Shown: positions 1-64,000 of the stretch, piece after piece
How the letters are laid out: the number at the start of each line of letters is the position of its first letter
How positions within the stretch are numbered: the stretch's first letter is position 1
Source: Balanoglossus misakiensis
Lineage: Eukaryota > Animalia > Hemichordata
NCBI GenBank assembly: GCA_040954595.2
Contig: CM082587.2
Coordinates: 11,227,403 to 11,291,402 of the forward strand
Direction: 5' to 3'
Length of the DNA: 64,000 bases
The notes under the pieces: generated by a model
What the model was told of the DNA's origin: nothing
Database searches by the model: none
Seen by the model: the letters and a program-made list of their open reading frames with translations, nothing else
Translations under genes and position numbers: made by a program

Positions 1-1216
1 CCAATGACGGGTAAGACCGCTTATGAAGTGGTGACCTAAGACAGGCGACAGTCAGGCTTCACTTCCAAAAAGTGGAAAATACAATAGCTACATTGGTAGG
101 CTGAAAGCTCACTTCCTGAGACTGTTTGTGCCAATGACGGGTAAGACCGCTTATGAAGTGGTGACCTAAGACAGGCGACAGTAAGGCTTCACTTACAAAA
201 AGTGGAAAATACAATAGCTACATTGGTAGGCTGAAAGCTTACTTCCTGAGACTGTTTGTGCCAATGACGGGTAAGACCTCATATGAAGTGGTGACCTAAG
301 ACAGGCGACAGTCAGGCTTCACTTACAAAAAGTGGAAAATACAATAGCTACATTGGTAGGCTGAAAGCTTACTTCCTGAGGCTGTTTGTGCCAATGACGG
401 GTAAGACCGCTTATGAAGTGGTGACCTAAGACAGGCGACAGTCAGGCTTCACTTACAAAAAGTGGAAAATACAATAGCTACATTGGTAGGCTGAAAGCTT
501 ACTTCCTGAGGCTGTTTGTGCCAATGACGGGTAAGACCGCTTATGAAGTGGTGACCTAAGACAGGCGACAGTCAGGCTTCACTTACAAAAAGTGGAAAAT
601 ATAATAGCTACGTTGGTAGGCTGAAAGCTTACTTCCGGAGACTGTTTGTGCCAATGACGGGTAAGACCGCTTATGAAGTGGTGACCTAAGACAGGCGACA
701 GTCAGGCTTCACTTACAAAAAGTGGAAAATACAATAGCTACATTGGTAGGCTGAAAGCTTACTTCCTGAGACTGTTTGTGCCAATGACGGGTAAGACCTC
801 TTGTGAAGTGGTGACCTAAGACAGGCGACAGTCAGGCTTCATTTACAAAAAGTGGAAAATACAATAGCTACATTGGTAGGCTGAAAGCTTACTTCCTAAG
901 ACTGTTTGTGCCAATGACGGGTAAGACCTCTTGTGAAGTGGTGACCTAAGACAGGCGACAGTCAGGCTTCACTTACAAAAAGTGGAAAATACAATAGCTA
1001 CATTGGTAGGCTGAAAGCTTACTTCCTGAGACTGTTTGTGCCAATGACGGGTAAGACCGCTTATGAAGTGGTGACCTAAGACAGGCGACAGTCAGGCTTC
1101 ACTTACAAAAAGTGGAAAATACAATAGCTACATTGGTAGGCTGAAAGCTTACTTCCTGAGACTGTTTGTGCCAATGACGGGTAAGACCGCTTATGAAGTG
1201 GTGACCTAAGACAGGC
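1..1216. repeat. 130-bp tandem satellite, ~9.4 highly homogeneous copies, open at the window start
   Basis: The unit ccaatgacgggtaagacc...gagactgtttgtg restarts at 1, 131, 261, 391, 521, 651, 781, 911, 1041 and 1171, with only scattered substitutions. Confidence 0.98.
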
Positions 1217-2446
1217 TTGAAAATGTCATTTCAGGCTTGAAAATGTCATTTCAGGCTTGAAAATGTCATAACGTTCGTTACCAACGTTGATCAAGTCAGA
1301 TTTCACAGGCATGGCTTGGCTAAAGCCCTGGCACTCTAGAGCAGAAACACGCGTACACGTTGATCTACTCACATCTCCTTCGGCCTGGCACGGCTGATGC
1401 CCCGGCAATATATATAGGACACAGACTGGCGTAAGTTATCAACGGTGATTACGTCGGATTTCCTACGGCCTGGTTTAGCTGAAGCCCCGGCACTTTAGAG
1501 CGGAAACACGCGTACATTGACCACGTTGATCAAGTCAGATCTCCTAAGGCCTGGCTCGTCTAAAACCCCGGCACACCATGACAGACACTGGCGTTCGTTA
1601 GCAACGGTGATCAAGTCGGATTTCCTTCGGCCTGGCTCTGCAAAAGACCCGACACTCTAGTACAAAGGCGTTGGCTAAGTCAGACAAACCGAACAGGGAA
1701 AGTCACAGCGGGTCAACACTCGACATTTGTTCGGGTAGGACTGCATTATTGCCTGTCAATTTATAGAGAAAGCCCGAATTTAACCTGGGCGTTTCAAACA
1801 CCGACGTAAGTTGGGGGCACGGCCTGCAGTACTGCCGGGTAAACTGACATCGGCGTACCGCATATAATGTAGGGGGGGGGAACAGAACGGTTCAATACTA
1901 CATTTATTAGATATCAGCTAATTTTGGACAATCATCTAAAATCTAAATCATTTTTTCATATTTGGATATCTGATGATGTATGAAATTTCCATTATATGTA
2001 AAAATGGTGCTTATTATATAAAAGGCACTCTGAATGAGCTGATTTAATACAAAATTGCGTTTTATTCGTTTTTGCACCAAAAAGGTAATTTTTAGGCAAA
2101 ACATTCTTTATTTTTTTTAATTCGGTGACCTGATCATATATAAACAATTGCTTGTATGTTGAAAGTTTTTATGACTCTTAAAAGCAGTGACACTGGCGGC
2201 ATTCAAGACGAAAATAACCATTTTAGCCACATTTTGTCAAAAATGGTAAATTTTTGAAAATTACGAAAAATAACTGTTTTCTACATTTTCGGTAATCTGG
2301 TGGAGTATAGAATGCCCTTCGTATGTATATATCGATACAAATTCCACAAAAGACAGTCTAATTTGGCTCACTGCAGACAAAATTGCATGTTATCAAATTT
2401 TGCTTGAAAATGTCATTTTTAGAAAAACAATTAAAAAAAGCTTTAA

Positions 2447-3161
2447 GGTGGCATTGCATGAAACCGTCGAGACTTTTTCAGAGGCCTATTTCTCATCAAA
2501 GACAACGTTAAAACCCCCATAAACCATATATATTCTGGAAGCTGAGTTTTTGAACTTTTGTTTGAGTTGCAAATATTATCGATTTTGGGTGAAAAAAAAC
2601 ATTTTTTGATATTATATCATTAAATTTAAATTAGGCAAAAAAGTTGACCATGCATCATGCATCTTAATATGTCATTCGAAACTAGAGTACACGTGCAAAA
2701 AAACGTAATTTTGTTTTGCGTTATCTGCTTCCATTGAGGAGTAACAGCGTTTGAAAGTTAGATTTTTTGTAAAATTTGATCAAATTCACGGTGAGTTGTA
2801 TTGAATCAGAGTTTATTCCCGCCAGGGACACTTTATCGACCAACAAAAATACCGTTTTGTTGGATGGGTCATACACAATCCCCTGTTGAAATTTGAGCAC
2901 ACTTGGCCAATGCAGAGCGAAGCTATTTTAGTCTGAAGTTGTCAAGAGCAGCGAAAATGCAAACTGACAAAAACGGCCATTTGCATTGTTGACACCTATT
3001 TGTTAAGCTGTGAACTCATTCAGAAAAGTGCTATTTTGGGGTGATTATGCACCATTTAGGCCAAGACGTATTAGTCAGAATGTGGGTCAGTATTAGGCCT
3101 ACCGATTTATGTAAAAAAAATTAAATTTGGCAAAAATCACAAGTTTTCATGCAATGCCACC
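2447..3161. mobile_element. Non-autonomous TIR DNA transposon (MITE), Kolobok-type, 715 bp
   Basis: 17-bp TIRs ggtggcattgcatgaaa / tttcatgcaatgccacc, with TTAA on both sides (2443-2446, 3162-3165). The empty site ctttaattgtt is seen in the satellite copy near 14657. A TTAA TSD with 5'-GG ends fits Kolobok rather than piggyBac (5'-CC/CA). Confidence 0.8.
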
Positions 3162-4374
3162 TTAATTGTTCTTCGAATTCGGTGTCCTGATTATATATGA
3201 CATGTTGATTGTATGTTAAAAGTTTCGACCACTCCAAAAATGCAGAGATATTGACGGAATTCAAGAAAAAATAGTCATTTTGGCCATATTTTGACAAAAA
3301 TGGTAAATTTTTAAAAAATCATAAAAAATTAACTCTTTTCTTCATTTTCGGAAATATAATGGAGCATGAAGTGTCGTTCTCTTGTAAAAAGTGCTGCAAA
3401 TTCCAGAAAAGGCGGTATAATTTGAATCACCCAAGACAAAATTACCATTTTCGACTTTTTTTTCGAAAAATTGTCTTTTTTACAAAATAAATAAGAATAA
3501 ATTCTTTTCTTAGCTTCAAACGGGTAGAGATACTTTCCACACGGGTTTTCTAACATTGAATTCCGGTTCATCAACTCAGATTTCCTACAGCATAAGTCGG
3601 CGAAAACCCTGACACTCTAGAGCAGAAACAGTTGCACACAGGTAACGTTGAACAAGTCGATTTTTCTACGGCCTGGCTCGGCTAAATCTCCGTCACAATA
3701 TGACAGACACTGGCGTACGTTAGCAACGGTGATCAAGTCAGATTTTCTACGGCATGGCTTGGATAAAGCCCCGGCACTCTAGAGCAGAAACACGCGTACG
3801 GAGACCACGTTGATCAAGTCTGATCTCCTACGGCTTGGCTCGACTAAAACCCCGGCACACTATGACAGACAATAGCGTTCGGTAGCAACGTTGATCAAGT
3901 CAGATTTCCTACGGCATGGCTTGGCTAAAGCCCTGGCACTCTAGAGCAGAAACATGCGTACAGAGACCACGTTGATCCACTCACATTTCCTTCGGCCTGG
4001 CACGGCTGATGCCCCGGCACTATATATAGGACACAGACTGGCGTAAGTTAACAACGGTAATCACGTCGGGTTTCCTACGGCCTGGCTCAGCTGAAGCCCC
4101 GGCACTCTAGAGCAGAAACAGGCGTACATTGACCACGTTGATCAAGTCAGATTTCCTACGGCGTGACTCCGCTGGTGCACCGGCTCTATATGACACAGAC
4201 TGGCGTAAGTTATCAACGGTGATTACGTCGGATTTCCTACGGCCTGGTTTAGCTGAAGCCCCGGCACTTTAGAGCGGAAACACGCGTACATTGACCACGT
4301 TGATCAAGTCAGATCTCCTACGGCCTGGCTCGACTAAAACCCTGGCACACCATGACAGACACTAGCGTTCGTTA

Positions 4375-5335
4375 CAACACTACATGTGACCAGACTCTTT
4401 GTTCTCTTGGGACATTATCTATGATAATGCACTGGTACCAGTGCAATATCTGGATATTGCACTGCACCTGGCATAATAAGATTCACTACAACAAACAAGA
4501 TAGCTTTGACAGGAGGTGCTGCCTCCGGCGGGAAGAACTGCTTCCAGGTGCACACACTTGGTTCGTCCATCTTTCTTTGTCGTGATCTCTGCGCTGCAGG
4601 GCTCAACCTTTGGTTGGGGGTTCGTTTCTACCTCACACACGGATTCACCTGAAAGCTTGATTTTTTTCGACGTACCAAAACTTCCCTGAAGTGCCTACGC
4701 TGACGTACAATCGAACATTCCTGATCAATATAAAACTACAAATTTACAAGTTCCGAGGAAAATGACAAAAAAATGGTACTAACAGACTGAGGATGTGCGC
4801 AATGGCGGCTGCAGGCCAGGAGAAAGGCACCCTTGATTTTCTGCAGGACACTTTCCATGACCGATGGTTTATGTACATTCTCTTCAATGAAGCTACCAAA
4901 ATCTTGGAAAATCCAGTCCATATCGTAAAAGCTACGCCCTTCGCTTTCGCTTGGGTGTCGGAACGTGCTCCATGGGTAATGAAAAGCTCGTGCTCGTCGC
5001 TACTTTCGGCCATGGTGTTTGTCTGTCGAAGGTTGAGTTCCGAATGATGATGGAAACGTGGCACCTCAATGACCACGTGACAAATGCCCTGGTTGACAAG
5101 TATCCAATCGAAATCGAAATCATACACCAGGTGTATTTTGCGACGCTTGTGATTGGTTGATGTGGTTGAGAAGTTGTTTAGCATATATCAAGAACACAGA
5201 TGTTGCGACGTATTGTAAGCCGGATAATGTACTCGTGTCGTGCAATCGTTCAGATATTGAACGACACTCGGGCCTGCGGCCCTCGTGTCGTTCAATATCT
5301 GAACGATTGCACTCCACTCGTACATTATCCTTTAC
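4375..5335 (-). mobile_element. Non-autonomous Crypton-like element (~960 bp) with a long terminal hairpin
   Basis: It interrupts the satellite sequence gcgttcgtta|gcaacgg with tta repeated at both junctions (alternatively a ttac terminal direct repeat). A ~110-bp hairpin at 5222-5330 has the same design as the ends of the Crypton at 18820-21181. There is a degenerate acidic minus-strand ORF start (MAESSDEHELFIT) and no YR domain. Confidence 0.55.
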
Positions 5336-5872
5336 TTAGCAACGGTGATCAAGTCGGATTTCCTTCGGCCTGGCTCTGCAAAAGACCCGACACTCTAGTA
5401 CAAAGACGTTGGCTAAGTCGGGCAAACCGAAGAGGGAAAGTCACAGCGGGTCAACACTCGACATTTGTTCGGGTAGGACTGCATTATTGCCTGTCAATTT
5501 ATAGAGAAAGCCCGAATTTAACCAGGGCGTTTCAAACACCGACGTTAGTTGGGGGCACGGCCTGCAGTACTGCCGGGTAAGCTGACATCGGCGTACCGCA
5601 TATAATGTAGGGGGGGGGGGGGGGAACAGAACGGTTCAATACTACATTTATTAGATATCAGCTAATTTTGGACAATCATCTAAAATCTAAATCATTTTTT
5701 CATATTTGGATATCTGATGATGTAAGAAATTTCCATTATATGTAAAAATGGTGCTGATTATAAAAAATGCACTCTGAATGAGCTGATTTAATACAAAATT
5801 GCGTTTTATTCGTTTTTGCACCAAAAAGGTCATTTTTAGGCAAAACATTCTTTATTTTTTTAATTTAATTTT

Positions 5873-6508
5873 AGTTCAGTGAGTTCAGTAGTGACAATGT
5901 TCCGGGAAATGGGTCGCAGAATATATCAGTCGTTCCAGTTTCATTGAGAAGATGGTTGATCCGTGGCCGCACAGGATGTCTCGTATCACACTTGGTGGAA
6001 AACTCCGTCACCGTGGTAGTTTCGCCATACAGGCCTGGCAGTCAGATTCTGGTAGGATTACACACACAGTGCCTCAGTGCTACCGCTGGCTGTCATGTCA
6101 GTCTCCCCCTCAAGAATGGGCACGCAGCCTTTTATACCACCTTCCAGGTGCATTGCTGTACATATTTTCTACAATAATTTATTCAGAATGATTGTCCACT
6201 GTTCTCCACTGTCTATTGTTTTCGTTTCTCCCCGAATTATCACCTCCGAATTATTCATGCAAACCAAATCAGTGCAGAGATTATGTAATCCACGGCTGGT
6301 GAATTGTCCATGCGCAGTTATTCACACCGGTGGTGTGTCATAGCAGAGTTCATTTTGTCAAAGCCGTTCGATGCTAATATGTGTAACTGACTGTCTAACC
6401 ACCTCAGACAAGTAGACGTGCAGCAAATCCTAACTAACCTTTAACCACCACACAAAAACAACACTGGACACACAAGACAACACACAACACTATAGACACT
6501 TTGTGACA
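5873..6508 (-). repeat. 3' LTR of the Gmr1-like Gypsy, with ~350 bp missing at its outer end
   Basis: Near-identical to ~13843-14479. It joins the satellite abruptly, with no TG..CA outer end or TSD. Confidence 0.9.
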
Positions 6509-6639
6509 CTACTCCCCTTTCAAAGACGGAACTAGTTTCGTCTTAAAACTGAAAAGTTTCTATAGTTACAGCTATATGGGGAAGCTGAAATACTATTTCC
6601 TTTTGCTCACCTTAGGTATTCATTGAAATATAACGGCTT

Positions 6640-7222
6640 TACCCTGTGCTTCGGCTCAAGTAGTCAGCTTCAACATTGTCTGTACCTTTGATAGCAACGA
6701 TCCTGTAGCGAAAGGACTGCAATTACAGAGCCCAACGCATCAACCGACTATTTGATACTTTGGCACGGCTTAAGTAGATAAGTGGCTGGTGGTCAGTCTC
6801 AATCACAAACTCTTTCCCATAAAGGTACTGTTGGAATTTACAAATACCCCAGATAATTGCCAAACATTCTTTTTCAATCACTGAATATGCTGTCTCCCTT
6901 TTAAGCAATTTTCTACTTGCATAAATTATTGGGAATTTGTTGCTCTCATGTTCTTGCAAGACGACTGCCCCCAGTCCATTATCTGATGCATCAGCCCTTA
7001 AAATGAAAGGCTTTGAAAAATCTGGCAGCCTTAGAACCGGATAGTTACTCAGGGCCCTTTTCAATTCAGTAAAGGCCTTCTCCTGTGGCATACCCCAGTG
7101 AACCACCTTTGGTTGTCCCTTTCTAGTGAGGTCACTGAGTGGCGCTGCTATAGATGCAAAGTTTGGTATGAATTTTCTATAGTAGCTGGCCATTCCCAGA
7201 AACGAACGAACTTGCTTTACTG
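6640..7222 (-). pseudogene. pol: Gypsy pol C-terminal part (RT thumb/connection + RNase H)
   Basis: KQVRSFLGMASYYRKFIPNF, FILRADASDNGLGAVVLQ, YSVIEKECLAI, ETDHQPL. There is a stop after RWAL. It continues the 11747-12960 frame once the insertion is removed (KPRT|VKQV). Confidence 0.9.
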
Positions 7223-8009
7223 CACTGCAAATTCTGCAAAAACAAGCCGGTTTGTACTCAAGCCATTCGGGTTTGCTGACAAGCCACCTCGTCATACTTG
7301 CCGAAACTTCGGTATTTCCACAAGCCGCTAAATTTTCTGGTGTGTGCCAGCAAGCCAGTCAATGTTAGAAAAATGGTTTGTAAATACGCCGCTGGACAAC
7401 CTGTCTGGAATGGCTTATTATAAGCCATTGAACAAAATCTCTGGTTTGCTCGCAAACTTTAGTGATACTTATGTCTGGCTCGAATTTATACCATATTTAA
7501 CCTTGGCTGCATTTTAAGCCGTTGGAGTTAGTGGTCGCTTTTCAAACCATAAAAAGATGTAAGTATGGTTTGAAAACACGCCATGGAAAACTTTGCCGGG
7601 ATGTGGTTCATATACACGCCACGCTGGGCACAATGTCTTGCGAAATACCCTGATTTGGCGCGCGAATGCAGGGTCAAAGGTTATTTATTACACAACTACA
7701 ACGTTTTGACGCGAGAGAAGACGGTCCACGGGTGAGGAAGCAGATCGAATCACGTCGTTCCCTTTATAAAATTCGTTCAGCGATTTACAATGCACTCAAC
7801 CTGTTCCTAAGGTAGAACCGAAATACCATATGCGTGGATAATTACTTTGGCACCGAGCATCGTTATGGAAGGATGACATCTAATGACTTAGCAGTTGACC
7901 GCCAGCATCTACGAGACCGTAACATAGAACAATGCCGGTTGGGGTAAGTCCTGCTTCCATTCCATTTTGTGACAGTAACTACATTTTTGCGAGCAGTGAA
8001 GATAATACA

Positions 8010-8690
8010 AAATTAACAGGCCCGAATCCTGTATATACTGACTTGATCATGTGTTGATGATAGCTGAAAAGCATGTGAGAAGAAGTAATGTCAAAAGTTT
8101 GACAGCATAAAATGATAAAGTAGGGAGTGGGGCCCCAAAGGAATTTCATTATTCTTGCTATTTTCAGCCTCCATCCCCGTTCATTTTTGTTTATGCATTT
8201 TTGTGAGCGAAGACGATGCAAAGTATGTCACCATTAACAGGCCCGAATCCTGTATATACTGACTTGATCATGTGTTGATGATAGCTGAAAAGCATGTGAG
8301 AAGAAGTAATGTCAAAAGTTTGACAGCATAAAGTAGGGAGTGGGGCCCCAAAGGAATTTCATTATTCTTGCTATTTTCAGCCTCCATCCCCGTTCATTTT
8401 TGTTTATGCATTTTTGTGAGCGAAGACGATGCAAAGTATGTCACTATTAAAAGGCCTGAATCCTTTATATACTGCATTGATCATGTGTGGATGGTTACAA
8501 AAAAGTCTGAGCAAATCAAAAGAATTTTTTTAATGCAGCTCCGGAGTGGGGCCCTATAGCGCTATAGCCTAGGAATTTCACCATGCTTGCTATTGGCAGC
8601 CTACATCCCCATTCATGTTTGTTTATGCACTTTTACTAGTCAAGATAATTCAAAATATGTATTAATATCTATACTGTATTGATCATTTGT
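8010..8690. repeat. ~220-bp tandem duplication (2 close and 1-2 diverged copies) inside the EnSpm-like element
   Basis: attaacaggcccgaatcctgtatatactg occurs at ~8012 and ~8233, with a diverged copy at ~8446. Confidence 0.8.
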
Positions 8691-9460
8691 AGATCGAGAG
8701 ATATTTCAAATATATGAAGCTTCGAGTGGGGCTAGTGGCAGTGGAAGTCAACATGGGGGGGGGGGGGGGGGGTAACCGCAATAAAAATGTTGTTTTGTGT
8801 TCCAACACTATATCAATGGATACCCATAATATTTAAATCATTGGCTGAATAATTTTTTTTTGATAAACCATGATCTCGGACCACAGGATTATTTAACCCC
8901 TGCATGCCTGCGATTTGTAACAATAATGATTCCTACTTTAATTGAACCCCAGATATTTGCATAAGAATGAAATAAATGATCTTGGTTTTGCAGGAGTGGT
9001 GATACTGGTTATGGGAAGGAAGGAGCAGTTGTTATTTTATTAGGCACCAAAAAAATATGAAAAAGTCAACAAGTACCATTTATGTTGAAGCATACACGGT
9101 ATGTATAATTAAGTAGATTTTGTTATTTTTTTAATATCCATTTTTGTCATCTAGTCATCTGTTTTCTTTACAGTTTAGTTTGTAGGGACTTCATTATAAA
9201 AATACCAACCATGTGGTTATAATTTCAGTATTGCATTTGGGAAGAGATTTTACTATTTATGCCTAAAAACTAATTTTAAAGGAACATGCCTATCTGTATT
9301 TATTAATATAGTCCAGCTATCATGTATGTAACATGTATTCAGTTATAGTCAAAGGAAACAATTCACTAAACTCTAGGTGCAAAATTTCATGCATTGCTCA
9401 TTGAATCAGTTTCATCTTGTTTGTTACATGCTGTGTATCTCATGGTTATGTTTGTGTTTC

Positions 9461-10066
9461 ATGGTTGCTGCCTATAACATTAGGATGGCACCATATTGTA
9501 GTGTTGTATCGATCAGTCTCATGTTCTGATATGGTTGCTGCCTATAACAGTAGGATGGCACCATATCGTAGTGTTGTATCGGTCAGTCTCATGTTCTCAT
9601 ATGGTTGCTGCCTATAACAGTAGGATGGCACCATATCGTAGTGTTGTATCGGTCAGTCTCATGTTCTCATATGGTTGCTGCCTATAACAGTAGGATGGCA
9701 CCATATCGTAGTGTTGTATCGGTCAGTCTCATGTTCTCATATGGTTGCTGCCTATAACAGTAGGATGGCACCATATCGTAGTGTTGTATCGGTCAGTCTC
9801 ATGTTCTCATATGGTTGCTGCCTATAACAGTAGGATGGCACCATATCGTAGTGTTGTATCGGTCAGTCTCATGTTCTCATATGGTTGCTGCCTATAACAG
9901 TAGGATGGCACCATATCGTAGTGTTGTATCGGTCAGTCTCATGTTCTCATATGGTTGCTGCCTATAACATTAGGATGGCACCATATCGTAGTGTTGTATC
10001 GGTCAGTCTCATGTTCTCATATGGTTGCTGCCTATAACATTAGGATGGCACCATATCGTAGTGTTT
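9461..10066. repeat. 70-bp minisatellite, ~8.7 copies
   Basis: atggttgctgcctataac... at 9461, 9531, 9601, 9671, 9741, 9811, 9881, 9951 and 10021. Confidence 0.97.
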
Positions 10067-11746
10067 TGTGGTATGTGTGTCAGTCTCATGGTCATTCCCC
10101 ATTGATAAATAGAGAGACACTATCTTCTTTTGTTGAGTATGTCTCATACGAGTCATTGTCATATTTTCTTGTGTACATATGTGTTATGTGTTGTTTTCAT
10201 GCTGGAAATTGTTTCTAATATACACTCATGTTAATTTCTAACAAGATTGTTTTCTCTTTTTGTTTTTCACTATTTGAGAGTGTTTCCCATTGAAAGAAGA
10301 CGAAGTTTCATAGTAAGGAAGAAGATACTCAAGGCTACTGCCATGACTCCAATACTCAAATGCATATAAAGGAGGATTTAAAAGTACTTTTCCACACTTA
10401 ATGGTGACTTTGAAATCTGTATTCATGTCAGTTTTGACAAACAGTAGATTCAAAAAATGAGGCATTTTTGATGGATTGAAATGATTTTCCCTAACCACTT
10501 GAACGGAAAATGAGATAAAAGTTTTATTGTATATATTTTCTATCATTTATGGGGTTAATTCATTTGATTTACATAATACCATGTATTTACCGTTGTTCCT
10601 TTTTTCTTACATTGTCATTACAATAATAATGATTGACCAAAAAAGATCTTTCTCGGTGTGCTTTTTTGACAGGTTAACATACCATTGACTGTGGAGTACT
10701 AAGATGCTGCACATTATGACACATGTTATGCTTCAAGACCAAGTTATTTAAGGGCATAGTAACTAACTTTGGGCTATTTTTTATGTATTTTTGTTCAGTG
10801 TATCGACTCCTTATTCCTGTTCTACTCCTTAAAGCATGATTAACTGCCCAGGTTCGGGATCTCAACTTTGGCCTTTGCAAATGAGTTCAGGTCTGGACTA
10901 AAATTATGTTTTTTGACAATTGCTGATTGTACAATTATGGCAGTGTATAGAATCTAGTAAATGGCATTGCATCATGCTTTGGTGAGTTGAACAAGAAACT
11001 GCAGTCACTTGAAAGAGCAAAAATGCTAAAAATGGCCCAAATTTATAACTATAGCTTTTAGGTAAACTGAAGCAAAACATGCAATTCAAATTTTTGGCTT
11101 GCTTACAAACTGCATTCTGTGTAAGAATGGTTTGTATACATGCCAAAGCCCAAGCAGAGTGGCTGATTTTTAAACCACTGCTCAAGCATTCTCAGTTTGT
11201 CAGCAAACCAGGAAATGCTAATTTTTGGTTTGCTGGCAAACTGAAGTGATTCATGTTTGGTTTGCTAGCACACCAGTTTTAAGTAGAAGTTGGCTTTCAG
11301 ACAAGCCAATGTAAATTTTAAGGGTTTACGTACAACCCCTTTGTATTATTCGACGGTTTGTTGGCAAGCCATTGTTTTAGAAAGTGGCTTACATGCAAGC
11401 CATCACAATATATTCATTGGTTTATATACAAACCCCTTAGATTTGTGATGGTTTGTTGACAAACCACTGGATAATGAATCGGTGTGTCTTCAAGCTCATT
11501 TGCTGAATAGAATGGCAGGCCAGCAAGCCATATTTCATTACTATGGTTGGCCTACACACCACTCATTAAACTTGCTGTGGTCTATCAGCAAGCCGGTAAG
11601 TTATATAAAACGGCAACTCAGCAAGCTAAATTCAAGCCAAAATCAAGCCAAATTTGAAGAAACGAAAGAAGCCGATTTGCGACAAACAAGCCGGTTTGAA
11701 TTTGGCTTGAATTTAGCTTGCAGGAAAGCCAGAAGAATTTGCAGTG

Positions 11747-12960
11747 TGTACGGGGTTTTTCTGCACGAAGAAGTGCCTCCAATTTCTGTGGCTGCATTTG
11801 CAATAACCCCTGGCCAACCAAATGTCCCACAAATTCCAAATTTTGATATCCTATGTAACATTTACTGGGCTTTGCAGTTAAACCTGTTTCATCTAGTCTT
11901 CTGAGTACTTCCGTTATGGTATCAATATGATCTGCCCATGACTGGTTGTGTATTAAGATGTCATCTATTATATTTTCAACCCTTCCTTGCAATCCTCTGA
12001 GAACTATTCTCATAATACGACTGAAGGTCGCCGGAGCATTGACAAGACCAAATGGCATAAACCGAAACTGAAACAATCCTTTAGGGGTGAGAAAGGCGGT
12101 TTTGTCCTTTGCCCCCTCTGCCATTGGGATTTGCCAATACCCTTTGGTAAGATCTAACTTAGTAAAGTATTTGCTCTCGGTTAATCTAGTAAATAACTCA
12201 TCAGAATTTGGTATTGGTTCTGCATCAAAGGTGGTGACTTTGTTCAACTTTCTAAAGTCGATACAAAATCGAACGGTGCCATCTTTTTTTGTAATTAAGA
12301 CAATGGGGGATGCATATGGAGAATCTGATGGTTCAATCACACCCATTCTTAGCATACTGTCAACTTCCTGACACACAGTGTCTTGTAATGCAAATGGCAG
12401 TGGATACGGTTTAGACCTAATAGGGTCATTGGATATTAACTTGATATCATGTTCCCCTACTTTTAATTTCCCAGGCATGTCTGTCAGTATATGCGCAAAT
12501 TGTCTCAGAGTTCTTCTCACATCTTGGTTTTGTTCTGCACTCAGATTTTGCACATCCTCAATACTTTCTTTCCCTAGCGATGAGGTAGTTTCTATCAAAT
12601 CATTCCCCTGTCCCTGATCACTATTTTCATTACATTCATCCTCATCCACCTCTTTACTTTCTATTACCCCAATACATACACATTCCATCACACCGCCACT
12701 AATTGGCTCATGCTCATCCTTGTCCTCCCCACGTTCTTCATATTTCTTCAATAAATTAGCATGATATAATTTCAACCTTGTCTTAACTTCCAGTCGATAG
12801 TCCATCAGACCAACCCTTTCTTTTACAGTGTATGGGCCTTGCCATTGCATTTTTAATTTGTCAAGCTCTGTAGGAAGTAAAAGCAAGACCTTATCCCCGA
12901 CCTTGAAAGTCCTATCACTGGTTTTCTTGTCAAAATGCAATTTGTACCTTGATTGCGAGA
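11747..12960 (-). pseudogene. pol: Gypsy pol fragment: integrase C-terminus (GPY/F) followed by reverse transcriptase
   Basis: FKVGDKVLLLLP...WQGPYTV...YHANLLKKY, then SPYASPIVLITKKDGTVRFCIDFRKLN, LDLTKGYWQI, MPFGLVNAPATF and IIDD. Protease and the INT core are deleted. Confidence 0.92.
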
Positions 12961-13299
12961 GGGTGATTTTAGACTCAACTTCTGTTCTACAGGTTCGCTT
13001 TTTAACCATTTCAATTTTTCAAGTTCAAATTGTCTGTAACTGGTTAATTTTTCTTGTTCGAATTGCCTGTCTTTCTCTCTCTGTCTTTCAGCTGACATTA
13101 ACTTTTCCTGTTCAAACTCTAGTGTACGCAAAGTTACTTCAGTTTCCAATTTATCAGCTTCTCGTTTTGCCTGTCTCTCTTCACGTGCTCTGTTTTGTTG
13201 TTCTCGTGCTATGTTTTGTTGTTCTTTTATGAAATCAGCAAAGTCTCCTCCTTCTAACCCTATCTCTTCACCAACTCTCTTAATTTCAGCCAGATCCAT
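12961..13299 (-). pseudogene. gag: Gypsy gag N-terminal remnant (coiled coil), fused to the INT tail by deletion
   Basis: MDLAEIKRVGEEIGLEG...REERQAKRE starts just downstream of the PBS and is E/R/Q-rich. Confidence 0.75.
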
Positions 13300-13490
13300 C
13301 CTACAAATATTATACCCTGAGTTTACGATTCACCAACACCTACAAGATTGGCCAATTTGTTCCCCTTTTGTAGTTTTTGTTATATACCAGGAACCACGAT
13401 GGGTGTCCAAGAAATAAACGGTGGGAATAAACAAAAAAATCCGAAAGATATGAATTTCAATGAAAACTATCCCACCGCTGCCACCAAATA

Positions 13491-14479
13491 TGTCACAAGG
13501 TAAGATACAAGGGATGATACTGAGCAGTATCAGGTAGCTTTTCCTTCAGACCATGTGACTGGGTTCTTGTGTGCTGGGGACCCCTTACTACGGGAATCGT
13601 AAAACTCAGAAACGTTATTACGTTTATGCATAGACTATTTATTCAACTTGCAGAAATGTATCGATGGATCCAATAAATTGTACAGGGACAGCCACTATAG
13701 ACAAAATACCAGTGGACTGTATGCACAGTAAAGAAATATTACACAAAACACAAACACAAAGACATGAAACGGTACAAACATGACAAAGACATTAACAGGT
13801 GGTTATCGAACGGTTGTCCTACCCTTGCTAAGAAAGATTGTTGAGTTCAGTGAGTTCAGTAGTGACAATGTTCCGGGAAATGGGTCGCAGAATATATCAG
13901 TCGTTCCAGTTTCATCGAGAAGATGGTTTATCCGTGGCCGCACAGGATGTCTCGTATCACACTTGGTGGAAAACTCCGTCACCGTGGTAGTTTCGCCATA
14001 CAGGCCTGGCAGTCAGATTCTGGTAGGATTACACACACAGTGCCTCAGTGCTACCGCTGGCTGTCATGTCAGTCTCCCCCTCAAGAATGGGCACGCAGCC
14101 TTTTATACCACCTTCCAGGTGCATTGCTGTACATATTTTCTACAATAATTTATTCAGAATGATTGTCCACTGTTCTCCACTGTCTATTGTTTTCGTTTCT
14201 CCCCGAATTATCACCTCCGAATTATTCATGCAAACCAAATCAGTGCAGAGATTATGTAATCCAGGGCTGGTGAATTGTCCATGCGCAGTTATTCACACTG
14301 GTGGTGTGTCATAGCAGAGTTCATTTTGTCAAAGCCGTCCGATGGTAATATGTGTAACTGACTGTCTAACCACCTCAGACAAGTAGACGTGCAGCAAATC
14401 CTAACTAACATTTAACCACCACACAAAAACAACACTGGACACACAAGACAACACACAACCCTATAGACACTTTGTGACA
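13491..14479 (-). repeat. 5' LTR (989 bp) of the Gmr1-like Gypsy
   Basis: TG...CA ends with an 8-bp inverted repeat. The adjacent atcccaccgctgccacca is the tRNA-Leu 3' end, i.e. the PBS on the minus strand. Confidence 0.92.
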
Positions 14480-15382
14480 CAAAAAATACCTGTTTTCTAC
14501 ATTTTCGGATATCTGATGGAGTATAGAATGCTCTTCGTATGTATATATCGATACAAATTGCACAAAAGACAGTCTAATTTGGCTCACTGCAGACAAAATT
14601 GCGTTTTACCAAATTTTCCTTGAAAATGTCATTTTTAGAAAAACAATTAAAACAAGCTTTAATTGTTCTTCGAATTCGGTGCCCTGATTATATATGACAT
14701 GTTGATTGTATGTTAAAAGTTTCGACCACTCCAAAAATGCAGAGATATAGACGGAATTCAAGAAAAAATAGCCATTTTGGCCATATTATGACAAAAATGG
14801 TAAATTTTTAAAAAAATCATAAAAAAATAACTCTTTTCTTCATTTTCGGAAATATTATGGAGCATGAAGTGTCGTTCTCTTGTAAAAAGTGCTGCAAATT
14901 CCAGAAAAGGCGGTATAATTTGAATCACCCAAGACAAAATTACCATTTTCGACTTTTTTTCGAAAAATTGTCTTTTTTACAAAATAAATAAGAATACATT
15001 CTTTTCTTAGTTTCAAACGGGTAGAGATACTTTCCACACGGGTTTTCTAACATTGAATTCCCGTTCATCAACTCAGATTTCCTACAGCATAAGTCGGCTA
15101 AAACCCTGACACTCTAGAGCAGAAACAGTTGCACACTGGTAACGTTGAACAAGTCGATTTTTCTACGGCCTGGCTCGGCTAAATCTCCGTCACAATATGA
15201 CAGACACTAGCGTACGTTAGCAACGGTGATCATGTCAGATTTTCTACGGCATGGCTTGGATAAAGCCCCGGCACTCTAGAGCAGACAAACGCGTACAGAG
15301 ACCACGTTGATCAAGTCTAATCTCCTACGGCTTGGCTCGACTAAAACCCCGGCACACTATGACAGACACTAGCGTTCGTTAG
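14480..15382 (-). repeat. Macrosatellite, reverse orientation
   Basis: Same sequence and orientation as 2270-3880. Confidence 0.92.
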
Positions 15383-15996
15383 CTGTATCACCCCAATATG
15401 TAATAATTAACTCAATATGTAATACTAACCCAATATGTAATAACACTTAACCCAAGATGTAACACTAACCCTATATGTAATAAACGTTAACCCAATATGT
15501 AATAACACCTTAACCCAATATGTAATAACGCTGCCCTAATGTATTTTAATGCTAAGCTAAATGAAATACACCAAATCAATATGAAATTATATCTGTATAT
15601 GTATTAGAAACCTTACTAAACATGTTTTAAAACTAAACTCAATATGTAATAACGGTGGCTTGTATTTTTATACGAGGGGGGGGGGGGGGGTACATTTGTC
15701 TTTCTGGGAAAAGACCATAATATTATTTTGTAAATAAAGGGTGCGAAACTGGGTTCACATACTTATGCCACAAAACTTGTGCTTTTGAGTCCACAAAATG
15801 CAGTTTCGCACCATTTATTTTACAAAATTTTCTAATCCCCAGCGTACCCCCGGGGCCTCCCCACCTCGGGTGATACGGGACAAATGTGGCGAATTAGCCC
15901 GGTGGTTGCAGTCCCCTACTGGGTGGATCCGTATACTAACAGCCGATAGTAATAGTTTTGCGAAATATAGCATAAAGCTAGAGGTTCAAACAGCAA
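15383..15996. mobile_element. Rearranged partial copy of the TIR element at 38552-40278, located at the satellite inversion point
   Basis: 15383-15728 is an inverted copy of ~39953-40278, and 15751-15996 is a direct copy of 39533-39778. Confidence 0.85.
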
Positions 15997-18537
15997 AATT
16001 GTTTTTCTAAAAATGACATTTTCAAGGAAAATTTGGTAAAACGCAATTTTGTCTGCAGTGAGCCAAATTAGACTGTCTTTTGTGCAATTTGTATCGATAT
16101 ATACATACGAAGAGCATTCTATACTCCATCAGATATCCGAAAATGTAGAAAACAGTTATTTTTCGTAATTTTCAAAAATTTACCATTTTTGACCAAAATG
16201 TGGCTAAAATGGTTATTTTCGTCTTGAATGCCGCCAGTGTCACTGCTTTTAAGAGTCATAAAAACTTTTAACATACAAGCAATTGTTTATATGTGATCAG
16301 GTCACCGAATTAAAAAAATAAAGAATGTTTTGCCTAAAAATGACATATTTGGTGCAAAAACGAATAAAACGCAATTTTGTATTAAATCAGCTCATTCAGA
16401 GTGCATTTTTTATAATCAGCACCATTTTTACATATAATGGAAATTTCATACATCATCAGATATCCAAATATGAAAAAATGATTTAGATTTTAGGTGATTG
16501 TCCAAAATTAGCTGATATCTAATAAATGTAGTATTGAACCGTTCTGTTTCCACCCCCCCCCCCTACATTATATGTGGTACGCCGATGTCAGCTTACCCGG
16601 CAGTACTGAAGGCCGTGCCCCCAACTAACGTCGGTGTTTGAAACGCCCTGGTTAAATTCGGGCTTTCTCTATAAATTGACAGGCAATAATGCAGTAATAC
16701 CCGAACAAATGTCGAGTGATGACCCGCTGTGACTTTCCCTCTTCGGTTTGCCCGACTTAGCCAACGTCTTTGTACTAGAGTGTCGGGTCTTTTGCAGAGC
16801 CAGGCCGAAGGAAATCCGACTTGATCACCGTTGCTAACGAACGCTAGTGTCTGTCATGGTGTGCCGGGGTTTTAGTCGAGCCAAGCCGTAGGAGATCTGA
16901 CTTGATAATCGTGGTCAATGTACGCGTGTTTCCGCTCTAAAGTGCCGGGGCTTCAGCTAAACCAGGCCGTAGGAAATCCGACGTAATCATCGTTGATAAC
17001 TTAGGCAAGTCTGTGTCATATAGAGCCGGTGCACCAGCCGAGTCACGCCGTAGGAAATCTGACTTGATCAACGTTGATAACGAACGCTAGTGTCTGTCAT
17101 AGTGTGCCGGGGTTTTAGTCGAGCCAAGCAGTAGGAGATCAGACTTGATCAACGTGGTCACTGTACGCGTGTTTCTGCTCTAGAGTGCCGGGGCTTTATC
17201 CAAGCCATGCCGTAGAAAATCTGACTTGATCACCGTTGCTAACGTACGCTAGTGTCTGTCATATTGTGACGGAGATTTAGCCGAGCCAGGCCGTAGAAAA
17301 ATCGACTTGTTCAACGTTACCAGTGTGCAACTGTTTCTGCTGTAGAATGTCAGGGTTTTAGCCGACTTATGCTGTAGGAAATCTGAGTTGATGAACGGGA
17401 ATTCAATGTTAGAAAACCCGTGTGGAAAGTATCTCTACCCGTTTGAAACTAAGAAAAGAATTTATTCTTATTTATTTTGTAAAAAAGACAATTTTTCGAA
17501 AAAAAGTCGAAAATGGTAATTTTGTCTTGGGTGATTCAAATTATACCGCCTTTTCTGGAATTTGCAGCACTTTTTACAAGAGAACGACACTGCATGCTCC
17601 ATAATATTTCCGAAAATGAAGAAAAGAGTTAATTTTTTATGATTTTTTTTTTAAATTTACCATTTTTTGTCAAAATATGGCCAAAATGGCTATTGTTTCT
17701 TGAATTCCGTCAATATCTCTGCATTTTTGGAGTGGTCGAAAGTTTTAACATACAATCAACATGTCATATATGATCAGGGCACCCAATTCGAAGAACAAAG
17801 GTTTTTTTAGCCAACGTCTTTGTACTAGAGTGTCGGGTCTTTTGCAGAGCCCGGCCGAATGAAATCCGACTTGATCACCGTTGCTAACGAACGCTAGTGT
17901 CTGTCATGGTGTGCCGAGGTTTTAGTCGAGCCAAGCCGTAGGAGATCTGACTTGATAATCGTGGTCAATGTACGCGTGTTTCCGCTCTAAAGTGCCGGGG
18001 CTTCAGCTAAACCAGGCCGTAGGAAATCCGACGTAATCACCGTTGATAACTTACGCCAGTCTGTGTCCTATATATAGTGCCGGGGCATCAGCCGTGCCAG
18101 GCCGAAGGACATGTGAGTAGATCAACGTGGTCTCTGTACGCGTGTTTCTGCTCTAGAGTGCCAGGGCTTTAGCCAAGCCATGCCGTAGGAAATCTGACTT
18201 GATCAACGTTGCTAACGAACGCTAGTGACTGTCGTAGTGTGCCGGGGTTTTAGTCGAGCCAAGCCGTAGGAGATCAGACTTGATGAACGTGGTCTCTGTA
18301 CGCGTGTTTCTGCTCTAGAGTGCCGGGGCTTTAGCCAAGCCATGCCGTAGGAAATCTGACTTGATCAACGTTGCTAACGAACGCTAGTGACTGTCATAGT
18401 GTGCCGGGGTTTTAGTCGAGTCACGCCGTAGGAAATCTGACTTGATCAACGTGGTCAATGTTCGCCTGTTTCTACTCTAGAGTGCCGGGGCTTCAGCTGA
18501 GCCAGGCCGTAGGAAACCCGACGTGATTACCGTTGTT
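15997..18537 (+). repeat. Macrosatellite, forward orientation
   Basis: Same orientation as 54073-64000. It includes a deletion junction at ~17808. Confidence 0.92.
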
Positions 18538-18819
18538 GTTCTGTACTGTTGCTGTTAATAAAATGTTATGACAATCCCTCATTGTACTACATGTAATACT
18601 TAACGGTAAGTACAATATCATGCACATCCCTTGCTTTTTAGTAAAATGACATGCCTTCCCCTAGTTCTGTACTATAACTGTTAGTCAAATGTCATGTCCA
18701 ACACTCACTTTGTACTATAAGTTACCAATAATAAAAATGTCATGCCCTCCCTGCTTCTCGATAGTTGTTAATAAAATGTTACTCCCACCCCAAGGGTAGT
18801 AATGGTACTTGAACTGTTA

Positions 18820-21181
18820 ATACACAACTCGTCACAGATAGTACAATAGATTTAGCGGTTGAAATTTTAGAGAGCAACCTCATTTTGAGGTGATATTTTT
18901 GGGGTGGGGTGATATCAACCTATTGAACTCTCGGCATGATAGCAGAAATTTCACTCGACTTCGTCTCGTGATATTTCAGCCATCATGCCTCGAAAATGAA
19001 TATTTGGCGGTACGGTCGTGATATTGACTCTCGGCTACGCCTCGAGACAATATCACGACCTATCTCCAAATAAAAATGCAGACAAAACTACAAAATGTAA
19101 CATTTAAACATCTTAATATTTATTCAATTACATTCAATTTCTATTTTTGAATATGGAATATACAGTTGTTGTAAACCACATTGGACTTGACGTTGCTGGA
19201 GATTTCATGTTGTTTGACGTCGGTATTATCACTTTTAATTGGGGTTTCGCGATGGCTTTTGGTTGCAGCTGGACCATTTAAGATGTCAATCACCCTCTTC
19301 TGTTGTTCCTGACTCGAACGCTTGTAATTACGAACACCTTGAAATGTAAACAATAAATCAGTAAATCAAGAGATCATAAAGTGCATTTACTTTTTAAAAC
19401 TGTTTTGAAAAAAGGAGATACATGTACTCGCCTTCTACAGAACGATGTCCTGTGCGTTCCATAATTTACTGTTCATCAACTCCGTTTTGGAAAAGGCTCG
19501 TAGCAGCTGTAGCTCTCAGGCCGTGATTGGTAAAGTGACCATTTATCCCAGCTGCTCTAAATAGTTCAGGTACCACAGGTTGCAGGGAGTTGTGGCCCAT
19601 AGCCTGTTTGCTGAACCACACCTTCGACGATTCTTCGTATTTTCGCAAGGGTTGCAAGTAAAACGTACTCTTGTTCGCATTTGGTGGACACAGCGAAACG
19701 TATTTTTTATATAGCCGAACATGACATCTCGCTGGATTATCAGTATTTGCATAATGTTTCACTTCCTTTCGACGAACTTTCATGTGTTTTAGTCCACCTT
19801 GGTTGCTTTTTGACACGTCTTCCACGTATAGCAGATACGGAGTGTCCCCATCAGGTTCACGCAAAGTAATCTGAGGTGGGTCAAAGCGAAGCGCACGGTG
19901 TTCCTGTCCACTTCTGAGGGCAAAATGTTTCCCATTCAAGAATACCATTGTGCGGACAAGAACCCTGGGGGAATGGTCGCCTGGTAGTTTCATTTTCCAC
20001 AGTAAATCGATTTGCTCAGTAGATATTGCCTCAGCCTGTTTCTTGTTTGTTCCGATACCAATGCTAGACAGTCTCTTCATCTCTGCATCAAGAACCTGAC
20101 GGAAACCAACAAATTCTTGGTCGGCAAGAAAGTTTGTCCGGGTTTGTCTTTCGAAACATACATAACTTTGCAAGCCCATTATCAATGAGAGTACAGTTTT
20201 TGGTGGGTAGGGGTGTCCGTCGACTTTCCTCGCCTCCAGTACAAACTTGCTAAGCCAATACTGCAAATCGTCTGTGGACATCGTTTCTATACTACGAGTT
20301 ATCTTCACTTTCTCATCAGTTGACGACTCGACGCGAGTATTATTTCGGGCCATGGCCCATTCGTTGAAAGTCCGTAGCGCCCACATATTACGGCGTTGAG
20401 TATTCTTGGGAATGGAATTTTTTGCAACCCCCTGTACGCAGGAATCCGACACTGGGTCAGCAAACCGCCCTCTGGGAATGTCCTTTAACGAAATAAAAAA
20501 TGATTCAATATACATTCTTACTTGCATGTTCAACGACAACGTACACGATAAAAAGGTGAAAATGGCGGAATGAATAAAAGAATTCGTGACTCACCGAAGG
20601 AATGCTCCTGACTGCTATATCGATATTTTCGAAGCCAAGCTCGTTCAAATATTCTGCTGCTTGTGAGGCTTCAATTAACTCTTCATCAGAGATATCAGAA
20701 AAATCGGGATACACCTCATGCGCCATGCTGCCACTATGACACGTTCAGGTAGAAAGAAATTGTGCCTCGTGGCCGTGCATTTATATTATAAGATATGCCA
20801 TTGTGCATGTGTAAAACATGCACAGCCAATACAATTGGAAGAAACATTGCATGTGAGCTTATTACTAAACAATAATTGGTTGAACTAGGCAATATATGCA
20901 TCCCAGGTGCAAAACGCTGAATAATTAAATACTTTCCGTAAGTAGGACCATACCATTTTGAAAGTTAGGCTGATATCAACCGCTTAGGGTCCATACAAAA
21001 GATTTTTAAACACTGTATTGTCGGTTGAGGGGTGTTTACTTGTAGAGGGGCCTGCACCTTTCACTCGTTGTGTATGTTAAATATCGTATGACTACTTCGG
21101 CGTCATCCATAATATCAACCTCGGACTTCGTCCTCGGTTGATATTATGGATGTCGCCTCGTTAGTCATACGATATATATAC
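18820..21181 (-). mobile_element. Crypton (tyrosine-recombinase DNA transposon), 2362 bp
   Basis: The boundaries come from the empty site gaactgtta|gtaaaata at ~22143-22159. There is no TSD, and atac is present at both element ends. Subterminal hairpins lie at 18929-18993, 19002-19071 and 21081-21175. A DUF3504-type YR gene with introns is inside. Confidence 0.88.
19141..20726 (-). pseudogene. Crypton tyrosine recombinase (DUF3504 / ZMYM-KCTD1-like), 3 exons: 20726-20595, 20482-19432, 19337-19141; ~459 aa; one premature stop at 19466-19468
   Basis: Catalytic motifs ALRSGQEH, NHGLRAT, TGHRS and RNYKR; also EARKVDGHPYPP and C-terminal YNNCIF. Intron 1 is GT-AG phase 0 and intron 2 is GC-AG phase 1; both join in frame. 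Confidence 0.88.
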
Positions 21182-24046
21182 GTAAAATATCATGCCCATG
21201 TTCCTAGTTATGAACTGAAACGTTTAGGCTAATCAACTGTAATGGTCATGTACTTGGTTTAGTAAAATGTCTGCCAATGTCTTGCGTAGTTCTACAACTC
21301 ATAATAAAATGCCATGCCCTCCCCTAGTTCCGTACTGTAGGGGTCAATAAAACGCATTATCTGGCCACCCTAGCTCTTAAGTTGATCGTATGCCATGCCG
21401 AAACCTAGTTCTGTATTGTGACTTAGAGCTTAGATGGTCCTATAAAGCTTATTAAACTTGTGCACACTTCAAATAGGCCGAAAATGTCATGTGTACCGAC
21501 TGATAATAAACTGTCATTTCATACCAGCTATGCACTCAAAAAAATGACGTGGCATTAACACTAGAGGACGTGTACTGATCTGAGTGAATCAGATCCCGTG
21601 AGGAGTACGGTGCCCAGAGTACACGTGTACTAGTAGAGAAATGCCAAGTGTTGCTACATCTTCGCGCTTCGCCCGCCAAGGTCGCCATGCCCATCCCCTT
21701 GCTGTGTTAATTGATAATAAAATGTCGTACCCTGCCCTTGTTCTGTACTGTTGCTGTTAATAAAATGTTATGACAATCCCTCATTGTACTACATGTAATA
21801 CTTAAGTGTAAGTACAATATCATGCACATCCCTTGCTTTTTAGTAAAATGACATGCCTTCCCCTTGTTCTGTACTTTTGCTGTTAATAAAATGTTATGAC
21901 AATCCCTCATTGTACTACATGTAATACTTAACGGTAGGTACAATATCATGCACATCCCTTGCTTTTTAGTAAAATGCCATGCCTTCCCCTAGTTCTGTAC
22001 TATAACTGTTAGTCAAATGTCATGTGCAACACTCACTTTGTACTATAAGTTACCAATAATAAAAATGTCATGCCCTCCCTGCTTCTCTATAGTTGTTAAT
22101 AAACTGTTACTCCCACCCCAAGGGTTGTTTGTACTGGTACTTGAACTGTTAGTAAAATACCATGCCCATGTTCCTAGTTATGAACTGAAACGTTTAGGCT
22201 AATCAACTGTAATGCTCATGTACTCGGTTTAGTTAAATGTCTGCCAATGTCTTGCGTAGTTCTACAACTGATAATAAAATGCCATGCCCTCCCCTAGTTC
22301 CGTACTGTAGGGGTCAATAAAACGCATTATCTGGCCACCCCTAGCTCTTAAGTTGATCGTATGCCATGCCGAAACCTAGTTCTGTATTGTGACTTAGAGC
22401 TTAGATGGTCCTATAAAGCTTATAAAACTTGTGCACACTCCAAATTGGCCGAAAATGTCATGTGTACCGACTGATAATAAACTGTCATTTCATCCCAGCT
22501 ATGCACTCAAAAAATGACGTGGCATTAAACACTAGAAGACGTGTACTGATCTGAGTGAATCAGATCCCGTGAGGAGTACGGTGCCCAGAGTACACGTGTA
22601 CTAGTAGAGAAATGCCAGGTGTTGCTACATCTTCGCGCTTCGCCAGCCATTGCTCTCCGGAAAATAGGAGACTGCATGTAGTTGAGCGAGCACGTGCGAA
22701 CGGACGATGGTGTTGCTACCGTCGACTAGGCGAATGAAGACACAGCGCTAATACTAGTGTCTGTCACGACTATCACACCAAAACTGTCCTTTACTGTAAA
22801 TATAAAAAAGCTATTCAAGTCGGAGGAGTCTTTCCACTAGTCTTCGATATCGAGGAGCCATTTGTATCTGCATAAATTTGCATTTCCAGTCTCGTTCGCG
22901 GATGACTTGTTTGTATTTGTCAAAGGCGAGTTAGGCACGTGCTTAGTTTTTTGGGTAATCGTAATCGTCCATGGTAACTTATTTGTCTATTACATATTTT
23001 AATGTCATCTTTCTTATCAAGCCTTGATGTAAATACATGTTATTTTCGTAAACACCACGGGTTCACAGAGTTTTGCTTCCAGGATGTCTGCAGTTGAATA
23101 CAGCACACACATCTGCTTCTTGCCCCAATGTCAGAGAGTGTAGCAATACATAATGTATGGTAATTACGTATACGTCCCTTTCTCAGATCAAAATCATTTA
23201 AGTTAACAAAATAATGGTAAGTACATTAAAAATTAAATGGGGGACGAGATAAGGGTGAAGCAATAGTATTTCAAATAAAATAAAATCTAAAATACATGTG
23301 AAATCCTGGTTTGTCCTCATTAAACTAATTCTCGTGATCGTTCTCTCTATTGAACCCAACAGTAAATAAAAATACAAAAAGGTAAGCCAGTCCGGCCAGT
23401 GCTAACTTGGTCTGACTGGTACGCTGGAAAGGGAAATCGTCAGACAGCACTATTTTCAGGACAAGATGTCAATTATGTTTGTGCTACCGGTGGATGCAAT
23501 GGTCCTCTCATTGTATTATAGAGCTAACTATATTTACGAAATTCGCATAGCAATGCTATGTTTCGGCTTTACAACCTGAAGCCAGAGTTTGAAGCAATGA
23601 GGAAGGCTGTTGTTATGTTGACCTTCCAAATTTTTGGCCAATTGAGAAAATTATTCGGCACATCAAGGGAGAATTCCCAATAATCTCTGCCGGAACAGTT
23701 GAAAAAGGACAAATCTATCGCATATGTCCCAAAATGTCCCTGGCTAATTGGGCTGTGGAGACCGGCTGCATAAATGGGTTGTCACCTCAGACGAAATCAT
23801 TTACGGTGCGAAGTGTAATTAGCGTGCGCTTGGGCCCTAAAAAATGCCAGTAATACCACAGACAAAGATAATTGGTTCCTTATCCCCACTGCGTAGTATG
23901 TTTTCGTATGTATTCAAAGCCTCATTACGCAGCGATATCTTTACGCATCTCATAAATATTTATAAGGCATGAGTATAAATAGGGCAACATAATTGGTACA
24001 CTTAGTTTGTCACTCGATAACGGAGGAGAAACAGTAACACGACAGA

Positions 24047-25827
24047 ATGGATCGTCCTAACACTGTAGCAGATGCAACCAGGTCTTTTGCTTCGGCTTTG
24101 TCCCGTCCTTCAATTTCTGGTAATGCTGCTACTCAGGTATCGACTCAAGACAATCCTGGTGCTGTGAGGACTCCGGCTCAAAACCCTTCTACCAGCGCAC
24201 AAGTTCCTACACCTGTAGTAGTTACTGAAACAACCTCTAAAGAATCTGAATCTCAGGTGAGACTCAATATCATGTGTTTCTTTCATTCTGTTCAAGTTTT
24301 ACATTGCCTGATTGTCGAGTTACCCCTTTTTATCGTGCATATGCGGTCGGCCAAGTTTCAATGTTTCTGGGGTTACGTTGAGACACGGTTATTTGTTATC
24401 TTCGTTGAGAACATGAGTTTTCAGTTTTTGAACTGTTTGGTTTTTTAATTCGATCGTAGTCGTTCTGTGTACGTTGTTTCATTTTTTTTTCTCTCTCTTT
24501 GTTCCATTGGTGTGTGCGATAAGTTTGAAAATTTTTCGATTTTGCAATTCTCCTTAGCGCCTGTTTTATTTTATTTTCTTGTTAGTAATTATTTTGTAGC
24601 ATACCTTTGTATTCTGTCTTGTCGTATTCTTATTTTTTCCTTTTCCTTTTCATTCAGTTTTCTCTTTTGTTTTTTGTATACATGTGGTTGTTATATAGCG
24701 GCTTGTTACATGTGCTTTTAGGTGTTGTAGATTAGCGTTTTATACTTTTTGTTAGTAGTTTTTTCCTTTCCTTAGTTATGTCTTTGTTCACCTGTGCGAA
24801 GTTACGGTTTTTGCTCAGCGTTACAGGGACACCATCTTTATTTCCCTCCATTTTTACTTTTTTTTTAACTGTAATTTTGCTTACGTTGAGGGACGCAACT
24901 AGCGGTCTTGCTTTGTAAAATTTGCATACGTTGAGGTATGCAACAGGTGATCTTGCTCTGTGAAAATTTGCATACGCCGAGGTATGCAACAAGTGGTCTT
25001 GTTTTGTGAAAATTTGCATACGCTGAGGCATGCAACAAGTGGTCTTGCTTTGTGAAAATTTGCATACGCTGAGGTATGCAACATGTGGTCTTGCCGTGTA
25101 AAATTTGCATACGCTGAGGTATGCAACAAGTGGTCTTGCTTTGTAAAATTTTGCATACGTTGAGGTATGCAACAAGTAGTCTCGCTTTGTAAAATTTTGC
25201 ATACGTTGAGGTATGCAACAAGTGGTCTTGCTTTGTAAAATTTGCATACGCTGAGGTATGCAACAAGTGGTCTTGTTTAGTGAAAATGGTGCTAAGAAGG
25301 GTAATTGCATAACTTTAAAATGAAAAGAAGTGTTATGCTTGCTCACGTGTTGAAATAATTTATGCACTATTTTTCAGATGCCAGTGGCGTGTGCTTTGAA
25401 ACAATTGGAAGAAAAAGTGGAAAAGCTACAGAAAGCGGCAGACTCTGCGAATGTCGATGAAGCTCTGCAAAAAGTTATGGATATGGCACATTCTGGCGCA
25501 TCGAGATACGCTATCATCAATGCCCTGAGAGTGTTGGTAGACAGGGCTACCTTGGTGAATCACTCGAAACTTCAACGTTTCAGAGCTGTGCTAGCACAAT
25601 TTGAGAGTAATGATTTTGGGAGTGACGCGGGAAAGTTAGTCCTCCTTCTACTTGGCAACAAAGAGGAAGAAGAAATCGCGTCAAAAGTGGGCAAATTTCT
25701 AAAGAACACGCGCAGTTATTCTCGTCCTTATCAATTTCAACGCCCTCAAGGCAGAGGAAGAGACATTAAGTGTTACGTTTGTGGAAACAAAGGTCATATA
25801 GCCAGAAATTGTCCAGATAAGAAGTAG
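24047..25827 (+). CDS. gag: Gag-like protein with a C-terminal CCHC knuckle, predicted spliced (24047-24256 + 25378-25827, 219 aa)
   Basis: CYVCGNKGHIARNC. Donor CAG|GTGAGA follows exactly 70 codons, and the acceptor tatttttcag|ATG is in phase 0. Confidence 0.8.
24880..25285. repeat. 45-46-bp minisatellite (~9 copies) in the predicted gag intron
   Basis: Unit catacgctgaggtatgcaacaagtggtcttgctttgtaaaatttg, with the internal inverted repeat ttgcatac/gtatgcaa. Confidence 0.95.
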
Positions 25828-25942
25828 TCTGAATTATGATGGAATGACTGACTTGTACAGAATTGTGAATTGGCCAGTTCAGATGTATTTGATTCTCACT
25901 TAGAGTGTCATTGTTATGAGTGTGTAAAAGATAATTTGCCTA

Positions 25943-25983
<41 letters not shown>

Positions 25984-26262
25984 TTGTCTCATAACGTTTG
26001 ATGTTTGCATAATAAAACAAGGGTTTAACATGATGAATGTGTTTGTTTTGTCTTGGGTATTCTTGCTTATAATGTGCTCACCTTTAAAGTAGTCCATTTT
26101 TCATAGTTCAATAAACTCCCGGATAGGGGGGCCACTCTCTGTGCCCTCTGCATTTTGCAGGCCGGCCTTTCGCATGGTCCTGTCCGGGGGTGTCCCCTTA
26201 TGTTATCTAGAATGCACTGTTGGTTTATATTATAGCCCTAGTTTCTGTTTGTTCCTCATTAG

Positions 26263-29200
26263 ATTGTTCAAGTTTGGGAGTTAAAGAATCCTGTCAATAT
26301 CAAGCTACTTCCAAAAACTTCGTATGATTGGACAACGCTTGGGGGCACCCCCGGACAGGCTCCTGATGGTAACATGTTCGAAGTGTTATCTTTGGTCTCC
26401 AATGGTTTGAGAAAAGTATCTCTTAGTGAAATGTCATTCAGAAACCCAGATCAGTTTATTGCTGGCGAGCTGCACAAATACCCAGATGCATGGAATGAGC
26501 TTACGATGGATCTGGTAAATAAACATGAAATCATGTCTTGGATTTCGAATGGTGTGAAAGTGTCTCCATATCTACGCCATTTCTCAGGAGGTTTTAAAGG
26601 ACAACAGTTTTTCCATGATCTGCCTCCTCCTAGACAGTTTAACAATCCCCCTAGCAACAAGGATTTTGCTCCATTTATAGCAAAGACGATAGCTGACCGA
26701 TTAAAAACAGGTGCTGTTTCGGTTTGGGGTATTGTCGGTCGTGATCCTCCTCCTCATGTTGTGATGCCAATCGTTGTTGAGCCCAAGAAGCCAAGGATGT
26801 GTATAGACATGAGGTACTTAAATCTATGGATTCAAGATATTCCGTTCAAGCTCGACAAGTTGGTTGATGTTAGTCGTTACCTGCACAAAGATGACTATCA
26901 AGTCAAGTGTGATGATAAAAGTGGTTATGACCACATTCTTGTATATGAACCGGATAGAACATACTTTGGTTTTCAATGGGGGGAGTTTGGTTTGTGTGTA
27001 ATACTTTGCCGTTTGGGTGGAAGCTTTCAGCTTATGTTTATCATACTGTTGGTTACGCCGTCACTAGTTATGCTAGAAAGCTTGGGGTTCCATGTATCCA
27101 ATATATTGACGATCGCCATGTGGGACCTTTACTGGTATGTCACGACCGGTTAGAAAGGAAATTGTCTCCTTTTGAACGCGCAGAAGCTTCGGCTTTTATA
27201 TTAGCCTCTATTTGTGTACTGGCGGGTTATTTCTTAGCGTTACAGAAAAGTATCCTAACACCCGTTAAGTCTTTAGTTATGTTAGGTATGCAGGTCGACT
27301 CGCCTTTAGAGGCGTTCATTGTTCCACAGATTAAGATTGATAGATTTTTGGAATTAACGAATGATATTCTTAGTAAACGGGCAGTCCCTCTCCCTCTGAT
27401 TCAAAAAGTTATGGGGAAGTGTATGTCTTTCGCGCTTGCAATTCCATCTGCAAGATTATACATTCGTCAAATGGCTCTATCGGTGTCAAAAGCTCAGGGA
27501 AAAGCAACATTTCTTGTCCCAATAAGGCAAGAGTTAGCAGAGGAGCTAAGGGAATGGCAAAACATAATTGTTAATGCAGGTCCGTTCAAATGGCTTAAAG
27601 AAAGACACTATGCTCTTAAATTGTTTACAGATGCTAGCGCTTATAAATGGGGGGCTGTTTTACATCCCGATACCACCGTTAACGAGAGTATGTCAGTTGA
27701 AATAAGCGATTTCTGGGAGGATTCATTCCGGAATGAGTCTATAAACGTAAAAGAAGCAGAAGCTCTACACCGCTGTCACGATTGAGTTTTAACGATCATA
27801 GATCTTGTTTATGATTAAGTAAGAAGTCATTCACTTGTATGGTTTTAGTCCAGTATTGACATAGGTACTTGACCCAGAGTAAACAAGATTGTGTAATTGA
27901 TACATGTCAGAACGAGATAGAGATATCACGCGCTAAGTTCATGTTTAAGAAATATTAAGATGACGTGTTCCTTTTATGACTTAATACTTGACTAACGTAT
28001 TAATAAGGTGTGGTGAAATTTGAGATCACACTATTATAACGGGAGATCCGTGATGGGAGTCAACGAGCATGGATCGAGTCGTGTAATTCTTACGTGTGAC
28101 CAGTAATAAACCAGAACTTTGTGTTACTCGGAGAACTTGTTGTAAGTCTCTGTCTACGAAAGGTTTACGATCTGCCGGGTACCTCTCTCGGACTTTATGA
28201 ATATGTTGGGTGGAGAAGGAGATGGAGAGAAGTTACGCCGTCAACCTTCGGACATGGCTGATTTCCCGCAGAAGCGTCCGAAGGAGGTGAACGTCCGAGG
28301 GAGGACGGTCGGCCGTAACAACATGGTGTTAGATTCCGGGTAGGCAGAGATGTTGCAACTGATTCCTGAACCGAGAAAGAAATAAGAAGAGAAAAAGCTG
28401 GCGAAACTGACGATCCAATGGTCTGCTTCAGAAGGAAACGAGAACAGAAAAAAGGTTGGTGCTGACTGTTGACTGCATGGAATGCGTGGACGGGTTTTCA
28501 ACGATGGATCTGTTGTTTGATCAGAGGGGCGTCGTATCCAGAAGCATGTAGTTGAAGCAGTTCGGGCGACGAAGAAAAGAGGTCTCGTGGAATGAAGAAG
28601 GGAAGACTCTTGAATCGTCTGCTATCGCAAAAGAACTGTGATAGAATGATATTGAACTGAATAATCAGCCTTTTTAATCTATAGTTTGGGAGATTTGATC
28701 ATTGAAATATTGCGTGATCGTATTTTCTTTGTCTACTCTGACGTGAGTTAGTAGACGTGAGTTGACTGACCGTTATTTAACCGCTTTTGATTTGATATTG
28801 TTTTCCACCAAGTTTTTGCCTTGTTTTCGACATTGTAAATGTGTATTCTTTTGTTGAAGTGATGCCGTGAAGTGTAGTGAAGTTTTATAGGTTTTTGAGG
28901 AGTTGTTGAAGTTTTTGTGATGACCGCAAGAGAGACGGTCTGGTGATGAAGTCGTGATGTTTTGATGACCGCAAGGGAGACGGTCTGGCGTATGAAAATG
29001 GCCCCTTGAGTTGGCATGTGAGTTCATACGAGGGACAAGAGAGAAGTCCCAGAGTGTAGTTGATTTTATTGTAGTTTTACGCATCCTTTCACATAAGAAT
29101 TCGTTTCCATTGTCGTGGTTATTTTTGGAGGTGACAGTATGATGAAGTGTATTATGTTTGTACACAAGAACTATCAGACTTGATTTTTTTACGCGGTTAT

Positions 29201-30679
29201 TGACTGTTGAATTTTGCACTGGAAAAGAGACACTCTTTGACGAGAAGTCAGAACAGTGAAGTCGTTTTGAATTTTGACATTGAAAACGTTTTATGAGATT
29301 TTCTTCAATTTGTTTGAACAGGCTGTGATATTTTAAAGGTGATTATTGAGTTTGATTTTGACGTAGTTTATTTAAAACCGATTGCGCAGACCTGGTTTTC
29401 GTTTTCATTCTTTCTTTGATCGAACGTGGAAGTTCGATTATTGGAAAAGTGGGAAGTGTCACGATTGAGTTTTAACGATCATAGATCTTGTTTATGATTA
29501 AGTAAGAAGTCATTCACTTGTATGGTTTTAGTCCAGTATTGACATAGGTACTTGACCCAGAGTAAACAAGATTGTGTAATTGATACATGTCAGAACGAGA
29601 TAGAGATATCACGCGCTAAGTTCATGTTTAAGAAATATTAAGATGACGTGTTCCTTTTATGACTTAATACTTGACTAACGTATTAATAAGGTGTGGTGAA
29701 ATTTGAGATCACACTATTATAACGGGAGATCCGTGATGGGAGTCAACGAGCATGGATCGAGTCGTGTAATTCTTACGTGTGACCAGTAATAAACCAGAAC
29801 TTTGTGTTACTCGGAGAACTTGTTGTAAGTCTCTGTCTACGAAAGGTTTACGATCTGCCGGGTACCTCTCTCGGACTTTATGAATATGTTGGGTGGAGAA
29901 GGAGATGGAGAGAATGTACGCCGTCAGCCTTCGGACGTGGCTGATTCCCCACAGAAGCGTCCGAAGGAGGTGAACGTCCGGAGGACGACGGGCGGCCGTA
30001 ATAACACCGCACTTTGTTAGCTCTTGGAGATAAAATAGATAATCTACGATTAGATGTGGCTGTAGATTCACTTGTATTAGTACAAGCGTGGAATAATGGT
30101 TCTCCTGGTTCAAAGTCATTAAAACTCAATCAGATCCTCAAGAATATATTTCACGTAGCTGTAGAACGAAATGTATGGTTGAATTTATCCCATGTTAGAT
30201 CAGCAGCCAATCTTGCTGACTATGTATCGAGAAATGTAAACGAAAATGACACCACCCTTACTAGTACGGCTTGGCAGAGAATAAATGATCAGTTTGGTCC
30301 ATATGATGTAGATGCGATGGCCATATGTTCCAACGCAAAATTGTCTCGTTTCGTAGCTCCTTATCCCCAACCTAATTGTGAAGGGGTCAATTTCTTTGCA
30401 CATACGTTTCAAGAAGCCGATAGGTTGTTCATATTTCCCCCTGTATGCTTGCAATTGCCAGTGGTGAGACATGTAATTTCGGAAGGTTTATCAGCCACTG
30501 TTCTATTAGAAGTCCACAATTTTACGCCTTTATGGTGGCCATTAGTTAAGAAACATGGATCAGTCTGTGTGCAAGTTGCGTCTAAAGGAGAGGATAATTT
30601 CATTCTTGTCCCATCAAAAAATGGCTATGTTCACGCGAAAACTAAAGGAAAGTTATTTGCAGCAACTTTTGGCAGTTAG
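26263..30679 (+). pseudogene. pol: PAT/DIRS pol: RT, RNase H and adenine-methyltransferase-like domain; frameshift in a G-run at ~26980 and LTR-element insertion at 27774-30006
   Basis: KPRMCIDMRYLN, DDKSGYDH, LPFGW, YIDD, LFTDAS, SINVKEAEALHR|TLL, VAVDS, NLADYVSR, then FGPYDVDAMA...FIFPP. Confidence 0.9.
27774..30006 (+). mobile_element. Non-autonomous LTR retroelement (TRIM-like), 2233 bp
   Basis: 550-bp LTRs at 27774-28323 and 29457-30006 (TG..CA); 4-bp TSD ccgc; PBS-like tggtgttag at 28324; PPT ggaaaagtgggaag at 29443-29456; 1.1-kb interior without recognisable ORFs. Confidence 0.92.
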
Positions 30680-30766
30680 GCAATTACTATTAAAAGCTTC
30701 ATCTATTGAATAATACAGCTGTTTCAAGATTAAAGTTGTGTACTTCTACATTTTATATTTCATTAG

Positions 30767-32065
30767 GAATGTTGGTTATGTGGTACTCAGTTACTCTGCA
30801 ATTCTCCTGGTCAAGAGGACAAAAAACAGTGCCATATTTGCTCAGCCAAAGTAGTCAGCTCAGTTCCTTATCCGTCCGAGAGGGGGCGCACTCAGGTTGA
30901 TCTTGATATCATCGATGCTCGAATGAATGATCTACTGGGTTCAAAATCAGCTTATGAAATCCAGAAAGACAAATTGGTACAAAATTTGGAATCTTTCTTA
31001 AGTGGACTCCCTCAGCCTAAAGACCTTACTCAAGCGATGCCAGTAGATATTGTCAGATTTCTTATCCATAAAGACAAACATGCTCGAACTCAGGTTCATA
31101 TAAATACATGTCCGTTCCTGGGTAGTGTTACCAGAAAGTTTGATCAGTGTGAATGTCCTAAACGTCTACGTTTAGGCACCTTAAAAAATATAGCTGCTAA
31201 ATTAAAGTCCTTTTATGGGGTGATGCTAAATCTGGGTTTATGTAAGACAAACCCAATCGCTTCTACCTTGGTTGACAGATATATTAAGAAATCCGGTGAA
31301 GAGCAGGCCAAAGCACATATAACTCCTAAACAGGCCAAGCCGATTTTTACTAATAAGATAAGGATCCTTCTAGATTACATTTTAAGTAAACTAGTGTCTA
31401 GCACTTCACGTGTTGAAGCATACGTCTATGCTAAAGATATTACCATATTTAAGGTATTAATGATGTCCGGAGATAGGGCAGGAGATCTTGGCCAGATCAA
31501 AACTCAGGAAATCTTAAGGTTGCCAGATAATTCTGGTTTCATATTTAATCATACTTTTGGTAAATCTTTAAGAGGTGAACAGAGTAATTTATTCACAATA
31601 AAGCGTTGTAATGACAAGACGTTATGCGCCGTGAGTACGATAGAGGAATACATTAAGTTAGCGAGAAGTTTTGATATAGATTTACGGTTTGGTTATCTTT
31701 TTCGTCCAACAACCCCATGTGGTCAAGTTGTGCAAAAACCCATATCCTCGCAAGCTATTTACCAACGTCTGAAAACATATTTGCAAGTGTTAAATATTGA
31801 CCAAGGTGAAACTCCTCACAGCTTTAGGAGTGCATGTGCAATAATTTTAGCATTGGCAGGTTCACAGATCTCAGATCTCATGGACCATGTTGGTTGGAGA
31901 TCAGAAAAGACTGCAAACCACTATATGCAGCTCCATAAGGTTGGAAAAGCAGAGGCTCCTGCTTCTAGGTTAATAGATGCTATTGATACTCGTGATGATA
32001 TTACTCTTAAATATGAAAATTTGGAGAATATTGTAACTTCTTGTAGACCAGCCTTTTATCAGTAG
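30767..32065 (+). CDS. Tyrosine recombinase (phage-integrase family) of the PAT-like element; intact frame (first ATG 30923; open from the acceptor at 30767 with CxxC..CxxC)
   Basis: GDRAGDL, TPHSFRS, DHVGW and NHYM supply the R-H-R-H/W-Y residues. The 52 codons upstream of the ATG read ECWLCG...QCHIC without a stop. Confidence 0.9.
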   Translation, partial: ECWLCGTQLLCNSPGQEDKKQCHICSAKVVSSVPYPSERGRTQVDLDIIDARMNDLLGSKSAYEIQKDKLVQNLESFLSGLPQPKDLTQAMPVDIVRFLIHKDKHARTQVHINTCPFLGSVTRKFDQCECPKRLRLGTLKNIAAKLKSFYGVMLNLGLCKTNPIASTLVDRYIKKSGEEQAKAHITPKQAKPIFTNKIRILLDYILSKLVSSTSRVEAYVYAKDITIFKVLMMSGDRAGDLGQIKTQEILRLPDNSGFIFNHTFGKSLRGEQSNLFTIKRCNDKTLCAVSTIEEYIKLARSFDIDLRFGYLFRPTTPCGQVVQKPISSQAIYQRLKTYLQVLNIDQGETPHSFRSACAIILALAGSQISDLMDHVGWRSEKTANHYMQLHKVGKAEAPASRLIDAIDTRDDITLKYENLENIVTSCRPAFYQ

Positions 32066-34309
32066 CTGGTTCTTCTGTGAAAACTGTTACATTTGGATTT
32101 GTAATTTGACTGTACAATGTACCTGTAGTATAGGGTGAATATTTGCCACTTGTTTGTTCATCTGATATTTTGTGTCTGGAGACTGCTATGAATTTCTATT
32201 AGTTTCATTAAATATCAATGTGATTATTTTAGAGATGAATCTGCTCCATTTTTCAGTTTGAATGTGTATGGTTACCACTTTTATTCCTTGGATGTAATGA
32301 TGTTCTCATATGTTAATTGCTGGGAATGTTTCTATTGTTATGAGGAATGGGGGAATTATTTTGAATAAAGGTTTTTGATTGATTTAGGTATGGGTTGTGT
32401 GTTTTATGGTTTAGGTAGAATTATTACGCTTTAGGCAGTATGTGGACGGTAAAAAGATACCCTTACCCATTCCTTATAACAATAGGCTATATCATTGAGC
32501 TAAGTAATAAGGCTTTAAATATTATATTATTCAAAGCCTCATTACGCAGCGATATCTTTACGCATCTCATAAATATTTATAAGGCATGAGTATAAATAGG
32601 GCAACATAATTGGTACACTTAGTTTGTCACTCGATAACGGAGGAGACTCAGAGACAACGGTAGAAGCGCGTACATTTGGGGGTAGGCGTGGGGTTGTGGA
32701 GGTACTTTATTTAGCCTGACCCTCCCTCCCTCCCTAAAGCTTGTTAACGCTATTTTGCGCATGGTTTAGCCTATTAAAAAGATACCCTTACCCATTCCTT
32801 ATAACAATAGGCTATATCATTGAGCTAAGTAATAAGGCTTTAAATATTATATATTTAGTAGTGGAGTGGTCAAGGACCCCCTGGTTGGGGACCCTTGTGT
32901 TACGCAGAGAGGAAGAAAAACAGGTTGCCACTCCTCGCGGTACAGTGATTTTGGGTGGGTGGGCGGGAGTTTTCCATGCACCATTCGATGTGATGTGACA
33001 CCTGGGTGTATGCGCACTCCAATTATATATAGGTATCTTATGAATATTCATATTCAATCAACCAATCACTACGCAGTGTAGATAGTTCCTTATCCCCAAT
33101 GCATAGTATGTTTTCGTATGATTTAGTAGTGGAGTGGTCAAGGACTCCCTGGTCCCCCCAAATAATACTTCTTTAGATTCATAATCACCCCTTCTCTCAT
33201 GCCTTCTCTCCAAACCTCATCAACACAAAACAACCCCACAGCCATATATCAGCACGGGAGGAGACTCGAGCCCGGCTTTCCATCCCGTCCATCGAACTTG
33301 TCTAAGCAATCTGTCTTTCATTGCCTCTCTTGGATCAAAAATCACATTACGTTCCCATGCACTCATACCAGACATCGGGTTAAGAGACTAAGAAGAAAAA
33401 CCACGGGAGAAAATACTATCAATAATTTTGTCGATAAAGAAAATAACAGTAGCATAAGACACACAACCAGGGGGTTATAATTAAACCCCCAAGGCCAGGA
33501 AGAAAAAATAAATTGTTCATCGGAATCGCCGCTTCTACTTTGGATGATTTGGAATTTTTTTTGGGGGGGGGGATCTCGGCAAATATTCTATTTCCGTGTT
33601 ACAACATCCTTAGTCACTGCCGCTGGTGGCCAGAATATGTTGTGCAAACACCAACTGTAAAGTTAATTGCCTATGTTATTGTTGGGAAATATAGTATTGA
33701 ATTCAGTTACAAGTACATGTATCAGTGTATTTTGTCTGAGATATTTCTGGTAAAAAGGGAAACAATTATCTCGCCTTTTCTGCATCTGTGCAAATATGCC
33801 AGAGAACCGCATTTACTTTCAGCCTAAAAAATAAATAAAAATAAAAATATTCGCTCGCCGCTCCTGGACCTTGGTCCAAAAAATCTGATGAACAAGATTT
33901 TTTTCCTCTCTGGCCCAAGGCCCTTTTTTTAAGGCAAGCCAGCATTTAGTGAGCTGACTATACCTAAGGGCTATCGAAATAATAACATCAAATAAACATC
34001 CGGAAAGAAAACAAATTTCACACATGCACAACTGCATAATCAAATAATCATTACTATATCACATGTTTCCCATTGAAACACCTTTGCCCAGTATTCATAC
34101 ATAATTCATCACTCGTCAAATATTACATGTCTCTCAATAGGACAATCCCATACAAGTACGCACACCTGTATAATCAGCCAATCACTATGTGAATCACATA
34201 AATACTCAAACAAAATCCACGCATAAAAATTTACATGTCTCTCAACAGGACACATCCTACTTCAATATGCATACCTATGTAATCGGCCAATCACATGTCT
34301 CTCATGGGA

Positions 34310-34690
34310 CACAAAAAAAATTACGTGTCTCCCACTGGACACCTAAATTAAGTATTCAAAACACGTGTCAAATTTTATCACAAAAAACTTACGTGTCTCC
34401 CACTGGACACCCAATTTCAGTATTCAAAACACGTGTCAAATTTTATCACAAAAAACTTACGTGTCTCCCCACTGGACACCCAATTTCAGTATTCAAAACA
34501 CGTGTCAAATTTTATCACAAACACTTACGTGTCTCCCACTGGACACGCAATTTCAGTATTCAAGACACGTGTCATATTATATCACAAAAACTTACGTGTC
34601 TTCCACTGGACACCCTATTTCAGTATTCAAAACACGTGTCAACTTTCATCATGAAGCATACGTACGCGTGTCTCCCACTGGACACCCCAA
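34310..34690. repeat. ~68-bp minisatellite, ~5.5 copies plus degenerate flanks
   Basis: ttacgtgtctcccactggacac at 34321, 34389, 34457, 34525 and 34592. Confidence 0.93.
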
Positions 34691-35662
34691 AACTAATTAT
34701 ATCAAAAACTTATATACTTCATGTCTCTCAACAGGACAAACCACTTCAATACAGAAAACGTACACACCTGTGTAATCACCTATTCACAAGTCATAAACTC
34801 GTCACAGATTTCCTTTCAAATACTTACCATAAATTATCGCATAATTTTTGTACCAACACACATGTACAAAAGCTAACCAAACCGCTTTTTTCAAATCTTC
34901 ATACTCAACTTGAAGTACACTATGACAAAATTCATATGAATAAATATCGCACTGCAAACACAGAAAAACAACTTACCGCCTTGTTTTGAGGTGGCGGTCT
35001 CAACTCAGCAGCCTGGGTAGGCCAAGTTGCCTGAGAGGTAGAACCCGACACAGAACCCATTACACCGCTTGGTACACTCACACGTCTTGGTAGTTGGTTA
35101 CCACCCTTTTGCAGAGGTTTTGGCTACTGTGCTTGTAGTTGTGAAGTACCCTGCACTACAGGTTGTGAAGTAGACTGCATGCTGTACCGCGAGGAGTAGG
35201 GTCTGCTCTCTAGTTATCCATGCACCGTTCGATGTGATGTGACAGCTGGGTGTATGCGCACTCCAATTATATATAGGTATCCTATGAATATTCATATTCA
35301 CTCAACCAATCACTACGCAGTGTAGATAGTAAAAATATAAAACATGCGACCTTGATTAATGAGCAACCTATCGACCAAACCATACATAAAGTTTTGTTGA
35401 GCTTGATACCGTCCAGAGTTCCGGCCCGACGGCCAGTATCGCTTCTCGGCCTTTTGGCTAAGATCATTGGTTGTTACTGGTGTGTTATATCCAATCCAAG
35501 AAGAGTATTTCTACAGGTGGTTTTTTCATCGTTCGACGTCCTCGTGGAGCTTCGTTTCTTCTTTTCTTTTGGTATCAGCCAGGTGGACGCGAGCGTGAGT
35601 TGCTTCTTTTTTAGCTTCTCATTTTTCTTTGTCGTTTTTGATTTTTTGATTTTCGCTTCAGT

Positions 35663-36800
35663 ATGGTGCGTAAAGACCGCACCTTGTTGTTGAAGTTTCG
35701 GGAGGGTGTGAGTGGGTCGGGTAGGATTTTTGAGTTATTGCGTGAGGCGGGTGTGTGTGCAGAGACCCATCTGCAGGCGGTCCAAAGATTGCCGGGTCGA
35801 TGTGTAGATGTAACGTTTAGGACATTGTCTTTTAGACGTCAGTTTGAAGACGTCTTGAGGGGTGCGAAAGAGTTCGAAACTCAGACTTATAGTTCTGATG
35901 TTGTTACGCTGACTGCCTTGTATATTGATAATGAGTTAGACGACAATTTTGTCCAGCGGATTTTGTCTGGGTACGGGACGGTCCTGGCAGGCAGGAAGTG
36001 TGTTTTCAGGGAGGAGCCTTCGGTGTACAATGGTACGAGGCAGTAGCGTGTGCGGTTGAAAAAAAACATCCCTTCGACGATCAGGATTGGTACGCGCAAC
36101 GTGTGGCTGTCCTATCCTGGACAGCCACGTACCTGTGTTAGATGTGGCTAGGTGGGGCACCTGGCCAAGGAATGTAGTAACATTAATTGCTTCCGGTGTG
36201 GTCAGTTGGGCCACCATGTGAATAAATGTACCTTTGATGTGAAGTGTTCCGTTTGTGGGGGGAGGGCCATGTGTTTAGAAATTTCATTTGCCAATAGAGT
36301 GTCCCTGACGAAGTCTTGGCTACCGACGTCGGAAGCCGCTCTGTCCCCTAGCGTGGAAGTGGTAAATAAAATAGTTGATGATATTGTGGCGGCGGCGGTC
36401 AATACGGCTCTGGGGAAGTCGTCTGCAGAGCACGTTTGTGAAGATTCTGTCCCAGGTGCTGAGTGTTCTGTTTTTTCAGACGAAATTACGCCTGGTCAGG
36501 GTGACCAGGTACAGACTTCAGGTAGTGTACAAAGTGTTGCGATGGAGGTCGAGGAAGGGCAGCAACAGAATTCGGATTTTTTTTAGTCCAAGGTCATCCT
36601 TTTCATCTTTGGAAATGATTTCCACTTTTTCTGCTAAGCGTCCAGTGTCCTCCAATGAATCTGAGGAGGATTCCAAGCGAGTTGCTGTTGCTGTTGATAG
36701 CGAAGCCGACTCTGATTGTTCAGTGACCTCATATGCGTCTGGTTCTGTTTCTTCACAGTCTACAGTTGAATTACGTCAAAAGGCGTTAGATTCTGTTCGT
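35663..36800 (+). pseudogene. L1/Tx1-type non-LTR retrotransposon ORF1 (ZCCHC3-like, three zinc knuckles), decayed; ORF2 absent
   Basis: YNGTRQ*RVRLKKNIPSTIRIG..WLSYPGQPRTCVRCG*VGHLAKEC, CFRCGQLGHHVNKC and CSVCG. In-frame stops at ~36044 and ~36148. Confidence 0.8.
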
Positions 36801-36809
36801 CTTTCATCC

Positions 36810-38551
36810 ATAATGGATTTGTCCACTGTGTACTCTTCATGGAAAATATATTGTTCATGGTTCCAAGAATCGAAGTAGATAGTGAAATATAGTCACTTTG
36901 GAACAGTATTTTTGAAACAGTGCGACGTTTCGATCCGACTACAACGGAGCTTGATCACGCAATGGTGTTAATTATTCAGCGTTGATGTCTCAGCAACAGG
37001 CGGAAAGATCGTACGATGGGAAAACCACAAGAAGTTCAACGTCCGTTGTTTTCGGCAAAACATCACGCCGACCAGCATAAAGCTCAACTCTAACGTTACC
37101 GGAAAACAAGCTGACAAGATCGTGGCCAAAGCTGAGAAACAACTCATTAATGTCCGCATTCGCCAGTGCACATATACCATCATAAAACTGGGGGACAAAC
37201 TAGATGAACATCAAAAGCAACTTGACGCCATCCTGAATTCCAACGAACAAGTGTAGGTGTGGGGACTCTTAGACTCGGTGCATCGTAACACCTATGAAGA
37301 CACTAAAGCTAGGCAAATGGTCAAGTTTGAAAACCTGAGGAAAAAGAAACAAGAGAAGCACACAGTGAGTAACACCAGTGTAAACACAGATAGATGGGTA
37401 GTCAATCTGAGCAACAGACAGCTAAATGCTAATGAAATCTCCATTCTGAAAAAGGGACTGAACTTTGCGATAACACCAACCGAGGTACCAGTTGCTGAGA
37501 TCATCGCTGGTACAGAGACAGTATGCAGTAAGCTCTAAGAAACCAAAGCAGCTGAGTTGAGAAGTGAAGTGGTACGAGTAGTAAAGCGGGCCAAAATATC
37601 CAAATCCAACATAACGAAGGAAGAGCGACATGCCCTACAAATATTACGTAAAGACGAGTCCATCATTGTACTACCAGCTGACAAAGGCAGGGCAACAGTG
37701 TTGATGAACATGGCTGACTATAAAAAGAAAATTAACACTCTATTGTCTGACAACAACACCTATAAGACACTAAAGAAAGATCCCACTTCCAGATACAAGA
37801 CCAAATTAGTTAACATGTTGAGAGATATCAGGAAAGAAGGCAACATTAGTGACAAACTATACTGGAAACTGTACCCCAACTCTGAAGAAGCACCCAAACT
37901 GTACGGAACACCAAAAATACACTAACCAGTCGCACCACTTCGACCCATTGTGTCTACCTGTGGCAGCATCACTTACAACGTTGCGCGCCATCTAGCTGAA
38001 GTCCTTACACCACTTGTCAGTAACACAGTACACAGTATTAAAAACAGTAAAGAACTGGTAGACAAGCTGAAAGATCTGCGAATTTCACCTGGCCAAAAAC
38101 TGGTCTCCTATGATGTCACAGCCTTGTTCACTAGTGTCCCAGTAGACCAAGCACTAGAAGTCACTCAAAACAAACTCAAGACAGATGACACCCTCAGCAA
38201 CCGATCAGAACTCACTGTAGAACAAATAACCAAGTTATTGGAGTTCTGTCTGAAAACCACGTATTTTGTGTATGATGGGACATTCTACCAACAAACCCAT
38301 GGAGCTGCAATGGGGTCACCAGTGTCACCCATTGTAGCGAACTTATACATGGAGTACTTTGAAGACCGTGCTATCTCCACAGCCCCCTACCCACCATCAT
38401 TGTGGCTGCGATACGTGGATGACACCTTTGTGAATACAGATGAACAGGCGGTAGACTCACTGACACAACATATAAACAGTATAGATCCTCATATTCAATT
38501 CACCATAGAACCAGAATCAGATAAGAAATTGCCTTTCCTCGACCTCTGCGT
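36810..38551 (+). mobile_element. Penelope-like retroelement, decayed RT ORF (~36990-38551), 3'-truncated by a TIR element
   Basis: WVVNLS, LKKGLNFA, VLPADKGRATV, PKLYGTPKIH, LVSYDVTALFTSVP, GAAMGSPVSP, WLRYVDD and KLPFLD, with several stops. Confidence 0.9.
36918..36964 (-). ncRNA. Minimal type I hammerhead-ribozyme motif (G3-C8 variant) in the inverted Penelope pseudo-LTR
   Basis: Minus strand reads cattgc GTGATCA a gctccg-ttgtagt-cggatc GAAA cg TC gcactg. Stem I has 5/6 pairs, stem II 5/6 pairs, and stem III is the palindromic acgt type. Confidence 0.65.
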
Positions 38552-40278
38552 CTGTATCACCCCAATATGTAATAATTAACCCAATGTGTAATACAAACCC
38601 AATATGTAATAACACTTAACCCAATATGTAATACTAACCCAATTTGTAATAACACTTAACCCAATATGTAATAAACTTTAATTCTACATGTAATAAACGT
38701 TATCAGCTAGCTGCATATGTAATAAGCGTTAACCCTATATGTTATAGACTTGAATTTTACATGAAATAACGTTAATTCTACATGAAAAAATACGTTATTA
38801 GTTAACCCTATATCTAATAAACTTTATTTCTACATGAAATAACGTTAATTCTACATGAAAAAAACGTTATTAGTTAACCCTATATGTAATAAACTTTAAC
38901 CCTGTATGTAATAAACTTTAACACAATATGTAACACTAACCCAATATGTAATACCACTTAAACCAATATGTAACACTAACTCAATATGTAATAACACTTT
39001 AACCCAATATGTAATACTAACCCAATATGTAAGAACACCTTAACCCAATATGTAATGCTAACCCAATATGTAATAACACTTTAACCCAATATGTAATAAC
39101 ACTGCCCTAATGTGTTTGAATTATATTAACCCAATAGAGTTGAAGTAAAACTCAAGTCTTTATAAAAGTAGTGAAATCAAGTTGTGTACGCATGTGTGAC
39201 ATGAAAATATTGTCTCAGATGGAAGCTCCCAGACATATACAGAGAATACCCAGGACACATAATTGACATGGAAAATTTCCAAATTTTAGACAGAGAATCT
39301 GATGTATTAATGAAACCATATACATCAGGACACTTCAACCCTCACTTGTACAGATGGGGACAAGGGGGGTTACACTTTACCATCCGTGCACACTACTTGC
39401 CCGTCAAAAGTGAAACAGATACTTATATTGAATGCCTTACGCGTCAAGTATACCTTTCTTAATTTTGAAGTCCAAAAGCGGGGGGGGGGGGGGGGGGTGG
39501 GGTCATCTTTTAAAAAAAAAAAAACGTTTAGGGGGTTCACATACTTATGCCACAAAACTTGTGCTTTTGAGTCCACAAAATGCAGTTTCGCACCCTTTAT
39601 ATTACAAAATTTTCTAATCCCCAGCGTACCCCCGTGGCCTCCCCACCTCGGGTGATACGGGACAAATGTGGCGAATTAGCCCGGTGGTTGCAGTCCCCTA
39701 GTGGGTGGATCCGTATACTAACAGCCGATAGTAATAGTTTTGCGAAATATAGCATAAAGCTAGAGGTTCAAACAGCAACATTTTACCTTGATTTCATGTG
39801 GAAGTAAAGGTTAGGTAAATCTATCACTATGTTAACTTTACGAGGACTATCAAATGCTACCGGAACTTGCAAGTAATTCGTTGAGTTAAGCGGGAAGTAT
39901 GTTAATCAATAGGGTTTCCCCCTCTATCACCACCTCTATTGAAAATAGATGAAATAATATTATGGTCTTTTCCCAGAAAGACAAATATACCCCCCCCCCC
40001 CCTTTCTTCGTATAAAAAATACAAGCCACCATTATTACATATTGGGTTAATGAAAAACACTGATTTTAGTTTCAAAAATGTTTAGTAAGGATTCCAATTC
40101 ATATACAGATATAATTTCATATTGATTTGGTGTATTTCATTTAGCTTAGCATTAAAATACATTAGGGCAGTGTTATTACATATTGGGTTAAGGTGTTATT
40201 ACATATTGGGTTAACGTTTATTACATATAGGGTTAGTGTTACATATTGGGTTAATTATTACATATTGGGGTGATGCAG
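38552..40278. mobile_element. Unclassified non-autonomous TIR/foldback-type element with aacccaatatgtaata subterminal arrays
   Basis: Ends ctgtatcaccccaatatgtaataattaaccc / gggttaattattacatattggggtgatgcag. The ~20-bp motif arrays are inverted at the two ends. The flanks are unrelated, so there is no TSD. Confidence 0.85.
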
Positions 40279-43200
40279 CTAACGAACGCTAGTGTCTGTC
40301 ATAGTGTGCCGGGGTTTTAGTCGAGCCAAGCCATAGAAAATCTGACTTGATCACCGTTGCTAACGTACGCTAGTGTCTGTCATATTGTGACGGAGAGTTA
40401 GCCGAGCCAGGCTGAGAAAAATCGACTTGTTCAACGTTACCAGTGTGCAACTGTTTCTGCTCTAGAGTGTCAGGGTTTTAGCCGACTTATGCTGTAGGAA
40501 ATCTGAGTTGATGAGCCGGAATTCAATGTTAGAAAACCCGTGTGGAAAGTATCTCTACTCGTTTGAAACTAAGAAAAGAATGTATTCTTATTTATTTTGT
40601 AAAAAAGACAATTTTTTGAAAAAAAGTCAAAAATGGTAATTTTGTCTTGGGTGATTCAAATTATACCGCCTTTGCCGGAATTTGCAGCTCTTTTTACAAG
40701 AGAACGACACTTCATGCTCCATAATATTTCCGAAAATGAAGAAAAGAGTTAATTTTTTATGATTTTTTAAAAATTTACCATTTTTGTCAAAATATGGCCA
40801 AAATGACCTTTTTTTCTTGAATTCCGTAAATATCTCTGCATTTTTGGAGTGGTCGAAAGTTTTAACATACAATCAACATGTCATATATAATCAGGGCACC
40901 GAATTCGAAGAACAGTTAAAGCTTTTTTATTTTTTTTTCTAAAAATGACATTTTCAAGCAAAATTTCATAACATGCAATTTTGTCTGCAGTGAGCCAAAT
41001 TAGACTGTCTTTTGTGGAATTTGTATCGATATATACATAAGGGCATTCTGTACTCCATCAGATTACCGAAAATGTAGAAAACAGTTATTTTTCGTAATTT
41101 TCAAAAATTTACCATTTTTGACCAAAATGTGGCTAAAATGGTTATTTTTGTCTTGAATGCCGCCAGTGTCACTGCTTTTAAGAGTCATAAAAACGTTTAA
41201 CATACAGGCAATTGTTTATATATGATCAGGTCACCGAATTAAAAAAATAATGAAGTTTTGCCTATAAATAACCTTTTTTGTGCAAAAATGAATAAAACGC
41301 AATTTTGTATTAAATCAGCTCATTCAGAGTGCATTTTTTAGAATCAGCACCATTTTATGGACATTTCATACATCATCAGATATCCAAATATGAAAAAATG
41401 ATTTAGATTTTAGATGATTGTCCAAAATTATCTGATATCTAATAAATGTAGTATTGAACCGTTCTGTTTGCCCCCCCCCTTACATTATATGCGGTACGCC
41501 GATGTCAGCTTACCCGACAGTACTGCAGGCCGTGCCCCCAACTAACGTCGGTGTTTGAAACGCCCTGGTTAAATTCGGGCTTTCTCTATAAATTGACAGG
41601 CAATAATGCAGTCCTACCCGAACAACCCGCTGTGACTTTCCCTCTTCGGTTTGCCCGACTTAGCCAACGTCTTTGTACTAGAGTGTCGGGTCCTTTGCAG
41701 AGCCAGGCCGAAGGAAATCCGACTTGATCACCGTTGCTAACGAACGCCAGTGTCTGTCATGGTGTGCCGGGGTTTTAGTCGAGCCAGGCCGTAGGAGATC
41801 AGACTTGATCATCGTGGTCAATGTACGCGTGTTTCCGCTCTAAAGTGCCGGGGCTTCAGCTAAACCAGGCCGTAGGAAATCCGACGTAATCACCGTTGAT
41901 AACTTACGCCAGTCTGTGTCATATAGAGCCGGTGCACCAGCCGAGTCACGCCGTAGGAAATCTGACTTGATCAACGTCGTCAATGTACGCTTGTTTCTGC
42001 TCTAGAGTGCCGGGGCTTCAGCTGAGCCAGGCCGTAGGAAACCCGACGTGATTACCGTGTTAACTTACACCAGTCTGTGTCCTATATATAGAGCCGGTGC
42101 ACCAGCCGAGTCACGCCGTAGGAAATCTGACTTGATCAACGTGGTCAATTTACGCCTGTTTCTGCTCTAGAGTGCCGGGGCTTCAGCTGAGCCAGGCCGT
42201 AGGAAACCCGACGTGATTACCGTTGTTAACTTACGCCAGTCTGTGTCCTATATATAGTGCCGGGGCATCAGCCGTGCCAGGCCGAAGGAAATGTGAGTAG
42301 ATCAACGTGGTCTCTGTACGCGTGTTTCTGCTCTAGAGTGCCAGGGCTTTAGCCAAGCCATGCCGTAGGAAATCTGACTTGATCAACTTTGCTAACGAAC
42401 GCTAGTGTCTGTCATAGTGTACCGGGGTTTTAGTCGAGCCAAGCCGTAGGAGATCAGACTTGATCAACGTGGTCTCTGTACGCGTGTTTCTGCTCTAGAG
42501 TGCCGGGGCTTTATCTAAGCAATGCCGTAGAAAATCTGACTTGATCACCGTTGCTAACGTACGCTAGTGTCTGTCATATTGTGACGGAGATTTAGCTGAG
42601 CCAGGCCGTAGAAAAATCGACTTGTTCAACGTTACCAGTGTGCAACTGTTTCTGCTCTAGAGTGTCAGGGTTTTAGCCGACTTATGCTGTAGGAAATCTG
42701 AGTTGATAAACGGGAATTCAATAAACGCAATTTTGTATTAAATCAGCTCATTCAGAGTGCATTTTTTATAATCAGCACCATTTTTACATGTAATGGACAT
42801 TTCATACATCATCAGATATCCAAATATGAAAACATGATTTAGATTTTAGATGATTGTCCAAAATTAGCTGATATCTAATAAATGTAGTATTGAACCGTTC
42901 TGTCCCCCCTACATTATATGCGGTACGCCGATGTCAGCTTACCCGACAGTACTGCAGGCCGTGCCCCCAACTAACGTCGGTGTTTGAAACGCCCTGGTTA
43001 AATTCGGGCTTTTTCTATAAATTGATAGGCAATAATGCAGTCCTACCCGAACAAATGTCGATTGTTGACCCGCTGTGACTTTCCCTCTTCGGTTTGCCCG
43101 ACTTAGCCAACGTCTTTGTACTAGAGTGTCGTGTCTTTTTCGAAGCCAGGCCGAAGGAAATCCGACTTGATCACCGTTGCTAACGAACGCTAGTGTCTGT

Positions 43201-44589
43201 CATGGTGTGCCGGGGTTTTAGTCGAGCCAGGCCGTAGGAGATCTGACTTGATCAACGTGGTCAATGTACGCCTGTTTCTGCTCTAGAGTGCTGGGGCTTC
43301 AGCTGAGCCAGGCCGTAGGAAACCCGACGTGATTACCGTTGTTAACTTACGCCAGTCTGTGTCCTATATATAGTGCCGGGGCGTCAGCCGTGCCAGGCCG
43401 AAGGAAATCCGACTTGATCCCCGTTGCTAACGAACGCTAGTTTCTGTCATGGTGTGCCGGGGTTTTAGTCGAGCCAGGCCGTAGGAGATCTGACTTGATC
43501 ATCGTGGTCAATGTACGCGTGTTTCCGCTCTAAATTGCCGGGGCTTCAGCTAAACCAGGCCGTAGGAAATCCGACGTAATCACCGTTGATAACTTACGCC
43601 AGTCTGTGTCATATAGGGCCGGTGCACCAGCCGAGTCACGCCGTAGGAAATCTGACTTGATCAACGTGGCCAATGTACGCCTGTTTCTGCTCTAGAGTGC
43701 CGGGGCTTCAGCTGAGCCAGGCCGTAGGAAACCCGACGTGATTACCGTTGTTAACTTACGCCAGTCTGTGTCCTATATATAGTGCCGGGGCATCAGCCGT
43801 GCCAGGCCGAAGGAAATGTGAGTAGATCAACGTGGTCTCTGTACGCGTGTTTCTGCTCTAGAGTGCCAGGGATTTAGCCAAGCCATGCCGTAGGAAATCT
43901 GACTTGATCAACGTTGCTAACGAACGCTAGTGTCTGTCATAGTGTGCCGGGGTTTTAGTCGAGCCAAGCCTTAGGAGATCAGACTTGATCAGCGTGGTCT
44001 CTGTACGCGTGTTTCTGCTCTAGAGTGCCGGGGCTTTATCCAAGCCATGCCGTAGAAAATCTGACTTGATCACCGTTGCTAACGTACGCTAGTGTCTGTC
44101 ATATTGTGACGGAGATTTAGCCGAGCCAGGCCGTAGAAAAATCGACTTGTTCAACGTTACCAGTGTGCAACTGTTTCTGCTCTAGAGTGTCAGGGTTTTA
44201 GCCGACTTATGCTGTAGGAAATCTGAGTTGATGAACGGGAATTTAATGTTAGAAAACCCGTGTGGAAAGTATCTCTACCCGTTTGAAACTAAGAAAAGAA
44301 TTTATTCTTATTTTTTTTGTAAAAAAGACAATTTTTCGAAAAAAAGTCGAAAATGGTAATTTTGTCTTGGGTGATTCAAATTATACCGCCTTTTCTGGAA
44401 TTTGCAGCACTTTTTACAAGAGAACGACACTTTATGCTCCATAATATTTCCGAAAATGAAGAAAAGAGTTAATTTTTATGATTTTTTAAAAATTTACCAT
44501 TTTTGTCAAAATATGGCCAAAATGGCTATTTTTTCTTGAATTCCGTCAATATCTCTACATTTTTGGAGTGGTCGAAAGTTTTAACATAC
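40279..44589 (+). repeat. Macrosatellite, forward orientation, with internal deletions and duplications
   Basis: Same unit. The AT-rich block is deleted at ~42720, and there are extra 81-bp subunits at ~42060-42220 and ~43400-43560. Confidence 0.93.
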
Positions 44590-45265
44590 TGTGACGGAAC
44601 GGTCGGTCACCATGGTGATATAACTTTTGATTGACAGAGCCGTCTACCTCCACGTGGTAGACATACATCTCTTTGATATACTCAGCATTTGTAGGTCGAA
44701 CACATTATATTCGAAATAGGTCTCGACATGCGATATTAAGTCATGTTCTAGACGACAAGGACCCGCATTTCGTGTCAGCTATTATTATTTTAATTACTAC
44801 CAGAAACGGCGCGAAATATGCAAATCAAAAGTTGGTAGTTAGCCTAGTTTTGAGGGTTTTCAGTCAGTGTGGCCCAAGACTTCGTTAGAGACAGACCGTG
44901 TGGTAAGCAGCCCTTTTGATGTGCGCTTATACGATATCTTCGTAATAAAGTTGAACTGTTGTAGTTCTAAAAGTATTTCGTTGTATCGATGTTGATGTTC
45001 TTGTGGACTGTGGGTCGTTAAGCCCACGGATAGTACCACTCTCTCTCATAGTGTGACACGAACCCAATTATTCGTTAATCTGAGAGAAAAACTTAGCAGT
45101 TCTCCGATCCAGTGAGGAGCGACTGTTACATTGGTGGCAGCGGTGGGATGATTGTCGTGCTGAGAGAAACCTCAACCTCCTTCAGGTAATTACAGAGACG
45201 CAACTAGATTTCGTTGTCTGGTAGGACAACGCATCGCACATTGCGGTTTACCACACCGTGATTTA

Positions 45266-47664
45266 TTGGAAATGGCAACGGAGATTGCGACCGGAGAGAC
45301 GTTGGCCGACATCGAGCCTCCAACCGACAGTACCGACGATGTCATCTCCTTCCAACCGAGGTTACAATCGTCGCGGGAACAGCCTGCAACCCCGACCGCC
45401 TCAGACCAGAGTCCACACCGAGAAAGCGGGTACGACTCCGGCAATTTCTCCACACCAGGGCGCCGACCGTTGGGAACCTTGAGGTGGGTTTTCGATGCGG
45501 TCAAGGGCAGCATTCGTAAAGGCCTGGGCCAGCAGAACGACGCAACAGACTTTGACAGAGATATTCAACCTCCTAAAATAGAGACCGACATTGATTGTCA
45601 CGTCCCTATTGGAACAGAATCAACGGGCGCTGTTGTCAGCCACGACGCAAGGGCGCCGACGCACGAAGAAACTACGTCTCACACAGACGAAACCGAAAAA
45701 GCTGCACAGCCGACGGGCGACGACATGCCCGTACATCAAACAAGCAGTCAAACTCGTACTCGACACGCAGTTTCGGAAGCAACGTTCAGTGAGCAACAAC
45801 TTTATGAGGACGACGGAACTCATCATCAACAAGTTGCAGCGCAACAAAGGGGAACAGTTCGCGACGCCTTATACATCCCAACGGCGAGTGATAGACAAAT
45901 TCAACAGGGAGCCAGACCAAAGAGAAAAGCCGACAACGCCCACTTTTCTCTTGAAGAAGCAGACCACTATGTAGGTAGGCATGAACAGCTTTGGACTCAG
46001 AGTACACCATACGAAAACTCTGACCAACAGTTGTTTGGCCCCAATTTAATCTGTCTTCCTTCCGAACAACGATACCCTCTACCAGCCAATGTTGCACGTA
46101 CACCTGCATTACCAACAAATGGTCGGACAGCAGATCGTGGTTGGAACAGTCCGGCCGCATCAAGAAATACTATATGTCCCAGGTGGTGGACGTCCAACCA
46201 CAACGCCACACAGGGTCGACGGAGCAAATGTATGCTCTTAGCGGGGGGCAAAAACGCCGCCTTGAACGGCCAACAACAGGTAGTTGCCGCCTGCCTGTAA
46301 ACGAAAGAACGGAAAAAAATATCCCCTCTTTACAACCGGATGAACGACGACCTCATACAATGTTGGCAGGCCATTCATCCAATTTCGCCGAGAACTCTTG
46401 GGAGGACGATTTCGCGGGCTACAGACGTGGACAGCTACAACCTGGTCAGCGACAGGGAGTCACCGCGCCAAACAGAGACTGCAGCCCAACCAACACACCT
46501 CCAAGGTACCTCCCATCACAGCATATTGGACGTCAACCTCAGAACTGGCAGGAACATCATATGAACGGGGCTATCAACTCCCTTCATCATCCTCCAGACA
46601 ACGGTGATGTCCGACCGACTGAAGCAAATAGAAAAGGCACATCACAAACGCGACCACGAGAAGAAAGTCAACAATTGGCCGGCACCTTCTATGACGAAAA
46701 GGGACCAGGTCAACACACCGAATACTGGCAAGTAGACCGACCTCGTCCGACCTTGAAACGGGAGTCCCGCCTTGTAGGCAGGAGGCAATTTGAAGAAAGG
46801 GGTTTTACCTTTCCTACAAAACCATCGATTACGCCCGATCGATTTGATGGTCGTACGCAATGGAGAGATTACTTGAAGCATTTTGAGTCATGTGCAACAA
46901 TCAACAGGTGGGAGGACAATCAAAAGGCACAGTTTCTGGCAGCATCGCTACGTGGATCAGCCCAGAAAGTTCTAACACGGGTCCCTAACATCACCGCAGT
47001 TGAGTATAGCACTTTGGTCAAGTTATTAGACCAGCGATATGGGACGTCAGGTCAAGCTGAAAAGTATCTATGGCAATTACGGTGTCGTAAGAAACGAAGA
47101 GACGAATCCATACCTGACTTGGGGCAGGTAATACAGGAACTTACTGAGCTAGCGTATCCGGAACTACCAGCAGAAGCTGTAGATCGACTGGCTCGTCAGT
47201 ATTTTACTGAAGCCATCCCTGATCCGGATATTCGGATGGATTTGCACCGAGAGCGGCCTCGAAGCATGGATGAAGCTATACAGACGGCAGTCTCCATCGA
47301 AGCCTACATCCAAGCAGAAGCAGAAAAGTCTGGTCAAAAGCGACGATATACACGCCACATCGAGTTTGAAGATAATGAAAACGACGCTTGGTTGACTGGC
47401 ATGGAAACACCCCAAGACTTAACTACAATACCAACCCTCATAGCTGCTATGCAAAAGCTACAGCTACAAATGGGTGGAGAACAGAAAAAGCGAGAAGAAA
47501 GGAGCAGACAAGCGAGATGCTTTGGATGCGGCCAACCCGGCCACATCCGCCGACATTGCCCTCATAACCAATCGTCGGGAAACGACAACAGACTGGGCAT
47601 GTGGGCCAATTCCCAGTCTACGAACAACCAAGGGTCCAACAACCCATCCGCCATCACCAACTAG
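45266..47664 (+). pseudogene. gag: Gypsy gag with a long low-complexity N-terminus; frameshift between the 45266 and 46141 frames
   Basis: PDRFDGRTQWRDYLKHFE..INRW..KAQFLAASLRGSA and the CCHC knuckle CFGCGQPGHIRRHC. Confidence 0.88.
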
Positions 47665-50600
47665 CACAACCCACGAGTGACACAACCACCACCAAGCAAT
47701 GGTGGCACCAAATACAGCCAGTGAACAGCAAATGTCAGACAGGGGAGGCACCCCGTGTTCCTTTCCCACCTAACCAACAGCAAGGGAAACCGGCCGATTT
47801 GGGTAAGGTACGGGACAATGCGAACGCCTTCTACCCTGCACGCGTGGTCAACCAAGGGCCATTGCCCGCTGGCAGGACTGTGACGCCGAAGCCTGATTGT
47901 AACATGAAATCAGACTTTGACAAAACCGACCCACCACATCAGGTTAATGCCGATTTACTATCAACACACACTGCAGCTGATGATACAACATTGCAACCAG
48001 CGAAATCAGCCTTCTATGTCTCGGCAGTGATTCATGAGAAACCAGTGGTCTCTTTCATCGACTGTGGTTCAGAAATAACCATAATCTCCGATCGGGTCTA
48101 CAAAGCTATGGCTCCACGCAGCCGCCCTCAGCTACTTCCCATCACGATAGACGCTGTACAGGCGGACGGGGTCACACCACTCACAGCCAGAGGAGAAGCC
48201 GACTTCGTCATCAGAGTCGGCCCAAATAGTACTACTATAAGAGCGATTGTTGCCGACATTAAGGAGGATGTATTGCTAGGCAATGATTACATCCTTACAG
48301 CCCCGGCCGAAATCCGTACTCACTCATTGACATTAGGGTTCCACGAGGGAAGCGTTCCACTGATCGACAGAAGAGGTGGCCACTTGTGCGCTCGGGTGAT
48401 TGCAACAAGAGACACCGCAGTGCCGGCTGGCCATGAACTGCTCGTCACTTGCAAATTGTCCAGGCCACTTGGTCCAGCTCGGCTCGGACAGGTGGAACCA
48501 ACCACACAAAGTAAACTTTCAACTGTAGGGGTCATGGTTGGCAGAGTACTAATTGATGTCCGCCACAAACATGTGCCAGTCCGCATTATGAATGTTGGCC
48601 CGAATGCTCAAATCATTCTGAGGGGAACAGCGATTGCTTTAGCCACCATGGTCGACTTAAGCGAACCACCACGAAATGTCAACAACCTCTGCCCTTCCGA
48701 ATATCAAGCAACAGATGAACCCGTCAGTGCGGTGCCTACACATCTGCAACCCTTGCTAGACGAGAGTATTGCTTCTGTTGGCAGAGACCATGTCAAGAAG
48801 TTGTCTGATTTTCTTAACCGATGGCAAGACGTATTTTCCTGTGACAAAAATGATGTTGGTCGCACCAACGTAACCCAGCATAGCATCTACACAGGAGATC
48901 ACCCACCGATCCGACAGCAACCTAGACGCCAGTCGACATGGGCCCGTAATGAAACGGCGAAGCTCGTCGACGAGATGTTGGAAAAGGGGGTGATTGAACC
49001 AACGGAGTGTCCCTGGGCTGCACCAGTGGTTCTTGTGAAAAAGAGAGACAACAGTACCAGGTTCTGTGTGGACTACCGCCGGCTGAATGACATAAACAGG
49101 AAAGATGCCTATGCCATTCCACGGATAGAGGACAGCATCAATGCTCTTTCTGGTGCAAGATGGTTCAGCACGTTAGACTTGACGAGCGGGTACTGGCAGG
49201 TTGAAAAGTCAGCCTTCACTACCTGGGGTGGGCTCTTCCAATGGAAGGTCATGCCTTTTGGCCTGTACAATGCACCAGCGACATTCCAACGACTTATGGA
49301 ACATGTGCTGTCCGGACTTCAGTGGGACATCCTGCTTCTCTATTTGGACGACATAATTGTGTATTCCTGTACAGTAGACCAGATGCTACAACGATTAGAG
49401 ACGGTCTTTCATCGCCTACGTTGTGCAGGTCTGAAGCTCAAGCCCAGCAAATGTCACCTCTTTCAGCACCAAGTTGAATACTTGGGACATACAGTGTCGG
49501 AACAAGGCGTCGAAACCAGCCCAGACAAGATAAAAGCCGTCAGTGACTGGCCTCCCCCAACCAACGTGCATGAAGTGCGTGGATTTCTCGGCTTAGCATC
49601 CTACTATCGCCGTTTTGTGCCCAACTTCTCCACAGTGTCCAAACCACTGACTCAGTTGACAGCGAAGGGCAGACATTTCGAGTGGGACAGCGAGTGTGAC
49701 TTGGCTTTTGAGACCTTGAAACAGAATTTGACTAACGCCCCTATACTAGCCTACCCTTTACCCGGAGCACCCATGATACTTGATACAGACGCCAGTTTTT
49801 TATGGTATAGGTGCAGTTTTATCACAGATCCAAGATGGTATGGAGCGAGTGATGTGCTATGCCAGTAAAAGCCTCTCAAAGCCAGAACGGAATTATTGTG
49901 TAACACGCAAAGAGTTACTGGCTGTTGTCCACTTTGTCAAACACTTTAAGCCGTACCTGTATGGTCAGCACTTCACCCTCAGGACAGACCACAGTTCTTT
50001 GAGGTGGCTTTTAAACTTCAAGGAACCGGAGGGACAGCTCGCTCGGTGGATGCAAGTGCTCGGTGAATACGACTTCACAATTGAGCACCGTCCAGGAAAG
50101 TAGCATACGAATGCAGACAGCCTATCCAGACGCCCTTGTCAGCAGTGTGGACTGAAGCATGGTTCACAGACTGGTGCAAGTGCCTACTTGAATAGCTGTG
50201 CATCTACCGAAACCCCCAACAGTACATCGACAAGTCGTCAGATGGAAACAACCATTGATGCAGGAACCCAGACCTATGCAGACGACATGACTTTACCAAA
50301 ATCACTCGATGAAACAGCAGATTCCACACAAGCATCGACACGAGGTAATGCGATGGTCACCAGGCAAAGAACAACTGAGCATCTGATCAAAACGGTGACT
50401 TTCAAACTGTGCTGGGACTCTGCCTTCCTTAGACAAGAACAACTCCACGATCCTAACATCCGCCCCGTCTTGACAACACTCGAACAAGACGGTGGTAAAC
50501 CAGATTGGAAGACAGTGTCATCTTGGTCTCCAGCCACTAAAGCATATTGGAATATGTGGGATCAGCTGCGGCTACGCAATGGTGTTTTGTATCGTAATTG

Positions 50601-51998
50601 GGAGTCTACAAGCATCAGTGATAGTCACCTACTGCTCATACTTCCCACATCAATAAAGCCGGATGTTCTTGAAGAGCTTCACTCTTCGAAAACTGCAGGC
50701 CACTTTGGTGTCTTCAAAACCCGTGAGAAAGTTCGCCAGCGATACTATTGGTATGGACTATCTGCCGACCTCAGATCCATGGTCCGACAGTGCGACACAT
50801 GCGCATCCCGGAAGGCGGTGGTCGCAAAAGGCGTGCGCCGATTCAGCAATATATAGTAGGTGCCCCCATGGAAAGAGTCGCGTTTGACATCCTTTGACCT
50901 CTCCCTGTTACGGAACGAAAAAGTCGTTGGATACTAGTAGTGGGAGACTATTTCACTAAATGGATCGAATGCTACCCCATTCCAAACCAAGAGGCGACAA
51001 CAGTAGCAGAACAACTGGTGGACGAGTTCATCTGCAGGTTCGGCATCCCCCGACACCTTCATTCTGATCAAGGGCGCAACTTTGAGTCAGCCGTGGTAAC
51101 CGAGACGTGCAAGCTGCTAGGTATAAACAAGACGAGAACGACCCCAAACAACCCAAAGTCCGACGGTTACATAGAGCGTTTTAACAAGACACTCGTACAG
51201 ACAGTATCAGTTTTAGTTGATCCAAGCCAAGAAGACTGGGACCTCGTCATCCCCTACGCTATGATGGCGTATAGAAGCTCAACGCAAGAAAGTACAGGTG
51301 AGACCCCGAACATGCTCATGTTGGGTCGCGAGTTACAACTGCCACTCGACTTGACACACGAACCGTTGCCGGAGCAGGCGGATATAAATACAGACTACGC
51401 ACTCAAACTTCGGGAAAGACTGCAATGTGCCCAAGAGCACGCACGAGACAAACTTCAGAAAAGTGCCATCTCCCAGAAACGTCATTACGAAGTCAATGTG
51501 CATGGCGGCCAGTTACAGCCCGGCCAATTTGTCTGGTTGAAAGTCCAGGCATTCAAGCGAGGAAAGTCGAAAAAGATCACACTCCGACAATGGGACGGTC
51601 CCTACCTCATAATCAACAAATTGGGCGAAGTTACGTTTCGCATACAACGCAGCCAATACTCCAAACCGAAAGTTGTACACTATGACAGGTTGAAACCCTA
51701 CGAGGGCACCCAAGCGACTGACTGGCGTGAGACAGTCAAAGACAAAATTGAAGGTGACCTAGGCCAACTGGAGGCGGCCACCAGTGATTGCACAAAACAA
51801 GGCCCAGCTGATAGTTACTTGACTTACGATGAAGGCGATCCTGAGGTTGGTGACCTCTCGCCTGCTACAAAATATGACGATATACATCAAGAAGACGTGC
51901 CAAAAACGTCCGTCCCACTGTCATCCCCACAGAGTCAGCGGTATCCAAGACGACAGCGTCAACCGCCAGAACGACTTGGTGGATACATATACCTGTGA
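47601..51998 (+). pseudogene. pol: Gypsy pol (PR-RT-RH-INT) with frameshifts and stops
   Basis: PR FIDCGSEITII; RT FCVDYRRLN and YLDD; RH LDTDAS and TDHSSL; INT H..GHFG..CDTC, HSDQGRNFES and WDGPY. Breaks at ~49800, 50101 and ~50830-50900, plus a short in-frame deletion in RT (YWQV|EKSAF). Confidence 0.95.
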
Positions 51999-52360
51999 GA
52001 CGACAGTGACTGCTACTACTGGTGCTAGTACTGTGTGGGACACACTTGTGCTTGCATATACCAGAATGAATTTCAATTTGATTAGTTTCCAAAAAGATAA
52101 AAAAAAAAGAAAAGAAAAAGAAATTATATATACATATCACACTCTTTCGGTGTTTCATTTGTCTGTTTGCTGTTCAAAGTCTTCAAGTACTTTCTCCAGG
52201 CCGGCTCCTATCCCGAAACAAGGTCAACTGACGTCAACTTTTCCTGTTGCCACGCGACGAACTTGTGCCAGGGTAATTAAGCTAGCAGCCACGTGTGTCT
52301 AGCTAATTGGCACGAGTCGGAGCCGAATTTTGGTGATCGAAAGGATAAAATGTTGCAGTT

Positions 52361-53297
52361 TTGGCCGCGTTTGTCACCCCTGGGTACTCTGTGGTTTTTA
52401 CCGCAGTGCGTCCACGTCCAGCAGAAGGACAACATCTCTACAGTATGCCTCGCCAAAGAAAAGCTTCAAGCATCACCACGAAACCGGTGCCGACCTTGCG
52501 AGACTACGAAATTGACGAGGAACAGCGGAGGGTGTGCACTGGTTGCCATCGAAAATTCAAGCACACCTACGAAGTCTTTCGACATGTATGCACGGCCGAC
52601 AACTTAATGCGCCAGCGAGGCAAGAAACTAAAGAAAACGGCGGGTGATAAAAAGCCCCCTGTACCGACGCTCCGTGAAGAGCATACATACATTGAAGCCG
52701 GCGGAGGATGCCATGAAGCAGGTGGGCGATGCCAAAGAGCGTCAACGGGCTGGCGACGGAAACAGCACTGCAGACGTGGGTATAACGTCTCCTTGCTGTT
52801 TAGAAGATGAAATCGGGATGGAGGGGGTCGATCCTTTGGCCGATCTGTATTCGACAGATTGCCCCCTGTTCACTGGCGAAAAAGTGGACGCCACAGGTGA
52901 ATCGCACCTGCGGAAGGAATGGCGACTCATTCCACTAGAGGGTCAGCGCCGATACGACCCAAAGTTGACAGTCCATGGCCGAATTGGTGGGCTCGTGCGG
53001 TTCCCGTCAGGGTCTCTTCTGACCCTGTCGGCCGAGGTCGTCGATCGAGTGGTAGAAACCTACTCCACTCGTTGGTTCAACGGAGACCAGCCGACGACCG
53101 AGGTGGTCACCCAGCGAGTCTACTACATGCGTGGAAACGAGTTCATCAACGGAGAGGTCGTGCCTGACCAAGGGAGAACGAGACCATGTCCAGCAAGAGC
53201 GAGAGCAGACCCGACTGAAGGTGCCCCAGGAAAACCAGCAGAGGTGAACCTGAAGACTGCCAAAAGAAAATTAGACTTTGACGGTATAGTTTATTGA
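52361..53297 (+). pseudogene. Additional ORF between pol and the 3' LTR (two overlapping frames, probably one frameshifted gene), unknown function
   Basis: ORFs 52361-52810 and 52644-53297. CTGC..F...H zinc-finger-like motif and basic patches; no evident signal peptide or TM segment. Confidence 0.5.
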
Positions 53298-54072
53298 ACT
53301 TTGAACACAGAACAGAAACGATCGCGGTGCGAACGTATTTTATGTTGGACTTAGTTTTTGGATATTGCAAGAAAACGCAAATATTCGTTAGAAACGGACT
53401 TTTGACATTTTGTGTGTGAAGTTATTGTAGTTTTGTATTTTCCTGTATGGCTGCATTAAGATTTTTGATATTCTGAAATTTTGAATTCGCTTTGACTTTG
53501 GATGGAACTTCAAAGTCCTAGTGGGGGGCTATGTGACGGAACGGTCGGTCACCATGGTGATATAACTTTTGATTGACAGAGCCGTCTACCTCCACGTGGT
53601 AGACATACATCTCTTTGATAAACTCAGCATTTGTAGGTCGAACACATTATATTCGAAATAGGTCTCGACATGCGACATTACGTCATGTTCTAGACGACAA
53701 GGACCCACATTTCGTGTCAGCTATTATTATTTTAATTACTACCAGAAACGGCGCGAAATATGCAAATCAAAAGTTGGTAGTTAGCCTAGTTTTGAGGGTT
53801 TTCAGTCAGTGTGGCCCAAGACTTCGTTGGAGACAGACCGTGTGGTAAGCAGCCCTTTTGATGTGCGCTTATACGATATCTTCGTAATAAAGTTGAACTG
53901 TTGTAGTTCTAAAAGTATTTCGTTGTATCGAGGTTGATGTTCTTGTGGACTGTGGGTCGTTAAGCCCACGGATAGTACCACTCTCTCTCATAGTGCGACA
54001 CGAACCCAATTATTCGTTAATCTGAGAGAAAAACTTAGCAGTTCTCCGATCCAGTGGGGAGCGACTGTAACA

Positions 54073-57000
54073 ATACAATCGACATGTCATATATGATCAG
54101 GGCACCAAATTCGAAGAACAAAGGTTTTTTTATTTTATTTTTCTAAAAATGACATTTTCAAGGAAAATTTGGTAAAACGCAATTTTGTCTGCAGTGAGCC
54201 AAATTGGTCGTTTTTTGTGGAATTTGTATCGATATATATATACGAAGAGCATTCTATACTCCATCAGATTTCCGAAAATGTAGAAAACAGGTATTTTTTG
54301 TAATTTTCAAAAATTTACCATTTTGACCAAATTGTGGCTAAAATTGTTATTTTCGTGTTGAATGCCGCCAGTGTCACTGCTTTTAAAAGTCATTAAAACT
54401 TTTAACATACAAGCAATTGTTTATATATGATCAGGTCACCGAATTTAAAGAATAAAGAATGTTTTCCCTAAAAATGACCTTTTTGGTGCAAAAACGAATA
54501 AAACGCAATTTTGTATTAAATCAGCTCATTCAGAGTGCATTTTTTAACAATCAGCACCATTTTTACATATAATGGAAATTTCATACATCATCAGATATCC
54601 AAATATGAAAAAATGATTTAGATTTTAGATGATTGTCCAAAATTAGCTGATATCTAATAAATGTAGTATTGAACCGTTTTGTTCCACCCCCCCCCCCCCC
54701 CTACATTATATGCGGTACGCCGATGTCAGCTTACCCGTCAGTACTGCAGGCCGTGCCCACAACTAACGTCGGTGTTTGCAGCGCCCTGGTTAAATTCGGG
54801 CTTTCTCTATAAATTGACAGGCAATAATGCAGTCCTACCCGAACAAATGTCGAGTGTTGACCCGCTGTGACTTTCCCTCTTCGGTTTGCCCGACTTAGCC
54901 AACGTCTTTGTACTAGAGTGTCGGGTCTTTTGCAGAGCCAGGCTGAAGGAAATCCGACTTGATCACCGTTGCTAACGAACGCTAGTGTCTGTCATGGTGT
55001 GCCGGGGTTTTAGTCGAGCCAGGCCGTAGGAGATCTGACTTGATCATCGTGGTCAATGTACGCGTGTTTCCGCTCTAAAGTGCCGGGGCTTCAGCTAAAC
55101 CAGGCCGTAGGAAATCCGACGTAATCACCGTTGATAACTTACGCCAGTCTGTGTCATATAGAGCCGGTGCACCAGCCGAGTCACGCCGTAGGAAATCTGA
55201 CTTGATCAACGTGGTCAATGTACGCCTGTTTCTGCTCTAGAGTGCCGGGGCTTCAGCTGAGCCAGGCCGTAGGAAACCCGACGTGATTACCGTTGTTAAC
55301 TTACGCCAGTCTGTGTCCTATATATAGTGCCGGGGCATCAGCCGTGCCAGGCCGAGGAAAATATGAGTAGATCAACGTGGTCTCTGTACGCGTGTTTCTG
55401 CTCTAGAGTGCCGGGGCTTTATCCAAGCCATGACGTAGAAAATCTGACTTGATCCCCGTTGCTAGCGTACGCTAGTGTCTGTCATATTGTGACGGAGATT
55501 TAGCCGAGCCAGGCCGTAGAAAAATCGACTTGTTCAACGTTACCAGTGTGCAACTGTTTCTGCTCTAGAGTGTCAGGGTTTTAGCCGACTGATGCTGTAG
55601 GAAATCTGAGTTGATGAACGGGAATTCAATGTTAGAAAACCTGTGTGGAAAGTATCTCTACCCGTTTGAAACTAAGAAAAGAATTTATTCTCATTTATTT
55701 TGTAAAAAAGACAATTTTTCCAAAAAAAAAAGTCGAAAATGGTAATTTTGTCTTGGGTGATTCAAATTATACCGCCTTTTCTGGAATTTGCAGCACTTTT
55801 TACAAGAGAACGACACTTCATGCTCCATAATATTTCTGAAAATGAAGAAAAGAGTTAATTTTCTAAGATTTTTTTAAAATTTACCATTTTTGCCAAAATA
55901 TGGCCAAAATGGCTATTTATTCTTGAATTCCGTCAATATCTCAGCATTTTTGGAGTGGTCGAAAATGTTAACATACAATCAACATGTCATATATGATCAG
56001 GGCATCAAATTCGAAGAACAAAGGTTTTTTATTTTTTTTTCTAAAATGACATTTTCAAGGAAAATTTGGTAAAACGCAATTTTGTCTGCAGTGAGCCAAA
56101 TTAGACGGTCTTTTGTGGAATTTGTATCGATATATACATACGAAGAGCATTCTATACTCCATCAGATTTCCGAAAATGTAGAAAACAGGTATTTTTTGTA
56201 ATTTTCAAAAATTTACCATTTTGACCAAATTGTGGCTAAAATTGTTATTTTCGTGTTGAATGCCGCCAGTGTCACTGCTTTTAAAAGTCATTAAAACTTT
56301 TAACATACAAGCAATTGTTTATATATGATCAGGTCACCGAATTTAAAGAATAAAGAATGTTTTCCCTAAAAATGACCTTTTTGGTGCAAAAACGAATAAA
56401 ACGCAATTTTGTATTAAATCAGCTCATTCAGAGTGCATTTTTTAACAATCAGCACAATTTTTACATATAATGGAAATTTCATACATCATCAGATATCCAA
56501 ATATGAAAAAATGATTTCGATTTTAGATGATTGTCCAAAATTAGCTGATATCTAATAAATGTAGTATTGAACCGTTTTGTTCCCCCCCCCCTACATTATA
56601 TGCGGTACGCCGATGTCAGCTTACCCGTCAGTACTGCAGGCCGTGCCCACAACTAACGTCGGTGTTTGCAGCGCCCTGGTTAAATTCGGGCTTTCTCTAT
56701 AAATTGACAGGCAATAATGAAGTCCTACCCGAACAAATGTCGAGTGTTGACCCGCTGTGACTTTCCCTCTTCGGTTTGCCCGACTTAGCCAACGTCTTTG
56801 TACTAGAGTGTCGGGTCTTTTGCAGAGCCAGGCCGAAGGAAATCCGACTTGATCACCGTTGCTAACGAACGCTAGTGTCTGTCATGGTGTGCCGGGGTTT
56901 TAGTCGAGCCAGGCCGTAGGAGATCTGACTTGATCATCGTGGTCAATGTACGCGTGTTTCCGCTCTAAAGTGCCGGGGCTTCAGCTAAACCAGGCCGTAG

Positions 57001-60000
57001 GAAATCCGACGTAATCACCGTTGATAACTTACGCCAGTCTGTGTCATATAGAGCCGGTGCACCAGCCGAGTCACGCCGTAGGAAATCTGACTTGATCAAC
57101 GTGGTCAATGTACGCGTGTTTCCGCTCTAAAGTGCCGGGGCTTCAGTTAAACCTGGCCGTAGGAAACCCGACGTGATTACCGTTGTTAACTTACGCCAGT
57201 CTGTGTCCTATATATAGTGCCGGGGCATCAGCCGTGCCAGGCCGAGGAAAATATGAGTAGATCAACGTGGTCTCTGTACGCGTGTTTCTGCTCTAGAGTG
57301 CCGGGGCTTTATCCAAGCCATGACGTAGAAAATCTGACTTGGTCCCCGTTGCTAGCGTACGCTAGTGTCTGTCATATTGTGACGGAGATTTAGCCGAGCC
57401 AGGCCGTAGAAAAATCGACTTGTTCAACGTTACCAGTGTGCAACTGTTTCTGCTCTAGAGTGTCAGGGTTTTAGCCGACTGATGCTGTTGGAAATCTGAG
57501 TTGATGAACGGGAATTCAATGTTAGAAAACCTGTGTGGAAAGTATCTCTACCCGTTTGAAACTAAGAAAAGAATTTATTCTTATTTATTTTGTAAAAAAG
57601 ACAATTTTTCGAAAAAAAAGTCGAAAATGGTAATTTTGTCTTGGGTGATTCAAATTATACCGCCTTTTCTGGAATTTGCAGCACTTTTTACAAGAGAACG
57701 ACACTTCATGCTCCATAATATTTCTGAAAATGAAGAAAAGAGTTAATTTTCTAAGATTTTTTTAAAATTTACCATTTTTGCCAAAATATGGCCAAAATGG
57801 CTATTTATTCTTGAATTCCGTCAATATCTCAGCATTTTTGGAGTGGTCGAAAGTTTTAACATACAATCAACATGTCATATATGATCAGGGCATCAAATTC
57901 GAAGAACAAAGGTTTTTTATTTTTTTTTCTAAAATGACATTTTCAAGGAAAATTTGGTAAAACGCAATTTTGTCTGCAGTGAGCCAAATTAGACGGTCTT
58001 TTGTGGAATTTGTATCGATATATACATACGAAGAGCATTCTATACTCCATCAGATTTCCGAAAATGTAGAAAACAGGTATTTTTTGTAATTTTCAAAAAT
58101 TTACCATTTTGACCAAATTGTGGCTAAAATTGTTATTTTCGTGTTGAATGCCGCCAGTGTCACTGCTTTTAAAAGTCATTAAAACTTTTAACATACAAGC
58201 AATTGTTTATATATGATCAGGTCACCGAATTTAAAGAATAAAGAATGTTTTCCCTAAAAATGATATTTTTGGTGCAAAAACGAATAAAACGCAATTTTGT
58301 ATTAAATCAGCTCATTCAGAGTGCATTTTTTAACAATCAGCACAATTTTTACATATAATGGAAATTTCATACATCATCAGATATCCAAATATGAAAAAAT
58401 GATTTCGATTTTAGATGATTGTCCAAAATTAGCTGATATCTAATAAATGTAGTATTGAACCGTTTTGTTCCCCCCCCCCCTACATTATATGCGGTACGCC
58501 GATGTCAGCTTACCCGTCAGTACTGCAGGCCGTGCCCACAACTAACGTCGGTGTTTGCAGCGCCCTGGTTAAATTCGGGCTTTCTCTATAAATTGACAGG
58601 CAATAATGCAGTCCTACCCGAACAAATGTCGAGTGTTGACCCGCTGTGACTTTCCCTCTTCGGTTTGCCCGACTTAGCCAACGTCTTTGTACTAGAGTGT
58701 CGGGTCTTTTGCAGAGCCAGGCCGAAGGAAATCCGACTTGATCACCGTTGCTAACGAACGCTAGTGTCTGTCATGGTGTGCCGGGGTTTTAGTCGAGCCA
58801 GGCCGTAGGAGATCTGACTTGATCATCGTGGTCAATGTACGCGTGTTTCCGCTCTAAAGTGCCGGGGCTTCAGCTAAACCAGGCCGTAGGAAATCCGACG
58901 TAATCACCGTTGATAACGTACGCCAGTCTGTGTCATATAGAGCCGGTGCACCAGCCGAGTCACGCCGTAGGAAATCTGACTTGATCAACGTGGTCAATGT
59001 ACGCCTGTTTCTGCTCTAGAGTGCCGGGGCTTCAGCTGAGCCAGGCCGTAGGAAACCCGACGTGATTACCGTTGTTAACTTACGCCAGTCTGTGTCCTAT
59101 ATATAGTGCCGGGGCATCAGCCGTGCCAGGCCGAGGAAAATATGAGTAGATCAACGCGGTCTCTGTACGCGTGTTTCTGCTCTAGAGTACCGGGGCTTTA
59201 TCCAAGCCATGACGTAGAAAATCTGACTTGATCCCCGTTGCTAACGTACGCTAGTGTCTGTCATATTGTGACGGAGATTTAGCCGAGCCAGGCCGTAGAA
59301 AAATCGACTTGTTCAACGTTACCAGTGTGCAACTGTTTCTGCTCTAGAGTGTCAGGGTTTTAGCCGACTGATGCTGTAGGAAATCTGAGTTGATGAACGG
59401 GAATTCAATGTTAGAAAACCTGTGTGGAAAGTATCTCTACCCGTTTCAAACTAAGAAAAGAATTTATTCTTATTTATTTTGTAAAAAAGACAATTTTTCG
59501 AAAAAAAAGTCGAAAATGGTAATTTTGTCTTGGGTGATTCAAATTATACCGCCTTTTCTGGAATTTGCAGCACTTTTTACAAGAGAACGACACTTCATGC
59601 TCCATAATATTTCTGAAAATGAAGAAAAGAGTTAATTTTTTAAGATTTTTTTAAAATTTACCATTTTTGCCAAAATATGGCCAAAATGGCTATTTATTCT
59701 TGAATTCCGTCAATATCTCAGCATTTTTGGAGTGGTCGAACGTTTTAACATACAATCAACATGTCATATATGATCAGGGCATCAAATTCGAAGAACAAAG
59801 GTTTTTTATTTTTTTTTCTAAAATGACATTTTCAAGGAAAATTTGGTAAAACGCAATTTTGTCTGCAGTGAGCAAAATTAGACGGTCTTTTGTGGAATTT
59901 GTATCGATATATACATACGAAGAGCATTCTATACTCCATCAGATTTCCGAAAATGTAGAAAACAGGTATTTTTCGTAATTTTCAAAAATTTACCATTTTT

Positions 60001-63000
60001 GACGAAATTGTGGCTAAAATTGTTATTTTCGTGATGAATGCCGCCAGTGTCACTGCTTTTAAAAGTCATAAAAACTTTTAACATACAAGCAATTGTTTAT
60101 ATATGATCAGGTCACCGAATTAAAAAAATAAAGAATGTTTTGCCTAAAAATGACCTTTTTGGTGCAAAAACGAATAAAACGCAATCTTGTATTAAATCAG
60201 CTCATTCAGAGTGCATTTTTTATAATCAGCACCATTTTTACATATAATGGAAATTTCATACATCATCAGATATCCAAATATGAAAAAATTATTTAGATTT
60301 TAGATGATTGTCCAAAATTAGCTGATATCTAATAAATGTAGTATTGAACCGTTCTGTTCCCCCCCCCCCTACATTACATGCGGTACGCCGATGTCAGCTT
60401 ACCCGGCAGTACTGCAGGCCGTGCCCCCAACTAACGTCGGTGTTTGAAACGCCCTGGTTTAATTCGGGCTTTCTCTATAAATTGACAGGCAATAATGCAG
60501 TCCTACCCGAACAAATGTCGAGTGTTGACCCGCTGTGACTTTCCCTCTTCGGTTTGCCCGACTTAGCCAATGTCTTTGTACGAGAGTGTCAGGTCTTTTC
60601 CAGAGCCAGGCCGAAGGAAATCCGACTTGATCACCGTTGCTAACGAACGCTAGTGTCTGTCATGGTGTGCCGGGGTTTTAGTCGAGCCAGGCCGTAGGAG
60701 ATCTGACATGATCATCGTGGTCAATGTACGCGTGTTTCCGCTCTAAAGTGCCGGGGCTTCAGTTAAACCTGGCCGTAGGAAACCCGACGTGATTACCGTT
60801 GTTAACTTACGCCAGTCTGTGTCCTATATATAGTGCCAGGGCATCAGCCGTGCCAGGCCGAAGGAAATGTGAGTAGATCAACGTGGTCACTGTACGCGTG
60901 TTTCTGCTCTAGAGTGCCAGAGCTTTAGCCAAGCCATGCCGTAGGAAATCTGACTTGATCAACGTTGCTAACGAACGCTAGTGTCTGTCATAGTGTGCCG
61001 GGGTTTTAGTCGAGCCAAGCCGTAGGAGATCAGACTTGATCAACGTAGTCTCTGTACGCGTGTTTCTGCTCTAGAGTGCCGGGGCTTTATCCAAGCCATG
61101 CCGTAGAAAATCTGACTTGATCACCGTTGCTAACGTACGATAGTGTCTGTCATATTGTGACGGAGATTTAGCCGAGCCAGGCCGTAGAAAATTCGACTTG
61201 TTCAACGTTACCAGTGTGCAACTGTTTCTGCTCTAGAGTGTCAGGGTTTTAGCCGACTTATGCTGTAGGAAATCTGAGTTGATGAACGGGAATTCAATGT
61301 TAGAAAACCCGTGTGGAAAGTATCTCTACCCGTTTGAAGCTAAGAAAAGAATTTATTCTTATTTATTTTGTAAAAAAGACAATTTTTCGAAAAAAAGTCG
61401 AAAATGGTAATTTTGTCTTGGGTGATTCAAATTATACCGCCTTTTCTAGAATTTGCAGCACTTTTTACAAGAGAACGACACTTCATGCTCCATAATATTT
61501 CCGAAAATGAAGAAAAGAGTTATTTTTTTAAGATTTTTTAAAAATTTACCATTTTTGTCAAAATATGGCCAAAATGGCTATTTTTTCTTAAATTCCGTCA
61601 ATATCTTAGCATTTTTGGAGTGGTCGAAAGTTTTAACATACAATCAAAATGTCATATATGATCAGGCACCAAATTCGAAGAACAAAGGTTTTTTATTTTT
61701 TTTTGTAAAATGACATTGTCAAGGAAAATTTGGTAAATAGCAATTTTGTCTGCAGTGAGCCAAAATTAGACGGTCATTTGTGGAATTTGTATCGATGTAT
61801 ACATACGAAGAGCATTCTATACTCCATCAGATTTCCGAAAATGTAGAAAACAGGTATTTTTTGTAATTTTCAAAAATTTACCATGTTGACCAAATTGTGG
61901 CTAAAATTGTTATTTTCGTGTTGAATGCCGCCAGTGTCACTGCTTTTAAAAGTCATAAAAACTTTTAACATACAAGCAATTGTTTATATATGATCAGGTC
62001 ACCGAATTAAAAAAATAAAGAATGTTTTGCCTAAAAATGACCTTTTTGGTGCAAAAACGAATAAAACGGAATCTTGTATTAAATCAGCTCATTCAGAGTG
62101 CATTTTTTATAATAAGCACCATTTTTACATATAATGGAAATTTCATACATCATCAGATATCCAAATATGAAAAAATGATTTAGATTTTAGATGATTGTCC
62201 AAAATTAGCTGATATCTAATAAATGTAGTATTGAACCGTTCTGTCCCCCCCCCTACATTATATGCCGTACGCCGATGTCAGCTTACCCGGCAGTACTGCA
62301 GGCCGTGCCCCCAACTAACGTCGGTGTTTGAAGCGCCCTGGTTAAATTCGGGCTTTCTCTATAAATTGACAGGCAATAATGCAGTCCTACCCGAACAAAT
62401 GTCGAGTGTTGACCCGCTGTGACTTTCCCTCTTCGGTTTGCCCGATAAACTAGGAAAACCGACGTAATCACCGTTGATAACTTTCGCCAGTCTGTGTCAT
62501 ATAGAGCCGGTGCACCAGCCGAGTCACGCCGTAGGAAATCTGACTTGATCAACGTGGTCAATGTACGCCTGTTTCTGCTCTAGAGTGCCGGGGCTTCAGC
62601 TGAGCCAGGCCGTATGAAAACCCGACGTGATTACCGTTGTTAACTTACGCCAGTCTGTGTCCTATATATAGTGCCGGGGCATCAGCCGTGCCAGGCCGAA
62701 GGAAATGTGAGTAGATCAACGTGGTCTCTGTACGCGTGTTTCTGCTCTAGAGTGCCAGGGCTTTAGCCAAGCCATGCCGTGGGAAATCTGACTTGATCAA
62801 CGTTGCTAACGAACGCTAGTGTCTGTCATAGTGTGCCGGGGTTTTAGTCGAGCCAAGCCGTAGGAGATCAGACTTGATCAACGTGGTCTCTGTACCCGTG
62901 TTTCTGCTCTAGTGTGCCGGGGCTTTATCCAAGCCATGCCGTAGAAAATCTGACTTGATCACCGTTGCTAACGTACGCTAGTGTCTGTCATATTGTGACG

Positions 63001-64000
63001 GAGATTTAGTCGAGCCAGGCCGTAGGAGATCTGACTTGATCATCGTGGTCAATGTACGCGTGTTTCCGCTCTAAAGTGCCGGGGCTTCAGCTAAACCAGG
63101 CCGTAAGAAATCCGACTATATCACCGCTGATAACTTACGCCAGTCTGTGTCCTATATATAGTGCCGGGGCATCAGCCGTGCCAGGCCGAAGGAAATGTGA
63201 GTAGATCAACGTGGTCACTGTACGCGTGTTTCTGCTCTAGAGTGCCGGGGCTTTATCCAAGCCATGCTGTAGAAAATCTGACTTGATCACCGTTGCTAAC
63301 GTACGCTAGTGTCTGTCATATTGTGACGGAGATTTAGCCGAGCTAGGCCGTAGAAAAATCGACTTGTTCAACGTTACCAGTGTGCAACTCTTTCTGCTGT
63401 AGAGTGTCAGGGTTTTAGCCGACTTATGCTGTAGGAAATCTGAGTTGATGAACGGGAATTCAATGTTAGAAAACCCGTGTGGAAAGTATCTCTACCCGTT
63501 TGAAACTAAGAAAAGAATTTATTCTTATCTATTTTGTAAAAAAAGACAATTTTTTCGAAAAAAAGTCGAAAATGGTAATTTTGTCTTGGGCGATTCAAAT
63601 TATACCGCCTTTTCTGGAATTTGCAGCACTTTTTACAAGAGAACGACACTTCATGCTCCATAATATTTCCGAAAATGAAGAAAAGGGTTAATTTTTTATT
63701 ATTTTTTTTTAAAATTTACCATTTTTTGTCAAAATATGGCCAAAATGGCTATTTTTTCTTTAATTCCGTCAATATCTCTGCATTTTTGGAGTGGTCGAAA
63801 GTTTTAACATACAATCAACATGTCATATATGATCAGGGCACCAAATTCGAAGAACAAAGGTTTTTTTAGCCAACGTCTTTGTACTAGAGTGTCGGGTCTT
63901 TTGCAGAGCCAGGCCGAAGGAAATCCGACTTGATCACCGTTGCTAACGAACGCTAGTGTCTGTCATGGTGTGCCGGGGTTTTAGTCGAGCCAAGCCGTAG
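54073..64000 (+). repeat. ~1.89-kb macrosatellite array, ~5 units, open at the window end
   Basis: The same short ORFs recur at 55890, 57778 and 59667 (period 1888-1889). Poly-C landmarks lie at ~54690, 56582, 58470, 60360 and 62245. Confidence 0.97.

Follow-up and report, generated by a model that had tools for sequence, protein, structure and literature searches.

We characterized a CryptonA element of Balanoglossus misakiensis whose ends carry hairpins of a design polarized towards the recombinase-coding strand, and in which one short internal segment is complementary to both termini. Together with the one-sided insertion junctions of its relatives, this anatomy suggests that the CryptonA recombinase probably moves the folded coding strand as single-stranded DNA, by one strand exchange that would be resolved through replication. 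This proposal is drawn from sequence, and it stands apart from the double-stranded circle that a 2026 review assumes for Crypton movement, which by the same review is experimentally undemonstrated (PMC13565253). The window referred to below is the whole 64,000-nt stretch of DNA that was analyzed.

A CryptonA Element in a Tandem-Repeat Region

The element and its predicted gene are laid out as follows.

18820..21181, minus strand: CryptonA element, 2362 bp, with no target-site duplication, in a tandem-repeat region
20879-20830 and 20785, minus strand: CCAAT boxes and TATA, respectively, upstream of predicted exon 1
20595..20726, minus strand: predicted exon 1 of the recombinase gene, resembling the N-terminus of homologue P0004, splice sites placed by eye
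19432..20482, minus strand: predicted exon 2, DUF3504 tyrosine recombinase with R, K, H-x-x-R and H motifs
19141..19337, minus strand: predicted exon 3, with the catalytic tyrosine motif; AATAAA at 19124

In contigs of all four runs examined, 18819 is joined to 21182; the element is thereby delimited as an insertion of 2362 bp that left no target duplication. An empty-site-like copy is present at 22140 in the window (one mismatch in 24), and another copy of the element has a different flank beyond 21181. In the contigs of the four runs, read depth is higher at the ends of the element than in its middle, and a joint of 19101 to 20342 marks a derivative with an internal deletion in which both ends and the three hairpins are retained. 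These contigs, a kind of data that drops rare forms, showed neither a circle nor a tail-to-head joint of the element.

The main ORF matches DUF3504 (Pfam, E 7.5e-38) and QRICH1 (3.4e-16). Nearly all of its 114 homologues are DUF3504 proteins, and the nearest named protein is from Ptychodera (88%). The predicted model of the full-length homologue P0004 has QRICH1 as its best match and Cre as its second, with an IntI structure ranked 41st. Intron 2 of the window gene has a GC donor, as read by eye. The window copy is likely inactive, as an in-frame stop (19466-19468) separates the second R from the catalytic Y.

Tandem satellites occupy 1-1215, 17816-18560, 18536-18819 and 21182-22500, with periods of about 121 bp, 81 bp and 126 bp, and both window elements (the second is described below) are inserted in such arrays. 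Elsewhere, the minus strand of 6480-7250 looks by eye like the RNase H region of an LTR retrotransposon pol.

Hairpins at the Element Ends

Three hairpins lie close to the ends of the element.

21081..21175, minus strand: 5'-terminal hairpin, cGAAg loop, GA/GA 4 bp from the loop and a second GA/GA lower in the stem
19002..19071, minus strand: 3' subterminal hairpin, cGTAg loop, GA/GA 3 bp from the loop
18929..18993, minus strand: 3' subterminal hairpin, cGAAg loop, GA/GA 3 bp from the loop and another at the stem base

The first-pass annotation had placed hairpins at these three positions and described their plus-strand loops and TC-opposite-TC interruptions, a description that our reading bears out. 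The plus-strand loops are TTC (18960-62), TAC (19036-38) and TTC (21127-29), each closed by C-G. Apical TC/TC interruptions occur at 18955-56/18966-67, 19031-32/19042-43 and 21121-22/21134-35, at 3, 3 and 4 bp from the loop, and two of the hairpins have a second one, at 18931-32/18990-91 and 21097-98/21158-59. Read on the minus, YR-coding strand, these are the cGAAg, cGTAg and cGAAg loops with GA/GA mismatches that had been reported. Only 2 bp of stem lie beyond the interruption at 18931-32/18990-91. The one at 21097-98/21158-59 falls within a 4x4 loop in the window copy, and every contig that covers position 21096 (runs X1 and X2) has a C there, restoring the flanking pair.

A mismatch-neutral scan of the window returned six capped stems, four of them with TC/TC (the three hairpins and one at 5275). 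In 1.28 Mb of dinucleotide-shuffled sequence (20 shuffles), 15 capped stems appeared, none of them with GA/GA or TC/TC; the window hairpins are therefore not a product of chance. Folding z-scores of the hairpins in the element were -10.2 and -7.0.

Tandem sheared GA pairs in YGAR context are stable in DNA. High stability in DNA has also been described for GNA triloops closed by C-G (PMC3201870). A stability advantage of the coding strand could not be confirmed from computed energies, which separated the strands by small margins: with ViennaRNA DNA energies, two hairpins favored the coding strand by 3.6 and 1.3 kcal/mol, whereas the third went against it by 0.8 kcal/mol. A literature search that combined tandem sheared GA pairs with transposons found no paper. 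Eight copies of a GTGATAT-like motif (18889-19056, 20970 and 21112-21144) stand mostly in hairpin arms, and the motif may be a subterminal binding site.

The stem at 5275 belongs to the second element.

4372..5335, minus strand: second element, 964 bp, inserted in the 81-bp satellite and built to the same plan of hairpin, splint and target

Its hairpin (5222-5330) has a cGCAg loop and three GA/GA, and it is accompanied by a splint and a TA-8-TA target; the window holds 31 empty-site-like units for it. No recombinase was recognized in this element. A small perfect palindrome (4423-4464) lies near its 3' end.

Hairpin Design among Relatives

An alignment of 52 homologues was used to gather relatives, comprising the best 80 of 447 metagenome matches and eight genome-bin loci. 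The 80 metagenome loci fall into seven multi-copy families and 22 singletons, and the contigs of the relatives are presumably animal host DNA; none was found among the viral contigs searched. The genome-bin loci (L081-L088) are Crypton genes whose contigs, some longer than 2 Mb, are listed under bacterial MAGs and look like animal host contamination. Hairpins were found with a gapped aligner that scores the two strands identically; an ungapped detector of caps with rigid settings had yielded mostly noise and had missed several true hairpins. For the polarity tally we used one representative per family and dropped L077 (family of L033), L084 (a duplicate of L083), L040 (which has its 5' end in common with L045), low-complexity stems and scores under 16.

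On the coding strand of the 19 upstream hairpins, 29 of 46 2x2 loops were GA/GA and one was TC/TC, and YGAR context was found in 27 of the 29. The GA/GA count is 25/42 when the window's two elements are left out. When copies from all 88 loci were counted unmerged, caps within 1.5 kb upstream numbered 42 with GA and two with TC. GA/GA made up only 3/9 of the downstream 2x2 loops. In distant hairpins the counts were 1/8 for GA/GA and 4/8 for TC/TC. Three hairpins more than 1.5 kb from a YR gene (L060, L075 and L076) mostly have TC/TC and may belong to other elements in reverse orientation; BLAST of the L060 and L075 distant hairpins against the other loci gave no link to a known end.

A 5' hairpin of the window type was present in 15 of the 26 relatives with at least 480 nt upstream, and the 11 without it may be truncated, old or of other design. 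These 15 and the window's two elements give 17 5' hairpins, with apical loops of GAA (9), GTA (4), GCA (1), AAA (1), TTC (1) and one other; a GNA loop closed by C-G occurs in 14/17. The left arms are 46% identical to one another (median of 91 pairs). Random loop identity, mismatch identity or polarity across family members, any of which the first-pass annotation had named as telling against its reading, was thus found in none of these tallies. The GA/GNA design proved general for the 5' hairpin of relatives, but downstream hairpins of this kind were seen only in the window element and L079.

Among the 62 predicted pairs of five homologous hairpins, 25 have changed in a compensatory way and the apical GA/GA columns are invariant, evidence that is weakened by the capacity of inverted repeats to homogenize without selection. 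Template switching could likewise yield compensatory change without selection, yet it would erase mismatches rather than keep them.

Several single loci depart from the common form. In L083 and its segmental duplicate L084, the hairpin tip is inverted, with a TTC loop and TC/TC on the coding strand above a lower stem with GA/GA; since the two loci share flanks, the inverted tip counts as one event. The hairpin at L083:4820-4958 is the 5' hairpin of an element in opposite orientation and keeps the cGNAg and GA/GA rule on its own strand. L070:11-88 is a perfect palindrome, as expected from template switching or assembly error, where the sister copy L071 has GA/GA and a GAA loop. The lower stem of L033:3586-3734 is also perfect, and related families have a mismatch there.

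The Splint and the Predicted Folded Junction

Next to the 5' hairpin lies a segment, here called the splint, that is complementary to the ends of the element.

21063..21080, minus strand: splint; 21063-21075 complements the 3' terminus (9 bp, GA/GA, 2 bp) and 21076-21080 faces the 5' spacer
18820..18832, minus strand: 3' terminus, predicted partner of the splint
21174..21181, minus strand: element nt 1-8, putative central spacer of the folded junction, unpaired in the prediction

The splint adjoins the inner side of the 5' hairpin and complements the last 13 nt of the coding strand, with a GA/GA, and 21063-21080 is the best complement of the last 12 nt anywhere in the element. In the folded coding strand, a single continuous internal segment is predicted to pair with both termini and so to hold the ends together; in the predicted junction of the window element, nt +1 and +2 also pair with the splint.

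Eight elements have ends that are known independently, through empty sites or through the divergence of flanks, and in six of them the segment that best complements the last 12 nt stands at the hairpin base; in family S4 the complement at that place is the second best, and in family S5 it is displaced from the hairpin base. The splint complements 12, 12 and 9 of the last 12 nt in L081, L086 and L083, and exact splint matches of 11 and 12 nt occur in L065 and L078. An exact-match test, which is weak where GA/GA or G-T breaks the pairing or where the 3' end is off the contig (L043, L051 and L074), was significant with an adjacent match in 6/15 elements and gave p of about 0.13 for the window's own element. 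Across families, the splint follows each family's own 3' end.

Base +1 pairs with the splint in 11/11 elements, once as G-T. Among the 11 elements counted (S5 and L081 left out), the junction strand exceeds the splint by 2 nt in ten; in the window element the excess is 1 nt. Four singletons had their starts chosen by a rule that assumes box spacing, so that only the seven boundary-defined elements test this excess independently (6/7). A 4-bp terminal direct repeat of the window element was considered as a recombination core and was rejected as a general feature, relatives being without it.

Targets and Insertion Junctions

Junctions were counted in 54 copies from five families, anchored inside the element so that the spacer was not a selection criterion. 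The counts are not independent events, given shared family ancestry and the origin of 52 of the 54 copies in one assembly. Of the 44 distinct left ends, 37 have host TA at -3/-2. Of the 41 distinct right ends, 20 have it at +8/+9 (background 0.13, p 3e-8); counted base by base, T occurs in 28 and A in 31. The host target consensus is thus a TA-(8 nt)-TA dyad, with insertion after the first base of the 8-nt spacer, and this position corresponds to the cut geometry of Cre. Spacers of 6-8 bp are given in PMC4792948.

A target duplication of at least 4 bp occurred in 0/41 relatives. The element spacer was kept at 42/44 left ends and the host sequence at 39/41 right ends. Of the two left-end exceptions, L029 is a truncated copy whose anchor is probably false, and L057 is diverged, with its right end not found; the right-end exceptions are two S4 copies resembling the AT-rich spacer, which also stands at their left. 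Two exchanges between unlike spacers would be expected to leave about half of the junctions in the reciprocal pattern, and none was seen among the 44 left and 41 right ends. Such one-sided insertions fit one strand exchange followed by replication, and they fit it alike for a single-stranded and a double-stranded donor.

Two loci hold arrays of ends. In L025:6353-6877, Crypton ends are joined tail to head twice in succession; both joints are exact and match the predicted circle junction, and they could be circle multimers or insertions into the end of another copy. In L015:5548-5754, two copies stand tail to tail, 7 nt apart, a gap close to the stagger expected between the two strands of one target site.

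Proposed Mechanism and Alternatives

The first-pass annotation had suggested that these Cryptons move through, or are recognized as, a folded single-stranded intermediate, and the predicted pairing of both termini with the splint and the one-sided insertions, neither of which it had described, support that reading. Boundaries, hairpins, splint, target consensus and one-sided junctions are read from the DNA, and from them we infer every step of the following course. Exposure of the coding strand, for example at a replication fork, would allow the 5' hairpin to form, and the cGNAg caps and GA/GA pairs would favor this strand over its complement. The splint would pair with the 3' terminus and bring it beside the 5' terminus. 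The recombinase would cut the coding strand after the TA-N triplet at both ends, upon which the element would close as a single-stranded circle and the host strand would be rejoined. In the circle, the junction would fold into a site that carries two TA boxes and a spacer of unequal strands (typically 9 nt vs. 7), and this site would exchange one strand with a double-stranded host TA-(8)-TA site. A second exchange would be blocked by the uneven spacer, leaving the junction to be resolved by replication. With excision from one strand only, copy number could rise.

It is unlikely, though worth weighing, that the fold matters at one step only, with the splint closing a displaced or copied strand into a circle that is made double-stranded before a single exchange and replicative resolution. 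The splint, the polarity and the one-sided junctions would be explained equally well, and the DIRS-1 model has the same order of steps, its ICR being required for transposition (PMC7192593). However, a duplex junction would carry a 9-bp spacer against an 8-bp host target, the conserved 2-nt shortfall of the splint would be unneeded for simple splinted closure, and the element encodes no polymerase or nickase.

Distinctly less probable again is the published model of a double-stranded circle and two exchanges (PMC3212892, PMC13565253), under which the palindromes would be protein-binding arrays or cruciforms and the mismatches would merely prevent deletion. The recurrence of the GTGATAT-like motif in window stems, the ordinary dyad geometry of the target and the Cre-like enzyme fold all suit it, but the spacer duplication or roughly half reciprocal junctions that it predicts were not seen. 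It also leaves unexplained the GA mismatches on the coding strand and an inverted junction copy that tracks a 3' end 2 kb away.

That the structures act in RNA, for instance in transcript stability or silencing, is hardly credible: the polarity agrees with the sense strand and sheared GA pairs are stable in RNA too, yet the hairpins lie upstream of the predicted TATA box (20785) or downstream of AATAAA (19124), which places them and the splint outside the predicted mRNA, no reverse transcriptase is encoded, and the junction pattern would go unexplained. Moreover, the stable cGNAg triloop has been described for DNA (PMC3201870).

Returning to the single-strand mechanism, we lean, with rather less assurance than for the mechanism itself, towards a wider view of animal CryptonA elements as eukaryotic single-strand DNA transposons. 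A Cre-like enzyme would read a self-assembled attC-like site made of both ends and the splint, sheared GA pairs and GNA caps would serve as a strand-selection code, and a single-stranded circle would be pasted into one strand of a TA-8-TA duplex. If this is true, it would be a third independent route to single-stranded DNA recombination by tyrosine recombinases, and it would hint that DIRS integrases and the domesticated ZMYM and QRICH1 domains descend from enzymes that read folded DNA.

Implications

How Cryptons move has been an open question since 2003. The anatomy described here fixes the ends exactly, predicts the cut sites, yields a target consensus and offers a substrate of oligonucleotide size, making movement directly testable, and it provides a rule by which CryptonA repeats can be found and delimited. 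A one-strand mechanism could explain how the active Cryptons of Chlamydomonas, which belong to a different Crypton group, excise cleanly and yet gain copies (10.1101/2022.05.23.493040). It also suggests an integrase that would insert single-stranded DNA at short targets without double-strand breaks.

Comparison with Known Systems

By domain and anatomy, the window element is a member of CryptonA, an assignment that rests on DUF3504 and on the accounts of the group in the cited parts of PMC3212892 and PMC13465315. As with the CryptonA elements described there, including Glomhopper (PMC13465315), it has a lone DUF3504 tyrosine recombinase with catalytic motifs, an animal host, no TIRs and non-autonomous derivatives. 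The motifs of the R-H-R-Y tetrad can be read, with a stop before Y in the window copy, and the copies are dispersed, without TIRs or target duplication. In the cited parts of Kojima and Jurka (2011; PMC3212892), no terminal repeats are reported for animal Cryptons, and the words hairpin and palindrome are absent from the main texts of PMC3212892 and PMC13465315. Terminal similarity is noted for salmon Cryptons and human Eulor5/6, in cited parts of the text that leave hairpins unmentioned (PMC5753468). The CryptonF of Chlamydomonas mediates inversions and translocations (10.1101/2022.05.23.493040). In the literature searched we found no description of the present end structure; one may exist in supplementary files, in the subscription literature or among the entries of Repbase and Dfam.

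The attC/IntI system resembles our proposal in using a folded single strand as the site and in keeping structure despite sequence drift (PMC4792948). Its strand selectivity and its single exchange followed by replication (PMC4792948) are features that we predict here. In contrast to attC, an element of the window type carries the recombinase inside the mobile unit, the site would consist of both termini and the splint, and GA/GA pairs, GNA caps and the uneven spacer are the predicted sources of asymmetry. Against the integron integrase profile TIGR02249, P0004 and P0001 score 19.8 and 21.6 bits, the cut-off being 265, and the predicted model places the enzyme fold nearer Cre than IntI.

The attP of CTX, acted on by XerC/D, is similar to our proposal in that an inverted internal copy of the site folds to a duplex, which then recombines with double-stranded target DNA. 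For CTX, the enzymes are borrowed from the host and the stem imitates a plain duplex (PMC4792948), whereas the Crypton encodes its own enzyme, and uses many TA-8-TA targets without a Rep protein.

DIRS elements share an internal segment complementary to both extremities placed side by side, and have single-stranded DNA intermediates such as we propose here (PMC7192593). The window element has such a region in a shorter and imperfect form: the splint is about 11-13 nt, near the 5' end, compared with a DIRS ICR that is 88 bp and exact (PMC7192593). The reverse transcriptase/RNase H and inverted LTRs of DIRS are absent, there being no second long ORF and no long terminal repeats.

IS200/IS605 elements likewise have strand-specific subterminal hairpins and no target duplication, with a single-stranded circle like the one proposed here. 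They use an HUH transposase and a single-stranded target, in contrast to the tyrosine recombinase of the Crypton and a dyad target that suggests duplex DNA; the main ORF gave no Pfam match at E up to 1 to the HUH endonucleases of IS200/IS605, Helitron or Replitron. The design would work like attC/IntI, the CTX attP and the DIRS ICR, yet the element belongs to none of these systems.

Follow-up and report, generated by a model that had tools for sequence, protein, structure and literature searches.

A tyrosine-recombinase (YR) retrotransposon of the hemichordate Balanoglossus misakiensis probably makes its proteins by splicing: one 70-codon leader exon is joined to gag and to pol, and likely to the recombinase as well, with the unspliced RNA as the presumed genome; use of the pol acceptor is likely held down by a stem predicted to surround it. 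For the family of this element, the route to the recombinase likely runs through the first 84 pol codons. The window is the whole 64,000-nucleotide stretch analysed (contig CM082587.2, positions 11,227,403 to 11,291,402), and the features of the element within it are given in Table 1.

Architecture and class of the element

The junctions of the element match an unoccupied target copy at 33085-33153, with one junction base ambiguous. The absence of a target-site duplication fits PAT-like elements, as do a YR on the same strand as the other ORFs and the repeat order A1...B1-A2-B2 with internal repeats downstream of YR, the echinoderm form known from Pat1. The Gag has a zinc knuckle, also a PAT-like feature (zf-CCHC, 8.5e-7), and pol fits with reverse transcriptase (RT) plus RNase H followed by a Dam-like methylase; the pol pieces of the window give weak matches to RVT_1, RNase H, and Dam (Dam E 0.0018), all below Pfam cut-offs but consistent, while the intact relatives P0101 and P0102 give RVT_1 at 4e-6 and 1.4e-5 and Dam at 1e-3 and 1e-4, respectively. 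The YR matches ALOG (1.6e-17) and Phage_integrase (1.4e-11) and carries an N-terminal zinc ribbon (CxxC..CxxC) before the ALOG and catalytic domains, the arrangement of ALOG-type DIRS1-like elements; its catalytic residues are presumably R237, H351xxR354, H374, and Y386. Judged by architecture and domains, the element is a PAT-like, ALOG-type tyrosine-recombinase retrotransposon. A strict DIRS1-like placement was rejected, as no terminal inverted repeat occurs among 19 inverted pairs. A Ngaro-like placement was rejected on the weak Dam matches at the pol C-terminus; to our knowledge, Ngaro elements have no methylase domain. Foamy viruses are defined by LTRs, a DDE integrase, and env, and membership was rejected since none of these is present among the ORFs of the element.

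Table 1. Features of the element in window coordinates (a slash marks the exon boundary at donors and acceptors)
Feature	Position	Strand	Detail
Whole split-direct-repeat YR retrotransposon	23911..32852	+	ends match empty target copy
Repeat A1	23911..24028	+	TATAAATA at 23974; A1 = A2 over 118 nt, identical
Coding leader exon	24047..24256	+	70 aa, S/T/P/A/Q-rich; phase-0 donor CAG/GTGAGA
Intron 1	24257..25377	+	1121 nt, T-rich; GT..AG skip in X11, X19
Gag core exon with CCHC knuckle	25378..25827	+	acceptor ttttcag/ATG; leader + gag = 219 aa
A tract and poly(A) signals	25946..26115	+	35-nt A tract; AATAAA at 26011 and 26110
Stem 5' arm, intronic	26179..26197	+	19-bp stem, z -3.07
Pol exon (RT, RNase H, Dam-like methylase)	26263..30679	+	acceptor cctcattag/ATT
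84-codon pol segment	26263..26514	+	internal donor CTG/GTAAAT; middle exon of RefSeq recombinase isoform
Stem 3' arm, within pol coding sequence	26341..26359	+	19-bp stem, z -3.07
Nested non-coding LTR-type element	27774..30006	.	TG..CA, 4-bp target duplication; private to this copy
Recombinase exon (zinc ribbon, ALOG domain, tyrosine-recombinase domain)	30767..32065	+	acceptor ttcattag/GAA
20-bp stem enclosing AATAAA at 32364	32332..32485	+	32332-32351 with 32466-32485 in B1; z -2.66
Repeat B1	32450..32527	+	100% identity to B2
Repeat A2	32528..32645	+	identical to A1
Repeat B2, 3' end of element	32775..32852	+	

This copy is dead, its pol being broken by a frameshift near 26977 and by the 2233-bp nested insertion, which has 550-bp TG..CA repeats at 27774-28323 and 29457-30006 and is skipped in the contigs of three of the four runs considered below. 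A 46-bp tandem repeat lies within intron 1 (about 24870-25270). When the 210 YAG sites in 24260-32100 are ordered by a crude pyrimidine score, the gag, pol, and recombinase acceptors rank 4th, 7th, and 8th, and the four other sites scoring above 11.5 are all in the T-rich first intron. The first Met of pol comes 37 codons after its acceptor and that of YR 52 codons after its own, with the zinc ribbon (CWLC..CHIC) inside those codons.

Spliced junctions and the route to the recombinase

The original prediction listed the 70-codon exon with its donor, the three phase-0 acceptors, the codon counts before each Met, and CWLC..CHIC, all of which were reproduced exactly, and proposed that one leader is spliced to three acceptors. 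It did not mention the two breaks in pol, the split direct repeats, the second donor at 26514, or the 19-bp stem at the pol acceptor. Eight of 24 listed sequencing runs were compared. The gag junction 24256>25378 was found as an exact GT..AG joint in two of four probable-RNA runs, from two studies (X11, depth 46.7; X19, depth 11.6), and the short side of one X19 contig spans 222 nt. The pol junction 24256>26263, also GT..AG, was found in one of the four (X11), in a single contig of depth 4.7 with 26 nt on the short side. The nature of these runs is itself a guess for X10, X11, and X18, and X19 is of no stated kind. Contigs from the DNA-like runs X1 and X4 are unspliced across the three sites up to 27770 and lack the gag and pol joints. 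Leader contigs of the probable-RNA runs start near 23994-24031, and repeat A1 is likely the promoter, with a start at about 24000-24010. Gag contigs end at the A tract, where the tool trims reads, and the segment with the poly(A) signals is likely the 3' end of the gag mRNA. The raw RNA runs X23 and X24, of which about 6% was read, gave 32 and 8 reads with no listed joint.

The third junction, 24256>30767, was found in none of the four runs, the sole comparison spanning both ends, so the prediction held for gag and pol as joints and not for a direct leader-recombinase splice. Its recombinase acceptor is nevertheless used by all eight RefSeq proteins of sibling copies, joined there to the internal pol donor at 26514 and not to the leader (MDL/ECWLC in 8/8). 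These proteins consist of the leader, 84 pol codons, and YR; leader/IVQVW is present in five of the eight and the direct joint leader/ECWLC in none. RefSeq junctions are model output in which support by reads is not visible, and the donor at 26514 is unseen in reads; no loose ends at 24256 or 26514 occurred among the 11 of 16 listed, in a comparison ending at 27770. P0195 is a leader + pol protein. Another family, in P. flava, has a pol protein (XP_070561811, isoform X1) and a leader-gag protein (XP_070561812, isoform X2) whose accessions are consecutive, suggesting isoforms of one gene.

Direct splicing of the leader to 30767 in this family too, with the internal-donor isoform being minor or a product of modelling, is the less likely alternative. 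The phases are compatible, the internal donor scores low (3.4, compared with 6.6 for that of the leader), no equivalent of it was found in the 19 metagenome loci searched, and the leader donor is the only one in relatives that share the three acceptors; against this stand the eight RefSeq proteins and the recombinase N-terminus, which is remodelled here, as the acceptor is 1 codon upstream of the zinc ribbon rather than 14 as in relatives. An improbable alternative is that only gag and pol are spliced, the recombinase starting from an internal promoter of its own or at its first Met and the upstream AG being incidental. X10 and X11 contigs do run through 30767 unspliced, the YR junction was unobserved, and several database relatives have a Met ahead of the zinc ribbon; however, the first Met in the window falls after the zinc ribbon, no in-frame ATG precedes it in 31 of 39 relatives (eight have one), and the acceptor distance is fixed in most of them, as described next.

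Conservation in relatives

Relatives at 32-49% YR identity preserve the splicing plan. For the YR acceptor, 79 loci were reduced to 39 by removing 33 without an intact zinc ribbon match and seven near a contig end. Of the 39 loci, 37 have their best acceptor ahead of the zinc ribbon in phase 0, as do all 20 clusters by majority, and in 30 loci this acceptor lies exactly 14 codons upstream of the ribbon. Its median score is 11.8, compared with 6.4 for an upstream control whose phases are distributed 14/7/11; control anchors within the ORF are biased against phase 0, where TAG is a stop, so the upstream control was used alone. The acceptor trinucleotide is CAG by majority in eight of 20 clusters, and one further cluster mixes CAG and TAG. 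The gag acceptor is in frame in 11 of 12 relatives, with a Met directly after it in none. The expectation that acceptor position, phase, and the zinc ribbon before the Met would be conserved is thus borne out, while the accompanying caveat, that an acceptor TAG may merely be the stop bounding an ORF, falls for YR, since CAG clusters are common and the 14-codon distance is the same for both trinucleotides.

A low-complexity leader with a phase-0 best donor is present in eight of 12 relatives, a count that leaves aside L003 and L004, where the anchor was derived from the donor itself; a strict donor scan gave one leader in 17 loci and a looser scan more. All 14 named P. flava Gag relatives begin with a low-complexity leader-like region, and the leader exon is homologous to the RefSeq Gag N-terminus across related families. 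The best pol acceptor is in phase 0 in just 12 of 20 rows. A(A/T)TAAA occurs upstream of pol acceptors in 14 of 17 rows, a weak observation made without a chance control.

It is very improbable that the junctions reflect host mis-splicing of a dead element, or intron-less retrocopies, with no role in the life cycle. This copy is broken, and intron-less copies have room because contigs drop rare variants, but the homology of the leader, the conservation of splice signals at such YR divergence, and the predominance of intron-containing forms in DNA-like runs all speak against it. When the 5' ends of 16 short loci were searched for leader-YR forms that had already been spliced, genomic forms alone were found.

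The stem around the pol acceptor beats all 30 shuffles at 11 of 13 pol acceptors (families), compared with none of 17 YR and one of 10 gag acceptors, and shows two-sided compensatory changes as well as G-U pairs on the sense strand. This conserved predicted stem likely determines the amount of each protein produced. Alternatively, it may be a packaging, dimerisation, or reverse-transcription mark of the unspliced RNA and not a splicing regulator, which is a substantial possibility though the less probable one. The intronic arm would be missing from spliced pol mRNA and from gag mRNA ending at 26011 or 26110, and the arms vary in position relative to the pol acceptor (-28 to -112 and +74 to +146); in favour of splicing regulation, all families examined have the pol acceptor inside the stem, and in L009, L032, and L014 the stem overlaps the probable branch region. 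The two roles can coexist. For the 3' stem over AATAAA, consistent conservation in relatives was not found.

Expression model and known systems

In the proposed scheme, transcription likely begins downstream of the TATA box within repeat A1, and the observed splice to 25378 yields the Gag, on an RNA that likely ends at the post-gag poly(A) signals. Skipping gag and splicing to 26263, as in the one contig, would give leader-Pol, and an additional 26514>30767 splice, present in annotation models only, would give a 586-aa leader-PolN-recombinase; most relatives, without an internal donor, would splice straight from leader to recombinase acceptor, as their conserved signals suggest. The unspliced RNA encodes just a 133-aa dead-end ORF and would therefore be a dedicated reverse transcription template, copied by proteins from the spliced RNAs. 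Since the stem pairs intron with pol exon, it can form only in RNA unspliced at the pol acceptor, where it likely dampens pol splicing, such that Gag would be abundant, Pol and recombinase scarce, and some genome left intact.

The model offers a concrete, testable scheme whose junctions are placed to the base and which includes a candidate for a regulatory structure. In it, a retroelement retains spliceosomal introns through its RNA stage and converges on foamy-virus logic. It also implies that ORF-based annotation of such elements misses true N-termini, including the recombinase zinc ribbon. A broader reading, offered tentatively and with slightly less than even confidence, is that a wide clade of recombinase retrotransposons with split direct repeats in marine invertebrates uses retrovirus-like splicing with no protein made from genomic RNA. 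The low-complexity leader, appended to Gag, Pol, and recombinase alike, would then be a shared assembly tag, and the intron-exon stem a switch that governs the ratio of the proteins and identifies the unspliced RNA as genome.

A literature search found no report of such leader splicing, although Repbase entries and subscription reviews may mention splicing, and the passages cited here do not address DIRS-order ORF expression or the balance of coat, enzyme, and genome. The echinoderm-form Pat1-like elements (PAT-like, order DIRS; PMC4157794) are among the closest known systems, but introns and spliced expression are not described in the available text, where "intron" has 0 occurrences. The ALOG-containing DIRS1-type retroposons of marine invertebrates (Iyer and Aravind, PMC3537659) share the recombinase N-terminal zinc ribbon with ALOG and catalytic domains, the Gag zinc knuckle, and an inactive adenine methylase. 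That paper treats metazoan copies as fragmented and nowhere contains intron, splic, or exon, whereas here the ORFs would be exons of one transcription unit. Ngaro-like elements usually have non-overlapping ORFs (PMC3266345), which together with split direct repeats they have in common with this element, but its methylase (Dam E 0.0018 in the window and 1e-4 in P0102, both weak) sets it apart. In the plant Ty1/Copia element EVD, alternative splicing and early termination give an abundant Gag-only short RNA (PMC5580714); that is a single splice for Gag alone, while in this element splicing is also needed for pol and likely for YR. Foamy viruses (Spumaretrovirinae) make Pol from a spliced subgenomic RNA apart from Gag, at a level set by a suboptimal splice site, and also splice env, with upstream exons described as small and non-coding (PMC7828637). 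Here, by contrast, the leader exon codes for 70 aa, even Gag depends on splicing, integration is the task of a YR, and env is absent; foamy viruses are the closest working analogue, and the element is not a member. A new finding here is the predicted long-range stem, with compensatory changes, that brackets the pol acceptor.

Splicing of the leader to gag and pol

When the sequence was re-read, all coordinates and counts in the original prediction for the element's splice features were reproduced: the leader exon (24047-24256) has 70 codons and ends in CAG/GTGAGA, and the acceptors of gag (25378), pol (26263), and the tyrosine recombinase (YR; 30767) are all in phase 0, with 0, 37, and 52 codons ahead of the first Met, respectively. 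Translation of gag, pol, and YR by scanning of unspliced RNA would be implausible, since 23, 46, and 156 ATGs lie between the likely start (24004) and the respective first Mets.

Splice junctions were surveyed, over a span that includes the leader donor and all three acceptors, in contigs of four sequencing runs, each from a different study; the kind was guessed as RNA for three of the runs and is unstated for one. Of the predicted joining of one leader to three acceptors, splicing to gag and pol is shown by GT..AG joints (24256 to 25378 in runs X11 and X19; 24256 to 26263 in X11), while no joint into 30767 is among those listed for the four runs, and contigs of X10 and X11 run across that position unspliced. 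The X19 leader-gag contig covers 24031-24252 and 25374-25903. In the DNA-like runs X1 and X4, contigs pass through 24256, 25378, and 26263 unspliced, and two raw RNA runs gave just 32 and 8 reads, which are too few. Contig depth in X11 is 46.7 for the gag junction and 4.7 for the pol junction, a difference only suggestive of Gag excess because contig depth cannot rank parts.

Gene models and conservation in relatives

Splicing into YR, through an internal pol donor, is supported only by RefSeq gene models, which are annotation output. All eight proteins (10 accessions) of the recombinase cluster have MDL/ECWLC, and five start with the leader followed by IVQVW; the RefSeq form consists of the leader, 84 pol codons, and YR (586 aa), with donor CTG/GTAAAT at 26514/26515. 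The protein model P0195 is leader plus pol. A different Ptychodera flava family has consecutive accessions for pol (isoform X1) and leader-gag (isoform X2). In the 14 named Gag relatives from P. flava, whose identity to the gag core is 51-72%, the N-terminus is always of low complexity, mostly with the motif A..(S/T)FV.AH, which aligns with ATRSFASA of the leader. In an Actinostola gene model (P0138), pol is fused to a similar leader. A longer, folded-looking N-terminal region is common to the Gag and Pol models of molluscs (P0147, P0160 (Argopecten), P0180, P0136 (Mytilus)), which suggests that the shared leader is extended in these relatives.

Gag, pol, YR order is kept in 79 metagenome-contig loci with YR 32-49% identical. 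Of these loci, 39 have both an intact zinc ribbon and sufficient flanking sequence; the best YR acceptor within the 120 nt before the ribbon falls in phase 0 in 37 of them and exactly 14 codons from the ribbon in 30, and phase 0 is the majority in 20/20 clusters. Position and phase of this acceptor are conserved. The adjacent upstream window used as control (32 loci) gave phases of 14/7/11 and a median acceptor score of 6.4, versus 11.8 before the ribbon. An in-frame ATG ahead of the ribbon is absent in 31/39 loci. The caveat that the acceptor TAG is merely a bounding stop fails, because CAG acceptors occupy the same distance.

An in-frame acceptor precedes the gag core in 11 of 12 loci (top-ranked in nine). 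Pol acceptors are strong, the top one being in phase 0 in 12/20 rows, and several of the other rows are visibly frameshifted copies. A low-complexity leader with its best donor in phase 0, mostly GAG/GT, is present in 8/12 loci; as in the window, a tandem repeat often comes after the leader in these relatives. Since no conservation of the internal pol donor is seen among the relatives' loci examined, these would splice the leader straight to YR.

Structure and surroundings of the element

The element has the repeat plan A...B-A-B, and its ends are known, without target duplication, because of an empty target copy at 33085-33153. It is inserted in one copy of a short repeat (23875-23910, 32853-32885) with this empty twin 230 nt downstream, and a target preference is possible. 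The domains are zf-CCHC in gag, RT/RNase H/Dam-like in pol, and zinc ribbon-ALOG-recombinase in the YR exon; the recombinase is 98% identical to one RefSeq protein of P. flava. The window copy is dead, with a pol frameshift near 26977, where aligned contigs differ by a one-base indel, and a 2233-bp insertion (27774-30006) skipped by contigs from 3/4 runs. This insertion is non-coding, LTR-type, and nested in the RNase H region; its 550-bp repeats differ at seven sites, all within the final 95 nt. A DNA-like X1 contig skips from 25550 to 26160 (609 nt, including the 3' half of gag) and is a deleted family variant. The 374-aa frame 3.3 kb upstream of the element is a Crypton-type tyrosine recombinase.

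Repeats of the element and other elements in the window
Feature	Position	Strand	Content
Repeat A1	23911-24028		
Repeat B1	32450-32527		
Repeat A2	32528-32645		
Repeat B2	32775-32852		
374-aa open frame	19466-20590	-	DUF3504 (E 7.5e-38), QRICH1, weak phage-integrase matches
Gypsy-like LTR retrotransposon remains	45164-51998; 11618-13018	+; -	protease, RT, RNase H, integrase
Dispersed ~1.9-kb element	16554-18620; 41471-44500; 54692-63450		81-bp tandem unit; tandem and inverted copies
Inverted copies of the ~1.9-kb element	near 1350-5870 and 14790-15380		81-bp unit
Satellite	1-1340		130-bp
Satellite	9321-10160		70-bp

Predicted stems and proposed expression

A predicted stem encloses the pol acceptor, pairing 26179-26197 with 26341-26359 in the window (z -3.07; 0/200 shuffles). 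With Watson-Crick pairs only, an enclosing stem scoring at least 29 is found at 16/19 pol acceptors, and the highest scores are 23 in controls inside pol and 25 at YR acceptors (n=31). When G-U pairs are allowed, 11 of 13 pol family representatives exceed all 30 shuffles, as do 0/17 YR and 1/10 gag acceptors. RNAalifold recovered the helix, with two-sided changes, in all three MAFFT alignments, the regions having been picked to begin and finish near the arms, which favors the helix. Such changes affect 3/17 and 8/18 pairs of the long helix in the first and second alignments, and 17/34 of all predicted pairs in the third. The many G-U pairs point to the sense RNA as the strand that would fold.

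A second stem, of 20 bp (32332-32351 with 32466-32485), joins the 3' UTR to repeat B around AATAAA at 32364, and could permit read-through yielding genomic RNA; long 3' stems are present in some relatives, with the signal seldom enclosed.

Expression would begin at a single promoter in repeat A, with early polyadenylation after gag, and unspliced RNA, which codes for just a 133-aa ORF, would be the genome. The stem at the pol acceptor may restrain pol splicing or else tag the RNA as genome. Among the papers listed in the literature searches, none describes PAT- or ALOG-type elements being expressed through splicing. Splicing one leader onto gag and pol, and probably onto YR, is a genuine and conserved mode of expression within an element class that is already known.
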